A stretch of DNA of 64,000 bases from assembly GCA_041657405.1 (NCBI GenBank), contig JBBABX010000002.1, forward strand, positions 108,915-172,914, in the 5' to 3' direction. Below are positions 1 through 64,000 of the stretch, piece after piece. Under the pieces are notes generated by a model. It was not told the DNA's origin. It was given only the letters and a program-made list of their open reading frames with translations, and made no database searches. The translations under genes and the position numbers were made by a program. This DNA comes from Minisyncoccota bacterium (GTDB taxonomy: Bacteria; Patescibacteriota; Minisyncoccia; Phycocordibacterales; XYD1-FULL-46-19). Numbering within the stretch: the first letter of the stretch is position 1; each line of letters begins with the position of its first letter.

Positions 1-359
1 TTTAGGAGAGCGTTAAAAGCATCTTTAGTCAGCATATGAACCTCGTCTATGATGTAGACTTTATAAGGCGATTCAAATGGCAAAGTGCCAACCGCTTCGC
101 GTAAAGCGCGGATTTCGTCAATCCCTCGGTTAGAAGCGGCATCTATTTCAGACAAATCTCGTTCCGAACAACCGATAGTTTTCGCCAGCAGTCTCGCCAC
201 ACTAGTCTTGCCAGTACCTCGCGGACCAGCAAAAAGATAAGCATGAACTAGGCCTTTATTTTTTAAGGCAGTTTCTATGACTTCTGTTACTTGTTCTTGC
301 CCCAAAACTTCATTGAATTTCTGAGGACGATATTTGAGATATAAAGTTTGTTTAGACAT
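1..359 (-). CDS. dnaX: DNA polymerase III subunit gamma/tau, N-terminal part (3' end cut by window edge)
   Basis: Reverse translation from ATG at 359 gives MSKQTLYLKYRPQKFNEVLGQEQV...AGPRGTGKTSVARLLAK...YKVYIIDEVHML. Walker A (GPRGTGKTS) and the DEVH box are typical of DnaX. Confidence 0.8.
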   Translation of the reverse strand, partial: MSKQTLYLKYRPQKFNEVLGQEQVTEVIETALKNKGLVHAYLFAGPRGTGKTSVARLLAKTIGCSERDLSEIDAASNRGIDEIRALREAVGTLPFESPYKVYIIDEVHMLTKDAFNALL

Positions 360-408
360 ATTGAGATTATACCGAAAGAATAAAGAAAAATAAAATCGCC
401 CAAACTCT

Positions 409-663
409 TTAACGAGAGTGGGCGATTAAACGATACTTCCTTATCACATAAAGTCTCCAAACAAAATTCGGCAAGATGGGCGCGAGATTAACTTCTTTTG
501 CAACCTCTCTGTCCTCAATTACAGAGTGAATTAAAACTTCTTCAGAAGCTATCTTACAAGAATCCTCTTTTGGCAACAAAATTTCAGCCCAAGGAATGAG
601 TTGGGGAAACGAGTACGGCTTTATCGTGACCTTGTTTTGTTCCTCCTTTTTTAAAACATTCAT
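409..663 (-). CDS. small hypothetical protein upstream of dnaX (track ORF extends to 744; Met with better RBS at 663)
   Basis: ORF 409..744. The internal start MNVLKKEEQNK is preceded by AAGGAGG. No recognisable domain. Confidence 0.3.
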   Translation of the reverse strand: MNVLKKEEQNKVTIKPYSFPQLIPWAEILLPKEDSCKIASEEVLIHSVIEDREVAKEVNLAPILPNFVWRLYVIRKYRLIAHSR

Positions 664-958
664 TTCATCCTCCTTAATCAAACCAATCAAGTTTGGATCG
701 AGGACGAAAAAACTTGGAAAAGAGACCGAGACCGACCATGACAAGGAGCAGGAAACAAATCTTCAAAAAGAAGATGAGATTCCAGCGGATAAAAAGAACA
801 AATCGAGAAAACATATAGGACCTCCTTTCTTTACTTTCTTTCTTTATTAGAACATATTTTAATTAAAAAGGGAATAGTCTTAGAAAATAAGCTTTCTGAA
901 ATTTTAATGGTTTTATCTTCCCCTTTCAAAAAAACTGTAATCAATTTATACTGAACAA

Positions 959-1600
959 ATGAAAATTCCTAAATTAAGAAATTTAAAATCCACTCGTTTT
1001 TTGATTAGACGATCAATTAATTTATTTATTTCAAATCAATTAAAAGGCAAAAAAATACCAATCATCTTGGATATCGGAGCTGGAATGGGTCCTTACCAAA
1101 AATTAATCAATTATGATAAATATATCCCTTTGGATATTGAAAATAGAAGCAATGATCCAAATTTAATAATTGGGGACCTTAATAAAAAAATCCCTTTACA
1201 AAATAATTACGCTGACGGAGTAATTTGCACAGAAGTTTTGGAACACATAAAGAACCCTCAAAATGCGCTCAATGAAATTTATAGAGTGTTAAAAAAAGAT
1301 GGTTTTTTAATTTTAACCACTCCTATGACTTGGCCTCTTCACGAAGAGCCTCATGATTATTATCGTTACACCAAATATGGTCTTAAATATCTCTTAGAAA
1401 ATGCTGGCTTTGTTAATATAAAAATAGAACCTAGCTGTTGTTATCCTTATACAATCGCGCAATTAGTTGTAACTTATCTTCGGCCCAAAATATACGTTCC
1501 CATAGTTATTTTAATAAATATTTTTGGCGTCCTAGCTAGCAAATTTAATCAAAATTACAATATGCCTTTAAACAACCAAGTTGTTGCTTACAAAAAATAA
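959..1600 (+). CDS. class I SAM-dependent methyltransferase (Methyltransf_11-like)
   Basis: LDIGAGMGP SAM-binding motif, then DGVICTEVLEHIKNP and LKKDGFLILTTP motifs. Confidence 0.65.
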   Translation: MKIPKLRNLKSTRFLIRRSINLFISNQLKGKKIPIILDIGAGMGPYQKLINYDKYIPLDIENRSNDPNLIIGDLNKKIPLQNNYADGVICTEVLEHIKNPQNALNEIYRVLKKDGFLILTTPMTWPLHEEPHDYYRYTKYGLKYLLENAGFVNIKIEPSCCYPYTIAQLVVTYLRPKIYVPIVILINIFGVLASKFNQNYNMPLNNQVVAYKK

Positions 1601-1629
1601 ATTACGTGCGATCTTAATGAGCACAAAAA

Positions 1630-2580
1630 TCAAGTTATTAATTTTTGTTTTAATAAAATTTTCTTAATCTCCTCTGGGTTTTTTGCCCCCATCAATTGCT
1701 CACGCAAAAAAGAAGCCCCAACAAAACCGCGAACATAAGCTTTAAAATGTTTTTTCATTACTGCAAAATTTTTCTGATGTCCGTAGAAAAGTTTTTTGTT
1801 AGTTTTAGTTGGTCCATACAAATTCCAAAATAATTCCGTATGCTCCAACATTACCCTTAACCTATCCTCAAGTGAAAGTTTTCTTTTATGGTTGTTAATC
1901 AAGAGCCAAGGATTTCCAAAGGCCCCACGACCAATCATGATGCCATCAGCGCCAAAATATTTGGCCTTTTCTAGGCCATCTTTAATATCAATTACATCAC
2001 CGTTACCGATTATTATAATTTCCTCTTTTTGAATTCTTGAAACAATTTCTGGAAAAATTTCCCAATGAGCCGGAGACAAAGACATTTCTTTTCTAGTTCT
2101 CAAATGAACAGTCAAAGCAGCTGGTTTTTTATCAATGATTTTTTCTAACCAAGAAAAATCAATCTCATTGTAACCAAGTCGGGTTTTAACCGAAACTGGT
2201 AAATCCCCTGCTCCTTGTTTGGCCGCGACAATAATTTCTTGAGCCAAAACTGGATCTTTTATTAACGCGGCACCGGATTTTTGCTTTTCAATTGTTTTAT
2301 CAGGACAACCCATATTCAAATCCAATCCATCAAAACCAAGCTCTTTTATTAATTGAGCTGTTTTCTCTACATTTTCTGGTTGTGAACCAAAAATCTGTGC
2401 CACAATCGGTCGCTCTTCTTCAGTGTAATAAAGTTCACGTAACAATTTTAATCGCCCCTCATCACTCACTAAACCATCGCACGAAACAAACTCAGTAAAT
2501 AAAACTAGTTCGGGCGCCCCCTTAGTTTTCTGTGTTTTACTATATTTAACAAACATTGCCCGAAAAGCGGCGTCCGTCAT
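1630..2580 (-). CDS. dus: tRNA-dihydrouridine synthase
   Basis: FGSQPE, DGLDLNMGCP and KTRLG motifs plus a TIM-barrel FMN site, typical of the Dus family. Confidence 0.8.
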   Translation of the reverse strand: MTDAAFRAMFVKYSKTQKTKGAPELVLFTEFVSCDGLVSDEGRLKLLRELYYTEEERPIVAQIFGSQPENVEKTAQLIKELGFDGLDLNMGCPDKTIEKQKSGAALIKDPVLAQEIIVAAKQGAGDLPVSVKTRLGYNEIDFSWLEKIIDKKPAALTVHLRTRKEMSLSPAHWEIFPEIVSRIQKEEIIIIGNGDVIDIKDGLEKAKYFGADGIMIGRGAFGNPWLLINNHKRKLSLEDRLRVMLEHTELFWNLYGPTKTNKKLFYGHQKNFAVMKKHFKAYVRGFVGASFLREQLMGAKNPEEIKKILLKQKLIT

Positions 2581-2715
2581 ACATTGGCGCTAAAGCAAAA
2601 AATGGTTTATTCAGTTTTTCCCAAAAAGATTTCATTTGATTAATATATCCAAACTAATAGAAAAATAAAAGCCAAAACGGAAACAAGTCCGCTTTGGCCA
2701 CCTTGAAACATCCAA

Positions 2716-2904
2716 TCAACCGTCAATTCCCACCCTTTCAAAATTGCGATAGTAGGCTGGGTTGTTGTCTATCACTCGCTTCTCCCTTGGAGGCTTGCGC
2801 GCAACCAAGCAGACATTATTCCAATCAATCAATTTTGCTCGTGGTGGAGACTGAACATTATCCACCACTAGGGCCTCAATCGTCATACCAATTTTTCCAA
2901 CCAT
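2716..2904 (-). CDS. hypothetical protein (possible C-terminal half of split gene)
   Basis: 62-aa ORF overlapping the end of 2883..3221. Either a frameshift or two overlapping small genes. Confidence 0.25.
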   Translation of the reverse strand: MVGKIGMTIEALVVDNVQSPPRAKLIDWNNVCLVARKPPREKRVIDNNPAYYRNFERVGIDG

Positions 2905-3221
2905 ATAACAACGGTGTGTCCATCAAGTAAGTAGGTTCCCTCAGGCCCCTTCTCAATAATGGGCGGTAAGTAATGAGCAACGTAGGTTTGCCCATTAGCC
3001 TCTCCAATGACAATCATCGGTGTTTTTTTGGCAATACCGGCCGAGACGTGAAAACCAGCAAAGATGTCAGAAAATTCAGACAGAAACTTAATGACTTTCG
3101 ATGTCAAGACAAATGTCTGCATTGTCCGCACCGAAAAAGGAGAGATTCGATCCATTTTTATCCGACAATTACGATAAGGAAAGATCCCAGCGCCACCCGC
3201 CAAATTCACAGCCCAAAACAT
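2883..3221 (-). CDS. hypothetical protein (possibly the N-terminal half of a split gene with 2716..2904)
   Basis: Protein-like composition. Overlaps the next ORF by 22 nt in another frame. No confident family assignment; dUTPase/dCTP-deaminase-like resemblance is weak. Confidence 0.3.
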   Translation of the reverse strand: MFWAVNLAGGAGIFPYRNCRIKMDRISPFSVRTMQTFVLTSKVIKFLSEFSDIFAGFHVSAGIAKKTPMIVIGEANGQTYVAHYLPPIIEKGPEGTYLLDGHTVVIWLEKLV

Positions 3222-3230
3222 TTAAAGGAA

Positions 3231-3548
3231 GATTATGAAATTTTTATTGTTTCAAAAAACAAAAAAGATGGGCGTGAATTTGCAAAAAAGTGGTTGAAAA
3301 AACATTTACCATTCTTAAAAATAAAAAATATCGTTTTTGTCGAAAAAAATTCAGATAAATATAAGGTTTGCCAAAACCTAAAAGTTAAATTTATGATAGA
3401 TGATAGCCCAGAAATTTTTGACTTTTTCCCCAATAATTCCCAAATAAAACCTATCTTATTTGGAGTTAAAAAAACAGCCCCAAAAAGAAACTTAAACAGA
3501 GCTAAGGATTGGAAAAGTATATTTGAATTAATTAAAAAATTCGACTGA
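3231..3548 (+). pseudogene. 5'(3')-deoxyribonucleotidase (NT5C/HAD-like) C-terminal fragment; no intact N-terminal DxD half found
   Basis: C-terminal ~105 aa (KKWLKKHLPF...VKFMIDDSPEIF...ILFGVKKTAP) matches the NT5C-type HAD C-terminal half. In-frame upstream sequence (2973-3230) is Cys/His/Arg-rich and non-protein-like, and it overlaps a minus-strand ORF. No ATG for the fragment. Confidence 0.3.
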
Positions 3549-3550
3549 TT

Positions 3551-4585
3551 TTATCTAAAACTCGGTTGGAAGTTGTTATTGATGAAAATTGGCAATTTTT
3601 CCACGCCAACTACGCCATCTTGGCTTAATTTTAGTTTTAGAGCAAGGCCCGACATGGTTTCGGCGGAAAAATTTTGATCAAAAACAAAATTACCAAGACT
3701 GTAAGCAATATATTGATTGTTTATTGTTTCTTCGTCTTGGACCACGTGTGGATGATGTCCAATAACAGCCGTCGCGCCGGCCATCAAAGCTTTTTTAGCA
3801 ATTTGTTCTTGTTTGTCATTATGAATTTTTTGATACTCCTCGCCAAAGTGGATAGTCACAATCAAGACATCTGTCTGTTTTGCAGCTTGAGAAATTATGT
3901 CAGCAAACCTGAAATTACTAGCCAGCAAGATTCCAGCATCTTGTTCGGTTGCAACTAACCAGCTTGGTCCCACATCAGAAAAACCCAAAAAACCAACCTT
4001 CAAACCATTTTTCTCAATAATAACCGGTTCCTCCGCTTCGGCTTTGGTCAACCCCCCACCAACATAAGCAAAGCGATTTGCCGCGAGATGATTTAAGGAA
4101 TCAACAAAAGCAATTCGCCCCCAATCACCAGCATGATTGTTGGCAACATTTAGAACATCAAACCCAACTTTTTTTAAAGCAGGTAAAATTTTTAGCGACA
4201 TTCGAAAAGAATATAGATTGCCAGTATCCGCCCCTTGGTCGGAAATCGGCCCTTCTAAATTTCCCAACAAAATATCAGCCCCATCTTTGAACCCGTGAAG
4301 ATTTTCAAAAACATAAGAGAAGTCACCGCCACCTTTTTTGCTAACCATTTGAGCCACTCCTCGATTAAGCATAATGTCACCAACAGTCAACAAAATAATT
4401 TCTTTTGATTTGTTTTCGAAATTTAAAAAAGAAATCAAATTTAAGTTTTCTTTTAAAAAATTACCTGATTTTGGTTTAAGACAAAAACCCCAAAAAATTA
4501 TACTTAAGGCCATAAACAAAAAACAAAAAATCCTCAAAAGTTTTTTCTTTGAATTTTTATTTATTTTTTTTATAATTCCTCCCAT
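3551..4585 (-). CDS. CapA/PgsA-family metallophosphoesterase (poly-gamma-glutamate synthesis-like)
   Basis: GDIML, GNLEGP, NVANNHAGDWG and TIHFGEEY motifs, plus an N-terminal TM anchor. Confidence 0.75.
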   Translation of the reverse strand: MGGIIKKINKNSKKKLLRIFCFLFMALSIIFWGFCLKPKSGNFLKENLNLISFLNFENKSKEIILLTVGDIMLNRGVAQMVSKKGGGDFSYVFENLHGFKDGADILLGNLEGPISDQGADTGNLYSFRMSLKILPALKKVGFDVLNVANNHAGDWGRIAFVDSLNHLAANRFAYVGGGLTKAEAEEPVIIEKNGLKVGFLGFSDVGPSWLVATEQDAGILLASNFRFADIISQAAKQTDVLIVTIHFGEEYQKIHNDKQEQIAKKALMAGATAVIGHHPHVVQDEETINNQYIAYSLGNFVFDQNFSAETMSGLALKLKLSQDGVVGVEKLPIFINNNFQPSFR

Positions 4586-5985
4586 CCAAAATTATCTAAA
4601 GGTTTAAAGACAGATGGTCCACTATAAGAGACATTCCCAGCCACATAATTGATAATATTTTTAGTATCAGTTTTACGGTCATCACTACCCAATAAAACTA
4701 AAACTATTTTCCGATTTTCAAATTCTGACAAAGGCAATTCAAACAGCGCGAGCAATGTGCGATTAGCTTCATCAGTGTAACCGTTTTTGCCACCAGCATA
4801 ATAATTCATTCCAATCAAATTATTACGGTTTGTCCAGACAAAGCGTCCATATTTGTATTCTTTTAATTTAGTGATCTCAAACAAAAAAGCTTTATTTTGA
4901 TGAATATAATCAGCCAATCTGACCAGATCTTCAGCTGAAGAAATGTTATTGGGAGACAAACCGCTTGGATCTTCAAAAATTGTCCCCGTCATTCCAAGTT
5001 CTTTAGCTTTCTTGTTCATTCTCGCGATAAATTTGTCACGTCCTGCCCTCTCAGCAATTGCTTCAGCAGCGTCATTGCTTGATTCCAAAAGAAGCGGATA
5101 AAGCATAATTTCTAACGAGAACTTATCTCCGATTCGAAAATAACCACTCCCGCCATAAGTCTCGTAAGCTTGACGAGAAATTTCTATTTCCTCTTCTGGT
5201 TTAAATAATTCAAACGCGATTAAAGCTGTCATTAATTTAGTGACAGAAGCAACCGGCACCATCTTATCTTTATTTTTGCTCAAAATAACTTCCTTAGTCT
5301 TTAAATCGGCTACCAAATAAGAATTGGCGGTGAGGGCGCGAGGTTTAGATTTTTTCACAATATAAGAAAAATGATTATTTTCCCCCATCGTCCAACGCGC
5401 GCCATAAACCAAAACTCTGGTATCGATATCTATCCAATCAAAAATTTCTGCCGCCTCTTTGGTTTTCAACCGAAAACCACCGGCGTCTGTTTTAATTTTT
5501 TGACTTTTATTATTAGTTGGCTCTCCATGAATAAGAGAGTTGCCAAAAAACTGAATTGTGTAAGGAAATCTTATCTTGGCAATTGGCGAAAAATGATCTT
5601 CTTTTTTTCTTATAACCGCAAAACTTCCTCCCGAGGTTTCCCAAGCAGAACCGCTTGTTGGAATTGAAATCAAACTAAAAGATTTAAAAAGAACACCTCT
5701 GTCAAAAAGATGTAATTTAGTATTTTTAACGTCAATAATTATAGACTTGCCAATTGGAGGGACAGGCGTTTTCCCAACATCAAAATTAGAATAACTAGCT
5801 TGCAAAGTTGAATCAACAAGGGCTAAGTTAGATTTATAGCTAAATATCTCTCCATCTAAAAACTTAGAATAAAGAAATTCACCAACCAAGAAGAAAAGAA
5901 GGCTAAAAACCAAAATTACCGCTAGCGCGATAATTCCCAAGAATGAAAATTTTCCTAATTTTCCTAAATTATTTTTCTTGTTCAT
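4570..5985 (-). CDS. serine-type D-Ala-D-Ala carboxypeptidase (peptidase S11) with N-terminal L,D-transpeptidase-like domain
   Basis: SxxK (ASVTKLMT), SxN (SSND) and KTG-like (KNGYT) motifs. The N-terminal region has HG...DAGGFRL, resembling a YkuD domain with Cys replaced by Gly. N-terminal TM. Confidence 0.65.
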   Translation of the reverse strand: MNKKNNLGKLGKFSFLGIIALAVILVFSLLFFLVGEFLYSKFLDGEIFSYKSNLALVDSTLQASYSNFDVGKTPVPPIGKSIIIDVKNTKLHLFDRGVLFKSFSLISIPTSGSAWETSGGSFAVIRKKEDHFSPIAKIRFPYTIQFFGNSLIHGEPTNNKSQKIKTDAGGFRLKTKEAAEIFDWIDIDTRVLVYGARWTMGENNHFSYIVKKSKPRALTANSYLVADLKTKEVILSKNKDKMVPVASVTKLMTALIAFELFKPEEEIEISRQAYETYGGSGYFRIGDKFSLEIMLYPLLLESSNDAAEAIAERAGRDKFIARMNKKAKELGMTGTIFEDPSGLSPNNISSAEDLVRLADYIHQNKAFLFEITKLKEYKYGRFVWTNRNNLIGMNYYAGGKNGYTDEANRTLLALFELPLSEFENRKIVLVLLGSDDRKTDTKNIINYVAGNVSYSGPSVFKPLDNFGWEEL

Positions 5986-8449
5986 TATTAATCATTAAAT
6001 TCAAATCAGGTTCTTTAAATTCAATTTTATCACCCTGGGTTAAATTTCCCCCAATAACTGACTCGGCAATTTTTTGCTCTATATTATCTTGAATAAAACG
6101 CTGCATCGGCCTAGCTCCAAAAACTTCATTAGCCCCTAAGGTGGCTACTGTTTTCACCAGATAATCGTTGACCAGAAGCTCTAGACCTTGTTTGGTTAAA
6201 CGTTTACTCAACTTTACCAACATCAATCGGGAAATCTCTTCTAATGCTTCTGAGGATAAGGGTTCGAAAACAATAGTCGCATCAAAACGGTTTAAAAGTT
6301 CTGGTCGAAATATTCCCTTGGTGACAATATAATTTATAAGATTATTAGCAGTATTTTTTTCTTCGTCTTTTTGTTTAAAGTTTTTCCAAATTAATTCTGC
6401 GCCCGCATTAGAAGTTGCAATAAAGATTATATTTCTGGCATTAACTTTTTTGCCCCTCATATCAGAAAAAACACCTTCATCCAAGATTTGTAAAAAAAGA
6501 TTCAACACTTCACGGTTGGTTTTTTCAAATTCATCCAATAGTAATACACCATAAGGATTTTCACGAAGCATATCTACCAAAATTCCAGTTTTGCCAGTTT
6601 CAAATGAACCAATTAATTTAGTTAGGGCTTCTTCATTTTGAAATTCGGACATATCTAAACGTAACAAGCTGGATTCGCGACCAAAAATAACTTCAGCCAA
6701 AGCTTTGGCTGTTTCGGTTTTACCGACCCCAGTCGGTCCCAAAAAAAGAAAAGATCCAATCGGTCGATTAAGGTTGCGAATTCCAGCTCGAGACCTTCTT
6801 AAGGCTCCCGAAATTGACTTAATCGCTTCAATTTGTCCGACCACTCTTTTATGTATTTCAATTTCTAAATTTTGCAATTTGGTTCGTTCTTCAACTCCAA
6901 TTTCTCCCAGAGGGGTATTAGTTTTACTGGAAATAAATTTTTGGACATCATTTTTTTTAATAATTTTGAGTTCAAGTTTTTGGGCCCAAGGAATAATTTC
7001 TGCGATTAAATCAACAACCTTATCACTTGATGAACTTTCGGCAAAATAATTATCAGCTCCCCAAATTATTTCTAGTAAAGATTGGTAGGTAAAAAATAAT
7101 TTATATTTAGCTTCTATTTGCCAAACGGTTTCTTCCAAACCATGAATGAGCATCTCTGAATTTATTTCTTTGACAAAAATACGGTCAAAGAAATTCATCA
7201 ATTCAATATTAACAGCCAAAAAACGATGAAAAATATCATTAGTAGTAACGGCAACAATCTGGAAAGCATTACTTTGCAAATATTCTTCAACCAAACTCAA
7301 GAAAGAAGACCCTAAAGTTTGAAAACCAATCATCAAATTATAGATATCATCAATCACCAAAATTATATTGCCCGCCTTTTGAGCTTCGCTAAAAATTTTA
7401 AGCAATTCTCGTTCAGCATTGGATCGATCTTTAAAATTAGATAGAAAAACAGAAGCATTAAACAAAACCACCCGCTTATGTTCCAAAACTGGTAGGATAT
7501 TACGATTTTGAATTTTTCTCACCAAATGCCAGGCAACATCCAAGGACTCATCTCGCGAGTTACCAACCAAAATTGCGTTTGCCTCCTTGTCTTTAGCTAA
7601 AATATTTTCTAATTGAGTTATTTCTAAAGAATGAAGGGAATAATCATGACCAATACTAGAATAACGCAAACCTTGCGCCATATCCCAACTATATTTATCT
7701 AAAGTAAAAGTAGCACCAAACCCCCAATCTTTAGCCAAACCTGGAATTTTATTGAGATTAGATTTAGACCACCAACGTTTCGAAAATTCACCAAATTCAA
7801 TCCGATAAACAACCCAGTCAGTTGCTCCCAAAAGTTCTTTTTCAATAATTCCAAATTTTTTCAAAAATTGTGCGAAATCTGGATTTTTCTTGTATAAAAA
7901 CAAAACTAAAGACCGTAATTTTAAAACTCCATCAGTCAAGGTTCGCGGAGGAATTTCACTTACCAACTGTCGATTAATTAAAAATTCTTTCTGTGCTTCT
8001 TCTTCTATTCCTAACCGTAACAATATTTCTTTACCAACCGCCGAAAGGAAAAAACCACGCAAGGCATCTCCTTTTTCGGCCAAGAAAAGAATTCGGCCAA
8101 CGGTGATACTAAAAATATCATCGTTTGTATAACGATTCAAAGCAACATTCTCAAAATAATAAGAATCATTAAAATAAAAATCTAATAATTTAGATGAAAA
8201 ATAAAAAGCCAAACAAATAAAAGTGGCGCCCCAAAAACGTGGTGCCAAAGATGCCCAGACCGCAAAAAATGGAGCAAGAAATAAATTACCAAAAATTTCA
8301 AAAGTTAAAATTGGCAACAACAAAAAAAGAACTAGGGTCCCGCTTATATTTATTAACCAATTTCGTTTTTTCTCACCAATTAAAGAATCCAAAACTAAAA
8401 TTGGATAAAGACGGCTTGATTTTAGATATGCTTGCAATTTATTTGACAT
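5969..8449 (-). CDS. membrane-anchored ClpA/ClpB-like AAA+ ATPase paralogue with degenerate D1
   Basis: N-terminal 2-3 TM helices. D1-like region has GNSRDES in place of Walker A. D2 is intact: FLFLGPTGVGKTETAKALA, LLLDEFEK and sensor/arginine-finger region GARPMQRFIQ. Confidence 0.7.
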   Translation of the reverse strand: MSNKLQAYLKSSRLYPILVLDSLIGEKKRNWLINISGTLVLFLLLPILTFEIFGNLFLAPFFAVWASLAPRFWGATFICLAFYFSSKLLDFYFNDSYYFENVALNRYTNDDIFSITVGRILFLAEKGDALRGFFLSAVGKEILLRLGIEEEAQKEFLINRQLVSEIPPRTLTDGVLKLRSLVLFLYKKNPDFAQFLKKFGIIEKELLGATDWVVYRIEFGEFSKRWWSKSNLNKIPGLAKDWGFGATFTLDKYSWDMAQGLRYSSIGHDYSLHSLEITQLENILAKDKEANAILVGNSRDESLDVAWHLVRKIQNRNILPVLEHKRVVLFNASVFLSNFKDRSNAERELLKIFSEAQKAGNIILVIDDIYNLMIGFQTLGSSFLSLVEEYLQSNAFQIVAVTTNDIFHRFLAVNIELMNFFDRIFVKEINSEMLIHGLEETVWQIEAKYKLFFTYQSLLEIIWGADNYFAESSSSDKVVDLIAEIIPWAQKLELKIIKKNDVQKFISSKTNTPLGEIGVEERTKLQNLEIEIHKRVVGQIEAIKSISGALRRSRAGIRNLNRPIGSFLFLGPTGVGKTETAKALAEVIFGRESSLLRLDMSEFQNEEALTKLIGSFETGKTGILVDMLRENPYGVLLLDEFEKTNREVLNLFLQILDEGVFSDMRGKKVNARNIIFIATSNAGAELIWKNFKQKDEEKNTANNLINYIVTKGIFRPELLNRFDATIVFEPLSSEALEEISRLMLVKLSKRLTKQGLELLVNDYLVKTVATLGANEVFGARPMQRFIQDNIEQKIAESVIGGNLTQGDKIEFKEPDLNLMINNEQEK

Positions 8450-8452
8450 AAT

Positions 8453-8845
8453 TTAAAAAAACAAAAGTTTAAACCCAAATCCTAAAAGCAATAGGATAAT
8501 TAGTGGCAAACCCAACCACAATAAAATTAAAATCGGATATAAAAAAACAATTAGAATTAGAGAAACAACCCCAATGATAATGATAATTGACCTCATTATC
8601 ATTCCCACCAATCTCATTAAACTATTAACAACAAAAACCGCCAAAACTTCCTTTAATTTAAACTTGTCTTCAGGATAAGCCTCGCCCATTCGTCGCCAGG
8701 GTTCAAAAAAAGATTTCAAAAGTATTGAAAGAGAAAAATAATCCTTAATAAAAAATAAAATATCGCGATAAATCAAGGTAAACCGAAACAGGGCAATTGA
8801 ATAATGCCAAAAGAAATAATGCCCAATGACCGATAAAATATTCAT
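8453..8845 (-). CDS. small integral membrane protein, hypothetical
   Basis: 130 aa, 3-4 predicted TM segments. In an operon-like array with flanking minus-strand genes. Confidence 0.4.
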   Translation of the reverse strand: MNILSVIGHYFFWHYSIALFRFTLIYRDILFFIKDYFSLSILLKSFFEPWRRMGEAYPEDKFKLKEVLAVFVVNSLMRLVGMIMRSIIIIIGVVSLILIVFLYPILILLWLGLPLIILLLLGFGFKLLFF

Positions 8846-8901
8846 AATATTTTAATTATACAAACATTTTTGACAAGTGACCACACTTTAATAAAGAACT
8901 A

Positions 8902-9774
8902 TTAATTAATAAAACGATAAAATATTTTTTGGTCAAATCGAATGTCAATATATTCCAACCTTCCATTTTGTCGAGTCCAATCAGTCAAAAATATTTTATT
9001 TTTAAGAGTAGAACTCAAACTGCCTAATAATTCAGGAAGGGAACTTTTTTCATTAAATATCACTTGCCACCTTTTATCTTTTTCGGACATTACCCAACCA
9101 GACCAATCGCCATCGGTCAAAGGTTGCCAATAAATCAATTTTGATGAATTACTATTCGGCAAACCGGCAACCAGATGATTAATCGCCAAAGTTAGAGCTT
9201 GAATTTTTTCAACAGTGCTAGAAGACATCACCACCCGACCAATTGGCGACAATGACAAGGGTCCTATAATTTCTGTTATTATCGCTTTTGAAAAAACTGG
9301 TGCTTGTGAATAAATTTCTCCATTTTCATTTAAATAATAGCAATCCTCTTTTTTTATACTATCTTGACCGTCACACCAGACAAGTTTCGCCTTTTTGTCG
9401 TTGACAACAAGTTTTAAAGTATTTAAATCAGGCAAACTGATAACAATTTCAGCCAGTCGAGGAAATTCTTGTTTAAGAGTCTCAACTAAAATCTTTTTGT
9501 GAAGAAAAAAAATACTCCCTTTCGGCACTAACCCTAAATAACGACCAGCAATACTTTTTTGAGCAATTGTTTGAATTAAATCTTTATTTTCAGCAGTGTT
9601 GCCTACCACAACAACAGAATCAAACCTTAAAAAATGCCAATTCAAAAGAATAATAAAACTACCCACTAAAAAAAGTATCAACAAAAAACCTAAAATTATT
9701 TTAATTTTAAGGATTTTTTTCTCACGTTCTTTAGACCTTTTTAAAATGTCACGCTTGCTTTTTGATACCGCCAT
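8902..9774 (-). CDS. FtsQ/DivIB-like cell-division protein (POTRA domain)
   Basis: Basic cytoplasmic N-terminus, a single TM, then a POTRA-like segment VVVGNTAENKDLIQ...LPDLNTLKLVVNDKKAKLVW. Confidence 0.5.
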   Translation of the reverse strand: MAVSKSKRDILKRSKEREKKILKIKIILGFLLILFLVGSFIILLNWHFLRFDSVVVVGNTAENKDLIQTIAQKSIAGRYLGLVPKGSIFFLHKKILVETLKQEFPRLAEIVISLPDLNTLKLVVNDKKAKLVWCDGQDSIKKEDCYYLNENGEIYSQAPVFSKAIITEIIGPLSLSPIGRVVMSSSTVEKIQALTLAINHLVAGLPNSNSSKLIYWQPLTDGDWSGWVMSEKDKRWQVIFNEKSSLPELLGSLSSTLKNKIFLTDWTRQNGRLEYIDIRFDQKIFYRFIN

Positions 9775-9778
9775 GACT

Positions 9779-11041
9779 TTATTTTATGATATCTTTGCCA
9801 AGATAAGGTCTTAATGCTTCCGGCACAACAACAGAACCATCAGCTTGTTGAAAATTTTCGATAAGAGGAACTAAAATTCGCGGTGAGGCAACTAATGTGC
9901 CATTTAACGAATGAACAAAGCGAAGCCTTCCTTCAGTATCACGATAACGAGTATTTAAACGACGAGCTTGAAAATCATGAAAATAAGAAATGGAATGAGT
10001 TTCACGAAATTTACCTTCAGACGGCACCCAAGCTTCAATATCATATTTTTTTACTTGACCCTGCCCCAAATCACCAGCGCAATTTATAACAACTCGATAA
10101 GGAATTTTCAAACTTTGCATGAATCGTTCTGCGTTAGCTAATAATTTTTCGTGCCAATTAACACTCTCTTGATGATTGGCTTCACAAAGAATTACTTGTT
10201 CAACTTTATAAAATTCATGGACCCTGATCAAGCCTTGGGTATCCTTACCATGACTGCCAGCTTCCCGACGATAACAGGGAGAAAAAACAATGAATTTATA
10301 AGGCAAACGATCAAGAGGCACAATTTCATCAAAATAATATCCCATTGTAGGAACTTCGGCCGTTCCGGCAAGATAATCATTATCTTGTGTTTTGTATAAA
10401 TCTTCTTCGCCGTCAGGCAAATAACCAGTTCCCATAAAATTTTCTGGGCGATCTAAAACAGGGGGTAATAATGACGTAAAACCATCCTCTAAGGCCAGTT
10501 TCATCGCATGTTGCCAAATCGCAAACGATAATAAGACAGCCTCATTTTTTAAAAAATAACCGCGAAAACCCGAAACCTTTATGCCTCGTTCAAAATCCAC
10601 CAACTTTAAATCAGTCATCAATTCTATGTGACCCTTGGGAATAAAATCAAACTTCGAACGATCACCCCAAATTTTTATTTCTTGATTCTCGCTATCATCT
10701 TTTCCTTCGGGAACAGAAGAATCCGGAATGTTAGGCACTTTAAGTAATAAATTTTTCCAAGTTTCCATTACTTGTTTTAATTCTTCTTCTTTCTTCTCAC
10801 GTGAATTTTTTACCTCCTTCATTTGTTCAATTAAATTGTCACGTTCCGTTTCGTCTTGGATTTGAGAAATTTTACTGCTGGCCTCATTCTGACACGCACG
10901 CAAATTATCAACTTCGCTTGTCAATTTAATCCTTTGTTCATCGGCTTCCAACAAAGCTTCCACATTAAAATCAGACTTTTTTTTGCGGACGGCCTCTTTA
11001 ATAACTTCTTTATTTTCCCGAATAAATTTTATATCTAGCAT
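9779..11041 (-). CDS. serS: seryl-tRNA synthetase
   Basis: MLDIKFIREN start, N-terminal coiled coil, class II motifs (FRRE, GLIRVHEFxKVE, GDLG). Confidence 0.9.
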   Translation of the reverse strand: MLDIKFIRENKEVIKEAVRKKKSDFNVEALLEADEQRIKLTSEVDNLRACQNEASSKISQIQDETERDNLIEQMKEVKNSREKKEEELKQVMETWKNLLLKVPNIPDSSVPEGKDDSENQEIKIWGDRSKFDFIPKGHIELMTDLKLVDFERGIKVSGFRGYFLKNEAVLLSFAIWQHAMKLALEDGFTSLLPPVLDRPENFMGTGYLPDGEEDLYKTQDNDYLAGTAEVPTMGYYFDEIVPLDRLPYKFIVFSPCYRREAGSHGKDTQGLIRVHEFYKVEQVILCEANHQESVNWHEKLLANAERFMQSLKIPYRVVINCAGDLGQGQVKKYDIEAWVPSEGKFRETHSISYFHDFQARRLNTRYRDTEGRLRFVHSLNGTLVASPRILVPLIENFQQADGSVVVPEALRPYLGKDIIK

Positions 11042-11252
11042 AAAATAATATTAACAAATAGAAACCAAAAAACAAAGGGGAGAAAATAAATACAAAAAAC
11101 TTTGCAAAACAAGAATTTAAACGTTCCACTATCCGCTTGGAATGTTTATTTTTAAGATTTAAGCCGAGACTTTTTTAAAAAATTATCAAAAGGGAACAAT
11201 ATCCACGTTTTAATAGCCAGACAGTCATAAAAAATTTGTTAAAATACAAATA

Positions 11253-12125
11253 ATGGATTGGGTAATCAAAAAAATAATTGGGCAAGAAATACCACCCATT
11301 TTAAAAGAAATCCCTCAACCACCTAAATTTTTATATTCGGTGGGACAATTGCCCGATTGGCAAAAAGAAATTCTACTGTGCGTTGTTGGTTCACGCAAAT
11401 ATTCCGCTTATGGTCATGATGCCATAGAAAAAATAATTTTAGGTTTAACTGGTTATCCAATAACTATAGTTTCTGGTTTAGCATTAGGGATAGACACTTT
11501 GGCGCATCAATTTGCTCTTAGTGCCGGACTCAAAACTCTCGCTTGGCCCGGCTCTGGATTAAACCCAAAGGTTATTTACCCCTCAACCAATTATCGTTTG
11601 GCAGAAAAAATTCTTATTGAAGGCGGTTGTTTATTATCAGAATACGAGCCAAATCAACCAGCCACACTTTATACTTTTCCACGTCGCAATCGTTTGATGG
11701 CAGGGCTAGCCAAAGCTACTTTAATTATTGAAGCCGGAGCCAAGTCTGGCACCCTAATTACCGCTCGTTTAGCAACTGAATACAATCGTGATGTTTTGGC
11801 TGTACCTGGTTCAATTTTTTCACCAAATTCTTACGGTTCCAATTGGTTAATTAAACAAGGAGCTATCCCAGTCACCTCAGCAGATGATGTTTTGGGTGTC
11901 CTAGGTTTACCATCAACCAAATCTCAAATTACTAACCACGATTTTAATGAACTCTCGCCGGAAGAAAAAATAATTATTAAACTTTTGCAAGTTGAACCAC
12001 TAAACAAAGAAACTTTAATTCGCAAATCTGGTCTAAAATCAACTCAAGCCAACATTGCTCTATCAATAATGGAAATCAAAGGCTTAATCAAAGAAACAAT
12101 AGGAGAAATTCATTTGGCAATTTAG
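11253..12125 (+). CDS. dprA: DNA processing protein DprA/Smf
   Basis: VVGSRKYSAYG, GLALGID and IIEAGAKSGTLITARLATEYNRDVLAVPGSIFSPNSYGSNWLIKQGA Rossmann core, plus a C-terminal wH. Confidence 0.85.
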   Translation: MDWVIKKIIGQEIPPILKEIPQPPKFLYSVGQLPDWQKEILLCVVGSRKYSAYGHDAIEKIILGLTGYPITIVSGLALGIDTLAHQFALSAGLKTLAWPGSGLNPKVIYPSTNYRLAEKILIEGGCLLSEYEPNQPATLYTFPRRNRLMAGLAKATLIIEAGAKSGTLITARLATEYNRDVLAVPGSIFSPNSYGSNWLIKQGAIPVTSADDVLGVLGLPSTKSQITNHDFNELSPEEKIIIKLLQVEPLNKETLIRKSGLKSTQANIALSIMEIKGLIKETIGEIHLAI

Positions 12126-12192
12126 ACAAGACTTGTGTTAAAAATATTTTTAATTTTTTAACTAAGTTAAACATCAGAGGCCTAAATTAAAT

Positions 12193-12221
12193 TTGACAAA
12201 ACATTACAAAATGCATAATAC
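12193..12221 (+). promoter_or_regulatory. putative sigma70 promoter upstream of topA
   Basis: TTGACA at 12193-12198; 17-nt spacer; TAATAC (or TG-extended CATAAT). About 30 nt upstream of the topA ATG. Confidence 0.35.
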
Positions 12222-12251
12222 TTGCTAAACTGTTAAATAAATTTTATTAAT

Positions 12252-14429
12252 ATGAAATTATTAATTGTTGAATCACCGGCTAAGGCCAAAACTATCAGTA
12301 AGTATCTGGACAATGCTTACACCGTCAAGGCAAGTGTCGGTCATATTCGAGACTTACCAAAATCAAATAAAAACGCGATTGATATAGACAAAGGTTTTGC
12401 CCCCAACTATGTCGTTTCGCCTGGAAAAGAAAAAGTAGTTGCTGATTTAAAAAAACTAGCCAAGAAGGCGGATGAAGTAGTCCTTGCAACTGACCCCGAC
12501 CGTGAAGGCGAGGCTATTGCTTGGCACCTCAAAGAAACTATCCATCTAAAAGATCCTAAACGTATTGTTTTCCACGAAATTACTAAAGAGGCTGTTCAAG
12601 AAGCGATTAAACATCCGAGAAAAATAGATGAGGATTTACGTTTAGCCCAAGAGGCGCGTCGCGTGCTTGACCGCTTATTTGGTTATGATTTATCAGCTCT
12701 AATCTGGCAAAAAGTCCGTTACGGCTTATCTGCTGGTCGGGTACAGTCACCCGCTTTGCGTATCTTGGTTGAACGTGAAAAAGAAATCCGAGCTTTCTCA
12801 CCAGAAAAATTCTGGATTATCATGGCAAATTTTAAAACTAAAAACAGTCAACTGTTACCTTTCAAATGCAGCGAAGAACCAAAAACAGCTGAGCAAGCAG
12901 AAAAAATTGTCAGCGCTGCCCAAAAAGAAAAATGGCAGATTGCTAAAATAGATGAAACAGAAACCAAACGTTCCGCGCGCGCACCTTTTACAACTTCCAC
13001 TCTCCAACAAACCGCCTCGTCACGGCTTGGTTACGCTCCAAGCGTTACTATGCGTTTGGCCCAAAAACTTTATGAAGCCGGACATATCACTTACATGCGC
13101 ACTGATAGCACAAACTTGAGCAAGACTGCTCTCGGTGAAATAATAAATGTTGTAGAAAAAGACTTTGGACAAAACTATGTTTCGCCGCGAAATTACAAAA
13201 CAAAAAGCAAAAACGCCCAAGAAGCCCACGAGGCTATCCGTCCCACTCATGCAAACACAAAATTGATTGGCGCCAACCCTCAAGAAAAAAAATTATATCA
13301 GTTGATTTGGCAAAGAGCTGTTTCCAGTCAAATGGCTGATGCTAAAATTTTACGCACCAAAGTTATCGCCGAAAGCGACAACAAAAAAATTCCAGTCTTT
13401 GAAACCAATGGTTCGCGAATTGTTTTTGACGGCTGGCTCAAGGCCGACCCGACCGCGCGCGGTGAAGAAATTGAATTACCCAAAATGACTGCCAAAGAAC
13501 CTCTTTCATTAAAAAATATTTCAGCCGAAGGTAAGGAAACCCAACCCCCTCATCGTTATACTGAAGCTGGTTTGGTCAAGGAATTGGAAAAACGCGGCAT
13601 TGGTCGGCCAAGCACTTACGCCGCTATTATCAAAACTATTCAAGACCGCGGTTATGTAATAAAAGAAAATAAAGCCCTTCGTCCGACAGACACCGGCGAA
13701 GTGGTTAGTGATTTTTTGAGCAAACATTTTGAACAATATATTAGTGACACTTTCACCGCTGAAATGGAAAATAAACTTGATGATATTGCTGATGGCAAAC
13801 GTAACTATATCAAGACCTTGAGAGATTTTTATGACCCATTTACTAAAGAGATTGTTAGTAAAAAGAAAATTGATAAAATCACTAATCTTGGCGCGGCCCC
13901 AAGCGAAATCAAATGTCCAATTTGCGGTAGTCCAATGATCATCAAACTGGCTAAAAACGGCCGCTTTTACAGTTGTGCAAAATTTCCTAAATGCACTGGA
14001 GCTCTGACCCTGGAAGGCAAAGAATTGGCTGGACCCAAAGAAACTGGCGAAAAATGTCCGGAATGTGATAGTCCACTAGTGGAACGTGACGGCCGTTTTG
14101 GTCGTTTTGTTGCCTGTTCCAATTACCCGAAATGTCGTTACATCAAAAAAGACGCTGTATTAGAAAACGGTGAGAAGCCGGGCGATACCGGTGTCCGATG
14201 TCCAATTTGTCAAATTGGAACAATGACTGAAAAACGCGGACGTTTTGGAGTTTTTTATGGCTGCTCAAATTACCCCAAATGTAAAAATATTATCAAGTCT
14301 AAACCAACTGGCGAAATTTGCCCAATATGCGGTTCTTTGATGATGGAAGGAACTAAGACCATTCCTGACCGATGCAGTAATAAAACCTGTCCAAATCACA
14401 ACCCTCACAAATTAAAGAAGGATAAATAA
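12252..14429 (+). CDS. topA: DNA topoisomerase I with C-terminal zinc ribbons
   Basis: Toprim MKLLIVESPAKAKTI; active-site region; multiple CxxC...CxxC zinc-ribbon repeats at the C-terminus. Confidence 0.9.
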   Translation: MKLLIVESPAKAKTISKYLDNAYTVKASVGHIRDLPKSNKNAIDIDKGFAPNYVVSPGKEKVVADLKKLAKKADEVVLATDPDREGEAIAWHLKETIHLKDPKRIVFHEITKEAVQEAIKHPRKIDEDLRLAQEARRVLDRLFGYDLSALIWQKVRYGLSAGRVQSPALRILVEREKEIRAFSPEKFWIIMANFKTKNSQLLPFKCSEEPKTAEQAEKIVSAAQKEKWQIAKIDETETKRSARAPFTTSTLQQTASSRLGYAPSVTMRLAQKLYEAGHITYMRTDSTNLSKTALGEIINVVEKDFGQNYVSPRNYKTKSKNAQEAHEAIRPTHANTKLIGANPQEKKLYQLIWQRAVSSQMADAKILRTKVIAESDNKKIPVFETNGSRIVFDGWLKADPTARGEEIELPKMTAKEPLSLKNISAEGKETQPPHRYTEAGLVKELEKRGIGRPSTYAAIIKTIQDRGYVIKENKALRPTDTGEVVSDFLSKHFEQYISDTFTAEMENKLDDIADGKRNYIKTLRDFYDPFTKEIVSKKKIDKITNLGAAPSEIKCPICGSPMIIKLAKNGRFYSCAKFPKCTGALTLEGKELAGPKETGEKCPECDSPLVERDGRFGRFVACSNYPKCRYIKKDAVLENGEKPGDTGVRCPICQIGTMTEKRGRFGVFYGCSNYPKCKNIIKSKPTGEICPICGSLMMEGTKTIPDRCSNKTCPNHNPHKLKKDK

Positions 14430-14476
14430 AAATATGTTCTTTTGTCTAAGCCCAAACTCGTGCTAGAATCTTTTTT

Positions 14477-15937
14477 ATGGATGCAGAGGAAATTTTCAAT
14501 TTAATGAAAAATCCTTCATCGTCTGATAAAGACTTGATAAACAAGGCTTTATCCTTTGCAGAACATGCTCATGAAGGTCAAAAACGTTATTCCGGTGAAC
14601 CTTTTATTATTCACCCTTTTAATGTTGCTCTCTTGTTAGCTGAATTCAAAGCCGACGCGGAAACAATCGCTGCCGGTCTTTTACATGATACGGTAGAAGA
14701 CACCAATATCAGCGCTAATGATTTAAAAAAAGAATTTGGACCAGCTATCGCCTTTTTGGTTGAAGGAGTAACAAAATTGGGCAAATTAAAATACCAAGGA
14801 GCCAAGCGTCATAGTGAGAGCTTACGTAAATTATTTGTTGCGATGGCTGAAGATATAAGAGTTATTATGATTCGCCTAGCTGATCGACTCCACAATGTTC
14901 GCACCCTGCAATATGTTCCCGAGGACAAACAAAAAAGAATTGCCTTAGAAACTCTAGAGCTTTACGCGCCATTAGCCAATCGACTTGGTGTTTGGAAAAT
15001 GAAGGGCCGCCTGGAAGACGCCAGTTTTCCTTATGCTTATCCAGAAGATTATCAAAAAGTAGTTGAGCTTAGAAAATCAAAAGGTAAAGAAACTGTAAAA
15101 CGATTACAAAAAATCTACCGTGTCTTACAAAAAGCGATTGCCGAAAGGAGAATTAAAGATTTTGAAATTGATTATCGTATCAAATATCTTTACAGTCTAT
15201 ACACCAAACTCTTGCGAAAAAATATGAATATTGATGAAATCTATGATATTTCCGCATTACGAGTAATTGTTGAAACGGTTGAAGAATGTTATCAAGTGCT
15301 TGGCATTGTTCACAATCTTTGGCGTCCAGTAACTGGAAGATTAAAGGATTATATCGCCAATCCCAAGCCCAATGGTTACCAAAGTATCCATACCACTGTT
15401 CTTATTGGTGATGGCACAATCGTAGAAATCCAAATTCGCACTGAACAAATGCAACACGAAGCTGAATATGGGATTGCTTCGCATATCGCCTATGATGAAA
15501 AAACTAAAAAAATAAAAACAGCTCAGGTTCCTAAAAATATTGAGTGGATTCAAGATTTGATCAACTGGCAAAAAGAAGTAAAAGATAACCAAAAAAATAA
15601 ATTTATCAAAGAGTTGCGAAATAATTTTTTTCATGACCGAATTTTTGTTTTTACGCCAAAAGGCGAGGTGATAGAATTGCCAGACAAAGCCTCACCTCTT
15701 GACTTTGCTTACGCTATCCATTCAGACATTGGACATCATGCTTCTGGTGCCAAAATTAACGGCAAAATGAGTGCCTTAAACGCTTCTCTAACCGATGGTG
15801 ATTTGGTAGAAATTTTAACCAGCAAAAATAGCGAGCCACGAACCAAATGGCTTAATTTCGTCAAAACAACCGACGCTAAAAGACATATCCGTAGTTATCT
15901 ACATCTTAAACAACAAAAAGAAAAAGGGTTAAATTAA
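14477..15937 (+). CDS. short-form RelA/SpoT (p)ppGpp synthetase/hydrolase (HD + synthetase + TGS; no ACT)
   Basis: HD motif HxxxxLHDTVEDT; synthetase RVIVETVEECYQVLGIVHNLWRP...DYIANPKPNGYQSIHTTV; TGS-like end. Only 486 aa. Confidence 0.85.
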   Translation: MDAEEIFNLMKNPSSSDKDLINKALSFAEHAHEGQKRYSGEPFIIHPFNVALLLAEFKADAETIAAGLLHDTVEDTNISANDLKKEFGPAIAFLVEGVTKLGKLKYQGAKRHSESLRKLFVAMAEDIRVIMIRLADRLHNVRTLQYVPEDKQKRIALETLELYAPLANRLGVWKMKGRLEDASFPYAYPEDYQKVVELRKSKGKETVKRLQKIYRVLQKAIAERRIKDFEIDYRIKYLYSLYTKLLRKNMNIDEIYDISALRVIVETVEECYQVLGIVHNLWRPVTGRLKDYIANPKPNGYQSIHTTVLIGDGTIVEIQIRTEQMQHEAEYGIASHIAYDEKTKKIKTAQVPKNIEWIQDLINWQKEVKDNQKNKFIKELRNNFFHDRIFVFTPKGEVIELPDKASPLDFAYAIHSDIGHHASGAKINGKMSALNASLTDGDLVEILTSKNSEPRTKWLNFVKTTDAKRHIRSYLHLKQQKEKGLN

Positions 15938-16926
15938 ACAGAAAAATTTTTGATAAAATAAAGATTTTCCTCATCATCTTTAGATTCTCGATTATCTAAA
16001 TTTTTTTCTTTTACGTTTTCAGTATCAATCTCAAATTCTTCTTTAACTACTTGTTCTTGACTATTTATCTCGTCTTTAACCTCTAAAATTGACTGGGGTT
16101 TAACCTCGCTCATCATTCTAAGAATTCGCTTTAAATCGTCTTCAGATGACCAGTCAATCATCACCCGTCCCCCCTTCTCTTTTTTCTCAACTTTCACACG
16201 ATTACCATATTTTTCTGACAATTTTTCTTCCAATTCTAAAATCTCTGGTTCAACCAAAGTTTCAATCTTGCGAATTTTATCAAAAGCGATTCTTCTCGCG
16301 ATATTCTCTGTATCACGAACGTTAAGACGTTTGAAAATAATTTCTTTAAAAATAGTTATCTGTTCTTGGGGTCGATCAGTCAACATCAATAACGGTCTAG
16401 TATGACCTTCGCTGATCTTGCCAGATGCCAAGGCATCTAACATTTCTTGAGGCAAATTGAGAATGCGAATTGTATTAGACACATACTCACGACTACGACC
16501 TATCCTCTTGGCTACTTCAATGTGAGTTAAATTAAATTCCTTAATAAGTCTGAAAAAGGCTTGGGCTCTTTCAATCGGGTTAAGATCTTCTCGTTGCAAA
16601 TTTTCAATAATCGCCATCTCTAACTTTTCTTTGTCAGATTGATCACCTGTTCTAATAACCGCCGGAACTTGTTTTAATCCAGCTAATTGTGATGCTCGCC
16701 AACGTCGTTCGCCAGCAATTAATTCGTATTCAGAAAAAAGACTGCCATCTTCACGTTCCACTTCTTTTCGTGTTACCACCAAGGGTTGCAACACTCCATA
16801 TTGGCGAATAGAATCAGCCAAATCGCGCAAACGTTCATTATTGAATTCTTGTCTCGGTTGAAATGGGTTTGGTCTTATTTTTTCAACTTCAATCAAGAAA
16901 ATTTTATCTTCGTAGTTTCCAGGCAT
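15934..16926 (-). CDS. parB: chromosome partitioning protein ParB/Spo0J
   Basis: ParB box IEVEKIRPNPFQPR, GVLQPLVV and YELIAGERRWRAS, then an HTH. Acidic C-terminal tail. Confidence 0.8.
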   Translation of the reverse strand: MPGNYEDKIFLIEVEKIRPNPFQPRQEFNNERLRDLADSIRQYGVLQPLVVTRKEVEREDGSLFSEYELIAGERRWRASQLAGLKQVPAVIRTGDQSDKEKLEMAIIENLQREDLNPIERAQAFFRLIKEFNLTHIEVAKRIGRSREYVSNTIRILNLPQEMLDALASGKISEGHTRPLLMLTDRPQEQITIFKEIIFKRLNVRDTENIARRIAFDKIRKIETLVEPEILELEEKLSEKYGNRVKVEKKEKGGRVMIDWSSEDDLKRILRMMSEVKPQSILEVKDEINSQEQVVKEEFEIDTENVKEKNLDNRESKDDEENLYFIKNFSV

Positions 16927-16983
16927 ATTCTTATTTTAACATAAATTGATTTTTAGGAAAATTAGGGTAAAATAAAATAGCTA

Positions 16984-17065
16984 GCCGCTGTGGTGGAATT
17001 GGCAGACACGCACGACTCAAAATCGTGTGCCTCACGGCATGTCGGTTCGACTCCGACCAGCGGCA
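16984..17065 (+). tRNA. tRNA-Leu(CAA)
   Basis: Hand-folded cloverleaf: acceptor GCCGCTG/CAGCGGC, anticodon stem CACGA/TCGTG with loop CTCAAAA, long variable arm, T-loop GGTTCGACTCC. Confidence 0.85.
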
Positions 17066-17098
17066 CCGAAAAATTTTCGCATACCCCACTAATTAAGA

Positions 17099-18061
17099 GT
17101 GTCTAAACTTACAGAAAAACCAAACGTCATTGTCATTCTCGGCCCAACAGCTTCAGGAAAGACTGAATTGTCTATTAAATTGGCAAAAAAAATTAATGGG
17201 GAAATAATTTCAGCCGATTCAAGACAAGTTTACAAAGGCTTGAACCTTGGCACTGGCAAAGTAACAAAAAAGGAGATGGCTGGAATACCTCATCATCTGC
17301 TTGATATCATTAACCCTCAAAATAAGTTTTCTGTTAGTAAATACCAGAAACTAGCCAAGAGAAAAATCGCGGATATTTTAAAACGAAATAAAATACCAAT
17401 TATCGTTGGAGGGACCGGTTTTTATATTCAAGCCTTAGTTGATGATTTGGCTTTGCCAAAAGTGAAACCTGACAAAAAATTGCGTGCCAAATTAAAACAA
17501 AAAACAACAGCTGAGCTTTTTGCCATCCTCCAAAAACTTGACCCTAAGCGCGCCCAGACAATTGATAATAAAAATTCTGTCCGATTAATTCGCGCAATTG
17601 AAATAACTAAATCTCTGGGTCAAGTGCCAAAATTAAAAAAAACTAATTCCCATTTTAATTTTATCCAGATTGGTCTTCAGCCCAAACCCTCAAGGCTCCA
17701 AATAAAGATAAAAAAAAGACTCTCAAACAGGTTAAAACAAGGTTTAATAGCTGAAGCAAAAAAACTCCACCAAAACGGTCTAACTTGGAAAAGAATGGAA
17801 GAACTTGGCTTAGAATATCGTTATTTGGCTCGTTTTTTGCGTGACAAAATAAAAAAAGAACAAATGATCCAAGAATTAGAAACAGAAATCAATCATTACG
17901 CCAAAAAACAAATGACTTGGTTTAAACGAGATTCAAGAATCATTTGGTTTGACCCCGCAGACAAAAATCTCTTTAAAAAAACAATGGCTCTAATAAAAAG
18001 CGGGAGCTGGAGGAATCGAACCCCCAACGACGGTTTTGGAGACCGTAGTTATACCATTTAA
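17099..18061 (+). CDS. miaA: tRNA dimethylallyltransferase
   Basis: P-loop IVILGPTASGKTELSI, SADSRQVYKGLNLGTGK, GGTGFY. The last ~20 codons overlap the antisense of tRNA-Trp. Confidence 0.85.
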   Translation: MSKLTEKPNVIVILGPTASGKTELSIKLAKKINGEIISADSRQVYKGLNLGTGKVTKKEMAGIPHHLLDIINPQNKFSVSKYQKLAKRKIADILKRNKIPIIVGGTGFYIQALVDDLALPKVKPDKKLRAKLKQKTTAELFAILQKLDPKRAQTIDNKNSVRLIRAIEITKSLGQVPKLKKTNSHFNFIQIGLQPKPSRLQIKIKKRLSNRLKQGLIAEAKKLHQNGLTWKRMEELGLEYRYLARFLRDKIKKEQMIQELETEINHYAKKQMTWFKRDSRIIWFDPADKNLFKKTMALIKSGSWRNRTPNDGFGDRSYTI

Positions 18062-18071
18062 CTAAGCTCCC
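18001..18071 (-). tRNA. tRNA-Trp(CCA)
   Basis: Reverse complement folds: acceptor GGGAGCT/AGCTCCC, anticodon stem ACGGT/ACCGT with loop CTCCAAA, T-loop GGTTCGATTCC. Confidence 0.85.
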
Positions 18072-18121
18072 AATCTTTTCCACAGTCAAAAACTAGTTGA
18101 TATCATAACACAAAAGTTTTT

Positions 18122-18166
18122 TTAAAAAAAGAAAAAAATAAAAAGAAAAGCCCTCACCAGGAGGGC
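18122..18166 (-). terminator. rho-independent terminator after rpmG
   Basis: Hairpin GCCCTC-acca-GGAGGGC followed on the minus strand by a U-run (plus-strand AAAAAGAAAA). Confidence 0.45.
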
Positions 18167-18324
18167 TATTTCTTGATTTCAACGTGTTGCGTATGTTTTT
18201 TGCACCACTTGCAATATTTTTTCAAATCAATTTTTCGCTCAACTTTTTTCTTGTTTTTGCGACTATAATAATTAATTCGTTTGCAAGATTTGCAAGCTAA
18301 TTTGATAAGGGAATCTTGTGACAT
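18166..18324 (-). CDS. rpmG: 50S ribosomal protein L33 (missed by the >=60-aa ORF track)
   Basis: Reverse translation MSQDSLIKLACKSCKRINYYSRKNKKKVERKIDLKKYCKWCKKHTQHVEIKK. Two C-x2-C pairs and the NYxTxKNK signature of bL33. Confidence 0.8.
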   Translation of the reverse strand: MSQDSLIKLACKSCKRINYYSRKNKKKVERKIDLKKYCKWCKKHTQHVEIKK

Positions 18325-18454
18325 AATTAAATTAATCCGTCTAAATGACAGAGCTTAATTATTATAGCTCAAGTTACTATATTAAGCAACTTTTTATAGT
18401 TAGAAAATTGATATTCAAAAAAATAAATAATTAAACAACTCCTTATAGTGGTTC

Positions 18455-18484
18455 TTGACTTTTATATTATTTCTGTATTATAAT
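18455..18484 (+). promoter_or_regulatory. sigma70-like promoter
   Basis: TTGACT; 18-nt spacer; TATAAT. About 45 nt upstream of the 18531 ORF, whose RBS is GAGGAGAAGGAAAA. Confidence 0.5.
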
Positions 18485-18530
18485 ATAAAAAGATGTTAAG
18501 TCCCCAAACAAGAAGTGAGGAGAAGGAAAA

Positions 18531-18734
18531 ATGATGAAAAGAAAGATCCTGCAAGTCTTGAAGAAAAAAATCAAAGAACTTGAAAAGTTTTTGGAACAGG
18601 ATCGCCAAGACCTCAAGCATGAGGTTCATGAAATCATGATTCTCCTGGTCGAAGCCCGGAAGTGGATAGGTTCAGAAGAAATGCGAAAGCATCTTCAGAG
18701 ATTTGGAGCCCTTAATCACAGCAAGTCCTTTTAA
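18531..18734 (+). CDS. small hypothetical protein (67 aa, charged/helical)
   Basis: Strong RBS, consensus promoter upstream and a perfect terminator downstream. No recognisable domain. Confidence 0.45.
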   Translation: MMKRKILQVLKKKIKELEKFLEQDRQDLKHEVHEIMILLVEARKWIGSEEMRKHLQRFGALNHSKSF

Positions 18735-18740
18735 AAACCA

Positions 18741-18788
18741 AAGCTCTTCAAGTATATTTAAATATACTTGAAGAGCTTAATTTTTTGA
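18741..18788 (+). terminator. rho-independent terminator
   Basis: Perfect 19-bp inverted repeat AAGCTCTTCAAGTATATTT/AAATATACTTGAAGAGCTT followed by TTTTTTT. Confidence 0.7.
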
Positions 18789-18861
18789 ATTTATTTCTCA
18801 ATTTATTTGCAAAACGATTCCCCTCTCCCGCATACTTTCACATACGGGGACGTTTGTTTTG

Positions 18862-18944
18862 TGCGTAGGGAGGGATTCGAACCCCCGTAGGCCGAAGCCG
18901 CCTGATTTACAGTCAGGTGCGATTGACCACTCCGCCACCTACGC
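18862..18944 (-). tRNA. tRNA-Tyr(GTA)
   Basis: Reverse complement: acceptor GCGTAGG/CCTACGC, anticodon stem CCTGA/TCAGG with loop CTGTAAA, long variable arm, T-loop GGTTCGAATCC. Confidence 0.85.
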
Positions 18945-19004
18945 AATTAGGCTTATTTAAAACCTAATTTATCATAATATATCTAATGAGATCACGCAAA
19001 TTTT

Positions 19005-21716
19005 TTATTTTTTGACAACTGAAGTTTTGGAATTTCTGTTAGAATTATTGGCTTGTCGACGAAAAACTTTTTTTAACTCAACTATTGGCTCGTCTTTTTT
19101 CATTTCAACCATAACAACTCCTCCATTATCAATGGAACGAGTAATAATAAATTTAGCAACCGGGTTTAGAATTTTGTTTTGAATTAAACGTTTTAGAGGA
19201 CGTGCACCATATTCTGGATTAAAACCTTCTTTGGCTAGGTGAGATAAAGTCTTTTCTGATACTTCTAAGAAAATGCCTTTTCTCATCAATCTTTCTTTTA
19301 TCAAATCCAATTGGATAACAACAATCTTTTTAAGCACCTCTTCGGATAGAGGATTAAAAATAATTATTTCGTCCAAACGATTCAAAAATTCTGGCCGAAA
19401 ATGATCTTTAAGACTGCTAGTCATCTTTTCTTTAACATCTTCAAAACTGGTTTCAGCCTCGTCTCGTCCAGAAAAACCAATTCTATTAAAACTCTTAATG
19501 TATTGGCTGCCAATATTAGAGGTCATAATAATAATGGTATTTTTAAAATTGACAGTGCGACCCTTAGAGTCAGTCAGACGACCATTATCAAGAACTTGAA
19601 GCAAAACATTAAATACTTCTGGATGCGCTTTTTCCACTTCATCAAAAAGCAAAATAGAATAGGGACGATGACGAACCATTTCAGTCAAGTTACCCCCCTC
19701 TTCATAACCAACATAACCAGGTGGTGAACCAATAAGTTTAGAGACAGAATATTTTTCCATAAATTCAGACATATCCACTCTGATTAAAGATTTTTCATCA
19801 TTAAACAAAAATTCTGCCAAACTACGAGCTAATTCGGTTTTACCAACACCAGAAGGGCCCAAAAACATAAATGAACCAATGGGACGATCAGGATCAGCAA
19901 TTCCAGCGCGGGAACGTCTCACTGATTCAGAAACTTTTTCTACCGCTTCATCTTGGCCTTTAACTCGTTTTTTCAATTCATCCTCCATACGAACTAATTT
20001 CTCACTCTCTTCTTCTAACATTTTCGTCACGGGGATTCCGGTCCAGCGAGAAACCACTTTGGCAACCTCTTCTTCGGACACTTCTTCCTTAAGAACCTTC
20101 CTCGTCGCTTGTAATTTTTTTAATTTATTTTCTTTAGTTTTAAGATTTTTTTGTCGTTCTGGCATCAAACCATAGAGGATTTCAGCCGCTTTAGTTAAAT
20201 CAGCACGGAGTTCGGCTTGACTAGCTTCAAATTTTAATTTTTCCAACTCTTCTTTAATATCACGGATTTCATTTATTAATTGTTTTTCATTTTTCCAACG
20301 TAATTCAAGCTCACTGACTTTTTCTTTAAGTTCAGCGATTTCTGTCTCAATCTCTTTGATTCGCGATTTAGCTGTTTTATTATCGTTAAGTTCAACCTCT
20401 TTCTTCAAAGCTTCTTTTTCTACTTCTAAACGCATAATTTTGCGTTCGTTATCCTCTAAAACAGCCGGTTTGTTTTCTAATTGCAAACGTAAAGCAGAAG
20501 CTGCTTCATCAATTAAATCTATCGCCTTATCTGGCAAAAAACGGTCAGTGATATAACGAGCCGATAAATTAACCGCCGCAACAATTGAATCATCGGTGAT
20601 ATGGACGCCATGGTGAAGTTCATATTTGTCTTTTAACCCACGTAAAATAGTAACGGCATCCTCTAAAGTTGGTTCTTCAACAGAAACCGGCTGAAAACGC
20701 CTGGTTAAAGCTTGATCACGTTCAATATATTTTTGATATTCTTTGATAGTTGTCGCACCAATTGTGCGCAAATCACCGCGCGCCAACGCGGGTTTTAGCA
20801 TATTAGAAGCATCAATCGCACCTTCGGCCGCGCCAGCTCCGACAATTGTATGAATTTCATCAATAAACAAGATAATTTTATTCTCTGATTTTTCTACTTC
20901 TTTGATAATGTTTTTTAAACGCTCTTCAAATTCTCCCCGATATTTAGTGCCAGCCAAAAGTAACCCCAAATCAAGCGAGACAATTTCCTTGCCTCGCAAA
21001 GATTCTGGCGCGTCACCTTTGGCAATGCGAATTGCCAAACCTTCAACGATTGCTGTTTTGCCAGTACCAGCTTCGCCAACCAGGACTGGATTATTTTTGG
21101 TTCGACGAGACAAAATCTCCATAATTCGACGAATTTCCGCATCACGCCCAATAACTGGATCAAGTTTATCTGCTCTGGCCATTTCGGTTAGATTTCTAGT
21201 AAATTTTTCAATGGCTTTAAATTTTTTAGCAGTCGTTAAATTTGGTATTTTCCCAGATTTTAATTCTTCTAAAATCTGAAGAACATTGTCGCGAGTAATT
21301 TTAAAACGATTAAGTATCTCTTTTGCCTGGCTCGGCACATCCAAGATTGCCAAAAGCAAATGCTCGGTAGATACAAATTCATCACGCAAATTGCTGGCTT
21401 GCTTGATAGATTCTTCAAAAACCTTTACTAATTCTGGAGTTAAATAAATTTGATAGTTAGAGCTAACTACTCCACCCATACTTGAACCCTCAATGCTATC
21501 CAAAATATAGTCAGTCAAGGCAATAGAATCCACTTCTAATTTTTCAATAATAGAAACAACCAAACTTTCTTCCTGCAAAACTAAGGCTGCCAACATGTGC
21601 ATCGGATTGACTTGGTTTTGGGCACGCTCAATCGCCAATTCATGAGATTTACGAATAGCTTCACGAGCTTTTGAAGTAAAATTTTGAAATGGAGGCATAA
21701 ATTTCAAATCTAGCAC
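19005..21716 (-). CDS. clpB: ATP-dependent chaperone ClpB
   Basis: N-domain; D1 Walker [19 protein letters not shown]; long coiled-coil M-domain; D2 Walker [18 protein letters not shown]; GARPLKR. Confidence 0.9.
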
Positions 21717-21888
21717 TACTAAATAATTATAATTATCGACAAATTTCTAATAAAAAGTTAATTAGAAAGAAAAACTACCACTTAAATTAAGCTGCTAAAA
21801 TTAAATTTATAATTTATCTACAAAATTCAATCTGTCTGATTTAAATTAATGCTGAAAACTTTCTTATCGTACATTTACCTTAACACAG

Positions 21889-22692
21889 TTATCTTATTTG
21901 GTCAACAAACCTTTTCAGGGTTAGTGAAGCCAAAGCATAACCTCGAGCAATACCAATTCCTACAATCCGACCCTGGGTATCAATTACTGGACCACCAATA
22001 TTGTCTGAATTTACAGCGTTAGTCCTGATAAGCCCAGCTGTATTAGTTGCCGTTTGATCAGTACTCGTTGCCGTCGCACTAACAAAATCAATTATAATAC
22101 CAGTCGCAATTTCGGTTGAATTATCATTGGCAACACTCAAGCCAACGACTGTCTGACCGACTGTCGGTTCTTCCCCTAATAATTGTCCGGGCTTGGCAAA
22201 TTCCGTGCCAGAAGCGTTGATTTTAAAAAAGGCTATTCCGTGGTTATCATCCCGATTTATTAAATCTGCTTGAAGATTCGCTTTGCCAAAAGAAACAGAT
22301 ACTTCCTCTAAATTTTCCGGCAAATTTTTGGCGCCAGTTACAACTAAATCATTTTCCAACAGAAAACCTGTTCCTAACCCCTTTTTCCCAACATCATCTT
22401 TTTGAGAAATTTTTACCACCCCAGAAGAAACTTTGCCAACTGCTTGAGCAATTAATTCTCCTTCGTTGGGCAAAGGCGCTTCGCGGACAATCTTTACAAT
22501 TGTCGTAGTCGCCCCAGGCACAATCTTTTCTATCGTCCTTTCTACGACTTTTGTCACCGCGCCAGAAAAACCACCTTGGGGTGATTGATCAAGCAAGGTA
22601 ACAGTGACAATCGCCGTGGTAACAGAAGTTACAAACATTACAAGAAGAAGCAGTAAAAAAAATTGGCTTTTATTCAAATCATTGATAGTCAT
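21889..22692 (-). CDS. membrane-anchored trypsin-like serine protease (S1 family; no PDZ)
   Basis: N-terminal TM; catalytic Ser motif GGP in NSDNIGGPVID; Gly-rich beta-barrel segments. Confidence 0.6.
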   Translation of the reverse strand: MTINDLNKSQFFLLLLLVMFVTSVTTAIVTVTLLDQSPQGGFSGAVTKVVERTIEKIVPGATTTIVKIVREAPLPNEGELIAQAVGKVSSGVVKISQKDDVGKKGLGTGFLLENDLVVTGAKNLPENLEEVSVSFGKANLQADLINRDDNHGIAFFKINASGTEFAKPGQLLGEEPTVGQTVVGLSVANDNSTEIATGIIIDFVSATATSTDQTATNTAGLIRTNAVNSDNIGGPVIDTQGRIVGIGIARGYALASLTLKRFVDQIR

Positions 22693-22811
22693 ACAAAAAT
22701 TATAACATAAAAAAAGATAAAGAAAGAATTTTTGAATAGTTTTTTAAAACTTGTTTTAATTTCCACGAAAATTAGTAAAAAAGCCCTATCCCATTTTAAG
22801 GAAATAGAGCT

Positions 22812-23510
22812 TTAAACGACAAATGCAAAACCTAAATTTCTATCCAATTTGAGGCTGGGAGTGATGAAATTAGTATCCAACCAATTTCCTCCAGCGCTAC
22901 GATTGATACTAAGCAAACGCCAATCACCATTGAAGTCTTTGACTGGTCGCATAACCACAATCCGCCAAAATCCCATTTCTTCGATTTCTTTATCTGTAAA
23001 CCTCTGGCGAATCAGACAAGCGATTTCAAGTTGGGGAGCAAAGAAACGACAACCAACCGCAAAGGCTTTGATTTTGCCAAAACTTCGGTCATTATTTCCA
23101 AAAAACAAGCCTCTGAAAATCACCACTTTTGTTGTCACTCCCGAGGTTGAATCAAAAGATGATGAAAAAAGCACTCGTTTGGCACAATCTTTAATCCGAC
23201 AGTTCCTTTGTTCAAGGCGTGAAACCCATTTAGGACCAGACGTTCCATCACTGGTAACTGTAAAGTACACAAGACCATTCTCTTCAAACCAACCTTCTCG
23301 ACAATACTGTTTAGGCGTCATTTTCTTTTTCTCTCGATAAAATTCCTCCTCAAGATCATCAAGCTTTGCTTTAACCAAAACATTTCCAGCAATTTTAATT
23401 CTTCTGTTCTTGTTTATCATCGCCAAACCTCCCTCTACTCGTTTGTTAGTCTTTGTCAAAGAGCCAACGACAATACCTCCACAGTATAGCAAAACAAAGG
23501 CAACAAACAA
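22812..23510 (-). CDS. hypothetical protein with N-terminal TM
   Basis: 232-aa ORF, protein-like composition, no recognisable motifs. Confidence 0.4.
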   Translation of the reverse strand: MFVAFVLLYCGGIVVGSLTKTNKRVEGGLAMINKNRRIKIAGNVLVKAKLDDLEEEFYREKKKMTPKQYCREGWFEENGLVYFTVTSDGTSGPKWVSRLEQRNCRIKDCAKRVLFSSSFDSTSGVTTKVVIFRGLFFGNNDRSFGKIKAFAVGCRFFAPQLEIACLIRQRFTDKEIEEMGFWRIVVMRPVKDFNGDWRLLSINRSAGGNWLDTNFITPSLKLDRNLGFAFVV

Positions 23511-23587
23511 ACGCTTAAGATAGATGTTGAAGCGTTTAAACCCTTACATTGAGCCATTTATAAAGAAAAGAAAGATAACTAAAAATT

Positions 23588-24793
23588 TCAAAATCGATGA
23601 TATTTAACAATAATTTCATTCAAACTTCTAATAAATTTTTGAGCTTCGCTTATTTTGGCTTCCCGCGGCAAACTAACTCTAACCGCCCCCTTTTGTCTCT
23701 CTTCATTATAACCAAGAGCCCTCATTACCTGAGAATCAGCATCGACTCCCAAAGAACAGGCGCTACCAGCTGAAATAGCGAAACCTTTTTTATCCATTTC
23801 CAAAACTAATTGCTCCCCTTCCAAACCCTCGACTGAGAAATTTAAAATATTTGGCAATCTCTCCATCCCAGCTAAACTACTGTTAATTTTAACCTCTGGA
23901 ATTTTTAATAATTCTTTCGCTAAATAATCGCGAATTTTTGTTAATTTTAGGATTTCTTTTTCTTTTTTTAATTCACAAATCTCTAAAGCTTTGGCTAAAC
24001 CAACGATTGCCGGAGTATTATAGCTGCCAGACCGACGTCCAGTTTCTTGCCCCCCTCCTAATATTATTGGCGCCAACTCAACTCCCCGTCTAACATAAAG
24101 AAAACCGACACCTTTAGGACCAAAAATTTTTGAACCATTAACAGTCATCAGATCCACCCCTAATTGTAAGACGTTCAGATTAAGAAAACGTGGTGCTTGG
24201 CACGCATCAATATGCAAATAAGGAAATTCAGTTTTTTGTTCTTTGCGCCAACGACGAATCACTTTAACCACTTCTTTAATTGGTTGAATTGCGCCAATCT
24301 CATTATTGGCATAAATTATTGAGAGCAAAAAAGTTTCTGTCTTCAAATTTTTTTCGACTTCTTTAGGATTAATCAAACCATTCTCTGAAACTGGCAAATA
24401 AGAAATTTGGTAGCCCTCCTTCTCTAAATAATGAAATGGTTCAAGCGTTGCTTTATGCTCAATCATTGTGGTGATAAGGTGACCAGTTTTTCCATAGGCA
24501 CGCGCAGTTCCTAAAATTGCCAAGTTATTGCTTTCTGTTCCGCCACTAGTAAAAATAATTTCCGCTGGTTGTGCCGCAATCAACCTGGCAATAATTTTTC
24601 GCGCTTCGAACAAATTCTGCTGCGCCAAAATTCCTTCTCGATGAAGACTGGAAGGGTTGCCAAAATCTTTAGCGGCTTTGCTCATCACTTTTTTGACAAC
24701 TGGTTCAAGCTTGGTTGCGGCCGCCGTGTCCCAATAATATCTGCGCTTTTTATTTCTAAAAATATTTCCCCGAAATAACTCCATAGTTGGCAT
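23588..24793 (-). CDS. cysteine desulfurase (aminotransferase class V; IscS/NifS-like)
   Basis: SGGTESNN; PLP lysine region NGSKIFGPKGVGFLYVRR; active-site Cys loop SAGSACS. Confidence 0.8.
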   Translation of the reverse strand: MPTMELFRGNIFRNKKRRYYWDTAAATKLEPVVKKVMSKAAKDFGNPSSLHREGILAQQNLFEARKIIARLIAAQPAEIIFTSGGTESNNLAILGTARAYGKTGHLITTMIEHKATLEPFHYLEKEGYQISYLPVSENGLINPKEVEKNLKTETFLLSIIYANNEIGAIQPIKEVVKVIRRWRKEQKTEFPYLHIDACQAPRFLNLNVLQLGVDLMTVNGSKIFGPKGVGFLYVRRGVELAPIILGGGQETGRRSGSYNTPAIVGLAKALEICELKKEKEILKLTKIRDYLAKELLKIPEVKINSSLAGMERLPNILNFSVEGLEGEQLVLEMDKKGFAISAGSACSLGVDADSQVMRALGYNEERQKGAVRVSLPREAKISEAQKFIRSLNEIIVKYHRF

Positions 24794-24822
24794 TTTATCA
24801 CATTTTGATTTAAAATTAAGAT

Positions 24823-25284
24823 ATGGATTTAAATACTTTATTTATTGTCACTTTTGGTCTGATTGCCATTGTGATTTTTATTTTGGTTAGAATAATCATT
24901 TTGGAAAAGAAATTAAAAAATTTATTGGCAGGCAAAAATGCTCGCAGCCTGGAAGATACCATTAGCAACAACGTTGAAACGATCCAAAAAATTGACAAGC
25001 GCATTTTGTTGATTGCTCAAGAAATAGACAGCATCAACAAACGCCTTGCCAAAGCTATCCAAAAAGTTCACGTGGTTCGTTTCAATCCCTTTAAAGATCA
25101 GGGCGGTAATCAAAGTTTTGCGACTAGTTTCTTAGATGAAAAAGGAGACGGAGTGGTAATTTCTAGCCTTTACTCTCGTGACAAATTTAGCGTTTATGCC
25201 AAACCAATAAATAGTGGCAAGTCAAAATACGAATTATCTGAAGAAGAACGTGAGGCAATAGACTGCGCAGAACAACAAATTTAA
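24823..25284 (+). CDS. DUF4446-like membrane protein
   Basis: Single N-terminal TM, coiled coil, and VHVVRFNPF...GGNQSFATSFLDEKGDGVVISSLYSRD, typical of the DUF4446 family. Confidence 0.45.
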   Translation: MDLNTLFIVTFGLIAIVIFILVRIIILEKKLKNLLAGKNARSLEDTISNNVETIQKIDKRILLIAQEIDSINKRLAKAIQKVHVVRFNPFKDQGGNQSFATSFLDEKGDGVVISSLYSRDKFSVYAKPINSGKSKYELSEEEREAIDCAEQQI

Positions 25285-25348
25285 GATAATTCCTACAAAC
25301 ATTAACAGCGTTCAAACGCGTTTTTTTGACGTTTGAATAAATTTAAAC

Positions 25349-26881
25349 TTGTCTTTAGACCTTTTTATTGGTTTAATACCAAGTGTAATGGAAACTCAAG
25401 AAAACAAAAAAACGGTCCGACCACCAGTTATTGCAGTTATGGGTCATATTGACCATGGCAAATCAAAATTACTTGATTATATTCGCAAAACGAACGTGGT
25501 AGATCGCGAATCTGGAGGGATCACCCAACACGTTAGCGCTTATGAGGTTCTTCACAATAATCAAAAAATAACTTTTTTGGATACTCCGGGACATGCTGCT
25601 TTTGAAGCTATGCGCGGTCGTGGTGCGCAAATTTGTGATATTGCCATCTTAATCGTTTCCGCCGAAGAAGGTGTCAAAGCGCAAACTCTTGAAGCATTAA
25701 AATCAATCAAAGAAAACAACAAGCCTTTTGTTGTTGTTATTAGCAAGATAGATAAACCAGAGGCCAATCCTGAACATACAAAACAAAGTTTGGCCGAAAA
25801 CGATATTTTTGTTGAAGGTTATGGTGGAAGCATCCCCTGTGTTTTGGTTTCTTCTACTGAGGGCACAGGAATTGACGAACTTTTAGATCTTTTGCTCTTA
25901 GTCGCCGAAATGGAGGAGTTAAAAGGGAACATACAGACTACGGCTGAAGGCTACGTTTTGGAAACAAATATGGATCCACGCGCCGGTGTCACGGCTACCT
26001 TAATAATAAAAGATGGAATTTTAAATGATAAAAATTTTATTGTCGCCGGCAACACCTTAAGCAAGATTAAAAAAATGGAAAACTTTTTGGGTCAGCCTGT
26101 TAAAGAACTTTCTTTTTCATCACCAGTTAAAATTTTTGGTTTTTCCGAATTACCTCCAGTTGGTTGCAAATTCAAGGCTTTCCCAGACAAAAACACTGCC
26201 GAAAAATGGCTTGAGGAAAATCCTTTTAAAACTACTCCTTGCGCCAAGATTTTAAATTCCAACCTTGATAAAGACTCCGTCAGCATTCCGCTTATTATCA
26301 AAGCAGATGTTGCTGGCACTTTGGAAGCCGTGGAAAAAGAATTAGCCAAAATTAATTTGGAACGTGTTCATCTAGATATTGTGGCAAAAAATGTCGGACC
26401 CGTTTCTGAAAATGATGTTAAGATGGTCAACGCTTTTCCCGAAGCAGTTATCCTTGGTTTTAAAGTTAAAACTGAAAAAAGTGCCGAGACTTTAGCTGAA
26501 AAATCCAATATTCTCATCAAAACTTCTGATATTATTTACAAATTGTCTGAATGGCTAGAAGAATTGGCCCTTAAGCGAACCCCTAAAATAACTGTTGAAG
26601 AAATTGTCGGTCGTGCAAAAATTTTAAAAACTTTCGCCAGCACCAAAGATAAACAAATCATTGGCGGGATTGTTAATTCTGGCAAAATTATGAAAAACTT
26701 AAAAATTAAGATCAACAGACACGAAAATGAAATCGGCCAAGGCAAAATTCTTGATTTACAAATCCAAAAAATCAAAACAAACGAAGTGGGAGAAAACACC
26801 CAGTTTGGAGCCGAAATCGAATCAAAAGTGGAAATTGCCGCTGGTGATGTTATTTATGCTTTTGAAACAGTAACTAAATAA
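25349..26881 (+). CDS. infB: translation initiation factor IF-2 (short form; start may be ATG at 25388)
   Basis: G-domain AVMGHIDHGKSKLLD, DTPGH and ISKIDK, followed by the IF-2 beta-barrel domains. Confidence 0.9.
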   Translation: MSLDLFIGLIPSVMETQENKKTVRPPVIAVMGHIDHGKSKLLDYIRKTNVVDRESGGITQHVSAYEVLHNNQKITFLDTPGHAAFEAMRGRGAQICDIAILIVSAEEGVKAQTLEALKSIKENNKPFVVVISKIDKPEANPEHTKQSLAENDIFVEGYGGSIPCVLVSSTEGTGIDELLDLLLLVAEMEELKGNIQTTAEGYVLETNMDPRAGVTATLIIKDGILNDKNFIVAGNTLSKIKKMENFLGQPVKELSFSSPVKIFGFSELPPVGCKFKAFPDKNTAEKWLEENPFKTTPCAKILNSNLDKDSVSIPLIIKADVAGTLEAVEKELAKINLERVHLDIVAKNVGPVSENDVKMVNAFPEAVILGFKVKTEKSAETLAEKSNILIKTSDIIYKLSEWLEELALKRTPKITVEEIVGRAKILKTFASTKDKQIIGGIVNSGKIMKNLKIKINRHENEIGQGKILDLQIQKIKTNEVGENTQFGAEIESKVEIAAGDVIYAFETVTK

Positions 26882-26883
26882 TT

Positions 26884-27207
26884 ATGACTTTCCATAAAGA
26901 AAAAGAAGAGTCCCTTCTTCAAGGTTTAGTTGCCGAATATTTAAACCGTGAAGCTGGCACTAAATCTCTTATCACAGTTACTCGTTGTTCTATCAGTTCA
27001 GATTCAAAAAAAGCAACTGCTTATATTTCAGTTATCCCAGAGAATCTAGAAGAAGAAGCGTTAAATTTTGCCAAAAGACGACGACCAGAAATTAGAACTT
27101 ACATCAAAGAAAATTCCAGACTACGTCATCTTCCTCACGTTGAAATAAAAATAGATGAGGGTGAAAAAAATCGACAAAACATTGAACGCTTAATAAGGAA
27201 CGGATAA
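26884..27207 (+). CDS. rbfA: ribosome-binding factor A
   Basis: Position immediately after infB. KH-like fold signature LVAEYLNRE...ITVTRCSISSDSKKATAYISV. Confidence 0.7.
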   Translation: MTFHKEKEESLLQGLVAEYLNREAGTKSLITVTRCSISSDSKKATAYISVIPENLEEEALNFAKRRRPEIRTYIKENSRLRHLPHVEIKIDEGEKNRQNIERLIRNG

Positions 27208-27304
27208 AAAATTAAATTAGTCTTTGAAAATGGAAAATTAAAACTAAAAATGCTAAGATTTATTCTGTCTTTAGGTTTTACATTTTTAGATTTGATTTTG
27301 ATAC

Positions 27305-27376
27305 GGCCTGGTCGCCAAGTGGTAAGGCAAGGGTCTGCAAAACCCTTATACGGCGGTTCGATTCCGCCCCAGGCCT
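27305..27376 (+). tRNA. tRNA-Cys(GCA)
   Basis: Acceptor GGCCTGG/CCAGGCC, anticodon stem AGGGT/ACCCT with loop CTGCAAA, T-arm GGCGGTTCGATTCCGCC. Confidence 0.85.
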
Positions 27377-27461
27377 CCCGCAAATGTAAAATTTGAGTTA
27401 AAAATGTAGGTTAAATATTATCTTTACATCTTAATTTTTTTATTTTACATTTGTTTATAAA

Positions 27462-27543
27462 GCCCGGGTGGTGGAATCGGTATACACGCACGACTTAAAA
27501 TCGTGTGGAGAAATCCGTGCGGGTTCGAGTCCCGCCCCGGGCA
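27462..27543 (+). tRNA. tRNA-Leu(TAA)
   Basis: Acceptor GCCCGGG/CCCGGGC, anticodon stem CACGA/TCGTG with loop CTTAAAA, long variable arm, T-loop GGTTCGAGTCC. Confidence 0.85.
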
Positions 27544-27613
27544 CAAATTTTAGTTTTACTTTTTAGTAAAACTCCTTGACAAAAATTTGACACTAAAATT
27601 TTTTAATCAAAAT

Positions 27614-27655
27614 ATTTGATAACAAAGTGTGCGGCCGCATACTTTGTTATCAAAT
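27614..27655. repeat. 42-bp near-perfect palindrome with GCGGCCGC core (copy 1)
   Basis: ATTTGATAACAAAGTGTGC-GGCC-GCATACTTTGTTATCAAAT, with one arm mismatch. Shares its core with the copy at 28651. Confidence 0.8.
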
Positions 27656-27684
27656 CTTAAGTTTGTTATAATTAATTTTTAGTT

Positions 27685-28200
27685 ATGAGTTTAACTAGCG
27701 AAATACTCTTTTTTCTTTCTAATAATCCTGGAAATTATCGAGAGTTAAGATCTCGTCTTTCCAGTTCCTATATTGATGACAAATTAAGAAGCAAACAATA
27801 CGAAAAACAAAAAACCAGAGACGATGATAAATCTTTTAGGACTCTTTTGTCTAACTTAAAGAAAAGGGGTTACCTAAAAAATAACAAGGGAATTTGGTCG
27901 GTCACCCCAAAAGGTCTAAAAAGAACCAAAGAATTAAAAGGATTTACGAATTATTGTAACTATCCAAAACTAAAAAATTGTAGTGGAAAAATAATAATTT
28001 CTTTTGATATTCCCGAATTAAACCGATCAGCACGTTCTTGGCTCAGACGAGCCCTCTATAATTTAGACTTTACAATGTTGCAACATAGTGTTTGGTTGGG
28101 ACCTTCTCCTTTGCCAGAAGAATTTATTATTGACCTAAAGATAAAAGAAATATTTAAATGCTTAAAGTTTTTTACCGTGAAAGAAACTGAGATCGTTTAG
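27685..28200 (+). CDS. winged-helix DNA-binding protein with C-terminal Cas2-like domain (VapD/Cas2/PaaX-C fold)
   Basis: N-terminal wHTH-like region GYLKNNKGIWSVTPKG. C-terminal KIIISFDIPELNRSARSWLRRALYNLDFTMLQHSVWLGP matches the Cas2 pattern (YDI...RRR..L...G.R.Q.SVF). Confidence 0.45.
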   Translation: MSLTSEILFFLSNNPGNYRELRSRLSSSYIDDKLRSKQYEKQKTRDDDKSFRTLLSNLKKRGYLKNNKGIWSVTPKGLKRTKELKGFTNYCNYPKLKNCSGKIIISFDIPELNRSARSWLRRALYNLDFTMLQHSVWLGPSPLPEEFIIDLKIKEIFKCLKFFTVKETEIV

Positions 28201-28263
28201 TTCCAGAAATAATCTTAACAAAAACAAAACGTTACTTTGTTATTAAAGCAAACTCCTTATTGG

Positions 28264-28347
28264 TGCTGGGGAGAGGACTCGAACCTCCATGGATTTTACT
28301 CCACTAGCTCCTAAGGCTAGCGCGTCTACCAATTTCGCCACCCCAGC
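28264..28347 (-). tRNA. tRNA-Leu(TAG) (CCA encoded at 28261-28263)
   Basis: Reverse complement: acceptor GCTGGGG/CCCCAGC, anticodon stem CTAGC/GCTAG with loop CTTAGGA, long variable arm, T-loop GGTTCGAGTCC. Confidence 0.85.
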
Positions 28348-28403
28348 ATTTAAATTTGTGAGCAAGGCATGCTTCGCTTGTCCAGGCACTTGCTTCGCTC
28401 GTG

Positions 28404-28476
28404 TCCGCCCAGAGGGATTCGAACCCCCGACCGTTTGCTTAAGAGGCAACTGCTCTACCGACTGAGCTATGGGCGG
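28404..28476 (-). tRNA. tRNA-Lys(CTT)
   Basis: Reverse complement: D-arm GCTCAGTCGGTAGAGC, anticodon loop CTCTTAA, T-loop GGTTCGAATCC. Acceptor CCGCCCA/TGGGCGG gives an unusual C1-G72 pair, so the exact ends are uncertain by +/-1. Confidence 0.75.
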
Positions 28477-28650
28477 ATAAACTGACTAAAAACAAAACCA
28501 AGATAAATAAATCTTGCCATAACGAAACTGGAACTATTCGCCATAAACATTCTGATATTTTTGAAAAACTATGGACAAATAAACACCACCATATTATTAC
28601 AAAAAACAAGTAAAAAGCCAAGATTTTTAAACTTTCTACTTTATAAACTA

Positions 28651-28700
28651 TTCTTTTTGATAACAAAGTGTGCGGCCGCACACTTTGTTATCAAAAAGAA
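28651..28700. repeat. 50-bp perfect palindrome with GCGGCCGC core (copy 2); candidate bidirectional terminator
   Basis: TTCTTTTTGATAACAAAGTGTGC-GGCC-GCACACTTTGTTATCAAAAAGAA. Both arms end in T/A runs. Confidence 0.8.
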
Positions 28701-28861
28701 TAACACCAATCTTTATTAAATTCTAAAAAATGACTTTCACAACTTTAAACTTTAAAACATTTTAAAAAATATCCCTCAAAATTTAAAAATACACCTAATA
28801 AATACAGTTGTCTCCAAAATCAGCAAAATTTAACCTTAAAATCCTTATTTTAAATCTATAT

Positions 28862-28890
28862 TTGACTTTTTTCGCAAAAAGGTGTATAAT
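28862..28890 (+). promoter_or_regulatory. consensus sigma70 promoter
   Basis: TTGACT; 17-nt spacer; TATAAT. Drives the downstream high-GC 3-gene module. Confidence 0.6.
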
Positions 28891-28972
28891 AATAGGTAGA
28901 AATGTTCGGGGATGTTCCCCTTTTGAAAATGTGGTTAATAAAAATTAGGGGGTAAAACCCCAAGGAGGTTGT

Positions 28973-29113
28973 TATGTTATTTTTCCAGATCGTTCTTGGG
29001 TTCGTTTTGATGTTAGTATTGGCGACTATAACCAGTCCTTTATGGCTCTTTTGGCTCGCCAATAATCCGCGTTTCACTTTCATCTCACCGTTCACTACAA
29101 TCCGTGACGGTTA
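28973..29113 (+). CDS. 46-aa hydrophobic membrane peptide
   Basis: RBS AAGGAGG 5 nt upstream. MLFFQIVLGFVLMLVLATITSPLWLFWLANNPRF..., with a single TM. Ends 8 nt before the SPFH-like ORF. Confidence 0.4.
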
Positions 29114-29120
29114 AGCAAAA

Positions 29121-30065
29121 GTGGTCATGCGCGGCGATTCTTTCCAGAAAGTAATCGCGCGAAAAGAAGGGTGCGATGTAATTACACCCCAAAACAAGGT
29201 ATATTACCCAGACAATAAGGTCTGGGATATCGTCCAGAGAAACCCAGAGGCCCCAAGAAAAGAGTCTTTTCTGCAAAAAAATCTGGGACTTTACTGGGTA
29301 GGTATTCCACCCTTTCAGAAACTGTACCATTATAATTTCGGCTGGGTAACCTACAAAGCACCAGAGGGCGAGACGGATCCCCGACCCGTCAAAAGACAAG
29401 AGGAGTTATTCCACATCTATATCAAGGATGCTCTATATTGGGGCACTCTAAAGGAAGCGGAAACTTTTGATAAGCTTCCAGTGGACGTGGAGTTTTTGTT
29501 CACTCTTCGGGTCGTCAATGTCTACGATGCTCTTTTTGAGATACATCGCTATCTCGATGCAATCTTAGACCTGGTTCGACAGCAAGGTAGACAATACGTC
29601 GGCACCAGAACCTACGACCAATTGGTCCAAAAAGAAGGCGACTCAGACCATGAGGGATTCTCTCATGGTGTATACAACCTCGGAACACAAGTAAGAGAGG
29701 AATATGGTGTTAAAATTGTTAGGGCTGACATTCTCTCTATTGACCCAGCTGGTTCAGCTGCTGCTCAATATCGAGAGGCATCAACCGCGGCTTACTTGGC
29801 AGAAGCCAAGAAAATCGCAACCGTCACCGCCGCCGAAGGAGAGGCAAGGGCAACCGAGTTGATCGGAAAAGCACGAGAAAAAGCGCTTAAGGCGCAAATT
29901 CGTGCTTTTGCCGCAAACCCCACCGCCGCTCAGGCAACTCTGAATGCTGAGGCAGCACGGGCAATGGGAATTGAGCATGTCGCCCATGCGGTGACTGCCG
30001 GCATTCGCGCCGGCTTCACTTCTAATTCCGAAGAACCACCGACGCAGCCACCGGCAAATCCTTAA
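29121..30065 (+). CDS. SPFH/band-7 (stomatin/HflKC-like) domain protein
   Basis: GLYWVGIPPFQKLYHY (PG.h.P.i..v pattern), GVKIVRADILSIDPA, and a C-terminal Ala/Glu-rich AEGEARA helix. Local GC (~50%) is well above background. Confidence 0.55.
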   Translation: MVMRGDSFQKVIARKEGCDVITPQNKVYYPDNKVWDIVQRNPEAPRKESFLQKNLGLYWVGIPPFQKLYHYNFGWVTYKAPEGETDPRPVKRQEELFHIYIKDALYWGTLKEAETFDKLPVDVEFLFTLRVVNVYDALFEIHRYLDAILDLVRQQGRQYVGTRTYDQLVQKEGDSDHEGFSHGVYNLGTQVREEYGVKIVRADILSIDPAGSAAAQYREASTAAYLAEAKKIATVTAAEGEARATELIGKAREKALKAQIRAFAANPTAAQATLNAEAARAMGIEHVAHAVTAGIRAGFTSNSEEPPTQPPANP

Positions 30066-30080
30066 GAAGGGAGGAAGATT

Positions 30081-30677
30081 ATGATTGGAGTAGTAATCGG
30101 AGCTGGCAGTTTTCTGTGCCTGGTAGGAATTGTGATAGGTGTAATTTATGTCATCACAAAACCCACCGCGCCACAATCCCAACAATCACCACCTTCTCGA
30201 GAAACACCGGCGACAGGGAGTGGTCAAGGCACCAGAGCAAACAATCTCTTGATGTTGAGTTTGGGCCAAAAAATCACTAGCTATGCCATCGCAGTAGTAA
30301 TTATCGTAGGGATAATTCTAGGGCTAGTCTGGCTAGGACGACCCAAAGCAACAGTTATGCCGTCCAAGCCCCCGATTGCAACAACCTACAAACATGCAGA
30401 TAAGGTGGTTGCCGATGGGGGGCCGTGGCAGAAAACAGAAGAGGTAGATTGGACAAAAGTAAACCCAATTCTTATCCCTAAAGATTGTCAAGGTTACTAC
30501 CTTTACAATCCTGGAGATAGACCCTTCCTAATCTGTCTGCCAGACGGCTCGGTTTTTGAGAGTAACGACCTAAATACAAACTCCCCTAAGCGGTATCTCC
30601 CCTTACTTCCGGGGAAAGAATTGAAATTGGCTTCCCTCACCGGAAAGTCAATGGAAATCACTTTCTACTGGAATTAA
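30081..30677 (+). CDS. two-TM membrane protein with C-terminal extracytoplasmic domain, hypothetical
   Basis: RBS GGGAGGAAG. TM1 at residues 1-25 and TM2 at ~65-90. Cys-containing C-terminal domain. Confidence 0.5.
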   Translation: MIGVVIGAGSFLCLVGIVIGVIYVITKPTAPQSQQSPPSRETPATGSGQGTRANNLLMLSLGQKITSYAIAVVIIVGIILGLVWLGRPKATVMPSKPPIATTYKHADKVVADGGPWQKTEEVDWTKVNPILIPKDCQGYYLYNPGDRPFLICLPDGSVFESNDLNTNSPKRYLPLLPGKELKLASLTGKSMEITFYWN

Positions 30678-30687
30678 TCACAAACAA

Positions 30688-30720
30688 GACCCGACACACA
30701 AAAAGTGTCGGGTCTTTTTA
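30688..30720 (+). terminator. rho-independent terminator
   Basis: Perfect 10-bp stem GACCCGACAC/GTGTCGGGTC with a 7-nt loop, followed by TTTTTA. Confidence 0.7.
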
Positions 30721-30739
30721 ATGGTCATCTTTTACAACT

Positions 30740-30985
30740 CTACCCCGTCAAACCCTCAATCGCACTAACAATAAAATGCATAATGCCATAGACTGAAACC
30801 ATAATCGTCATCCCAACCACACCCCAGGTAATATTACGAATTGCTTGACTACGATCTTCTTTGCCATCTTTAGCACGCCAAAGATATTCCACCAAACCGT
30901 AAAGAAAAAAGATTACCGCCAAGCCAAACATCAAAAAAATGAGGGGATTCAAGATATGAGTCTCAATATTGCGAAGCAAAGTCAT
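30740..30985 (-). CDS. small double-TM membrane protein, paralogue 1 (MVSVxG family)
   Basis: 81 aa, two TM. Conserved C-terminal TM motif MVSVYGIMHF shared with paralogues 2 and 3. Confidence 0.5.
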   Translation of the reverse strand: MTLLRNIETHILNPLIFLMFGLAVIFFLYGLVEYLWRAKDGKEDRSQAIRNITWGVVGMTIMVSVYGIMHFIVSAIEGLTG

Positions 30986-30995
30986 TTAGTTAAAA

Positions 30996-31361
30996 TTATG
31001 GAAGAGGAATATCGGGTACTTGATAGTTAGAAGAACTATCAACTCCAGTTAAATCTTGCAAAAATCCCACCAAGCCCCAAACCGAAACCATCACCGCGAT
31101 AATAATAATCCCCCAGAACATATCTGTCCTAGCCTTAGCTCTCTCATCGCCAGAACTACGCAAAAATTTTAAAAGACCCCACAAAAAATAGACTACGGCC
31201 AGGGCAATAAAGATAACAACTAACCATTGAAGAATCTCACCAACAGCTCCAGCAATCTCTCCAACTTCACCTGAATCACCTTGTAATATCCCCTGCGCTA
31301 AAGCCATAAAAGGCGCAACAGACAAAGCCCAAGGAGCAATTTTAATCATTCGTCTTAACAT
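30996..31361 (-). CDS. small double-TM membrane protein, paralogue 2
   Basis: Signal-peptide-like N-terminus. FLWGLLKFLRSSGDERAKARTDMFWGIIIIAVMVSVWGLVGFLQD is nearly identical in its second half to paralogue 3. Confidence 0.5.
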   Translation of the reverse strand: MLRRMIKIAPWALSVAPFMALAQGILQGDSGEVGEIAGAVGEILQWLVVIFIALAVVYFLWGLLKFLRSSGDERAKARTDMFWGIIIIAVMVSVWGLVGFLQDLTGVDSSSNYQVPDIPLP

Positions 31362-31469
31362 ATATTTAAATTAATAAATTAAACTAATAATTGATAATTT
31401 CTTCGACTACTTTATAATAACTTTTTAATTATAACATTCCTTCTAAACAAATGAAAAGTAATTTTTCTT

Positions 31470-31814
31470 CTAATCCTCGGTATAATCACCCAATTCTCCT
31501 AAAACATTTGGCTGGTCAATATTCCCACTTTTAAAACGGGGGACATTGGGCGGACTAGTTGGAATCGAATCGCCAAAAAACATTTGTTGCAAAAATCCCA
31601 CCAAGCCCCAAACCGAAACCATTACTGTCAAAACAATCACCCCCCAAACCATCATCGTCTTGGCTTTTTCCAATTCAGATTTATCACCCAAACCTGACCT
31701 TAAATATTTTATCAAACCCCAAAGAAATAACGCTACAGCTACTCCAATCAACAAGGCCACCAAAGGTGAAATTACTCCCGTTAAAAAATTATTTATTATT
31801 TGACTAAATGACAT
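31470..31814 (-). CDS. small double-TM membrane protein, paralogue 3
   Basis: FLWGLIKYLRSGLGDKSELEKAKTMMVWGVIVLTVMVSVWGLVGFLQQ; Pro-rich C-terminal tail. Confidence 0.5.
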   Translation of the reverse strand: MSFSQIINNFLTGVISPLVALLIGVAVALFLWGLIKYLRSGLGDKSELEKAKTMMVWGVIVLTVMVSVWGLVGFLQQMFFGDSIPTSPPNVPRFKSGNIDQPNVLGELGDYTED

Positions 31815-31832
31815 AAGTTATTTTAATTATAA

Positions 31833-32288
31833 TTATACAATACTTTGTTCAATCATCACGCCCTCAATCAAGTCATCAGCGGTATTTTTAATAACCTCCG
31901 CAATAACAAACGCTCCCAAAATTATTGCCGAGCCAATCAAAACTCCTTTAATGACTGTGTGCGCTTTTCTGATTTGAGATTCGTTGCCTCTCGCGGTCGT
32001 ATAAAGAAAACCCGCGTAAATAATTGCGATGATGACAATTGTAGTGCCAATTTGCACCATTATCTCAAGAATCAACCCCAAAAGACCTGGTAAATTATCT
32101 ATACCGTCTTTTAGCGGATTGGTAAAAATACCACCACCATCTTCAATAGTTCCGATTCCTTGGCCAGCCCCAGTCCCAACCCCCTGCCCAGCCCCAGTCC
32201 CAATTCCTGTTTGGGCCCAAAGTAAGTTTACGGAAAAACAAAAAATTATTACCAAAATTAAAATCAAAAATAACTTTAAATATTTCAT
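31833..32288 (-). CDS. secreted/membrane protein, paralogue 4 (signal peptide + Gly-rich GTGAGQG repeats + 2 TM)
   Basis: Signal peptide, repeats GIGTGAGQGVGTGAGQGIGT, then YAGFLYTTARGNESQIRKAHTVIKGVLIGSAIILGAFVIAEVI. Confidence 0.5.
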   Translation of the reverse strand: MKYLKLFLILILVIIFCFSVNLLWAQTGIGTGAGQGVGTGAGQGIGTIEDGGGIFTNPLKDGIDNLPGLLGLILEIMVQIGTTIVIIAIIYAGFLYTTARGNESQIRKAHTVIKGVLIGSAIILGAFVIAEVIKNTADDLIEGVMIEQSIV

Positions 32289-32293
32289 ATTAA

Positions 32294-32737
32294 TTATTGA
32301 CCAAAAACTTCTTCAATAACTGCTTGGAAAGCACCTCCACTATCAAAAAATAAACTAATAAAAGTTTTAACAATAGCATAAGCGCCTACCGCCAGGGCGA
32401 CACCAATAATAACATTCCTAAGCATTTCTCGATAAAAAGTAGGGTCTTTCCCTTGAGAAGAATCCCAGATTGTTTTAAAACCAGCCCAAATTATCAAAAT
32501 AGTCGCAATTGGTAAAATAATATAACCAATCACATAATCAAAAGTCTTGCCAACTAATTTTTTTAATTCACTAAAATCACAATCCATTGCACCATCTTCT
32601 CCCGTGCCACAAACAACCAGATGAAATCCTGAATCACCAGTCTGGTTTTCAGCTAAAAGCGTCACCGGCAAAAACAACAAAAGTGAGCAGATAAAAAAGA
32701 TTACGCCAAACTGAATTTTTGGGAGAAATGTTTTCAT
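32294..32737 (-). CDS. secreted/membrane protein, paralogue 5 (signal peptide + Cys pair + 2 TM)
   Basis: Signal peptide. WAGFKTIWDSSQGKDPTFYREMLRNVIIGVALAVGAYAIV has the same architecture as paralogue 4. Confidence 0.5.
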   Translation of the reverse strand: MKTFLPKIQFGVIFFICSLLLFLPVTLLAENQTGDSGFHLVVCGTGEDGAMDCDFSELKKLVGKTFDYVIGYIILPIATILIIWAGFKTIWDSSQGKDPTFYREMLRNVIIGVALAVGAYAIVKTFISLFFDSGGAFQAVIEEVFGQ

Positions 32738-32739
32738 AT

Positions 32740-34032
32740 TTATTTATTTAGCAAACTTGCGGCTTCTTTGATAGCCAAATCAACTCGCAAACGTCCGCTA
32801 GAATAATTATCGACCAAATCGCTAAAAACTTTAGCGTTAGCTGTTGAATTAAAATCTAACCAAGCGCGTGCAATCAAAGCCGCTTCATGAAAAATTTGGG
32901 TGTAAGGATTAGCCGAACCAAGCAAGAGGGTATTTCGTTTAACCGGCTGCAGGGAAAATGCCCTGGCAATATTTTCGGCTTTGTCTGAAATTGCCAAAGC
33001 GTAAACCGCCGAGAGAGTTGCCGTTAGACGCGAAGAATTTCTCATTATTGCTAAACCGTAAAAACGGCCAAAGGTTTGTCGTTTTTGCAAATTTTGTTGT
33101 GGCACTTCGGTTACGTCAAAATTAAGGTGGGGATTTTTGTTTTTTAAATAAAGATACTCGCTAGCGGGACCAAAATAATTTGCCAACTTGCCTGCCAAAA
33201 AACTATTCCTGGATTCCGCCCAAGAACGATGCCAACTATAGGTCACCTTGGCCGGGTCGGCAAATTGCACAAAAAATTCCAGAGCAGCTTGTGTCGGCAT
33301 AATAGAATAACCAAGATTTTCAGCTAAGGTCTGCTTAATCGCACCATTGCTTTGATAAACTATCGGATTACCAGCTTGTAATAAAAGAAGGGAAAATATA
33401 TCTTTGGCATGATTAACATTAAAAAATGTGCCTAAGGCTATTGCGCTTTGCAACAAGTTGTTGTTATCATCCAAAATTGTCAATTTGGGTTGATTACGGA
33501 CTAGCTCTTCCCAAGTCTTGGGTGGTAAAGGTAAACCATTAGTGGTATAAATATCTTTGTTGTAATAAAGAACTAGAGGGTCAACCCCAATTGGCAAAGC
33601 GTAATAAGCCTCCCCAATTTCAAACAATCGCGCACCATCCACAAAAGTGTCGTAAAAATTTCGTTTGGGATAATATTCTGCGGGAAAAGGATAAAGCCTT
33701 TCCCGTTGTTGTAAAATAACTTCATGAGACGCGATAATCATATCGGGACCCGTCCCCGAAGCCAGGGCGTTTGTTAATTCAGATTCAAAAGTAGCAGGAT
33801 TTTTCCTAACATAAGACAGTAAAAATTTGTCTTCATTTTTTTTGTTTAAATCAGCAAAATCACGAGTAAGCAAGTTTTCGTCAACCGTCCCCCAAATAAC
33901 CACCGTCCCAGCTGAACCAACAGATGTTTTTTTAAAGCCAGGAATAATCCCAGAAAAAATTAAAACACTTACTACTGCCGCAGCGCCAAAAATAAACAAG
34001 AGGATTAATTGAAAGGTGTTGCTTTTATTCAT
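32740..34032 (-). CDS. extracellular solute-binding protein (ABC-transporter SBP family 1-like), membrane-anchored
   Basis: N-terminal TM/signal, TVVIWGTVDEN, and YALPIGVDPLVLYYNKDIY, typical of the SBP_bac_1 family. Confidence 0.6.
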   Translation of the reverse strand: MNKSNTFQLILLFIFGAAAVVSVLIFSGIIPGFKKTSVGSAGTVVIWGTVDENLLTRDFADLNKKNEDKFLLSYVRKNPATFESELTNALASGTGPDMIIASHEVILQQRERLYPFPAEYYPKRNFYDTFVDGARLFEIGEAYYALPIGVDPLVLYYNKDIYTTNGLPLPPKTWEELVRNQPKLTILDDNNNLLQSAIALGTFFNVNHAKDIFSLLLLQAGNPIVYQSNGAIKQTLAENLGYSIMPTQAALEFFVQFADPAKVTYSWHRSWAESRNSFLAGKLANYFGPASEYLYLKNKNPHLNFDVTEVPQQNLQKRQTFGRFYGLAIMRNSSRLTATLSAVYALAISDKAENIARAFSLQPVKRNTLLLGSANPYTQIFHEAALIARAWLDFNSTANAKVFSDLVDNYSSGRLRVDLAIKEAASLLNK

Positions 34033-34035
34033 ATT

Positions 34036-34566
34036 TTATTTTTTTTGAAAAATTAAACCATAATGATGGTCGCCAGCAACAAATTCACGTTGCAAAACAA
34101 AACCATTATTTTCAAATGTTTGTTTTGCCTGTTCTTTGACAAAGACATCACCAGGCTGCGGCCCCAACCCCCCGAATGATTCATTCCAATCAATGATCAT
34201 CAATCGACCACCATTTTTTAAAATTCGCCGAGCTTCGGCAACGGTGGTATAAACTGATTTAGTCATAAAAAGCACATTAACCATAATCACCGCGTCAACC
34301 AAGGCGTCCGCCAGACCAGAGCCAGAAACTCTTTCTATATCGCCCCAAATAACTTCTACATTCCGCCAACCTTGACGGTCAGCCTCTTCTCTTAATTTTT
34401 CCAGAAGATCTTTTTGCACATCCACGGCATAAACTTTACCGTCAATACCAACCAGGGGGGCCGCTGCCAAACTAAAAGCACCAACGCCGCAACCCAAATC
34501 CGCAACTCGATCGCCAGGTTTTAATTCTAATTGTTGAATGTTTTTTTGTGGTTCACTAAAAGCCAT
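34036..34566 (-). CDS. class I SAM-dependent methyltransferase
   Basis: Motif I VADLGCGVGAFS; DVQKDLL; motif post-I; LKNGGRLMIIDW. Confidence 0.7.
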   Translation of the reverse strand: MAFSEPQKNIQQLELKPGDRVADLGCGVGAFSLAAAPLVGIDGKVYAVDVQKDLLEKLREEADRQGWRNVEVIWGDIERVSGSGLADALVDAVIMVNVLFMTKSVYTTVAEARRILKNGGRLMIIDWNESFGGLGPQPGDVFVKEQAKQTFENNGFVLQREFVAGDHHYGLIFQKK

Positions 34567-34754
34567 CTATTTTCTTTATTATATTTTAACATTTGACCAA
34601 AAAGCGAACAAGAAAAAATGTGAACAAGTTTGGGAATTAACCTCTTTAGCTTTTTTGTTTTAATTGTAAATTTTTGTATTTGCAAATAATTTAATTTAAA
34701 TTTTTTTTTAAAATTAAAACCCAAAATTGATTTAATTTATGTCTTATATTAATT

Positions 34755-37238
34755 TTACAGCCCTGTCATTGAAGCAATCTGGTCACCTTCGCGAAGCTTC
34801 ATTATCCGAACCCCCTGCGTCTGGCGACCCAAAGACGGAATCTCCTCCAAGCCAGTGCGAATAACTTGTCCCATTTTGGAGATTGCCACCATTTCAGTCA
34901 AACCTTCATCAACAACCTTAGCTGCCACCAAAGCACCAGTTTTTTTGGTTACACTTATTGTTTTAATTCCCGAACCGCCACGTTTTTGAACTTTATATTC
35001 TTTTAGTTTAGTTTTTTTGCCATAGCCATTTTCGCTGATAACCAAATATTCAGCCTCTTTCATTTCCTTTTTTATCACCTCAGCAGCAATTACCCTATCA
35101 TTTTTCTTTAATTTCATAGCTCGCACTCCCGCAGCACTTCGTCCCATTTCACGAATATCAGTTTCCTTAAAGCGAATCGCTTGTCCAGATCGTGATGATA
35201 TTATCACCTCATTATCTTTATGAATAGCCCGGGCCGCCAACAGCAAATCATCATCGGCTAATTTAATTGCCACCAATCCGCTACGGCGGACATCTTTAAA
35301 ACTCTCGGCCGAAACTTTCTTAGCCACCCCCCCAGCAGTAACCAACATCAACGAAAAATCAACCTTTTTGTATTCTTTTGGCATTGCTAAAACAGAAGTC
35401 ACTTTTTCATCATCGGTCAAAGACAAAAAATTCATAACTGATTTACCACGTGTGGCGCGCTTGCCTTCCGGCACTTCATACATTTTGAGCTGGTAAGCTT
35501 TACCCCTATCAGTAAAGAAGAGTAGATCATCATGGGTATTAGCGGTCAAGAAAATTGTGACAAAATCTTCTTCTTTCATATTGACATCTATCACCCCGAC
35601 TCCTCCTCGTCTTTGCGCGCGAAATTCCGCTGGGTCAGTGCGTTTAATATAACCGCCTGCTGTCACTGTCAAAACTTCTTCTTTTTCAGGAACTAAATCT
35701 TCGGTCTTGATTTCTCTAACGCCACCTTTGATAACTTTAGTTTTGCGGTTATCACCATATTTATCTCGAATTTCTGCAAGCTCATCTTTGATAATATTGT
35801 CTACCTTTTTGGGGTCAGCCAAAATCGCTTTTAATTCTTTAATCAAAGCTAATTTTTCTTTAAGTTCGTCTTCAATTTTTTTGCGTTCCAAACCAGCCAA
35901 TTTCTGTAATTTCATTTCTAAAATTGCTGTCGCTTGAATTTCAGAAAACTTAAAGTTTTTTACCAAAGCAGTATGCGCTTCTGGTGTATCTTTAGATTTT
36001 TTAATTGTCTTGATAATTTCATCAATGTGATCAAGCGCTCGTTTTAAACCTTCTAAAATGTGGGCGCGTTCTTCAGCTTTTCGTAAATCAAATTTAGTGC
36101 GACGAACCACCACTATCTGACGATGTTTTAAAAATTCCTCTAATATACCTTCAAGAGGCAAAAGCTTAGGCACTCCATCAACTAGGGTCAGCAAATTGTA
36201 ATGAAAGGTTATTTCTAAGTCAGTATGTTTATAGAGCGCGTTTAAAATCTTTTGCGGAAAAGCACCGCTTTTCAAATCAACTACAATACGAACATCTTTG
36301 GTTGACTCATCACGAATATCTTTTATTCCTTCCAATTTTTTATCACGCACCAAATCAGCTATTTTCATTATCAATTCAGCTTTATTAACCTGATAAGGAA
36401 TAGAACTGATAATAATTTGATAAAAACCAGCTTTGGCTTCCATTATTTCTGCTTCGCCACGCACCAAAACTCCCCCCTTGCCAGTCGCAAAAGCGCGTTT
36501 TATATCTTGTTCATTAAAAACTAAACCACCGGTCGGGAAATCGGGACCTTTAACAAATTCTAACAAATCTTCAGTGGTCGCTTCTGGATTATCAACCAAA
36601 TAAATCAAAGCTTCAATCAATTCGCGTAAATTGTGCGGTGGAATTTTGGTTGCCATACCAACAGCAATACCAACAGCGCCATTTAAAAGCAGTCCCGGTA
36701 CCGCCGAAGGCAAAACTACTGGTTCACGCCTAGTGCCATCATAGTTGGGGATAAAATCTACTGTATCTTTTTCTATATCGCGCAAAACTTCATTAGATAA
36801 TTTAGACATCCTGGCTTCGGTATAACGCATTGCAGCCGGTGAGTCTCCGTCAATGGAACCAAAGTTGCCTTGTCCATCCACTAGAATATAACGCATAGAA
36901 AAATCTTGTGCCAAACGAGTCATTGCATCATAACAAGCCCCGTCACCATGTGGATGGTATTTACCCAAGACATCGCCAACCACCGTCGCCGACTTGCGAT
37001 ATTTCGCAGCAGCAGTTAGCCCAAGCTCGTGCATAGAAAAAAGAATTCGTCGCTGGACCGGCTTTAGACCATCGCGTACGTCCGGCAAAGCACGACCTAC
37101 AATAACAGACATTGAATAATCCAGGTAAGATTCTTTCATTTCCGTCACAATATCTACGGGTATAATTGAAACTCGCTCCACTTGCAGAGCATCGTCTTTT
37201 TCTTTTTTTTCTTTTTTATTATCTTTATCTTTAGCCAT
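34755..37238 (-). CDS. gyrA: DNA gyrase subunit A (with Lys/Glu-rich N-terminal extension)
   Basis: [27 protein letters not shown]; active-site Tyr region [10 protein letters not shown]; C-terminal beta-pinwheel repeats. Confidence 0.9.
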
Positions 37239-37239
37239 A

Positions 37240-37551
37240 CTATTTTTCCATTTGTCCTGTCAAAACTTTAAAGCCTTCAACAACTGCCGCCGTATTTCTT
37301 TTTATAAATTCTAACCAATTACTCTTTTCCTCTTTTGTTATTATTTCAGTTTGGCCAGCTTCAGCAGCTTTTTCAACCTGGGCTAAAATTTCAGCTTCTT
37401 CTAAATTTTGGTTGTAAGCCAAAAAGTTAAAGTTAATAAACCAAATCAAAGCAATAAAAAGAGTTAGCCCACTACTCCAAACCATAAGCAATGTTTGGCG
37501 TTTGGGTTCTGGTTTTTCTCTGACTTTGCTTATATAATCTTTTATTGACAT
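37240..37551 (-). CDS. small membrane-anchored hypothetical protein
   Basis: 103 aa, one TM. Start overlaps the gyrA region (operonic). Confidence 0.4.
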
Positions 37552-37585
37552 AGTTATTTATAAAATTTATTCAATAATTTGATTT

Positions 37586-38203
37586 TTAAATTTCTTTCAA
37601 AACTACCACCTCTCCTTCTTTGCCATCCAAATCTTTTCTCTTTAAAGTTAATTTATCTGTCGCTTCAATATCACCAGTGCCCGCTTCTTTAAGAAAAACC
37701 TTCAAATTCTCATCATTTTCACCTGACAAAATCGGAATGATAATCGAAGGTTCTAAGGAATTTGCTAATTTAAAAGCTTCTTTAGCCTTTAGAGTCCCAT
37801 TATCGCCAATCGGCACACAAAGCACATCTACCCCCCCAATTTCTTCTTTGATGTTCTTGAGCTCGGTTTCGGCGACTGCTCCCAAATGACAAAAACGAAT
37901 ATTATCTATAGTAAAAGTATAAATAGTATTTATCAAATCTTCTGGACCATTAGAAGATATCCCCAAAATAAAATTGCCACCGACTTCATATTCCCCTGGA
38001 CCATCAATCACAAACGGAGTTTTGTTGGCATAAGAAACCATCTCGGCACCATTAAAATCTTTATGATTTAAAGAAATCATCGCTAAATCCGCACCAAACC
38101 TGACTGTTTTCATTTTTGAATCTTTACTTAGAGGATTAAAAGCCGCGACCAAATCGCCCTGCTGAACTTTTATAAAAGCTTTACCGTGATAACTTATTAT
38201 CAT
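37586..38203 (-). CDS. MBL-fold metallo-hydrolase-like protein
   Basis: About 205 aa with a beta-lactamase-fold pattern HxGxxAFxxV...HxDH-like (LNHKDF, FCHLGAV...DVLCVPIGD). Family assignment is tentative. Confidence 0.45.
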   Translation of the reverse strand: MIISYHGKAFIKVQQGDLVAAFNPLSKDSKMKTVRFGADLAMISLNHKDFNGAEMVSYANKTPFVIDGPGEYEVGGNFILGISSNGPEDLINTIYTFTIDNIRFCHLGAVAETELKNIKEEIGGVDVLCVPIGDNGTLKAKEAFKLANSLEPSIIIPILSGENDENLKVFLKEAGTGDIEATDKLTLKRKDLDGKEGEVVVLKEI

Positions 38204-38365
38204 ATTTTTTTATTTTAACATAACTATAACTAAAAATACACTCTTGTCTTGCTCTCTTGCTGTTTGATATTTTAAGGTGGTTTAATCTGCTTTCTATAAA
38301 ATTAGAAAATTTTAATCTACTTTAAATTTTGACTTTTTTCTTGATTTTACCTATACTTTTACATT

Positions 38366-39577
38366 ATGAATACAATGCAAAAAGATTTGTCACAAACAAC
38401 TGATCAAGAACAAAATATTGAAGACCTTGGGCAAGAAGGGGCTGAATTTAAGAATCCCAAAGAAAACGAGCGTCGAGTAATGGAAGAAGTTCTTAAAAGT
38501 TCTCCGTTGCCACCAGAAGAAGGGGCTTTGATAGAAGGAGGGGTTATTGCTAAAGGAAAAAAATCGCTTTACATAGATTTGCCACCTTTTGGCACTGGTA
38601 TTATTTTTGGTCGCGAATATTTGAACGCTAAAGATATCATTAAAAAAATCTCAATTGGTGACACAGTAACGGCCAAAGTGATTGAGACCGAAGGAGAAGA
38701 TGGGTATATCGAACTTTCGTTAAAAGAAGCCAAACAGGCTATTATTTGGGATGAAGCCGAAAAGGCCACCAAGGGAAAGACTTTATTTGATTTGGAAGTC
38801 AAAGACGCCAACAAAGGTGGTCTTATTTTAGAATGGAAAAGCATTGACGGTTTCTTGCCTGCTTCTCAACTCAAAGCCGAACACTACCCGCGAGTTCCCG
38901 ATGGTGACAAAGACGCGATTATGGAAGAATTGAAAAAGTTTATCGGTCAAACTTTGACAGTTTCCATTATCGGTACCGACTCCAAAGAAGGTAAATTAAT
39001 TTTTTCAGAAAAAAACCAAGATTCCAAACTTAAAAAAGAAATTATAGATAAATATTCACTGGGCGATATTGTTGAAGGCGAAGTAACTGGTGCTGTAGAT
39101 TTTGGTATTTTTATCAAAATTCAAGAAGGTTTAGAAGGTCTAATCCACATCTCTGAAATTGATTGGTCATTAGTGGAAAATCCTCGCGAGCTCTTTAAAG
39201 TTGGCGACAAAATCCGCGCAAAAATCATAGATATTAAAGAAGATAAAATTTCTTTATCTATCAAAACACTAAAGGAAAACCCCTGGCAAGGCGCTGAAAA
39301 GAAATACAAACGTGGAGATGTTGTCAAAGGCGTTGTTATCAAACACAATAGACATGGCGCGTTGGTTAGCCTTGAAGAGGGAGTGGCTGGATTAGTTCAT
39401 ATTTCAGAATTTGTTAGTGAAGAAGAGTTGCGACAAAAGTTAGAACTTGGAAAAACTTATACTTTTACTATTAATATTTTTGAACCCAAAGACCAAAAAA
39501 TGACCTTACTATTCGGCACTGTCCCCGAAAGAGTAGATGAAGAAAGCAAGAAAAAAACAGAAAACAAACAAAAATAG
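38366..39577 (+). CDS. rpsA: 30S ribosomal protein S1 (four S1 domains)
   Basis: Repeated S1 motifs GDTVTAKV, GDIVEGEVTGAVDFGIFIKI..GLIHISEI, GDVVKGVVIKHNRHGALVSL..GLVHISEF. Confidence 0.8.
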   Translation: MNTMQKDLSQTTDQEQNIEDLGQEGAEFKNPKENERRVMEEVLKSSPLPPEEGALIEGGVIAKGKKSLYIDLPPFGTGIIFGREYLNAKDIIKKISIGDTVTAKVIETEGEDGYIELSLKEAKQAIIWDEAEKATKGKTLFDLEVKDANKGGLILEWKSIDGFLPASQLKAEHYPRVPDGDKDAIMEELKKFIGQTLTVSIIGTDSKEGKLIFSEKNQDSKLKKEIIDKYSLGDIVEGEVTGAVDFGIFIKIQEGLEGLIHISEIDWSLVENPRELFKVGDKIRAKIIDIKEDKISLSIKTLKENPWQGAEKKYKRGDVVKGVVIKHNRHGALVSLEEGVAGLVHISEFVSEEELRQKLELGKTYTFTINIFEPKDQKMTLLFGTVPERVDEESKKKTENKQK

Positions 39578-39689
39578 CTCAAAATCCTATCAGTAAAAAC
39601 ATTAGCTCGCCAAAATGGCGAGCTAATGTTTTTATAACTTATCAACATCCCTCTTGCTTTTATTTTTCCTTTCTGCTATCATAAAAATT

Positions 39690-39874
39690 GGAGCACCCCT
39701 ATGGGCGGGCGGGCAATTCCCCCCCAATGTCCGTGTCCATGTTTCTCCTTCCGCAATCCCCGCACGCACAGCCAGACAAAACGACACACTCGAGTTGCCC
39801 GCCCGCTCCCCACCTGACCAAAATTGGTCAAACCAAGCCCGACATTTGATTATGACGGGCTTTTCTTTTTTTTT
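39690..39874. ncRNA. candidate structured GC-rich RNA element / rpsA 3' structure ending in a terminator
   Basis: GGGCGGGCGGGCAA (39703-39716) pairs with TTGCCCGCCCGC (39795-39806). Local GC exceeds 55% against a ~33% background. Terminal hairpin AAGCCCG...CGGGCTT + T9 at 39835-39874. Confidence 0.25.
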
Positions 39875-39896
39875 AAATTTAGAATTTCAATAGTCT

Positions 39897-40499
39897 TTAA
39901 TTGTAAAAATTCATTGCTTTTTCTAAACCATTTTCCACCCAAGAAAGGCCGGCTTCAACCGCTTGCGATAAAACTTTTTTTAAAATTTTTTCTTCAACAG
40001 ATTTAAAATCATTGATAACAAAATTCATAACTTTATCAGCAGATGGCTTTTTTATCTTACCAGTCGGAGTGCGAGGCGAAACTCCGAGTCGCAGTCTAGC
40101 GAAATCTTTGGTCTTCAGAGTTTTTATTATTGAATCTAAACCACGATGACCTCCAGCACTCCGACCAAACGAAAACCGAACAACACCTAAAGGCAAATCA
40201 ATATCGTCATAAATCACTAAAATTTTTTTCCCAGCTGCACAACCATTAACATAAGACCCGACTGCTTGTCCTGATTTATTCATAAAAGTTTCCGGTTTGA
40301 CTAAAAGAATTTCTTTCTTTTTTAGACCATGACCAACCGTTCCCTTACTCTCTAAAGATTGTCTTTTTTTATTTAAAACCCAATCACTAAAATTTTTTTC
40401 CTTAGCCCAAAAATCAACCACTAAACGACCAGCGCTATGACGACTTTTAGCATAGTTCGCGCCAGGATTACCCAAACCAAAAATTATAAAATCAACCAT
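39897..40499 (-). CDS. pth: peptidyl-tRNA hydrolase
   Basis: FGLGNPG; catalytic His region HSAGRLVVD; KPETFMNKSG. Confidence 0.85.
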   Translation of the reverse strand: MVDFIIFGLGNPGANYAKSRHSAGRLVVDFWAKEKNFSDWVLNKKRQSLESKGTVGHGLKKKEILLVKPETFMNKSGQAVGSYVNGCAAGKKILVIYDDIDLPLGVVRFSFGRSAGGHRGLDSIIKTLKTKDFARLRLGVSPRTPTGKIKKPSADKVMNFVINDFKSVEEKILKKVLSQAVEAGLSWVENGLEKAMNFYN

Positions 40500-40562
40500 T
40501 TATAAATTATACCTTTCGACTTTTCTTGCGTCAAAACATTATTTGCTATAATATTTGATAAT

Positions 40563-41180
40563 ATGAAAATTCCTTTTATTTGGAAAGAAGAAAAACTCAA
40601 AAATGATTTGAGCTTGAAAACTGATAATTCTGATAATTTAAACAAAAAAGAAAGTTTCTGGGACTTGATAAAATTTGCTGCCTTTTTAATGTTAATCATT
40701 ATTCCTTTCCGAATGTTTATTGCCCAACCTTTTATTGTAAATGGAGCTTCTATGGATCCAACTTTCCACGAAGGCGATTATCTAATTGTCGATGAATTGT
40801 CTTATTCTTTACGTGAACCCAAAAGAGGTGAGGTTGTTATCTTCAGCAACCCCGCTAATCAATCGCAATATTTTATCAAACGCATAATCGGATTACCCGG
40901 TGAAACTGTCTATGTCCATGGCAATCAAGTTAAAATCATCAACAACAAAAAACAACTCGTCCTTGAAGAGCCATATCTCGGTTCAGCCAGCGACCATGTC
41001 AAAAGTCTAATCCTCGGTCCAGATGAATATTTTGTAATGGGCGATAACCGAGCCGTCAGTTATGATTCTAGAATGTGGGGTCCACTCAAGGGAGAGCTAG
41101 TCAAGGGTCGTGCTTTTTTACGTCTCTTTCCACCCAAAGTAATTTCTTATTTACCAGGTCATTATGAGTTTGAAAAATAA
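40563..41180 (+). CDS. lepB: signal peptidase I
   Basis: TM; catalytic Ser box GASMDPT; Lys box; GDNRAVSYDSRMWGPL. Confidence 0.85.
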   Translation: MKIPFIWKEEKLKNDLSLKTDNSDNLNKKESFWDLIKFAAFLMLIIIPFRMFIAQPFIVNGASMDPTFHEGDYLIVDELSYSLREPKRGEVVIFSNPANQSQYFIKRIIGLPGETVYVHGNQVKIINNKKQLVLEEPYLGSASDHVKSLILGPDEYFVMGDNRAVSYDSRMWGPLKGELVKGRAFLRLFPPKVISYLPGHYEFEK

Positions 41181-42495
41181 AAAAATGAAAATTTCAAAAA
41201 AGACTAAGGGTAAAGATGATTCTCTCCAATCAGTTAAAGGGATGCGAGACTTAATTGCCGACCAAGTTTTTATTTATCAAGGCTTTTGCGAAAAAGCAGC
41301 TGAAGTTGCTCTTTATTATGGCTTCAAACCAATTGAAACCCCCATTCTAGAAAAAGAGATATTGTTCACTCGAGGAGTTGGCCAAGATACTGATATCGTC
41401 AGCAAAGAAATGTTTTCCTTAAAAACTAAAGGTGGCGATCGATTAGTGATGAGACCAGAAGGAACTGCCGGCGTTATGCGCGCATATGTAGAAAATGGTA
41501 TGCAATCATTGCCTCAACCAATAATGTTTTATTATAGTGGACCTTTTTTCCGACACGAAAAGCCTCAGCGTGGCCGATACCGTCAATTTTATCAATTTGG
41601 TTTGGAAATTTTGGGTTCTCCTAAAAGCATTATGGATGCCACTATTATCAAGTTGACAACTATTATTTTAGAAGAAGCCGGATTTAATAATTACACTCTC
41701 AAAATAAACAGTATTGGTGACGCTGAATGTCGCGGAGTTTATCGTCGTGATTTAGTTAATTATTATAAGAAAAATCTTAAAGGAATTTGTTCTGATTGCC
41801 GTGAACGTTTGAAAACTAATCCTCTTCGCTTGCTTGATTGTAAAAATCCCATGTGCCAAGAAATAAAAAAGGAAGCCCCAGAATCTATCGCTTCACTTTG
41901 CGGTCCCTGTAAAACACACTTTAAAGAAGTTTTAGAATATTTAGACGCCATGGAGATTCCTTACGAAATAGATAGCACTTTAGTTCGCGGTTTAGATTAT
42001 TATTCTCGTACTGTCTTTGAAATTTTTGTGATTGATGAAAACGAAGCGGGAGAAAATTTACCCTTGGCAGTTGGTGGCGGCGGTCGTTATGACTATTTAT
42101 CCAAAAGTTTAGGAGTAAGAAAAGAAATTCCAGCGGTCGGTGTTTCAATTGGAATTGATCGTTTGGTGGAGATGCCTTCTTATGTCAAACACGCGCCCCG
42201 TCTTGTAAAAAAACCAAAAGTCTTTTTTATTCAACTATCCTTTGACGCCAAACTGCGAAGTTTTGAGGTGATTGAAGCTTTACGCAAAGCACGTATTCCC
42301 CTTACTCATTCTCTTTCTAAAGATTCTCTTTCTGCCCAATTAGCCATTGCTGAAAAAATGAAGGTTCCTTACACAATTATTCTTGGACAAAAAGAAGCTC
42401 TCGAAGGCACCGTCATTGTGCGTAATATGGATACTCGGTCGCAAGACACTATCAAAATTGATAAGTTAGCTGAATATTTAAAAAAAATAAAATAA
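41164..42495 (+). CDS. hisS: histidyl-tRNA synthetase
   Basis: GMRDL; class II motif 2 FRHEKPQRGRYRQFYQFGLE; motif 3 GGGRYD; C-terminal anticodon-binding domain. Confidence 0.9.
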   Translation: MSLKNKKMKISKKTKGKDDSLQSVKGMRDLIADQVFIYQGFCEKAAEVALYYGFKPIETPILEKEILFTRGVGQDTDIVSKEMFSLKTKGGDRLVMRPEGTAGVMRAYVENGMQSLPQPIMFYYSGPFFRHEKPQRGRYRQFYQFGLEILGSPKSIMDATIIKLTTIILEEAGFNNYTLKINSIGDAECRGVYRRDLVNYYKKNLKGICSDCRERLKTNPLRLLDCKNPMCQEIKKEAPESIASLCGPCKTHFKEVLEYLDAMEIPYEIDSTLVRGLDYYSRTVFEIFVIDENEAGENLPLAVGGGGRYDYLSKSLGVRKEIPAVGVSIGIDRLVEMPSYVKHAPRLVKKPKVFFIQLSFDAKLRSFEVIEALRKARIPLTHSLSKDSLSAQLAIAEKMKVPYTIILGQKEALEGTVIVRNMDTRSQDTIKIDKLAEYLKKIK

Positions 42496-42737
42496 TTTCT
42501 ACCCTGCAAATTCTAATCAAAATTTGTTGTGTGAATCTGATTTAGTCCCCTTTCAGTTAATTTAAACGCTTCAAAAAAATAGTGGGGCGTTTGAACCTTT
42601 GTTTTAAGCCATAGAAAATAAAACGATTTATTGGTCATCATAAAAAATTAAATTGATGCCCAATACTTGGTGGTTTAATATTTTATTTTTCTGGCTTGCG
42701 TCTTTTTTGTTCGTATGATATCTTATTTAGAATTATG

Positions 42738-42956
42738 GATACAATTGAAATCACCAAAAATGGTAATGAGTCAAACGCCAGCATCATCAGGCGTTTTAGC
42801 AAACGCGTTAAATTATCAAATATTGTTCGTGGCGCTCGCAGTCGTCGTTATTCCACGCGCCATAAATCAGAATTAAAGAAAAAACAAGATGCCCTAAGAC
42901 GTTTAGCTAAGTATGCTGAGTATGAGCGCCTGAAAAAACTTGGCAAACTAAAGTAA
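42738..42956 (+). CDS. rpsU: 30S ribosomal protein bS21 (track ORF begins at 42696)
   Basis: IIRRFSKRVKLSNIVRGARSRRYSTRHKSELKKKQ fits the bS21 pattern ALRRFKR....G...E.RRR.FYEKP...RKR. Confidence 0.55.
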   Translation, partial: DTIEITKNGNESNASIIRRFSKRVKLSNIVRGARSRRYSTRHKSELKKKQDALRRLAKYAEYERLKKLGKLK

Positions 42957-43429
42957 TGCCTGACCCAAACAATAATTTTTTTATCACTAATCTTACGAAA
43001 AGGAATGTCCCAGACATTCCTTTTGTCGCTATAAAAAACAAAGTATTGAACAAGAATTTTAATATTAGTCTTGTTTTTGTCACTCCCGCCAAAGCGCGTG
43101 AATTAAACAAAACCTATCGTCAAAAAAATTATTACCCAAATGTTTTGACTTTTCCACTAGCCAAAAAAGATGGCGAAATTTTTATTAACCTCACACGGGC
43201 CATTAGCGAAGCGTGCGAATATAAACATTCTAATGAAGAACATCTTGCTTTTTTGTTTATACACGGCCTCTTGCATTTGAAAGGATTGTCACATAGTAGT
43301 AAAATGGAGAGTGAAGAACAAAAATTTTTAAAATTATTTTTTACTAATGGCAAAAAATCTCATCACCGGCTTGGATATCGGTACAAATTGGATCAGACTC
43401 GTCGTTTGCGAACAAAAAAACGACGATAA
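42956..43429 (+). CDS. ybeY: rRNA maturation RNase YbeY
   Basis: LVFVTPAKARELNKTYRQKNYYPNVLTFPL; metal-binding HGLLHLKGLSH (H..HG..HL.G.DH-like). Confidence 0.7.
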   Translation: MPDPNNNFFITNLTKRNVPDIPFVAIKNKVLNKNFNISLVFVTPAKARELNKTYRQKNYYPNVLTFPLAKKDGEIFINLTRAISEACEYKHSNEEHLAFLFIHGLLHLKGLSHSSKMESEEQKFLKLFFTNGKKSHHRLGYRYKLDQTRRLRTKKRR

Positions 43430-44513
43430 TGTTCCACAAGTTTTAGCATTGGTCAAAAGACAATCTAGGGGTTTACGTCGAGGTTATATCATCAACCTAG
43501 AAGAAGCTACTGAATGTATTCGTGAAGCTCTAGACGACGCCGAACGAATTATCCGCGGTCGCATTCGCAAGGTAATTGTTGGCATCGGTGGCTTATCATT
43601 AGAATCAAAAATAACGGAGGGAGGAGTGATCGCTTCTCGACCCGATTCCGAAATCACCGATAGCGATGTTGTTCGCGTCATAGAAGCAAGCGAGGCCTCC
43701 CTAGCAGATTCGATTAACAAACAAGTCCTCCATCGAATTCCTTTATCCTTTAAATTAGATGGTGAAAAAGTCTTGGGTCGTCCTGAAGGATTGCGTGGTT
43801 CTAAATTGGAAGTTAAAACCTTATTCATTACTGCCGGGATCCAGCACTTACGTGATCTAGTTCGCGCAGTAGAAGAAGCCGGTTTGATTATTGAGGATTT
43901 AGTTGCTTCGCCATTTGCCGCTTCGTTGGCAGTAATGTCAAAAATCCAAAAGATGGCCGGTTGTGTCTTGGTTAATATTGGTTCACAAACAACCTCCATC
44001 GCTGTTTTTGAAGAAGGATTGCCGTTATCAATTCAAGTTTTTGCTATTGGCTCTACGGACATCACTAATGATATTGCCCTCGGTTTTAAGATCCCGATTG
44101 AAGAAGCCGAAAAAGTTAAAAAGGGAGAGGGTGAGCCAGTCGGCACCAAAAAAAAGTTAGATGAAATAATTGAAGCGCGACTTTCAGATATTTTTGAATT
44201 TATCGAAATGCATTTGAAAAAAATTAAACGCAATGGTTTGTTGCCAGCTGGTCTTATCATTACCGGCGGCGGCGCTAGTGTTACCAGCATTGAAGAGTTG
44301 GCTAAGAATTATTTTCGTTTACCAGCAAAAACAGCTCAAACAGCTATTGCGACTAATTCTAAAAGTCAAATTCGCGATGCCGTTTGGTCGGTCTCTTTTG
44401 GGCTGTGCCTCTTCGGCGCATCAGAACAAGAAGATAATTCTTTTGGTCCACGCGCTACTTTAAGAAATACTCAAAAGAAAATTTGGGCCTGGTTAAAAGA
44501 ATTTATGCCTTAA
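43347..44513 (+). CDS. ftsA: cell division protein FtsA
   Basis: Actin-like ATPase: GLDIGTNWIRLVV, IVGIGGLSL, LVNIGSQTTSIAVF, IITGGGA. Confidence 0.85.
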   Translation: MAKNLITGLDIGTNWIRLVVCEQKNDDNVPQVLALVKRQSRGLRRGYIINLEEATECIREALDDAERIIRGRIRKVIVGIGGLSLESKITEGGVIASRPDSEITDSDVVRVIEASEASLADSINKQVLHRIPLSFKLDGEKVLGRPEGLRGSKLEVKTLFITAGIQHLRDLVRAVEEAGLIIEDLVASPFAASLAVMSKIQKMAGCVLVNIGSQTTSIAVFEEGLPLSIQVFAIGSTDITNDIALGFKIPIEEAEKVKKGEGEPVGTKKKLDEIIEARLSDIFEFIEMHLKKIKRNGLLPAGLIITGGGASVTSIEELAKNYFRLPAKTAQTAIATNSKSQIRDAVWSVSFGLCLFGASEQEDNSFGPRATLRNTQKKIWAWLKEFMP

Positions 44514-44635
44514 TCCTGATTATCCAGATTCAAATTTTATTTTACAAATCCAGAGAAAGATAAAATTTTGCCTTTTGCGGTTTTTTTGCTAAGATTAAAT
44601 AGTTTAAGAAAAATAACCCTTTTATTTACTAATAT

Positions 44636-45817
44636 ATGCCAAAAATCAACCCAGAAATTGAGTCCTTTGCCCGCATCAAAGTTATTGGTGTCGGCGGTTC
44701 CGGCACAAACGCCGTTAATCATATGGTTAACTCAAAAGTCCAAGGAGTGGAGTTTATTGTGATGAATACCGATGCCCAACATCTTCATCATTCACCTGCT
44801 AACAAAAAATTACATATTGGCAAGAACCTGACTCGCGGCTTAGGCACGGGTATGGATCCAGAGATTGGTCGTCGTGCCGCCGAAGAAAGTTTGGAAGATA
44901 TTCAAAATATGATTAAAGGCGCTGATATGGTTTTTATCTCTTGTGGTTTTGGTGGCGGAACTGGCACCGGTGCGGCTCCAATTATTGCCAAGGTCGCCAA
45001 AGAACAAGGGGCTCTTACGATCGGTGTAGTAACCAGACCTTTCTTTTTTGAAGGCAAACAACGCGCCAATATTGCCGAAAAAGGAATGGATGAATTAAAA
45101 AAAGAGGTTGACGCAATTATCGCCATTCCTAATGACCGCTTATTAGGAATCATTAGTAAAGATACGACTTGCACTTCGGCTTTTGCAATGTGTGATGAAA
45201 TTTTGCGACAAGCAGTAGAAGGTATTTCTAATATTATTACAATGCCTGGTATCATTAACGTAGATTTTGCTGATATCCGCGCAATTATGGCTAATGCTGG
45301 TTCAGCTTTGATGGGTATTGGAACTGCTTCAGGCGAAAATCGTGCAGTAGAAGCGGCTAAGGGAGCTATCAATTCCCCTCTCTTAGACATTTCTATCAAG
45401 GGTGCCAAGGGGGTTCTCTTTACTATTTCTGGCGGAGTCGATTTGACAATGTTTGAAATCCAAGAAACCGCCAAGGCCATTACTTCATCTATTGACCAAG
45501 AAGCCAAAGTTATTTTTGGCGCTATTCAAGATGACAAATTAAAGAAAAATGAAATCAAAGTTACCGTCATTGCTTGCGGTTTTCCAGAAATGGCAATTTC
45601 CCACCGCGACTCAATAGAAACAAACAATCAAATTCAAGAAGAAATAAAAAAAGGTGAGTCGGGAACAGTTAAAGAAAAAAATGAAGCTACTTCAGCCAAA
45701 GTTTCAGAACGACAAACCCAAAAGCCGTTGGTCTCAAACAAAACTGAAAAAACTATCGAGGAAGAAGAAGACGACTGGTCATCAATCCCCGCTTTTTTGC
45801 GTCGTGCTAAAAAATAA
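44636..45817 (+). CDS. ftsZ: cell division protein FtsZ
   Basis: IKVIGVGGSGTNAV; tubulin signature GGGTGTG; NTDAQ; T7-loop NVDFAD; C-terminal tail DDWSSIPAFLRR. Confidence 0.9.
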   Translation: MPKINPEIESFARIKVIGVGGSGTNAVNHMVNSKVQGVEFIVMNTDAQHLHHSPANKKLHIGKNLTRGLGTGMDPEIGRRAAEESLEDIQNMIKGADMVFISCGFGGGTGTGAAPIIAKVAKEQGALTIGVVTRPFFFEGKQRANIAEKGMDELKKEVDAIIAIPNDRLLGIISKDTTCTSAFAMCDEILRQAVEGISNIITMPGIINVDFADIRAIMANAGSALMGIGTASGENRAVEAAKGAINSPLLDISIKGAKGVLFTISGGVDLTMFEIQETAKAITSSIDQEAKVIFGAIQDDKLKKNEIKVTVIACGFPEMAISHRDSIETNNQIQEEIKKGESGTVKEKNEATSAKVSERQTQKPLVSNKTEKTIEEEEDDWSSIPAFLRRAKK

Positions 45818-45862
45818 GATAATTTAGTTTTTATTAGCCTTACCTCTTCTTTAGACTTTTTT

Positions 45863-46786
45863 ATGTATGATTTAATCATTATTGGAGGTGGACCGGCGGG
45901 AATAGCTGCCGGTATTTATGCCGCCCGAAAAAAATTAAAGACCCTACTTCTAACGGAAAGCTTAGAAGGTCAATCGAGTGTCTCACCAGAAATTCAAAAC
46001 TGGATAGGAGAAATAAATATTTCAGGAATTGATTTATCAAAAAAATTAGAGTCTCATCTACGTTCTTACGAAAGCGATAATTTTGTAATTAAAACAAAAG
46101 AAAAAGCCATTAGCCTTAATCCTCAAGATAAAGGCCTGACAGTTTTTTCGATTAATGATACTTACCAGACAAAAACTGTTTTAATCGCTACTGGTGCTAA
46201 CCGTCGGAAATTATCAGTTCAAGGCGCGGCAGAATTTGAACAAAAAGGCGTTACTTATTGCGCTTCTTGCGATGGCCCAATCTTTGCTGGTCAAAAAGTG
46301 GCAATAATTGGTGGCGGCAATGCTGGTTTTTGTTCGGCAGCTCAACTTCTTGCCTATTGTGAAAAGGTCACTCTTTTAGAGACCGCTTCCAATTTTAAAG
46401 CTGAACAAATCACTATAGACAATCTGATTGCTAACCCCAAATTCAAAGCTCTAGCCAATGTTGAACTCTTAGAAATCAAAGGTGATAAATTTGTGACTAG
46501 TTTAGTTTATCGCGACAAAGAAACAGACAAGGAATATGAATTGCCAGTCACCGGTATTTTTGTAGAGATCGGCTTTATCCCAAACACTAAAAATTTTCAA
46601 GACTTAGTGGAAACAACCACCTGGGACGCCATCAAGATTGATCATCGCACCGGACAAACTTCTCGTGAAGGTATTTGGGCAGCTGGCGATTGTACCGATA
46701 TCCTTTACCATCAAAACAACATCGCGGCTGGTGACGCCATCAAAGCTGTGGAAGATATTTATAATTACTTGCAAAAACAAAGCTAA
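45863..46786 (+). CDS. trxB: thioredoxin-disulfide reductase
   Basis: FAD GGGPAG; redox-active CASCDG; NADPH GGGNAG; GDCTD. Confidence 0.8.
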   Translation: MYDLIIIGGGPAGIAAGIYAARKKLKTLLLTESLEGQSSVSPEIQNWIGEINISGIDLSKKLESHLRSYESDNFVIKTKEKAISLNPQDKGLTVFSINDTYQTKTVLIATGANRRKLSVQGAAEFEQKGVTYCASCDGPIFAGQKVAIIGGGNAGFCSAAQLLAYCEKVTLLETASNFKAEQITIDNLIANPKFKALANVELLEIKGDKFVTSLVYRDKETDKEYELPVTGIFVEIGFIPNTKNFQDLVETTTWDAIKIDHRTGQTSREGIWAAGDCTDILYHQNNIAAGDAIKAVEDIYNYLQKQS

Positions 46787-47520
46787 AAGCTTTCAGCCAA
46801 TTTTATCGCCAGATAAAGAACCCCCATTCCCAACACAGTAGCCATAGTAGTCCAGCGTGTAGAATGCCCATGATGACTTTCTGGCAATAATTCAGAAGCC
46901 CCAATATAAAGAAAAAAACCGCCAAATAACGCCAAAATTAAACCGAGATAATTTTCAGACAAGTTGAAAAAATTGGTGGAAAAAATACCTAAAGCGGGAG
47001 CAAAAGACAATGGGATAAGCCACTTGAGGGTTCCCTGTCTTTCGTGACCATTTTTTAACAACAATCCAACAATATTGAGACCATCAGAAAAATTGTGAGC
47101 CAAAACCGCTGTTGCCATAATTAAACCAGCACTCGCCGATACTTGCAAAACTAGACCAACAGCTAAACCGTCAATAAAACTGTGAACGGCCAAAATTGAG
47201 ACTGTTATTGGACCATGCCATTGATGCCTAAGATTGTGGCAATGTTCAATTGTTTCGCCACTATGCAAATGAAAAAGAACTAAGCGGTCTAAAATTAAAT
47301 AAGCAAGAAAACCTAAAGCGACTAGAGACAATATTTCCTCAACCGATAAAAAATTTTCTGTCATTTCGATTGCCTCTGGCAAGAGGTCAAAAAAAGCGAC
47401 TCCAACCAAAGCACCAGCTGAAAAACCTAAAATTAAATGTAGACGGTCGCGAAAATGCAAAGCAAAAAAACCGCCAAATAACATTAATATAAACGCCAAG
47501 ACTGCCACCAAATACGTCAT
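46783..47520 (-). CDS. ZIP-family divalent metal transporter
   Basis: Multi-TM protein with HNFSDGL and HSFIDGLAVG motifs, typical of ZupT/ZIP. Confidence 0.65.
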   Translation of the reverse strand: MTYLVAVLAFILMLFGGFFALHFRDRLHLILGFSAGALVGVAFFDLLPEAIEMTENFLSVEEILSLVALGFLAYLILDRLVLFHLHSGETIEHCHNLRHQWHGPITVSILAVHSFIDGLAVGLVLQVSASAGLIMATAVLAHNFSDGLNIVGLLLKNGHERQGTLKWLIPLSFAPALGIFSTNFFNLSENYLGLILALFGGFFLYIGASELLPESHHGHSTRWTTMATVLGMGVLYLAIKLAESF

Positions 47521-47569
47521 AACACAAATAAATAATTTATAAAAATTGTTTTTAGAAGGAAACGGCGAG

Positions 47570-47818
47570 TTATTGACTCGCCGTTTGGCTCTTTAGATTC
47601 TCCAAATCTTCTATTCTAACAAAACCATTTTCCTCATCAACAAAATACAATATCTTCGGCGACGCAACACAGCGAAAACAATAAGACATTCCACAACTAT
47701 CCCAACGATGAACCCGATGAACAAACGAAAAACCAATGTCTGGATATTCTTTTTGGAGAATTGAAAGAGCTTGGTCTTTACTAAAAACTTCGGAACAAGA
47801 ATATGAAAGACTTTTCAT
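47570..47818 (-). CDS. small Cys-rich hypothetical protein
   Basis: 82-aa ORF with CxxC-like spacing (C...C...C..C). No family recognised. Confidence 0.3.
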   Translation of the reverse strand: MKSLSYSCSEVFSKDQALSILQKEYPDIGFSFVHRVHRWDSCGMSYCFRCVASPKILYFVDEENGFVRIEDLENLKSQTASQ

Positions 47819-47962
47819 CTTCCACCTCCTTTGACTGACAAAACCAGTCTAAATAAAGTATAACTCTATTCCACAATTAAAAACAGGCATTGCTCAAATT
47901 AAGAAAATATAGTATATTAAACAGTGTAGAAAAATAGCTTTTAATCTAATTTTCTAAACTAA

Positions 47963-48034
47963 GGCCCTATCGTCTAATGGCTAGGACATCACCCTTTCAC
48001 GGTGGTAATCGGGGTTCGACTCCCCGTAGGGTCA
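47963..48034 (+). tRNA. tRNA-Glu(TTC); 3' end is the attachment site of the downstream island
   Basis: Acceptor GGCCCTA/TAGGGTC, anticodon stem TCACC/GGTGG with loop CTTTCAC, T-loop GGTTCGACTCC. Confidence 0.85.
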
Positions 48035-48151
48035 CAATAGAGAGAGCTAGTTCGAGCACTCGACAAGGGTCGAAACTAGCAAACAAAAGCAAGTCAGAAA
48101 TGACTTGCTTTTGTTGTAGTTTAATACAACGATTTGTGATATAATATTTTC

Positions 48152-48358
48152 ATGAAGGATGACGCCAAAAAGTTGGGAGAAAATCTCAAAAATATCCGAA
48201 CAAGCAAGAATATCACTCAGACTGAATTTGCTGAGAAGCTTGGTGTCGATAAGTCTTTTGTCAGTAATATCGAGAACGGAAAGACAAACCCCACTCTTTC
48301 TACTATTACTAATCTAGCCCAGACATTAGGAGTGTCTACTAACGAATTATTAAAATAA
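48152..48358 (+). CDS. XRE-family HTH transcriptional regulator
   Basis: LKNIRTSKNITQTEFAEKLGVDKSFVSNIENGKTNPTLSTITNLAQTLGVSTNELL, a classic Cro/C1 HTH. Confidence 0.7.
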   Translation: MKDDAKKLGENLKNIRTSKNITQTEFAEKLGVDKSFVSNIENGKTNPTLSTITNLAQTLGVSTNELLK

Positions 48359-48359
48359 T

Positions 48360-49814
48360 ATGTTCGAACAAGCATTCAAAAACATAGACGATATCTTACA
48401 CAAAGACGCTGGCGCATCCAGTGAACTTGATTATGTTGAACAAACATCATGGATCCTTTTCCTAAAATATCTTGATGACTTAGAGGCTGACCGAGCACTA
48501 GAGGCGAGCTTTATGAATAAGGAATATAAATATATCCTACCTTTACAGTTTCGTTGGAATATCTGGGCTTGCCCGAAAAATAAGGATGGCAAAATTGATC
48601 ATAATAAAGCTCTTACAGGAGATGATTTGAAAGATTTTGTTGATCAGAAACTATTCCCTTCACTCAAGAAGTTTAAAACTGATGCACTTAGTCCTGACAC
48701 GATTGAATACAAGATTGGAGAAATATTTAGTGAATTAAAAAACAAGATTCAAAGTGGCTATGCTTTGCGTGAGATTTTGAACATTGTTGATGCGATGCAT
48801 TTCCGATCACAAGAAGAAAAGCACGAGCTATCACATTTGTATGAAGGCAAAATCAAGAACATGGGTAATGCGGGACGAAATGGTGGTGAATATTACACTC
48901 CTCGCCCTCTCATTAAAACAATTGTGAACGTAGTTGGTCCAAAGATTGGCGACAAAATATATGACGGTGCTGTTGGATCGGCAGGATTCCTTGTTGAGGC
49001 TTTTGAATATTTGAAACAGAGCAAAGACTTGTCTACGAAAGACATGGAAATTCTCCAAAAGAAAACTTTCTACGGTAAGGAGAAAAAGTCACTTGCATAC
49101 ATTATCGGTATCATGAATATGATTTTGCATGGTATTGATGCCCCAAATATTATTCACACCAACACACTCGCTGAAAATCTTGCTGATATTCAGGAAAAAG
49201 ATAGATATGATGTGGTCCTTGCCAATCCTCCATTTGGTGGAAAAGAACGTACTGAAGTACAGCAAAACTTTCCAATTAAAACTGGTGAGACAGCGTTCCT
49301 GTTCCTTCAGCATTTTATAAAAATACTAAAAGCTGGTGGTAAAGCGGGTGTGGTTATCAAAAATACATTTCTATCAAATACAGATAATGCATCAGTATCG
49401 CTCCGAAAACATTTACTTGAAAGTTGTAACCTTCACACGGTCCTAGATCTTCCAGGTGGAACATTTACCGGTGCAGGAGTAAAAACAGTTATTTTATTTT
49501 TTGAAAAAGGTGCTCCAACTAAAAAGGTTTGGTACTACCAATTAAATCTCAGTAGAAATCTTGGGAAAACCAACCCTTTGAATGAAAAGGATCTTGCTGA
49601 TTTTATTGCTTTGCAAAAAACAAAAGCAGATTCAGATAATTCTTGGTCCATTGACGTTAAAGATGTTGATCAGAAGACTTTTGATTTGTCTGTGAAGAAT
49701 CCGAATAAGGGGGTTGAGGTTGTTTTGCGGGAGCCGAAGGGTATTTTGGTAGAAATGGAAAAACTTGATGCAGAAATCAAGAGCAATATATTGAGTATCA
49801 AAAAGCTTTTATAA
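48360..49814 (+). CDS. hsdM: Type I restriction-modification system methyltransferase subunit M
   Basis: HsdM N-terminal domain; SAM motif GSAGFL; catalytic LANPPFGG. Confidence 0.9.
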   Translation: MFEQAFKNIDDILHKDAGASSELDYVEQTSWILFLKYLDDLEADRALEASFMNKEYKYILPLQFRWNIWACPKNKDGKIDHNKALTGDDLKDFVDQKLFPSLKKFKTDALSPDTIEYKIGEIFSELKNKIQSGYALREILNIVDAMHFRSQEEKHELSHLYEGKIKNMGNAGRNGGEYYTPRPLIKTIVNVVGPKIGDKIYDGAVGSAGFLVEAFEYLKQSKDLSTKDMEILQKKTFYGKEKKSLAYIIGIMNMILHGIDAPNIIHTNTLAENLADIQEKDRYDVVLANPPFGGKERTEVQQNFPIKTGETAFLFLQHFIKILKAGGKAGVVIKNTFLSNTDNASVSLRKHLLESCNLHTVLDLPGGTFTGAGVKTVILFFEKGAPTKKVWYYQLNLSRNLGKTNPLNEKDLADFIALQKTKADSDNSWSIDVKDVDQKTFDLSVKNPNKGVEVVLREPKGILVEMEKLDAEIKSNILSIKKLL

Positions 49815-49818
49815 AAAT

Positions 49819-50043
49819 ATGAGTAATTCATTTTCAGAAAGACAAAAAATAATTGAGGTAAAAAGTCTAGATCTTCAAGACATGCCCATTGAAGTTAAGA
49901 ACAGGCTTTGGAATATTATTCAAGATTATATTGATAATAAATATCACGAGGGTCATGACCGTAACTTAATTATTGAATCTATTTGGGATAAATTTTTTAA
50001 ACAAAATAAAAATGATCTATGGGGTCAAACTAGTTATAGATAA
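49819..50043 (+). CDS. hypothetical protein inserted between hsdM and hsdS
   Basis: 74-aa ORF 4 nt after the hsdM stop. No motif recognised. Confidence 0.35.
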   Translation: MSNSFSERQKIIEVKSLDLQDMPIEVKNRLWNIIQDYIDNKYHEGHDRNLIIESIWDKFFKQNKNDLWGQTSYR

Positions 50044-50049
50044 AAATAT

Positions 50050-50640
50050 ATGGATTATTACCTAGGTCAAATTCAAGAGAGGTTTTATAAACTTGAGTGG
50101 AATCGCACCTATGATTTTTTGGAATTTATAATTTCTTCTGATAATTATGATCAGCGTAGAAATAATCTTGTCTGGCAGTTAAATCAGGTTTTTGATGAAG
50201 AAAAAATACCTTACAAAATAATTGATGGTCAAGTAACCCCACTAATTTCTGAGGAAGAATTAGAAGAGATTGATACAGCCCTAAACAGTAAGTATGATTT
50301 AGTCTCCAATCATCTAAGAAGGGCCCTCGAGTACTATAAAAAGAGACCAGAAGCCGACTATAAGAATTCAATAAAAGAATCAGTAAGTGCCGTCGAAGCA
50401 TTAGCGAAAATATTATTGAATAATCCACAAGGCACCTTAGGTAAACTTGCTGATGATCTAAACATTCACAGTGCTCTTAAGGAAGCTATAAAGAAAATAT
50501 ACGGATGGACTTCAGATGAGGGTGGTATAAGACACTCAGAAAAGAATGGACAAAAAAGTGTCGATATTGCTGAGGCTAGATATATGCTTGTCCATTGTTC
50601 CGCTCTTGTAAACTTTCTGATTTCAAAATATGAAAACTAA
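50050..50640 (+). CDS. hypothetical protein inserted in R-M operon (possible Abi/HEPN-like accessory)
   Basis: 196-aa helical protein with GWTSDEGGIRHSEKNGQ (R-H pair). Sits at a position where Abi/anticodon-nuclease genes occur in Type I loci. Confidence 0.35.
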   Translation: MDYYLGQIQERFYKLEWNRTYDFLEFIISSDNYDQRRNNLVWQLNQVFDEEKIPYKIIDGQVTPLISEEELEEIDTALNSKYDLVSNHLRRALEYYKKRPEADYKNSIKESVSAVEALAKILLNNPQGTLGKLADDLNIHSALKEAIKKIYGWTSDEGGIRHSEKNGQKSVDIAEARYMLVHCSALVNFLISKYEN

Positions 50641-51841
50641 TTGGCAAACAAAAAAACTCGGTGAGATTTGTGATATAGAGATTGGTAAAACCCCATCTCG
50701 ATCAAATAAAAAACTGTGGGATATTGAGAAAACAACTAAGAATGTCTGGTTGTCCATAAGAGATCTTTCAAATGCGGAAGATGGAATTATCTCTGATAGT
50801 AGAGAATATGTTTCTGATAAAGCTGCATCATCTTTATCGCTTGTTGAAAAGGGTACATTGTTGGTCAGCTTCAAACTCACTCTTGGCCGACTGGCATTTG
50901 CTGGTAAAGATTTATATACGAATGAGGCGATTGCTGCGCTAAATATTAAGGATGAAAAAGAAATATCTAGAGAATATCTATATCAGTATTTAAGTTATTT
51001 TGATTGGGATGCTGCAACAAAAGGTGATGTGAAAGTAAAAGGAAAAACTCTCAATAAAGCTAAATTAAAGGAAATTGAAATAGTATATCCACCACTCCCC
51101 GAACAAAAAAGGATAGTAAAAACTCTTGATGAGACATTCAAAAAACTAGAAAAAGCAAAAGAAATTACAGAAAAGAATTTAAGGAATTCAAAAGAGCTTT
51201 TCGACTCTTACTTGCAGGGAGTTTTCAATAGTCCAAATAGTAATTGGAAAGAGAAACGACTTGAGGAACTAGGCCAGATTACTTCTAGTAAGAGAATTTA
51301 CAAAAAAGAATACGTCACTCATGGTATTCCTTTTTACAGAATAAAAGAAATTAAAGAGCTTGCTCATGATAAAAAAATAACGATTGAGCTGTATATTTCA
51401 AAAGATAGATACAAAGAAATAAAGAATATTTTTGGTATACCCAAAGAGGGAGATATCTTAATGACAGCTGTGGGAACTATTGGTGAAATTTATGTGGTGA
51501 AAAAAGATGAGGAGTTTTACTTTAAAGATGGAAATATTCTCTGGTTTAAAAACTTCGATACTGTAGATCCAAATTTTCTAAAATATGCACTGATTTCCTT
51601 TGTTGAACAAATCAATAATCTTTCTAAAGGTTCTGCTTACAGTGCCCTAACGATAGAAAAAATCGAAAAACATAAGATATTTATACCTACTGACATAAAA
51701 GAACAAAAATCTATTGTTAAAAAACTCGACCATCTTTCTGAACAAACAAAAAATCTCGAATTAATTTATCAAAAGAAAATTTCTGCTATCGAGGAATTGA
51801 AAAGATCCATCCTAAGCAAAGCCTTCTCAAAGGGACTATAG
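50630..51841 (+). CDS. hsdS: Type I R-M specificity subunit S (two target-recognition domains)
   Basis: Duplicated TRD architecture with a conserved central repeat LPPLPEQKRIVKTLDE and coiled-coil spacers. Confidence 0.85.
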   Translation: MKTNWQTKKLGEICDIEIGKTPSRSNKKLWDIEKTTKNVWLSIRDLSNAEDGIISDSREYVSDKAASSLSLVEKGTLLVSFKLTLGRLAFAGKDLYTNEAIAALNIKDEKEISREYLYQYLSYFDWDAATKGDVKVKGKTLNKAKLKEIEIVYPPLPEQKRIVKTLDETFKKLEKAKEITEKNLRNSKELFDSYLQGVFNSPNSNWKEKRLEELGQITSSKRIYKKEYVTHGIPFYRIKEIKELAHDKKITIELYISKDRYKEIKNIFGIPKEGDILMTAVGTIGEIYVVKKDEEFYFKDGNILWFKNFDTVDPNFLKYALISFVEQINNLSKGSAYSALTIEKIEKHKIFIPTDIKEQKSIVKKLDHLSEQTKNLELIYQKKISAIEELKRSILSKAFSKGL

Positions 51842-51843
51842 TA

Positions 51844-54171
51844 TTGTATAATGTCAAGCATATGAACGAAGCAGAAACTAGAGCTGAATATATTGATCCG
51901 AAGCTAAAAGAATCTGGCTGGGGTGTCATCGAAGGATCCAAAGTCCTTCGAGAATTTCGTATATCTCCAGGGAAAATTCAAATCGGTGGTGCTCTACAAA
52001 AACCTGAAATTGCAGACTATGTCTTGGTATATAAAAACCGTAAGCTTGCGATTGTAGAAGCAAAGAAAGAGTCACTTGAATATACAGAAGGTGTTGCTCA
52101 AGCAAAGACATATGCTGGTAAACTTCAGATTGCTTATACATACTCTACAAATGGTCACGATATCTATGAGATAGGAATGCAAACAGGTCTCGAGGGACCA
52201 GTGAATAAATTTCCAACACCGGATGAACTCTGGGATAAGACTTATTCAGATCAAAATGCTTGGAAAGAAAAATTTACCAATGTCCCATTTGAAGACGTAA
52301 ACGGGAGTAAGAATGCTCGCTACTATCAAGAGATTGCCGTTAATCGTGTTATGGACGCTGTGGCAGAAGATAAGAAAAGAGTGTTGCTGACACTTGCAAC
52401 AGGTACGGGAAAAACTTTTATTGCTTTCCAAATTGCGTGGAAACTATTCCAGAGCAGATGGAATCTATCAAAAGACGGTGAAAGACGACCTCGTATACTT
52501 TTCCTAGCTGATAGAAACATACTTGCTGATCAAGCATTTAATGCCTTCGGTGCTTTTCCAGAAGATGCTTTGGTTCGTATAACTCCAAATGACATTCGTC
52601 GTAAAGGTGAGGTCCCAATGAACGGCAGTATCTTCTTTGCTATTTTCCAAACATTTATGAGCGGTCCAAATGACACTCCTTACTACGGTGATTATCCTTC
52701 AGACTATTTTGATTTCATTATTATTGATGAGTGTCACCGCGGTGGTGCAAATGATGAATCTAATTGGCGAGGTATTCTTGAATACTTCTCTCCTGCGGTC
52801 CAACTAGGTCTTACAGCTACTCCAAAACGAAAAGATAATACAGACACATATAAATATTTTGGTGATCCAGTCTATATATACTCTCTTAAGGAAGGTATAA
52901 ACGATGGATTCCTTACACCGTTCAAAGTCAAAAGAATCAAAACAACGCTTGATGAGTACATCTACACATCAGACGACATGATTGTTGAAGGTGAAGTAGA
53001 AGAAGGAAAGGTTTACAAAGAGGATGATTTTGCTCGTGGAAATATAAAAATTATTGAGCGAGAGGAATTTCGTGTTAAGACATTTTTGAAAGAAATAAAT
53101 CAAAATGAAAAAACTATCGTATTTTGTGCTACACAAGGTCATGCGCTTCTTGTTCGTGATTTGATAAATAAACATAAAGAAAATAAAGATCCAAATTATT
53201 GTCAGCGTGTTACTGCAAATGATGGTTTTCTTGGTGAACAATATCTAAGAGAGTTTCAAGATAACGAAAAGACCATCCCGACAATTTTGACTACATCACA
53301 AAAACTTTCTACAGGAGTAGATGCACGAAACATTCGAAATATTGTACTTATGCGACCAGTCAACTCAATGATTGAGTTTAAACAAATAGTTGGACGTGGC
53401 ACGAGACTGTTTGATGGTAAAGAATATTTCACAATTATAGATTTTGTAGATGCATATCATCATTTCCTAGATCCTGAATGGGATGGCGAACCGATTGATC
53501 AAACCACTGAAGAGGTTGAGCCGAAAGAACCAAAAGAGCCTAAGGAACCGAGAGAACCCGGACCAACACCTGAGCCACCAGAAGAACAACCAAGGAAGTT
53601 GAAAATCAAACTTCGTGATGGTAAAGAAAGAGAAATACAACATATGGTCCAAACATCTTTTTGGAGTGCTGATGGTAGACCAATTTCTACTGAAGAATTT
53701 TTGAATAATCTTTATGGAACCTTGCCTGATTTATTTAAAGATGAAAAACAATTAAGAGATATTTGGTCAAATCCACAAACTCGAAAGACTCTACTTGATA
53801 AACTTGGTGAACTTGGATATGGAAAAGATCAGCTTGAATCTATTCAAAAAATTATAAACGCTGAGAATAGTGATTTGTTCGATGTGCTTGGATATATTGC
53901 ATTTGCATTACAGCCTATTACTCGTGCAGAGAGAATTCAAAATACAAAGTACGACATCTTGGATGGTTTAGATGAAAAACATCGTGAGTTTATTGAATTC
54001 GTATTAGCTAAATATCAAGAGAGAGGTGTTGAAGAATTAGATGAAGAAAAACTCCCACAATTACTCAATCTCAAATATCACGCTATTTCTGATGCCGAGA
54101 AAAAACTTGGCGGAGTTAAATTGATCAGATCAAATTTCTTTACCTTTCAAAAGCATCTTTATTCAAAATAA
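51844..54171 (+). CDS. hsdR: Type I restriction enzyme R subunit (short, ~775 aa) with Pro/Glu/Lys-rich linker
   Basis: HsdR N-terminal nuclease region TRAEYIDPKL; helicase motif I LATGTGKTF; DEAH-like IIDECHRG; motif VI QIVGRGTR; EPKEPKEPKEPREPGP linker. Confidence 0.9.
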   Translation: MYNVKHMNEAETRAEYIDPKLKESGWGVIEGSKVLREFRISPGKIQIGGALQKPEIADYVLVYKNRKLAIVEAKKESLEYTEGVAQAKTYAGKLQIAYTYSTNGHDIYEIGMQTGLEGPVNKFPTPDELWDKTYSDQNAWKEKFTNVPFEDVNGSKNARYYQEIAVNRVMDAVAEDKKRVLLTLATGTGKTFIAFQIAWKLFQSRWNLSKDGERRPRILFLADRNILADQAFNAFGAFPEDALVRITPNDIRRKGEVPMNGSIFFAIFQTFMSGPNDTPYYGDYPSDYFDFIIIDECHRGGANDESNWRGILEYFSPAVQLGLTATPKRKDNTDTYKYFGDPVYIYSLKEGINDGFLTPFKVKRIKTTLDEYIYTSDDMIVEGEVEEGKVYKEDDFARGNIKIIEREEFRVKTFLKEINQNEKTIVFCATQGHALLVRDLINKHKENKDPNYCQRVTANDGFLGEQYLREFQDNEKTIPTILTTSQKLSTGVDARNIRNIVLMRPVNSMIEFKQIVGRGTRLFDGKEYFTIIDFVDAYHHFLDPEWDGEPIDQTTEEVEPKEPKEPKEPREPGPTPEPPEEQPRKLKIKLRDGKEREIQHMVQTSFWSADGRPISTEEFLNNLYGTLPDLFKDEKQLRDIWSNPQTRKTLLDKLGELGYGKDQLESIQKIINAENSDLFDVLGYIAFALQPITRAERIQNTKYDILDGLDEKHREFIEFVLAKYQERGVEELDEEKLPQLLNLKYHAISDAEKKLGGVKLIRSNFFTFQKHLYSK

Positions 54172-54176
54172 GAAAA

Positions 54177-55457
54177 TCAAGTAACCTTAATTGTCTTATT
54201 CTTCAAAACAAGCTCACTACTGATACATTCCAAGATAGATCTTTGCTCTAGCGGAGATCCTTCTTTCAGTACAAATTTTGTATAATCCTTTAGATCAATA
54301 GGTTCTATTTTCTCTGTCTTTTTCTTGCCCAAAAACATTGCTTGTAGCTTCTTAAACTTTTGAATTTCAACATCAAGCTTTGCAGTGAGTTTAACCTTGT
54401 TTATGTTCAAAGTATCAACCATATTAAGTAGTGATTCGATAAGTTCAGTTTCGTTCAGTGCAGGATTTTTACAATTCCTGTCTTTGGCTTTTGTGCATCG
54501 GTAATACACATGCCGATTAACTCCACCATTCAGCAACTTCTTAAACTTTTCATCCGCAGTAATACCTGATCCACAAACTCCACATTTCATAATTCGCGTA
54601 AAAGCAAATTCTTTACCTTGAGATTTAATAACTTGTGACTTGATAGAGTTTCTTGTCTCGTCAAACAATTCTTTAGAGATAATAGGTTTATGTTTTCCCT
54701 CATACCAAACACCTGATCCTTGTGGGAACTCAAAGCGACCATAGTAGAAAGTATTATTTATAATCTTGAATACATTTCCTAAACTTAGATGAAAACCTCT
54801 GTGAGTTTTAAAATCAAGATCATACCGTAACCATGCGTGTACTTTTGATACACTCCATTTTTCATAACTAATCTTCTCAAATATTTGTCGTATGGTATCA
54901 GCTCGTTCTGGATCAATTTCTACCTCACACTTTGCTAATCGTTGATTAGGCTTTCTATATCCTGTTGGTGGTTGTACTGGCCATAATCCCATTTCGCACC
55001 TAGCTCTCATACCACGCTTTACATTGATACTTTTATTATCGTTTTCGAGTTTTGCCTGACTACAAAGGATCATTAGCAGGAACTTATCACTTGGTGAATT
55101 AGAAAAAGTCTGACCAAAAGTTTTGATCTGAATTAGTTTCCTTTGATCCATTCTATCTACAAGTTTTCCGAGGTCACCTGCATTACGAGAAAGTCGATCA
55201 GGTGCCCATGTGATTATTCCGTTGAATATCCCCGTGTCGATATCTTTTACGATTTCCTCAAATACAGGTCTTTGTCCAGATTCTTTTGCAGAGTGGGATT
55301 CCTTGCGGATCTCAACAATGGTGAGATTTTCACGCTCGGCAATCTGCTTCATTTCTTTGATTTGAGAATCAATAGAAAGTGCTTGCTTTTCCTCTGCTTC
55401 GGTTGACTTACGAGCGTATAAGCAATACTTCATTTGGCTTTGTTCAACTTCTGTCAT
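54177..55457 (-). CDS. large serine recombinase (resolvase domain + recombinase domain + zinc ribbon)
   Basis: Catalytic-Ser N-terminus YARKSTEAEEKQALSIDSQ; recombinase domain; C4 zinc ribbon CGVCGS...YYRCTKAKDRNC. Confidence 0.85.
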   Translation of the reverse strand: MTEVEQSQMKYCLYARKSTEAEEKQALSIDSQIKEMKQIAERENLTIVEIRKESHSAKESGQRPVFEEIVKDIDTGIFNGIITWAPDRLSRNAGDLGKLVDRMDQRKLIQIKTFGQTFSNSPSDKFLLMILCSQAKLENDNKSINVKRGMRARCEMGLWPVQPPTGYRKPNQRLAKCEVEIDPERADTIRQIFEKISYEKWSVSKVHAWLRYDLDFKTHRGFHLSLGNVFKIINNTFYYGRFEFPQGSGVWYEGKHKPIISKELFDETRNSIKSQVIKSQGKEFAFTRIMKCGVCGSGITADEKFKKLLNGGVNRHVYYRCTKAKDRNCKNPALNETELIESLLNMVDTLNINKVKLTAKLDVEIQKFKKLQAMFLGKKKTEKIEPIDLKDYTKFVLKEGSPLEQRSILECISSELVLKNKTIKVT

Positions 55458-55559
55458 ATATATATTAATGACGCAGATCAGCTCTTTTGCTAAGCACTCA
55501 ATCGTTGGTAACTTGTTGGTAACTTCCTCTGTTATTTTAAGGTTCTGCGATAGAATGGT

Positions 55560-55790
55560 CGTTGAATAATAGGGTCGAAAATGTTATTATTTGTTTACAA
55601 CTAAATCAGTAGCCTAAACCATTGCTTCGGCAGTGGCATGGTGAATTAAGTCCGTTGAAGATAAAGAACCCATCATGTGGGGTTTGTCTTCCAAGGCCGT
55701 ATCGGGAAACTGGTACGGAGGGTTTAAACCCTCAACCTATGTGGTGGGCTTTTTGTTTCTCTACATAGGATTATTAATCCTAACCTTGAG
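55560..55790 (+). ncRNA. candidate structured RNA / 5' leader upstream of GIY-YIG gene
   Basis: Multiple local helices (GCTTCGGCAGTGGC, GGAGGGTTTAAACCCTC, CATGTGGGG/CCTATGTGG). GC content is well above the local background. Confidence 0.2.
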
Positions 55791-55793
55791 AAA

Positions 55794-56396
55794 ATGAACG
55801 AAATAATTTATATCCTCATAAATGAAGCGATGCCTGGTTATGTGAAGATAGGTAAAACTTCCACAAGTTTAGAACAACGAATCCGAGAGTTAAGTTCTTC
55901 AACAAGTGTTCCTATCCCGTTTACATGTTTCTATGCTTGTACAGTAAAAAGTGCAACATTTGTTGAACAGCAACTACACGATGCATTCGATGACAGTCGT
56001 ATAAATCCACGAAGAGAATTCTTTCATATTTCACCAGAACGAGTGGTAGCCGCACTTAAACTTGCAGAGATAGAGAACATCACCCCAAAGAGAGACTTTG
56101 TAGAATCTAAGGAAGATCAAGAAGCCTTGAATCAGGCCCGCACACGACGATCTAAATTTAATTTTAGTATCGTGAATATTCCAGTCGGAGCTGAACTTGT
56201 GTTCAGTCGAGATGAAAATATTAAGGCTCGAGTTGTTGATAATAATGCAGTTGAGTTTAATGGAGAGATAACTAGCCTTTCTACTTCTGCTCAAAAGATA
56301 CTTGGCTACGATTACGGAGTGGCTGGAACAGACTACTGGATGTATGAAGACGAAACACTTGATGAACGGAGAAGAAGAATTGAGACAGAGGAATAG
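55794..56396 (+). CDS. GIY-YIG nuclease superfamily protein (T5orf172/DUF4357-like)
   Basis: IIYILINEAMPGYVKIGKTS...EQRIREL...H..F...R...REFFHISPE fits the T5orf172 GIY-YIG pattern. Confidence 0.6.
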   Translation: MNEIIYILINEAMPGYVKIGKTSTSLEQRIRELSSSTSVPIPFTCFYACTVKSATFVEQQLHDAFDDSRINPRREFFHISPERVVAALKLAEIENITPKRDFVESKEDQEALNQARTRRSKFNFSIVNIPVGAELVFSRDENIKARVVDNNAVEFNGEITSLSTSAQKILGYDYGVAGTDYWMYEDETLDERRRRIETEE

Positions 56397-56409
56397 AATT
56401 CATTTCTAG

Positions 56410-56994
56410 CTACATTGATGGAATATCAGACTCTTTAGGTTTTTTTATCTTTGGTGGCTTTTTTCCAGTTTTTTCGTATTCTTTCATCCATTCCTCAAAT
56501 ATTTCCTGTGCTCTATATTCATTCGGCTTATTAAGAACACCTCTCCATTTATCCAGAAATTCCACCGCATTTTTTCCTGCTTGTTCTTGTTTTTTCTTTT
56601 CTTCTTCTGTAACAGTGTTTCGTATATTCTGCTCGATTTCGCGTTGTCTAACCCCTTCCATTGTGGAACGGAAATGCGTGATCAAATCATCAGAATCAAC
56701 TTTGAACACATATGGTCTTCTGAAATCAGGGTGCTTATGACTTAACCAATACTTTGTATACATGGTGTCTTTTCTCTTGATACCTTCAAGTACATTACTA
56801 AGAGCAACATCACTAACAAGACCGACACCAAGCGACATAGCTTCATTTATTCGAACGAGAAATTTATGATCCTCTTTCATCCAGCGATAGAAAGTATTTC
56901 TTGAAATACCAATCTTATCACAAGCGATCTGAATGACTGGTGTTTTCTCAATCTCTTCCGCGAGTTTATTAAGCAGTGCCTGTGTCTTTTTCAT
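56410..56994 (-). CDS. HTH protein resembling phage terminase small subunit
   Basis: N-terminal HTH IQIACDKIGISRNTFYRWMKED; basic/acidic C-terminus with a KKPPKIKKPK tail. Confidence 0.4.
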   Translation of the reverse strand: MKKTQALLNKLAEEIEKTPVIQIACDKIGISRNTFYRWMKEDHKFLVRINEAMSLGVGLVSDVALSNVLEGIKRKDTMYTKYWLSHKHPDFRRPYVFKVDSDDLITHFRSTMEGVRQREIEQNIRNTVTEEEKKKQEQAGKNAVEFLDKWRGVLNKPNEYRAQEIFEEWMKEYEKTGKKPPKIKKPKESDIPSM

Positions 56995-58252
56995 AAATCG
57001 CCTTACAACCTGTCAGCTTCTCGTACCTACATACGATCAAGTCACAGAAAACTTCAGAAAGCTCGCACCCATACACCCTTCGACCAAGAGCTTGCGCAGA
57101 AATAAGAGTGCTACCCGAACCAAGAAAGCTGTCCAGAATGATGTCATGGGGCTTCGTACAGCGTTTTATGGCTTTCTCATGGAGCTGTGGAGGTTTAGAT
57201 GTTGCATGTTCGTATTCCTTTGCAGGCAATCGTTTAGCCATCCAAACATCGTTAATTTCTTCAAGTAAGTCATTACCAGTACTTAATTCTTTATTAAGAA
57301 CCTCATTGAGATTTTTAATATTTGAAAGGTATGGTTTTCCACGAATACCGTATACAACAGGCTCATATACTTTATTAAACGCCACAGACGGAACGGGGTT
57401 CTGATTGTTTTTTAACCATAAACACACTCGTTTGTTGGCAATACCTAAAGAGCGATATAGATCCTGAACTACTCCGATATACACCTGATCACACCAGTAA
57501 AATACATGAGTATCTTTATTTGAAACAGCGAGAGCGGCCTCCATGCTGTCTTTCAAAAACTTTTTATACTCATCAAAACTTCTAGTGTCATTCACATTTC
57601 CACCATAATCTTTCTTGCCTCCAATACCACCATCGTAGTCTACGGAAATGTTATAAACTGGATCGCTATAGATCATGCTTGCTCGGTCATTACCAAGCAG
57701 ACGAACAAGGTTGTTTTTATCCGTAGAATCTCCACAAAGGATGCGATGATTTCCGAGAATGATAATGTCACCAAGTTTAGTTTTTGGATTCTTGATTTTC
57801 TTTAGTTCTTTTTCGACATCAAAATCGTCTCCCGTAACTTCTTTTTTGGTGTCCATAAGTTCGCCGATTTCAATCGGGTCGAAACCTGCAAACTCCAACG
57901 TCTCGAAATCGAATGATTTGAGTAAACCAAAATCCCAATCACCGCCAAGCTTATTGGAAGCGATCAAGTACTCTTTTGATTCCTTTTCCGTAAGCTTACG
58001 GTTGGGTACACGAATATCAATAAGCTCTTCACCTCGACCGATGAGTTGCAGAGCTTTTATTCGCTGATGACCAGCGAGAATTGTGCCGTCTTTGTCGACA
58101 GCGGGTATCTCAACAAGGTTATACTTCTTGAGACTTCTAGTAAGATCCGACATTTGCTTGTCGGTAATAACACGAGGATTGATCTTTTGAGGGATAAGAT
58201 CATTAACCCGTTTTTGGACTGTAGTCCAAGATAGTTTTTTCATAAGTAACAA
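56969..58252 (-). CDS. ParB-like nuclease domain fused to beta-class N6A/N4C DNA methyltransferase (orphan MTase)
   Basis: ParB-N box LVEIPAVDKDGTILAGHQRIKAL; motif IV SDPVY (DPPY variant); C-terminal motif I ILDSFLGSGST. Confidence 0.75.
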   Translation of the reverse strand: MLLMKKLSWTTVQKRVNDLIPQKINPRVITDKQMSDLTRSLKKYNLVEIPAVDKDGTILAGHQRIKALQLIGRGEELIDIRVPNRKLTEKESKEYLIASNKLGGDWDFGLLKSFDFETLEFAGFDPIEIGELMDTKKEVTGDDFDVEKELKKIKNPKTKLGDIIILGNHRILCGDSTDKNNLVRLLGNDRASMIYSDPVYNISVDYDGGIGGKKDYGGNVNDTRSFDEYKKFLKDSMEAALAVSNKDTHVFYWCDQVYIGVVQDLYRSLGIANKRVCLWLKNNQNPVPSVAFNKVYEPVVYGIRGKPYLSNIKNLNEVLNKELSTGNDLLEEINDVWMAKRLPAKEYEHATSKPPQLHEKAIKRCTKPHDIILDSFLGSGSTLISAQALGRRVYGCELSEVFCDLIVCRYEKLTGCKAIYEKDTGTA

Positions 58253-58410
58253 CGATAAAAAAGCTGATAAATTTTGCCATAAAAATTTAAAATACCGATG
58301 ACTGTCAGTATTTTTGCTTGTTACTTAAACTCTCCTAGTGCTACAGATGTCCAAAAACATCTGTACTATCAGTTTATCAATTTGATAAATTATGTCAAGC
58401 AAGTTATACT

Positions 58411-58674
58411 GTGGATATGTCAAAAAAGATAACTTTTAACGATCTTGATAAAGATATTGGACAAAAAATTAAAGATTGTCGTTTAGAAGCAGGATATTCT
58501 CAAACAAATCTTGCGAGACTTTTAAAATACGAAACACCTACTGCTATTTCACTGATTGAAAGTGGAGAGAGAAGCTTAAAGATTCATGATCTCATTATTC
58601 TCTGTCAGCTTTTTATGAAAAACTACGAATACTTCTTAGATAAACCCGATACTCATAAAATGGTCGAGAAATAA
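58411..58674 (+). CDS. XRE-family HTH regulator
   Basis: IGQKIKDCRLEAGYSQTNLARLLKYETPTAISLIESGERSLKIHDL. Confidence 0.65.
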   Translation: MDMSKKITFNDLDKDIGQKIKDCRLEAGYSQTNLARLLKYETPTAISLIESGERSLKIHDLIILCQLFMKNYEYFLDKPDTHKMVEK

Positions 58675-58695
58675 AAGTATAACTTTAAACAGTAT

Positions 58696-61600
58696 ATGCA
58701 ATTTTTAGATAAAGAATGGTCAAAAAAGCACTTAGAGGATATCAAAAAGAAAGCTGATAAGCGTTACACACCAGAATTAAATGTTGAGCTTCCTATATCT
58801 GAGATTTTTGACGGACTTGGTCGTACTAAGGCTTTTTATACAACGGTGCAATCTCACTACGGGAAACTTTTTAAAAGATTTAGGTCAATAACCAGTGTTT
58901 ATAAAAATAGAAAAATTCAAAGAACATTTAATTCTTTTGCTCGAAATGTAAAAGAGCTATTAGATATTCTAGAAAACGTAAAGAAGTACGAGACAACACA
59001 GATCCCGTGGAAAAAAATTAATTCGCTTGCTGAAAAATCACAGTCTTATTCTTGGAAACTTTCTGACCAAATTAGAAAGGAAAAAGAAAAACCTGTCCAA
59101 AAAGAATTGCTTAAACCAGAAGAACCTTATACTTATCCAAGAACCAATGCTGATATATTCAACTCTGATCTACACGATATAACAGAAGTTCAAAGGGAGC
59201 TTAGATTTTTTATAGACTTTAGTAAAAGCACTTCCGCAGAAACTTCAAATAGACCATTTCTGTTGGTTAATGGACTAGCCGGATCTGGCAAGACACACTT
59301 GCTGTGTGATTTGGTTAAACATCGAATTGATAAGGGCTACGCTCCTACTGTTCTAAGCTTCGGTGAATTTTTTGAAGGCAGTGATGATATTTGGTTCAAA
59401 ATGGCCAAACAGTTTGGGTTGAATCCCGTAAAATGGAATAAGGACAAAATACTAAAAGAACTTGATAATAAGGGTAAGTCTACAAAAAGCAGGTCAATCT
59501 TAATGATTGATGCTTTAAATGAATCGAGGCCATTATCTTTTTGGAACAGTAAACTTAAAAAGCTTCTTGCTGATATTCGCAAATATCCAAATGTGGCTCT
59601 CGTAGCAACTATCCGTTCAGGTTTTGAGAAAGATGTAATAAATGAAAATGTTAAGAAACAATTTACCCAAGAAGAGCATCGGGGCTTTGAATTTCAAGAA
59701 TGGGAAGCTGTAACAAAATTCTTTAAAGAGTTTTCATTACCCCTTCCAGAAATCCCTCTCTTAACTCCTGAGTTTCAAAATCCGCTTTTCCTTCTATTAT
59801 TTTGCAAAGCATTTGAGAACACAGCCGGAAAGAAACAGAAAAAGTCATTCAAAGGTCAGGAAGGTGCTACACATATTTTTGAAAAGTATGTTGATTCGGT
59901 CTCAAAGAAAATTGAGAAAAAGTTTAAAATTGATCACGGGCCAGGAAAGAATATCTGGGATACGGTAATAGAAAAGATTGCCGAACAAATGGTTAATAAA
60001 AATGTAGACAGATTATTTGCGGATGATATTTTGAAGTTAATCAAAAAAGCTCACCCTGCACTTGGTGAAAGTACTCTTTTAGATGATTGCGAAAAGAACT
60101 TTTTACTGGTTAAAGTTCCACATTATGTACCAGAAACAGGTACTTCAGCAGGCTTTGATTATCGTTTTCCTTTCCAGAGGTTTAGTGACCATTTAGTCGG
60201 AAGATCTCTTTTTAAGAAGTATGAAAAGGAGTTTGGTAAAACAAACAAAAATATTTCCACTGCAACTAAATTCTTTTCAAAAAGAAGGAAGCTAGGAAAA
60301 TTTTTAAGTCGTGGAATTAACCGAGGAATCATAGAAGCTCTATTTATTCAGTGTCCTGAACAACTCAAAGGTGTTGAGTTTTTTGAGGTGGCTCCACATG
60401 TAAAGGACTACCTAGCTAAAGATGCTTTTGTTCAAAGTATCGTATGGAGACAACCATCAGCATTTTCTTCAGATCTTAAAAAACCACTCGAATTTATAAA
60501 TAGAAGAATATTAGCATTTGGAGACGGAAACTCAGCAATCTTAAACGCTTTTCTATCTGTAGCCGTCGTTCCCTCACATCCATTTAATGCAGAATTTCTC
60601 CATAAGCATTTAATGAAGATGAAGATGCCAGCCAGAGATGCTTGGTGGTCAGTGTTTCTTCATGACGAACACAAAGACAGAAACGCAGTAGATCGACTGC
60701 TTAAGTGGAGTTGGTCTGATCAAGAATTATGCCATCTCACAGACGACTCAATCTTTTTAACCGCGATTACGCTTGCTTGGTTCTTAACTACACCGAACCG
60801 TTTTGTTAGAGACAAGGCGACTAAAGGTTTAGTGACTCTGCTACAAAATAGATTAAACCTCGTTAAAAGGCTTTTGGAAAAGTTTGAGAACGTAGATGAC
60901 CCTTATATTACGGAGCGATTATTCGCTGTTGCCTATGGGAGTATTCTTAGAAACCAAAAAGATACAGCTAATATAAAAACCATAGCTGTTTATACCTACA
61001 ACAAGTTTTTTAAGAGCAACAGACCACCTGTACATGCTTTGATTCGAGATTATGCTCGTGGAATTATTGAAGCCGCTAGACTAAACAAAATTAATTTCCG
61101 TCATTCCATTAAGAATACCGAACCCCCTTATCAGAGTACTTGGCCTACCAAAATACCTAGTAAGAAAACCTTAAATAAAAAATATAGTTTGGAGGATTAT
61201 TCCATAACAGAAAATAGTTTCCGTAGTGTCTGGTCATCATTAACCTTTGATGATTTTGGTAGGTACGAAATTGAATCACATCTTGGCTATTGGTCTGGAA
61301 GAAAATTAAACGTGGCAGAACCTGATAGAAAGGAAATATATAAAAAATTTAAGAGTGGTTTAACGAAGAAACAAAATGATTTGTTGGGCAAGGCAACTAA
61401 TATATTCTTTGGGATAAACATTAATAAAATAATGGCTCAAGTTAGGTTTGTAACCCCGGGGGAAAATAACGAAGTGGATGAGAAAGAAGAAAAAAAGAAC
61501 GAAGCGAAAGCAAAGAAAGAGAGAAAAGAACTTCTTGTAAACTTCAAGAATTCACTAAGTTTTAAAAAGCGTAAATATTTTGAAACAGAAATAGAGCCTT

Positions 61601-62838
61601 TTCTCGACGACCGTGGGTCTATTGAGGATCCTCGTGAGCGTTTTGATACCTCCCTTGCTCCAAGATGGATATTTAATCGTGTTATAGAGCTAGGTTACGA
61701 CCCAGAAATTCATGGAAAGTTTGATAATCGAGTTAACCGCTATGATAGTAGTGGCAGATCAAACCATAAAGCAGAGAGAATTGGTAAAAAATATCAGTGG
61801 ATTGCTTTGCATGAATTTACTGCCTTAGTAGCAGACCATTTTGAATTTACAGGTCGATACTGGGGCAGAAGTGGAGGAAAATATCTTGGCGCATGGAACC
61901 CATACATTAGGGATATAGATCCATCTTTGCTCATACAAAATGACAACAAAATAAAAGCAGAAGCAGAATTTAAAAATTGGAATAGTGGTCATGGAAAATA
62001 TGACGGTTGGTTGAAAGAAAGGAGTGATACGAAGTGGCTCCAAAAGAAATCCGATTTGCCTGATCCAAGAGAGATAATCAATATTACGGATGATACTGGT
62101 AGAAATTGGCTAGCTCTTAAAGGTATATTTGTTTGGCAACAAGAAACCCCACCAGAGCGAGAAAAATATGATTATCCTACTCGTGAATTGTTTTATATCT
62201 TAAAGAGCTTTATTGTCAAAAAGAAAGACTTAAAAAAGATTACTACTTGGGTAAAAAGCAAGGGCTTTGGTAATTGGTTGCCTGAATCAAATAACTGGTA
62301 CGAAACATTTATAGGTGAATTTCCAAATTCATCCTCCTTCGAAGATATGCGTGGCGACTTTAATGTATGGACTAAATCAAGTGATAAAGCTGTAGAAATA
62401 AGCAAGATTCCTTTGGTAGTGACTGACGATGGCTATTTAAATGAATTTACTCTCGATTGCTCGAGAGATGAAGGTATATCTATAATGCTTCCCTCAAAAT
62501 TCATTGTTAAAAAAATGAAATTGAAACAACCTGAGTTGGATGGAAGATTTCGAGATAAAAAAGGAAAGGTGGTAATGTACGCAACGAGTGTTTCTGAAGA
62601 AAACACACCTTCTGCGCTTATAGCTGACAAAAAAGAATTTTTAGAATTTTTGAATAAAAACGGATTAGCAGTCTTCTGGACTTTACTAGCAGAAAAGCAG
62701 TTTATTGGAGGAAGTAGATCGGGAATGGACGGATATAAAGGACGGTTGGAAACTTCTGGAATTTATTACTTTGACTCCAAAGACAGACTAAAAGGAACTA
62801 TGAATTCGAAATTTGATTCACCAAAGAAGAAATCCTAA
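58696..62838 (+). CDS. 1380-aa STAND/NACHT-like P-loop NTPase with long C-terminal helical region (candidate antiphage defence protein)
   Basis: Walker A LLVNGLAGSGKTHLL at ~aa 195; Walker B ILMIDALNE; sensor-like VALVATIRSG; about 1000-aa C-terminal region of unknown function. Located in a mobile island beside the R-M system. Confidence 0.55.
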   Translation: MQFLDKEWSKKHLEDIKKKADKRYTPELNVELPISEIFDGLGRTKAFYTTVQSHYGKLFKRFRSITSVYKNRKIQRTFNSFARNVKELLDILENVKKYETTQIPWKKINSLAEKSQSYSWKLSDQIRKEKEKPVQKELLKPEEPYTYPRTNADIFNSDLHDITEVQRELRFFIDFSKSTSAETSNRPFLLVNGLAGSGKTHLLCDLVKHRIDKGYAPTVLSFGEFFEGSDDIWFKMAKQFGLNPVKWNKDKILKELDNKGKSTKSRSILMIDALNESRPLSFWNSKLKKLLADIRKYPNVALVATIRSGFEKDVINENVKKQFTQEEHRGFEFQEWEAVTKFFKEFSLPLPEIPLLTPEFQNPLFLLLFCKAFENTAGKKQKKSFKGQEGATHIFEKYVDSVSKKIEKKFKIDHGPGKNIWDTVIEKIAEQMVNKNVDRLFADDILKLIKKAHPALGESTLLDDCEKNFLLVKVPHYVPETGTSAGFDYRFPFQRFSDHLVGRSLFKKYEKEFGKTNKNISTATKFFSKRRKLGKFLSRGINRGIIEALFIQCPEQLKGVEFFEVAPHVKDYLAKDAFVQSIVWRQPSAFSSDLKKPLEFINRRILAFGDGNSAILNAFLSVAVVPSHPFNAEFLHKHLMKMKMPARDAWWSVFLHDEHKDRNAVDRLLKWSWSDQELCHLTDDSIFLTAITLAWFLTTPNRFVRDKATKGLVTLLQNRLNLVKRLLEKFENVDDPYITERLFAVAYGSILRNQKDTANIKTIAVYTYNKFFKSNRPPVHALIRDYARGIIEAARLNKINFRHSIKNTEPPYQSTWPTKIPSKKTLNKKYSLEDYSITENSFRSVWSSLTFDDFGRYEIESHLGYWSGRKLNVAEPDRKEIYKKFKSGLTKKQNDLLGKATNIFFGININKIMAQVRFVTPGENNEVDEKEEKKNEAKAKKERKELLVNFKNSLSFKKRKYFETEIEPFLDDRGSIEDPRERFDTSLAPRWIFNRVIELGYDPEIHGKFDNRVNRYDSSGRSNHKAERIGKKYQWIALHEFTALVADHFEFTGRYWGRSGGKYLGAWNPYIRDIDPSLLIQNDNKIKAEAEFKNWNSGHGKYDGWLKERSDTKWLQKKSDLPDPREIINITDDTGRNWLALKGIFVWQQETPPEREKYDYPTRELFYILKSFIVKKKDLKKITTWVKSKGFGNWLPESNNWYETFIGEFPNSSSFEDMRGDFNVWTKSSDKAVEISKIPLVVTDDGYLNEFTLDCSRDEGISIMLPSKFIVKKMKLKQPELDGRFRDKKGKVVMYATSVSEENTPSALIADKKEFLEFLNKNGLAVFWTLLAEKQFIGGSRSGMDGYKGRLETSGIYYFDSKDRLKGTMNSKFDSPKKKS

Positions 62839-63258
62839 GGACTGTCACTTTTGTCACTTTTATGAACACAGAAGATAAGAAAAATCCTAAAAATTGGACA
62901 ACGGAAGAAACAGATAGAGTTGTTGCTGTATTTCAATGGTTACTAGATCAAGATAGAAAGCAAAACCCTCATTTATATACAAAGAAAGCTACTCTCGAGA
63001 AGGGTCGATTAAGGAGTCAGAAAGAGCTAAAATGAGCCTTACAGGGCAATATATCCTTGGGTCGCATCACGAGAAGGCTCACCAAATTAATGAACAAGAT
63101 GCGAAGCATCGGTGATTATAATTTTGTAGACTCTACAGGAAGTCGAAAGACGGAAGCGGTATACAAGACGAGCGAAGCGAGTGCTTGTCGCTGAGTCGGG
63201 GTCGAGAGTATTTTGGCTTTTGCAAGTCTTCCGAGCAAAAGACTTAGTAACTCGTGAC

Positions 63259-63278
63259 CGACTCCCCGTAGGGTCACA
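63259..63278. repeat. attR-like 20-bp direct repeat of tRNA-Glu 3' end
   Basis: Identical to 48018-48037. Confidence 0.8.
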
Positions 63279-63576
63279 CGAGCAAAAAACAAGCCAACTA
63301 CTTTACTTGAAAATGAAACGCAAAGTCAGAAACATGTTTTTTAACAGAAAAAACAGTAAAGTCGAGTTTGTAAAATCTACTAGTAACTGATGAGTGAATT
63401 ATTGTGAACCTCTATAATTTTAGGCGCAAAGCATTTCTAGGGAAGTTTTTTGGTGGTTTTTTACTTCTAAATCTGCTAATTTATAACTATAAAATTTAAA
63501 GGGAAAAATGACTTTCACCCAAGATGAAATCACTTGAGACTGAAAGTAGGATAATTACCAATCATAAAAAATAATT

Positions 63577-63666
63577 GGAAAGGTGGCTGAGTGGTCGAAG
63601 GCACCGCACTCGAAATGCGGTGAGGGAGCAATCCCTCCGTGGGTTCGAATCCCACCCTTTCCGCCA
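63577..63666 (+). tRNA. tRNA-Ser(CGA) with encoded CCA
   Basis: Acceptor GGAAAGG/CCTTTCC, D-arm GCTGAGTGGTCGAAGGC, anticodon stem CCGCA/TGCGG with loop CTCGAAA, long variable arm, T-loop GGTTCGAATCC, 3' GCCA. Confidence 0.85.
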
Positions 63667-63725
63667 AGACAACTAAGTATCGGAGTGACCCGAGTACTTC
63701 AAAACACCCCCTTGTGGGTGTTTTG

Positions 63726-64000
63726 TTATTCTTCCTCTTTATCTACCTCTAATCTCAACCTTGCTCCCTCCACAAGCTCTGTATAGGTTGTAATATCAAT
63801 ATTCTTTAGTGAAGCTTTTATTTCTTTGTACGCATCTTCAGCGTTTTTCTCATAATCAGATTTTGTTACTTTTGCTTTAGTGGTTGAAGATAATTCAGAA
63901 TAAGGTTTAACTATTCTCTGAATAGAACCTATTACTATTAATGCCCTTGGTCTACATATTGATAGAGTAATAGTTCCACCAACTTTTGCTTCGATAAATT
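63726..64000 (-). CDS. hypothetical protein, C-terminal 91 codons (5' part beyond window)
   Basis: Open frame from the window edge to TAA at 63726-63728, ending ...ITTYTELVEGARLRLEVDKEEE. Confidence 0.4.
   Translation of the reverse strand, partial: FIEAKVGGTITLSICRPRALIVIGSIQRIVKPYSELSSTTKAKVTKSDYEKNAEDAYKEIKASLKNIDITTYTELVEGARLRLEVDKEEE

Follow-up and report, generated by a model that had tools for sequence, protein, structure and literature searches.

Avs2 (AVAST type 2) proteins are STAND NTPases that serve as pattern-recognition receptors, what they detect being TerL, the large terminase of tailed phages; structures of the family have been solved and its trigger is the phage large terminase (PMC13601566, PMC11564622). 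In Avs2 from E. coli (EcAvs2, PDB 9o4e; Evans et al. 2026, PMC13601566) a helical extension forms the stretch between the effector and the ATPase and contacts the terminase, and the roles of the terminase-site residues have been described (PMC13601566). In the KpAvs2 type the active site of an Mrr nuclease is essential to abortive defence (K71A; Bechon et al. 2024, PMC11564622), and in every characterised Avs protein mutation or deletion of the effector ends toxicity or defence (KpAvs2 K71A, PMC11564622; PMC13581612). Here we took up a 1380-aa protein encoded in the window, by which we mean the whole 64,000-nucleotide stretch of DNA that was analysed and to which all coordinates refer. A preliminary description had noted its likeness to antiviral STAND proteins of the Avs/AVAST type, a placement that our PADLOC, NCBIfam and 9o4e matches bear out. 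It had also called it a candidate uncharacterised system outside any family it could name, which proved mistaken: the protein is Avs2, with known structures and trigger, and an identical GenBank sequence (MFA5736903.1, Candidatus Paceibacterota) is already annotated as such.

Identity and architecture of the 1380-aa protein

The reading frame begins with the first start codon past an in-frame stop, and we divided it as follows.

58696..62838, + strand: Avs2 (AVAST type 2) STAND NTPase, core-only form, 1380 aa (PADLOC, NCBIfam, 9o4e)
58696..59250, + strand: helical extension, not an effector, aa 1 to ~185 (AF2 model, EcAvs2 alignment)
59251..59700, + strand: P-loop NTPase core, aa ~186-335, 3' limit approximate (motifs, model, Foldseek)
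59701..62838, + strand: sensor region, a helical TPR-like part and a C-terminal beta-rich sensor (homology to EcAvs2)

The PADLOC search that the preliminary description had proposed returned Avs2 over the full length, profile PDLC02164 scoring 1291 bits at E=0 and pairing residues 2-1378 of the query with positions 169-1501 of its 1504. The NCBIfam equivalog for Avs2, NF041813, gave 1190.8 bits against its cutoff of 1000 bits, and the EcAvs2 chain of 9o4e aligned with E=1e-196 (query 19-1372 to chain 180-1481). Judged by these sequence matches, the protein is a full-length, equivalog-level member of Avs2. The preliminary description had held that a confident match to a housekeeping ATPase family would speak against defence; the matches of that kind, to PriA, Hda and KaiC, lay at the level of the P-loop and below threshold (E=1e-3 to 0.08). 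These weak matches, together with the ORC/Cdc6/DnaA-like structure of the core, are the points in favour of a housekeeping ATPase or one that maintains the element (for example as replication initiator, primase-helicase or partition ATPase), but they are generic to STAND and AAA+ folds, the full-length Avs2 matches are stronger by many orders of magnitude, and the terminase-binding domain of EcAvs2 has its homologue in the ~1000-aa sensor. We accord this reading next to no probability, the PADLOC, NCBIfam and 9o4e matches ruling it out.

The single P-loop some 190 aa from the N-terminus, the Walker B motif and the TxR noted earlier were all located. There is one copy of Walker A (GLAGSGKT, aa 193-200), Walker B reads ILMIDALNE (aa 268-276, with D272 and E276), and the T-x-R lies at aa 305-307 (ATIRSG). 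In all 49 aligned short forms, four of them cyanobacterial and placed apart from the main clade, K199, T200, D272, E276 and R307 never vary, and in 81 long forms they hardly do. The core has an alpha/beta fold in the model, and its best Foldseek matches were Avs4 (8dgf), ORC/Cdc6 and a plant NLR. The sensor region aligns contiguously with 9o4e up to chain residue 1481 of 1484. Five terminase-site residues of EcAvs2, kept across the family, are conserved in the window protein (D981 as D853, R1130 as R1021, E1362 as E1250, E1444 as E1333 and E1462 as E1352), and the aromatic at W1266 is kept as Y1158. The bridging-ATP residues T1128, R1132 and E1364 are not conserved, being S, N and T in the window, and these positions vary in the long forms too. 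Because the NTPase motifs and the terminase-site residues are retained, sensing probably proceeds as in EcAvs2.

The missing effector and the core-only clade

The protein starts at EcAvs2 position ~162-166, the boundary at which the EcAvs2 effector ends, and leaves positions 1-168 of the PADLOC Avs2 profile unmatched. Residues 1 to ~185 align with EcAvs2 ~166 to ~335; in the AF2 model aa 1-185 consist of seven helices and no strands, with pLDDT mostly >90, and run into the P-loop. Foldseek found no enzyme fold in this part, and the conserved residues of the extension (W8, R23, Y24, P26 and others) are also present in long forms. The short N-domain of the preliminary description is no domain of unassigned role: aa 1-185 are the conserved helical extension of Avs2, and a fused effector is absent. 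The earlier remark that no effector was recognisable held, since Pfam, PADLOC, NCBIfam and PHROGs gave nothing besides the STAND/Avs2 core and aa 1-185 are purely helical. Upstream of the Avs2 start we found no effector remnant, the N-terminus coinciding with the domain boundary, and outside the core there is no N-terminal peptide of the docking or amyloid-signalling type.

This lack of a built-in killing domain is the only unusual trait of the Avs2 here, and it is common to a large group of relatives. Among the matches listed, 120 with full query coverage are ~1340-1405 aa long, and in a neighbour-joining tree 45 of 49 short forms made up one pure clade, set against 81 long forms whose N-domains are Mrr-like, EcAvs2-type, trypsin or TM. 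The clade, sampled mainly from CPR bacteria and archaea, is deep and monophyletic, its members sharing 32-78% identity with the window protein; the closest diverged relatives (loci L082-L087 and L168) show 68-86% protein identity. Compared with the closest homologue, dN/dS is about 0.07-0.10 in every region along the whole length. By the tree and these ratios, core-only Avs2 is an old, conserved clade under strong purifying selection. In the literature searched we found no experiments on any core-only Avs2.

These observations bear on a reading as inactive relic or dominant-negative decoy, in which a truncated Avs2 is kept by chance or blunts a host Avs2 on behalf of the element. Every Avs tested so far depends on its effector (PMC11564622, PMC13581612), which is missing here, and the carrier is a phage-derived mobile element; both would suit such a role. 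We nevertheless consider it improbable in view of the depth and divergence of the monophyletic clade, its invariant catalytic residues, the low dN/dS throughout, the clean N-terminal boundary without upstream remnant and the defence genes that are its neighbours; nothing speaks specifically for a decoy.

Another explanation is a two-part system, in which core-only Avs2 is the sensor and its tetramer activates a separate effector in a way akin to the proximity activation of fused ones, the partner of the window protein being gone or encoded elsewhere in the genome. Several relatives point this way. Loci L082/L083 and L087 have a ~160-aa multi-pass membrane protein right 3' of Avs2 (homologous between them, 41% identity), in L085/L086 the start of a TM protein of 158 aa, unrelated to these, overlaps the stop of Avs2, and in one group of cyanobacterial Avs2 a separate gene for 150-163 aa directly precedes the Avs2 gene, a split architecture. 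Multi-gene Avs2 systems are also known, namely trypsin-MBL (10.64898/2026.08.25.746987) and KpAvs2 with Avap1/2 (PMC11564622). Against this, neighbour clustering of ~55 short-clade loci yielded no universal partner, most loci having unrelated neighbours, and the candidate neighbour proteins matched no known effector family. The window locus has no downstream membrane protein, only a non-conserved 57-aa ORF before attR, and its Avs2 bears no docking or amyloid-type peptide. We regard the two-part system as rather unlikely.

The carrier island and the XRE gene

Avs2 lies in an integrated island of 15.2 kb at a tRNA-Glu gene, bounded by an exact 20-nt attL/attR repeat, CGACTCCCCGTAGGGTCACA. The other features of the island are listed here.

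48017..48036, + strand: attL, at the 3' end of tRNA-Glu(UUC) 47963-48035 (20-nt direct repeat)
48360..54171, + strand: Type I R-M system, hsdM, hsdS, hsdR and an interrupting gene (PADLOC)
48360-49814, + strand: HsdM (PADLOC MTase_I E=5e-159)
50630-51841, + strand: HsdS (PADLOC Specificity_I E=1e-50)
51844-54171, + strand: HsdR (PADLOC REase_I E=4e-137)
54177..55457, - strand: large serine recombinase (Pfam Resolvase, Recombinase, Zn_ribbon_recom; PHROG integrase phrog_95 E=1.7e-62)
55794..56396, + strand: T5orf172/GIY-YIG-like protein, PADLOC candidate PDC-S57 (Pfam T5orf172 E=1e-16; PDC-S57 E=3.7e-73)
56410..56994, - strand: small-terminase-like HTH protein, 194 aa, element backbone (PHROG phrog_4102 E=1.1e-10)
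56969..58252, - strand: ParB-like N-domain fused to an N6/N4 DNA methyltransferase (Pfam N6_N4_Mtase E=8.6e-31)
58342..58410, no strand: candidate operator/promoter region (palindromes, divergent promoter-like hexamers)
58342-58365: perfect palindrome TACAGATGT-N6-ACATCTGTA
58373-58389: perfect palindrome TTTATCAA-T-TTGATAAA
58371-58410: divergent promoter-like hexamers
58417 (ATG) or 58411 (GTG)..58674, + strand: XRE-family HTH protein, a lineage-specific add-on (Pfam, PHROG)
63259..63278, + strand: attR, right island end (20-nt repeat, identical to attL)

The attR that had been placed 3' of Avs2 was recovered as the exact repeat at 63259-63278 with its partner at 48017-48036; similarity ends on both sides of the repeat, and the chance expectation for such 20-nt pairs is ~1e-4 in 17 kb. 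The neighbouring Type I R-M system was likewise found as described (HsdM/HsdS/HsdR, PADLOC E=1e-50 to 1e-159). It forms the defence cargo together with a PDC-S32/AbiJ-like gene, split over 74-aa and 196-aa ORFs between hsdM and hsdS (PADLOC), and the PDC-S57-like gene, whose position is a variable cargo slot occupied by another gene in relatives. The carrier has a backbone of phage origin, made up of the serine integrase, the TerS-like protein and the ParB-methyltransferase. The recombinase is the only one in the island, and it is conserved in L082, L084, L085, L087 and L007, as are homologues of the small-terminase-like protein, which three more TerS PHROGs match. The ParB-methyltransferase (phrog_498 E=1.5e-83; ParB-like phrog_620 E=3e-24), divergent from Avs2, is conserved beside it in L082-L087 and L007.

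The XRE protein has 85 aa from the ATG or 87 aa from the GTG, and matches Pfam HTH_3 (E=3.2e-8, better than the cutoff) and PHROG transcriptional regulators or repressors (E=1e-8 to 7e-9). The preliminary description was right to place a small XRE gene before Avs2, but not to call it Avs2's own. A dedicated two-gene system, with the HTH protein obligatory as regulator or output, would account for the shared strand, the 21-nt gap, the lack of a terminator-like site between the genes and the palindromes in the upstream promoter region, and an XRE gene is also directly 5' of Avs2 in L008, L019 and L113. These are, however, the only other such cases, making 4 of 37 short-clade loci. Their XREs fall into two unrelated families, phmmer not linking that of the window to those of L008, L019 and L113, and the closest diverged relatives (L082-L087, L168) have no XRE upstream of Avs2. 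The seven contigs that carry the window XRE match the window at 99.96-100% DNA identity, so they resample one element and count as a single observation. Non-conservation thus largely refutes a dedicated XRE-Avs2 system, to which we give very little chance; most likely the XRE is a repressor acquired by the element lineage and lies outside the Avs2 mechanism. Promoter-like matches in the upstream region numbered 13 against 14.9 expected from shuffled controls, no excess, so that a function for this candidate region is only inferred.

Proposed action and comparison with known systems

Overall, a core-only Avs2 that is a TerL receptor by homology, with the XRE as an acquired repressor, is in our view the probable explanation. 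By homology to EcAvs2, the window protein with bound ATP would on infection bind the ATPase domain of phage TerL, and the TerL-bound protein would assemble into a tetramer. That TerL is also recognised in a Paceibacterota host is an extrapolation from proteins of E. coli, Klebsiella and Vibrio at ~30% identity. The canonical output, in which proximity activates a nuclease or protease fused to the sensor, is impossible for a core-only form. The tetramer might instead trap TerL stoichiometrically, so that genome packaging is blocked and the cell is not killed, an output that we put forward tentatively. Recruitment of an effector encoded elsewhere or variably is possible though doubtful, and some other output, or no activity, accounts for what is left; as an effector is essential in every characterised Avs, the core-only protein alone may give no defence. 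By binding to the palindromes of the divergent promoter region, the XRE would hold the XRE-Avs2 transcript at a low level, and its repression may perhaps extend to the backbone operon.

Trapping would need Avs2 at levels comparable to those of TerL, for which an autorepressed XRE operon is not an obvious source.

The window Avs2 is one more member of the core-only group, set apart only by the element that carries it and by an XRE gene specific to its lineage. Its homology to EcAvs2 begins with the helical extension and runs through to the C-terminus (~30% identity over the aligned core); the two share the order of helical extension, STAND NTPase, TPR and C-terminal sensor, and the Walker motifs and terminase-site residues (D981, R1130, E1362, E1444, E1462) are conserved. 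EcAvs2 differs in its N-terminal effector of ~165 aa, lacking in the window protein, and in its host, an enterobacterium rather than a CPR bacterium. KpAvs2 and the majority of Avs2 proteins, with an Mrr nuclease, share their sensor and NTPase family with the window protein, and 81 long forms align with it across the whole core, whereas their PD-(D/E)xK Mrr-like N-domain (...PDAGVEC...WQAKYF...) is wholly absent from the window protein and neither of the KpAvs2 accessory genes Avap1 and Avap2 lies near it. Avs2-trypsin-MBL of Vibrio cholerae shares the terminase-recognising Avs2 sensor (bioRxiv 10.64898/2026.08.25.746987) and is a precedent for an Avs2 with a separately encoded effector, an MBL nuclease (10.64898/2026.08.25.746987). 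Its fused trypsin-like N-domain cleaves and activates the partner, while the window protein has no protease domain and no adjoining MBL gene. Core-only homologues are already in databases (PADLOC model PDLC02165), for example P0080 (Ratteibacteria), P0093 (Thermoleophilia) and P0113 (Caldicellulosiruptor), all of which NCBI names Avs2. At ~1370-1400 aa, in the same clade and with 45-86% identity in the database search, they show no difference of substance from the window protein.

Assignment of the window protein to Avs2

The window encodes at 58696-62838 (+) a 1380-aa protein with a single Walker A motif (GLAGSGKT, aa 193-200), a Walker B motif (ILMIDALNE, aa 268-276, containing D272 and E276) that fits the pattern hhhhD-x2-(N)E and a T-x-R at 305-307, as the preliminary description had reported. 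The ORF begins at the first start codon past an in-frame stop, and no in-frame upstream extension is possible. That description also placed the protein among antiviral STAND NTPases in a defence island, which agrees with our results, and considered its family unnamed and uncharacterised, which does not. Six PADLOC Avs2 models match the protein over essentially its full length in the best case (PDLC02164, E=0, 1291 bits, query 2-1378), and another of the PADLOC Avs2 models, PDLC02165, has 1375 positions, a length in agreement with this short form. The protein also passes the curated 1000-bit cutoff of the equivalog model NF041813 in NCBIfam ('AVAST type 2 anti-phage system protein Avs2'), with a score of 1190.8 bits and query 20-1362 aligned to model positions 4-1313 of 1317. 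A phmmer search of PDB sequences returned one strong match, 9o4e (E=1e-196, query 19-1372 to chain 180-1481), which is the cryo-EM structure of E. coli Avs2 (EcAvs2) bound to phage terminase (PMC13601566). Since 9o4e was absent from the PDB match list of our Foldseek search, the tie to EcAvs2 is one of sequence and not of fold comparison. GenBank already lists the identical sequence under MFA5736903.1, with the title 'AVAST type 2 anti-phage system protein Avs2 [Candidatus Paceibacterota bacterium]'. GyrA and FtsZ of the window bear this organism label too, which makes the host a member of the CPR/Patescibacteria. By homology, at the equivalog level, the window protein is thus a member of Avs2. 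Pfam gave STAND matches that were all sub-threshold, which may explain why the family was not named by eye.

The Avs2 call had already been made by standard tools (PADLOC, NCBIfam/PGAP) for a family with structures and a known trigger, and as a new antiphage family the protein matters little, Avs2 being already known. The interest is narrower but genuine and lies in how core-only Avs2 proteins, those without a fused N-terminal effector, give an output.

The core-only architecture

A search of 5.8 billion proteins with window Avs2 as query listed 120 matches with full query coverage (∼1340-1405 aa, 45-86% identity), several of them named Avs2 by NCBI. We retrieved 80 genomic and 80 metagenomic loci and measured the Avs2 ORF length in each: an N-terminal extension of ∼160-230 aa is present in 89 and missing from about 60. 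Most of these extensions are PD-(D/E)xK Mrr-like (...PDAGVEC...WQAKYF...), with some of the EcAvs2 type, two trypsin-like and one transmembrane, in agreement with the published N-domain types of long-form Avs2 (PMC13601566, PMC11564622). A neighbour-joining tree was built from 1213 core columns of 133 full-length proteins; in it, 45 of the 49 short forms, the window protein among them, group as a single pure clade, with 32-78% identity to the window protein. The short-clade hosts in the genome set are 10 CPR bacteria, 3 archaea and 3 others, and none of 52 long forms is from CPR, counts that are biased because the loci were ranked by similarity to a CPR query. Compared region by region with its nearest diverged homologue, that of L168 (84% nucleotide identity), the window gene has dN/dS values of 0.075 (helical extension), 0.066 (NTPase), 0.097 (TPR) and 0.099 (C-terminal domain). 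The depth of the clade and these low values indicate that the core-only architecture is old and under strong purifying selection. Judged from the tree, the short form is a clade and not a truncation. We found no paper on effector-less Avs or on Avs in CPR bacteria in the literature searched; an earlier mention elsewhere is possible.

Outside the main core-only clade, a cyanobacterial group of four Avs2 loci (L014, L036, L126, L127) has an N-terminal extension of just 41-46 aa and a separate gene of 150-163 aa directly upstream, which in L014 (5367-5858) overlaps the Avs2 start. The two genes may represent an effector in split form or a signalling pair of the amyloid type.

EcAvs2 is ordered as N-terminal effector, helical extension, ATPase, TPR and C-terminal sensor (PMC13601566). 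In the alignment, window Avs2 starts at EcAvs2 position ∼162-166, the boundary between effector and helical extension, and PADLOC profile positions 1-168 have no counterpart in it. From there the homology runs on through the TPR part and the beta-rich C-terminal sensor. An AlphaFold2 model of aa 1-400 (12 homologues, mean pLDDT 81.7) has seven helices across aa 6-185, followed by the first NTPase strand and the P-loop of an alpha/beta fold. The Foldseek matches of this model in the PDB, Avs4 (8dgf), ORC/Cdc6-type ATPases and a plant NLR, were all through the NTPase, and nothing enzymatic was returned for aa 1-185. Nor did Pfam, PADLOC, NCBIfam or PHROGs detect an effector in aa 1-190. With no profile match, a purely helical model and NTPase folds only in Foldseek, we rejected a hidden effector in this region; an upstream effector remnant or mis-called start was likewise rejected, given the in-frame stop and upstream DNA occupied by an XRE gene and a candidate promoter region. 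Conserved residues of the N-terminus (W8, R23, Y24, P26, L32, F38, R43 and others) are just as well conserved in relatives that carry an effector and so belong to a shared helical extension, not to a clade-specific active site. The earlier impression that the protein has no recognisable effector was therefore correct, aa 1-185 being the helical extension alone. In EcAvs2 this extension touches the terminase (PMC13601566).

The canonical output mechanism cannot apply to a protein with no fused effector, but its family membership stands, as an effector does not define the family. Avs effectors are variable modules that are trimmed off in the family definition and are typical of characterised Avs.

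Sensing, candidate partners and output

Sensing by Avs2 consists of ATP-dependent binding of the ATPase domain of TerL, the large terminase subunit, together with tetramerisation (PMC13601566; 10.64898/2026.08.25.746987). We compared the contact residues using as a numbering proxy for EcAvs2 a 1484-aa Avs2 (L131) that agrees with it at nine of nine published residues.

EcAvs2 residues of the terminase site and their counterparts in window Avs2
D981 (Mg/bridging-ATP network): D853
R1130 (terminase ATP gamma-phosphate): R1021
E1362: E1250
E1444: E1333
E1462: E1352
W1266: Y1158, a conservative aromatic change

All six positions are conserved in short and long forms, and five are identical in window Avs2. 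Of the bridging-ATP contacts of EcAvs2, T1128, R1132 and E1364 are S, N and T in window Avs2, at positions that vary among long forms too. In the NTPase, K199/T200 of Walker A, D272 and E276 of Walker B and the sensor arginine R307 are invariant in the 49 short homologues and nearly so in ∼81 long ones. Terminase recognition and NTP-dependent oligomerisation are therefore probably retained, as far as residue conservation can indicate. Because the contact residues are conserved, we infer that TerL would activate window Avs2, and we would expect with reasonable confidence, by homology, that the protein binds the TerL ATPase domain with ATP and tetramerises.

Every characterised Avs needs its effector (PMC11564622, PMC13581612), and in KpAvs2, an Mrr-nuclease Avs2, mutation of the nuclease active site abolishes defence (PMC11564622). 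Since the fused effector is essential there, the output of window Avs2 cannot be canonical, and we weighed four possibilities. Inactivity is unlikely in view of the purifying selection. Stoichiometric trapping of TerL is a serious candidate, though we would not rate its chance as even. An effector acting in trans, either variable or unlinked, is possible if somewhat doubtful, and some other output is a further possibility.

To look for a trans partner, we clustered neighbour genes over 167 loci and scanned the candidates with Pfam and PADLOC; no universal neighbour family and no known effector emerged from these loci. Multi-pass membrane proteins of ∼160 aa lie just downstream of Avs2 in three close relatives (L083, 7233-7721; L087, 11177-11668; L085, 12161-12637). 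Those of L083 and L087 are homologues at 41% identity, that of L085 is unrelated to them, and none of the three has a Pfam or PADLOC match. They are candidate trans effectors of these relatives. The window has no equivalent membrane protein, with only a 57-aa ORF between Avs2 and attR, for which we sought conservation and found none.

The other immediate neighbour is a small XRE HTH gene (58417 or 58411 to 58674, +; 85/87 aa, HTH_3 domain) that ends 21 nt upstream of Avs2. The gene is real, as the preliminary description had it, but the distribution argues against its being the protein's own regulator. An XRE gene is directly upstream in 4 of the 37 short-clade loci whose upstream DNA spans 2.5 kb or more, and these belong to two unrelated families, those of L008, L019 and L113 being of a different family from that of the window. 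XRE is absent from the four nearest relatives for which flanking DNA is available (P0002-P0005, 68-77% identity), from the short upstream flank of P0001 (86% identity), and from the closest diverged loci (L082-L087, L168). By this distribution XRE is not a conserved partner of Avs2.

Seven contigs encode an identical XRE in DNA 99.96-100% identical to the window; we rejected those from other samples as independent evidence, since at this identity they are the same element resampled, and counted them once. The methyltransferase-XRE-Avs2 segment (L001, L169-L173) is found at 99.96-100% nucleotide identity in contigs of at least six separate sequencing samples (SRR18595299, ERZ27247346, ERZ27247350, SRR6484787, JGI 3300028603, SRR8449813), which indicates that the organism or element recurs across datasets. 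Nearly identical XREs of 69/70 aa also precede core-only Avs2 in L008 (5702-5914, Levybacteria, CPR) and L019 (5707-5916, a gammaproteobacterial MAG), a likeness that points either to an XRE-Avs2 cassette moved recently between phyla or to a binning error. In the window the XRE and Avs2 ORFs share a reading frame (58411-58698), separated by one TAA and seven codons, and read-through would put the HTH at the effector position of other Avs2 proteins. We rejected the shared frame as meaningful, as it occurs in two of the four XRE-Avs2 loci, the chance level.

Two features lie in the intergenic region upstream of XRE:

58342-58365: perfect palindrome
58373-58389: perfect palindrome overlapping divergent promoter-like hexamers

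In a promoter scan of this region matches were no more numerous than in shuffled sequence. The palindromes and hexamers would fit an autoregulated XRE repressor, suggesting a candidate promoter/operator.

Returning to TerL trapping, we speculate that core-only Avs2 proteins are a functionally distinct, non-suicidal STAND branch where one protein both senses and acts as effector, its ATP-dependent tetramer trapping TerL and blocking packaging; as a whole this proposal is rather unlikely. The trapped TerL would be partly unfolded, as in EcAvs2, genome packaging would stop and the cell would survive. As a variant, an element with a TerS-like (small terminase subunit) protein may use a TerL binder against the packaging of its helper phage. 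Such a non-suicidal strategy, if real, could be well matched to the tiny, slow-growing cells of CPR bacteria and archaea and to the phage-derived, TerS-bearing elements on which the gene travels. The defence-island context and purifying selection are indirect indications that window Avs2 may give phage resistance.

The interest of these proteins is that a deep, large and strongly conserved Avs2 clade, mostly of CPR bacteria and archaea in our similarity-ranked sample, is effector-less while characterised Avs need effectors. They bear on whether STAND defence proceeds by target sequestration alone or by signalling to unlinked effectors, and either output would say something about the coupling between sensor and effector modules in NLR-like immunity.

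The island and its carrier element

An exact 20-nt direct repeat, CGACTCCCCGTAGGGTCACA, occurs at 48017-48036 and 63259-63278, with similarity ending on both sides. The first copy is the 3′ end of tRNA-Glu(UUC) (47963-48035), and the pair bounds an island of 15.2 kb. The second copy bears out the attR reported after Avs2, and the adjacent type I R-M system is likewise real, with HsdM, HsdS and HsdR to the left of Avs2 identified by PADLOC (E-values 1e-50 to 1e-159). Other features of the island are:

49819-50043 (74 aa) and 50050-50640 (196 aa), +: split PDC-S32/AbiJ-like candidate defence gene, between hsdM and hsdS
54177-55457, -: large serine recombinase (Pfam, PHROGs), the sole recombinase of the island
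55794-56396, +: T5orf172/GIY-YIG-like protein (PADLOC PDC-S57, E=3.7e-73)
54177-58252: carrier backbone, with kin in L082, L084, L085, L087 and L007

The split PDC-S32/AbiJ-like ORFs cover profile positions 8-79 and 86-281 of 285, which points to a frameshift or stop in a pseudogene or split gene. Type I R-M, Avs2 and the PDC-S32-like and PDC-S57-like genes make the locus an example of antiviral cargo carried by a mobile island of a Paceibacterota bacterium; to our knowledge, phage defence is poorly studied in this group.

In the window's sub-lineage the conserved part is this backbone, made up of the serine recombinase (-), a variable gene (+), a TerS-like gene (-; phrog_4102, E=1e-10) and a ParB-like/N6-N4 methyltransferase (-), from which Avs2 is read divergently (+). 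The variable slot is filled by the PDC-S57-like gene in the window and by unrelated genes in relatives. L007 (Parcubacteria) has the same backbone genes in permuted order, which is what integration of a circular form at varying points would produce. Cargo between tRNA and integrase also differs, being type I R-M in the window and a DUF6119 gene in L087. The backbone is present in 8 of the 37 short-clade loci, making it a carrier and not a functional partner.

The L087 island adjoins tRNA-Glu(CTC) (45-119) and that of L007 tRNA-Gln (4259-4331); the att repeat had no match in any locus, the L087 and L007 sequences stopping short of the far ends. The window island has a 20-nt tRNA repeat, yet its integrase is a serine integrase alone, with no tyrosine integrase inside. 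Long att identity is atypical for serine integrases.

Searches with Pfam, PADLOC, NCBIfam and PHROGs found no primase, replication or capsid-morphogenesis genes in the island, and TerL is also absent. From its gene content, the carrier backbone resembles a small element of phage origin that bears a TerL sensor. The hallmarks of PICI-like satellites are an integrase, a repressor, a replication module (primase/rep-ori) and packaging or capsid-redirection genes such as TerS. Compared with these, the window island has an integrase, a TerS-like protein and an XRE, and we regard the carrier element as reminiscent of a satellite while not classing it as one.
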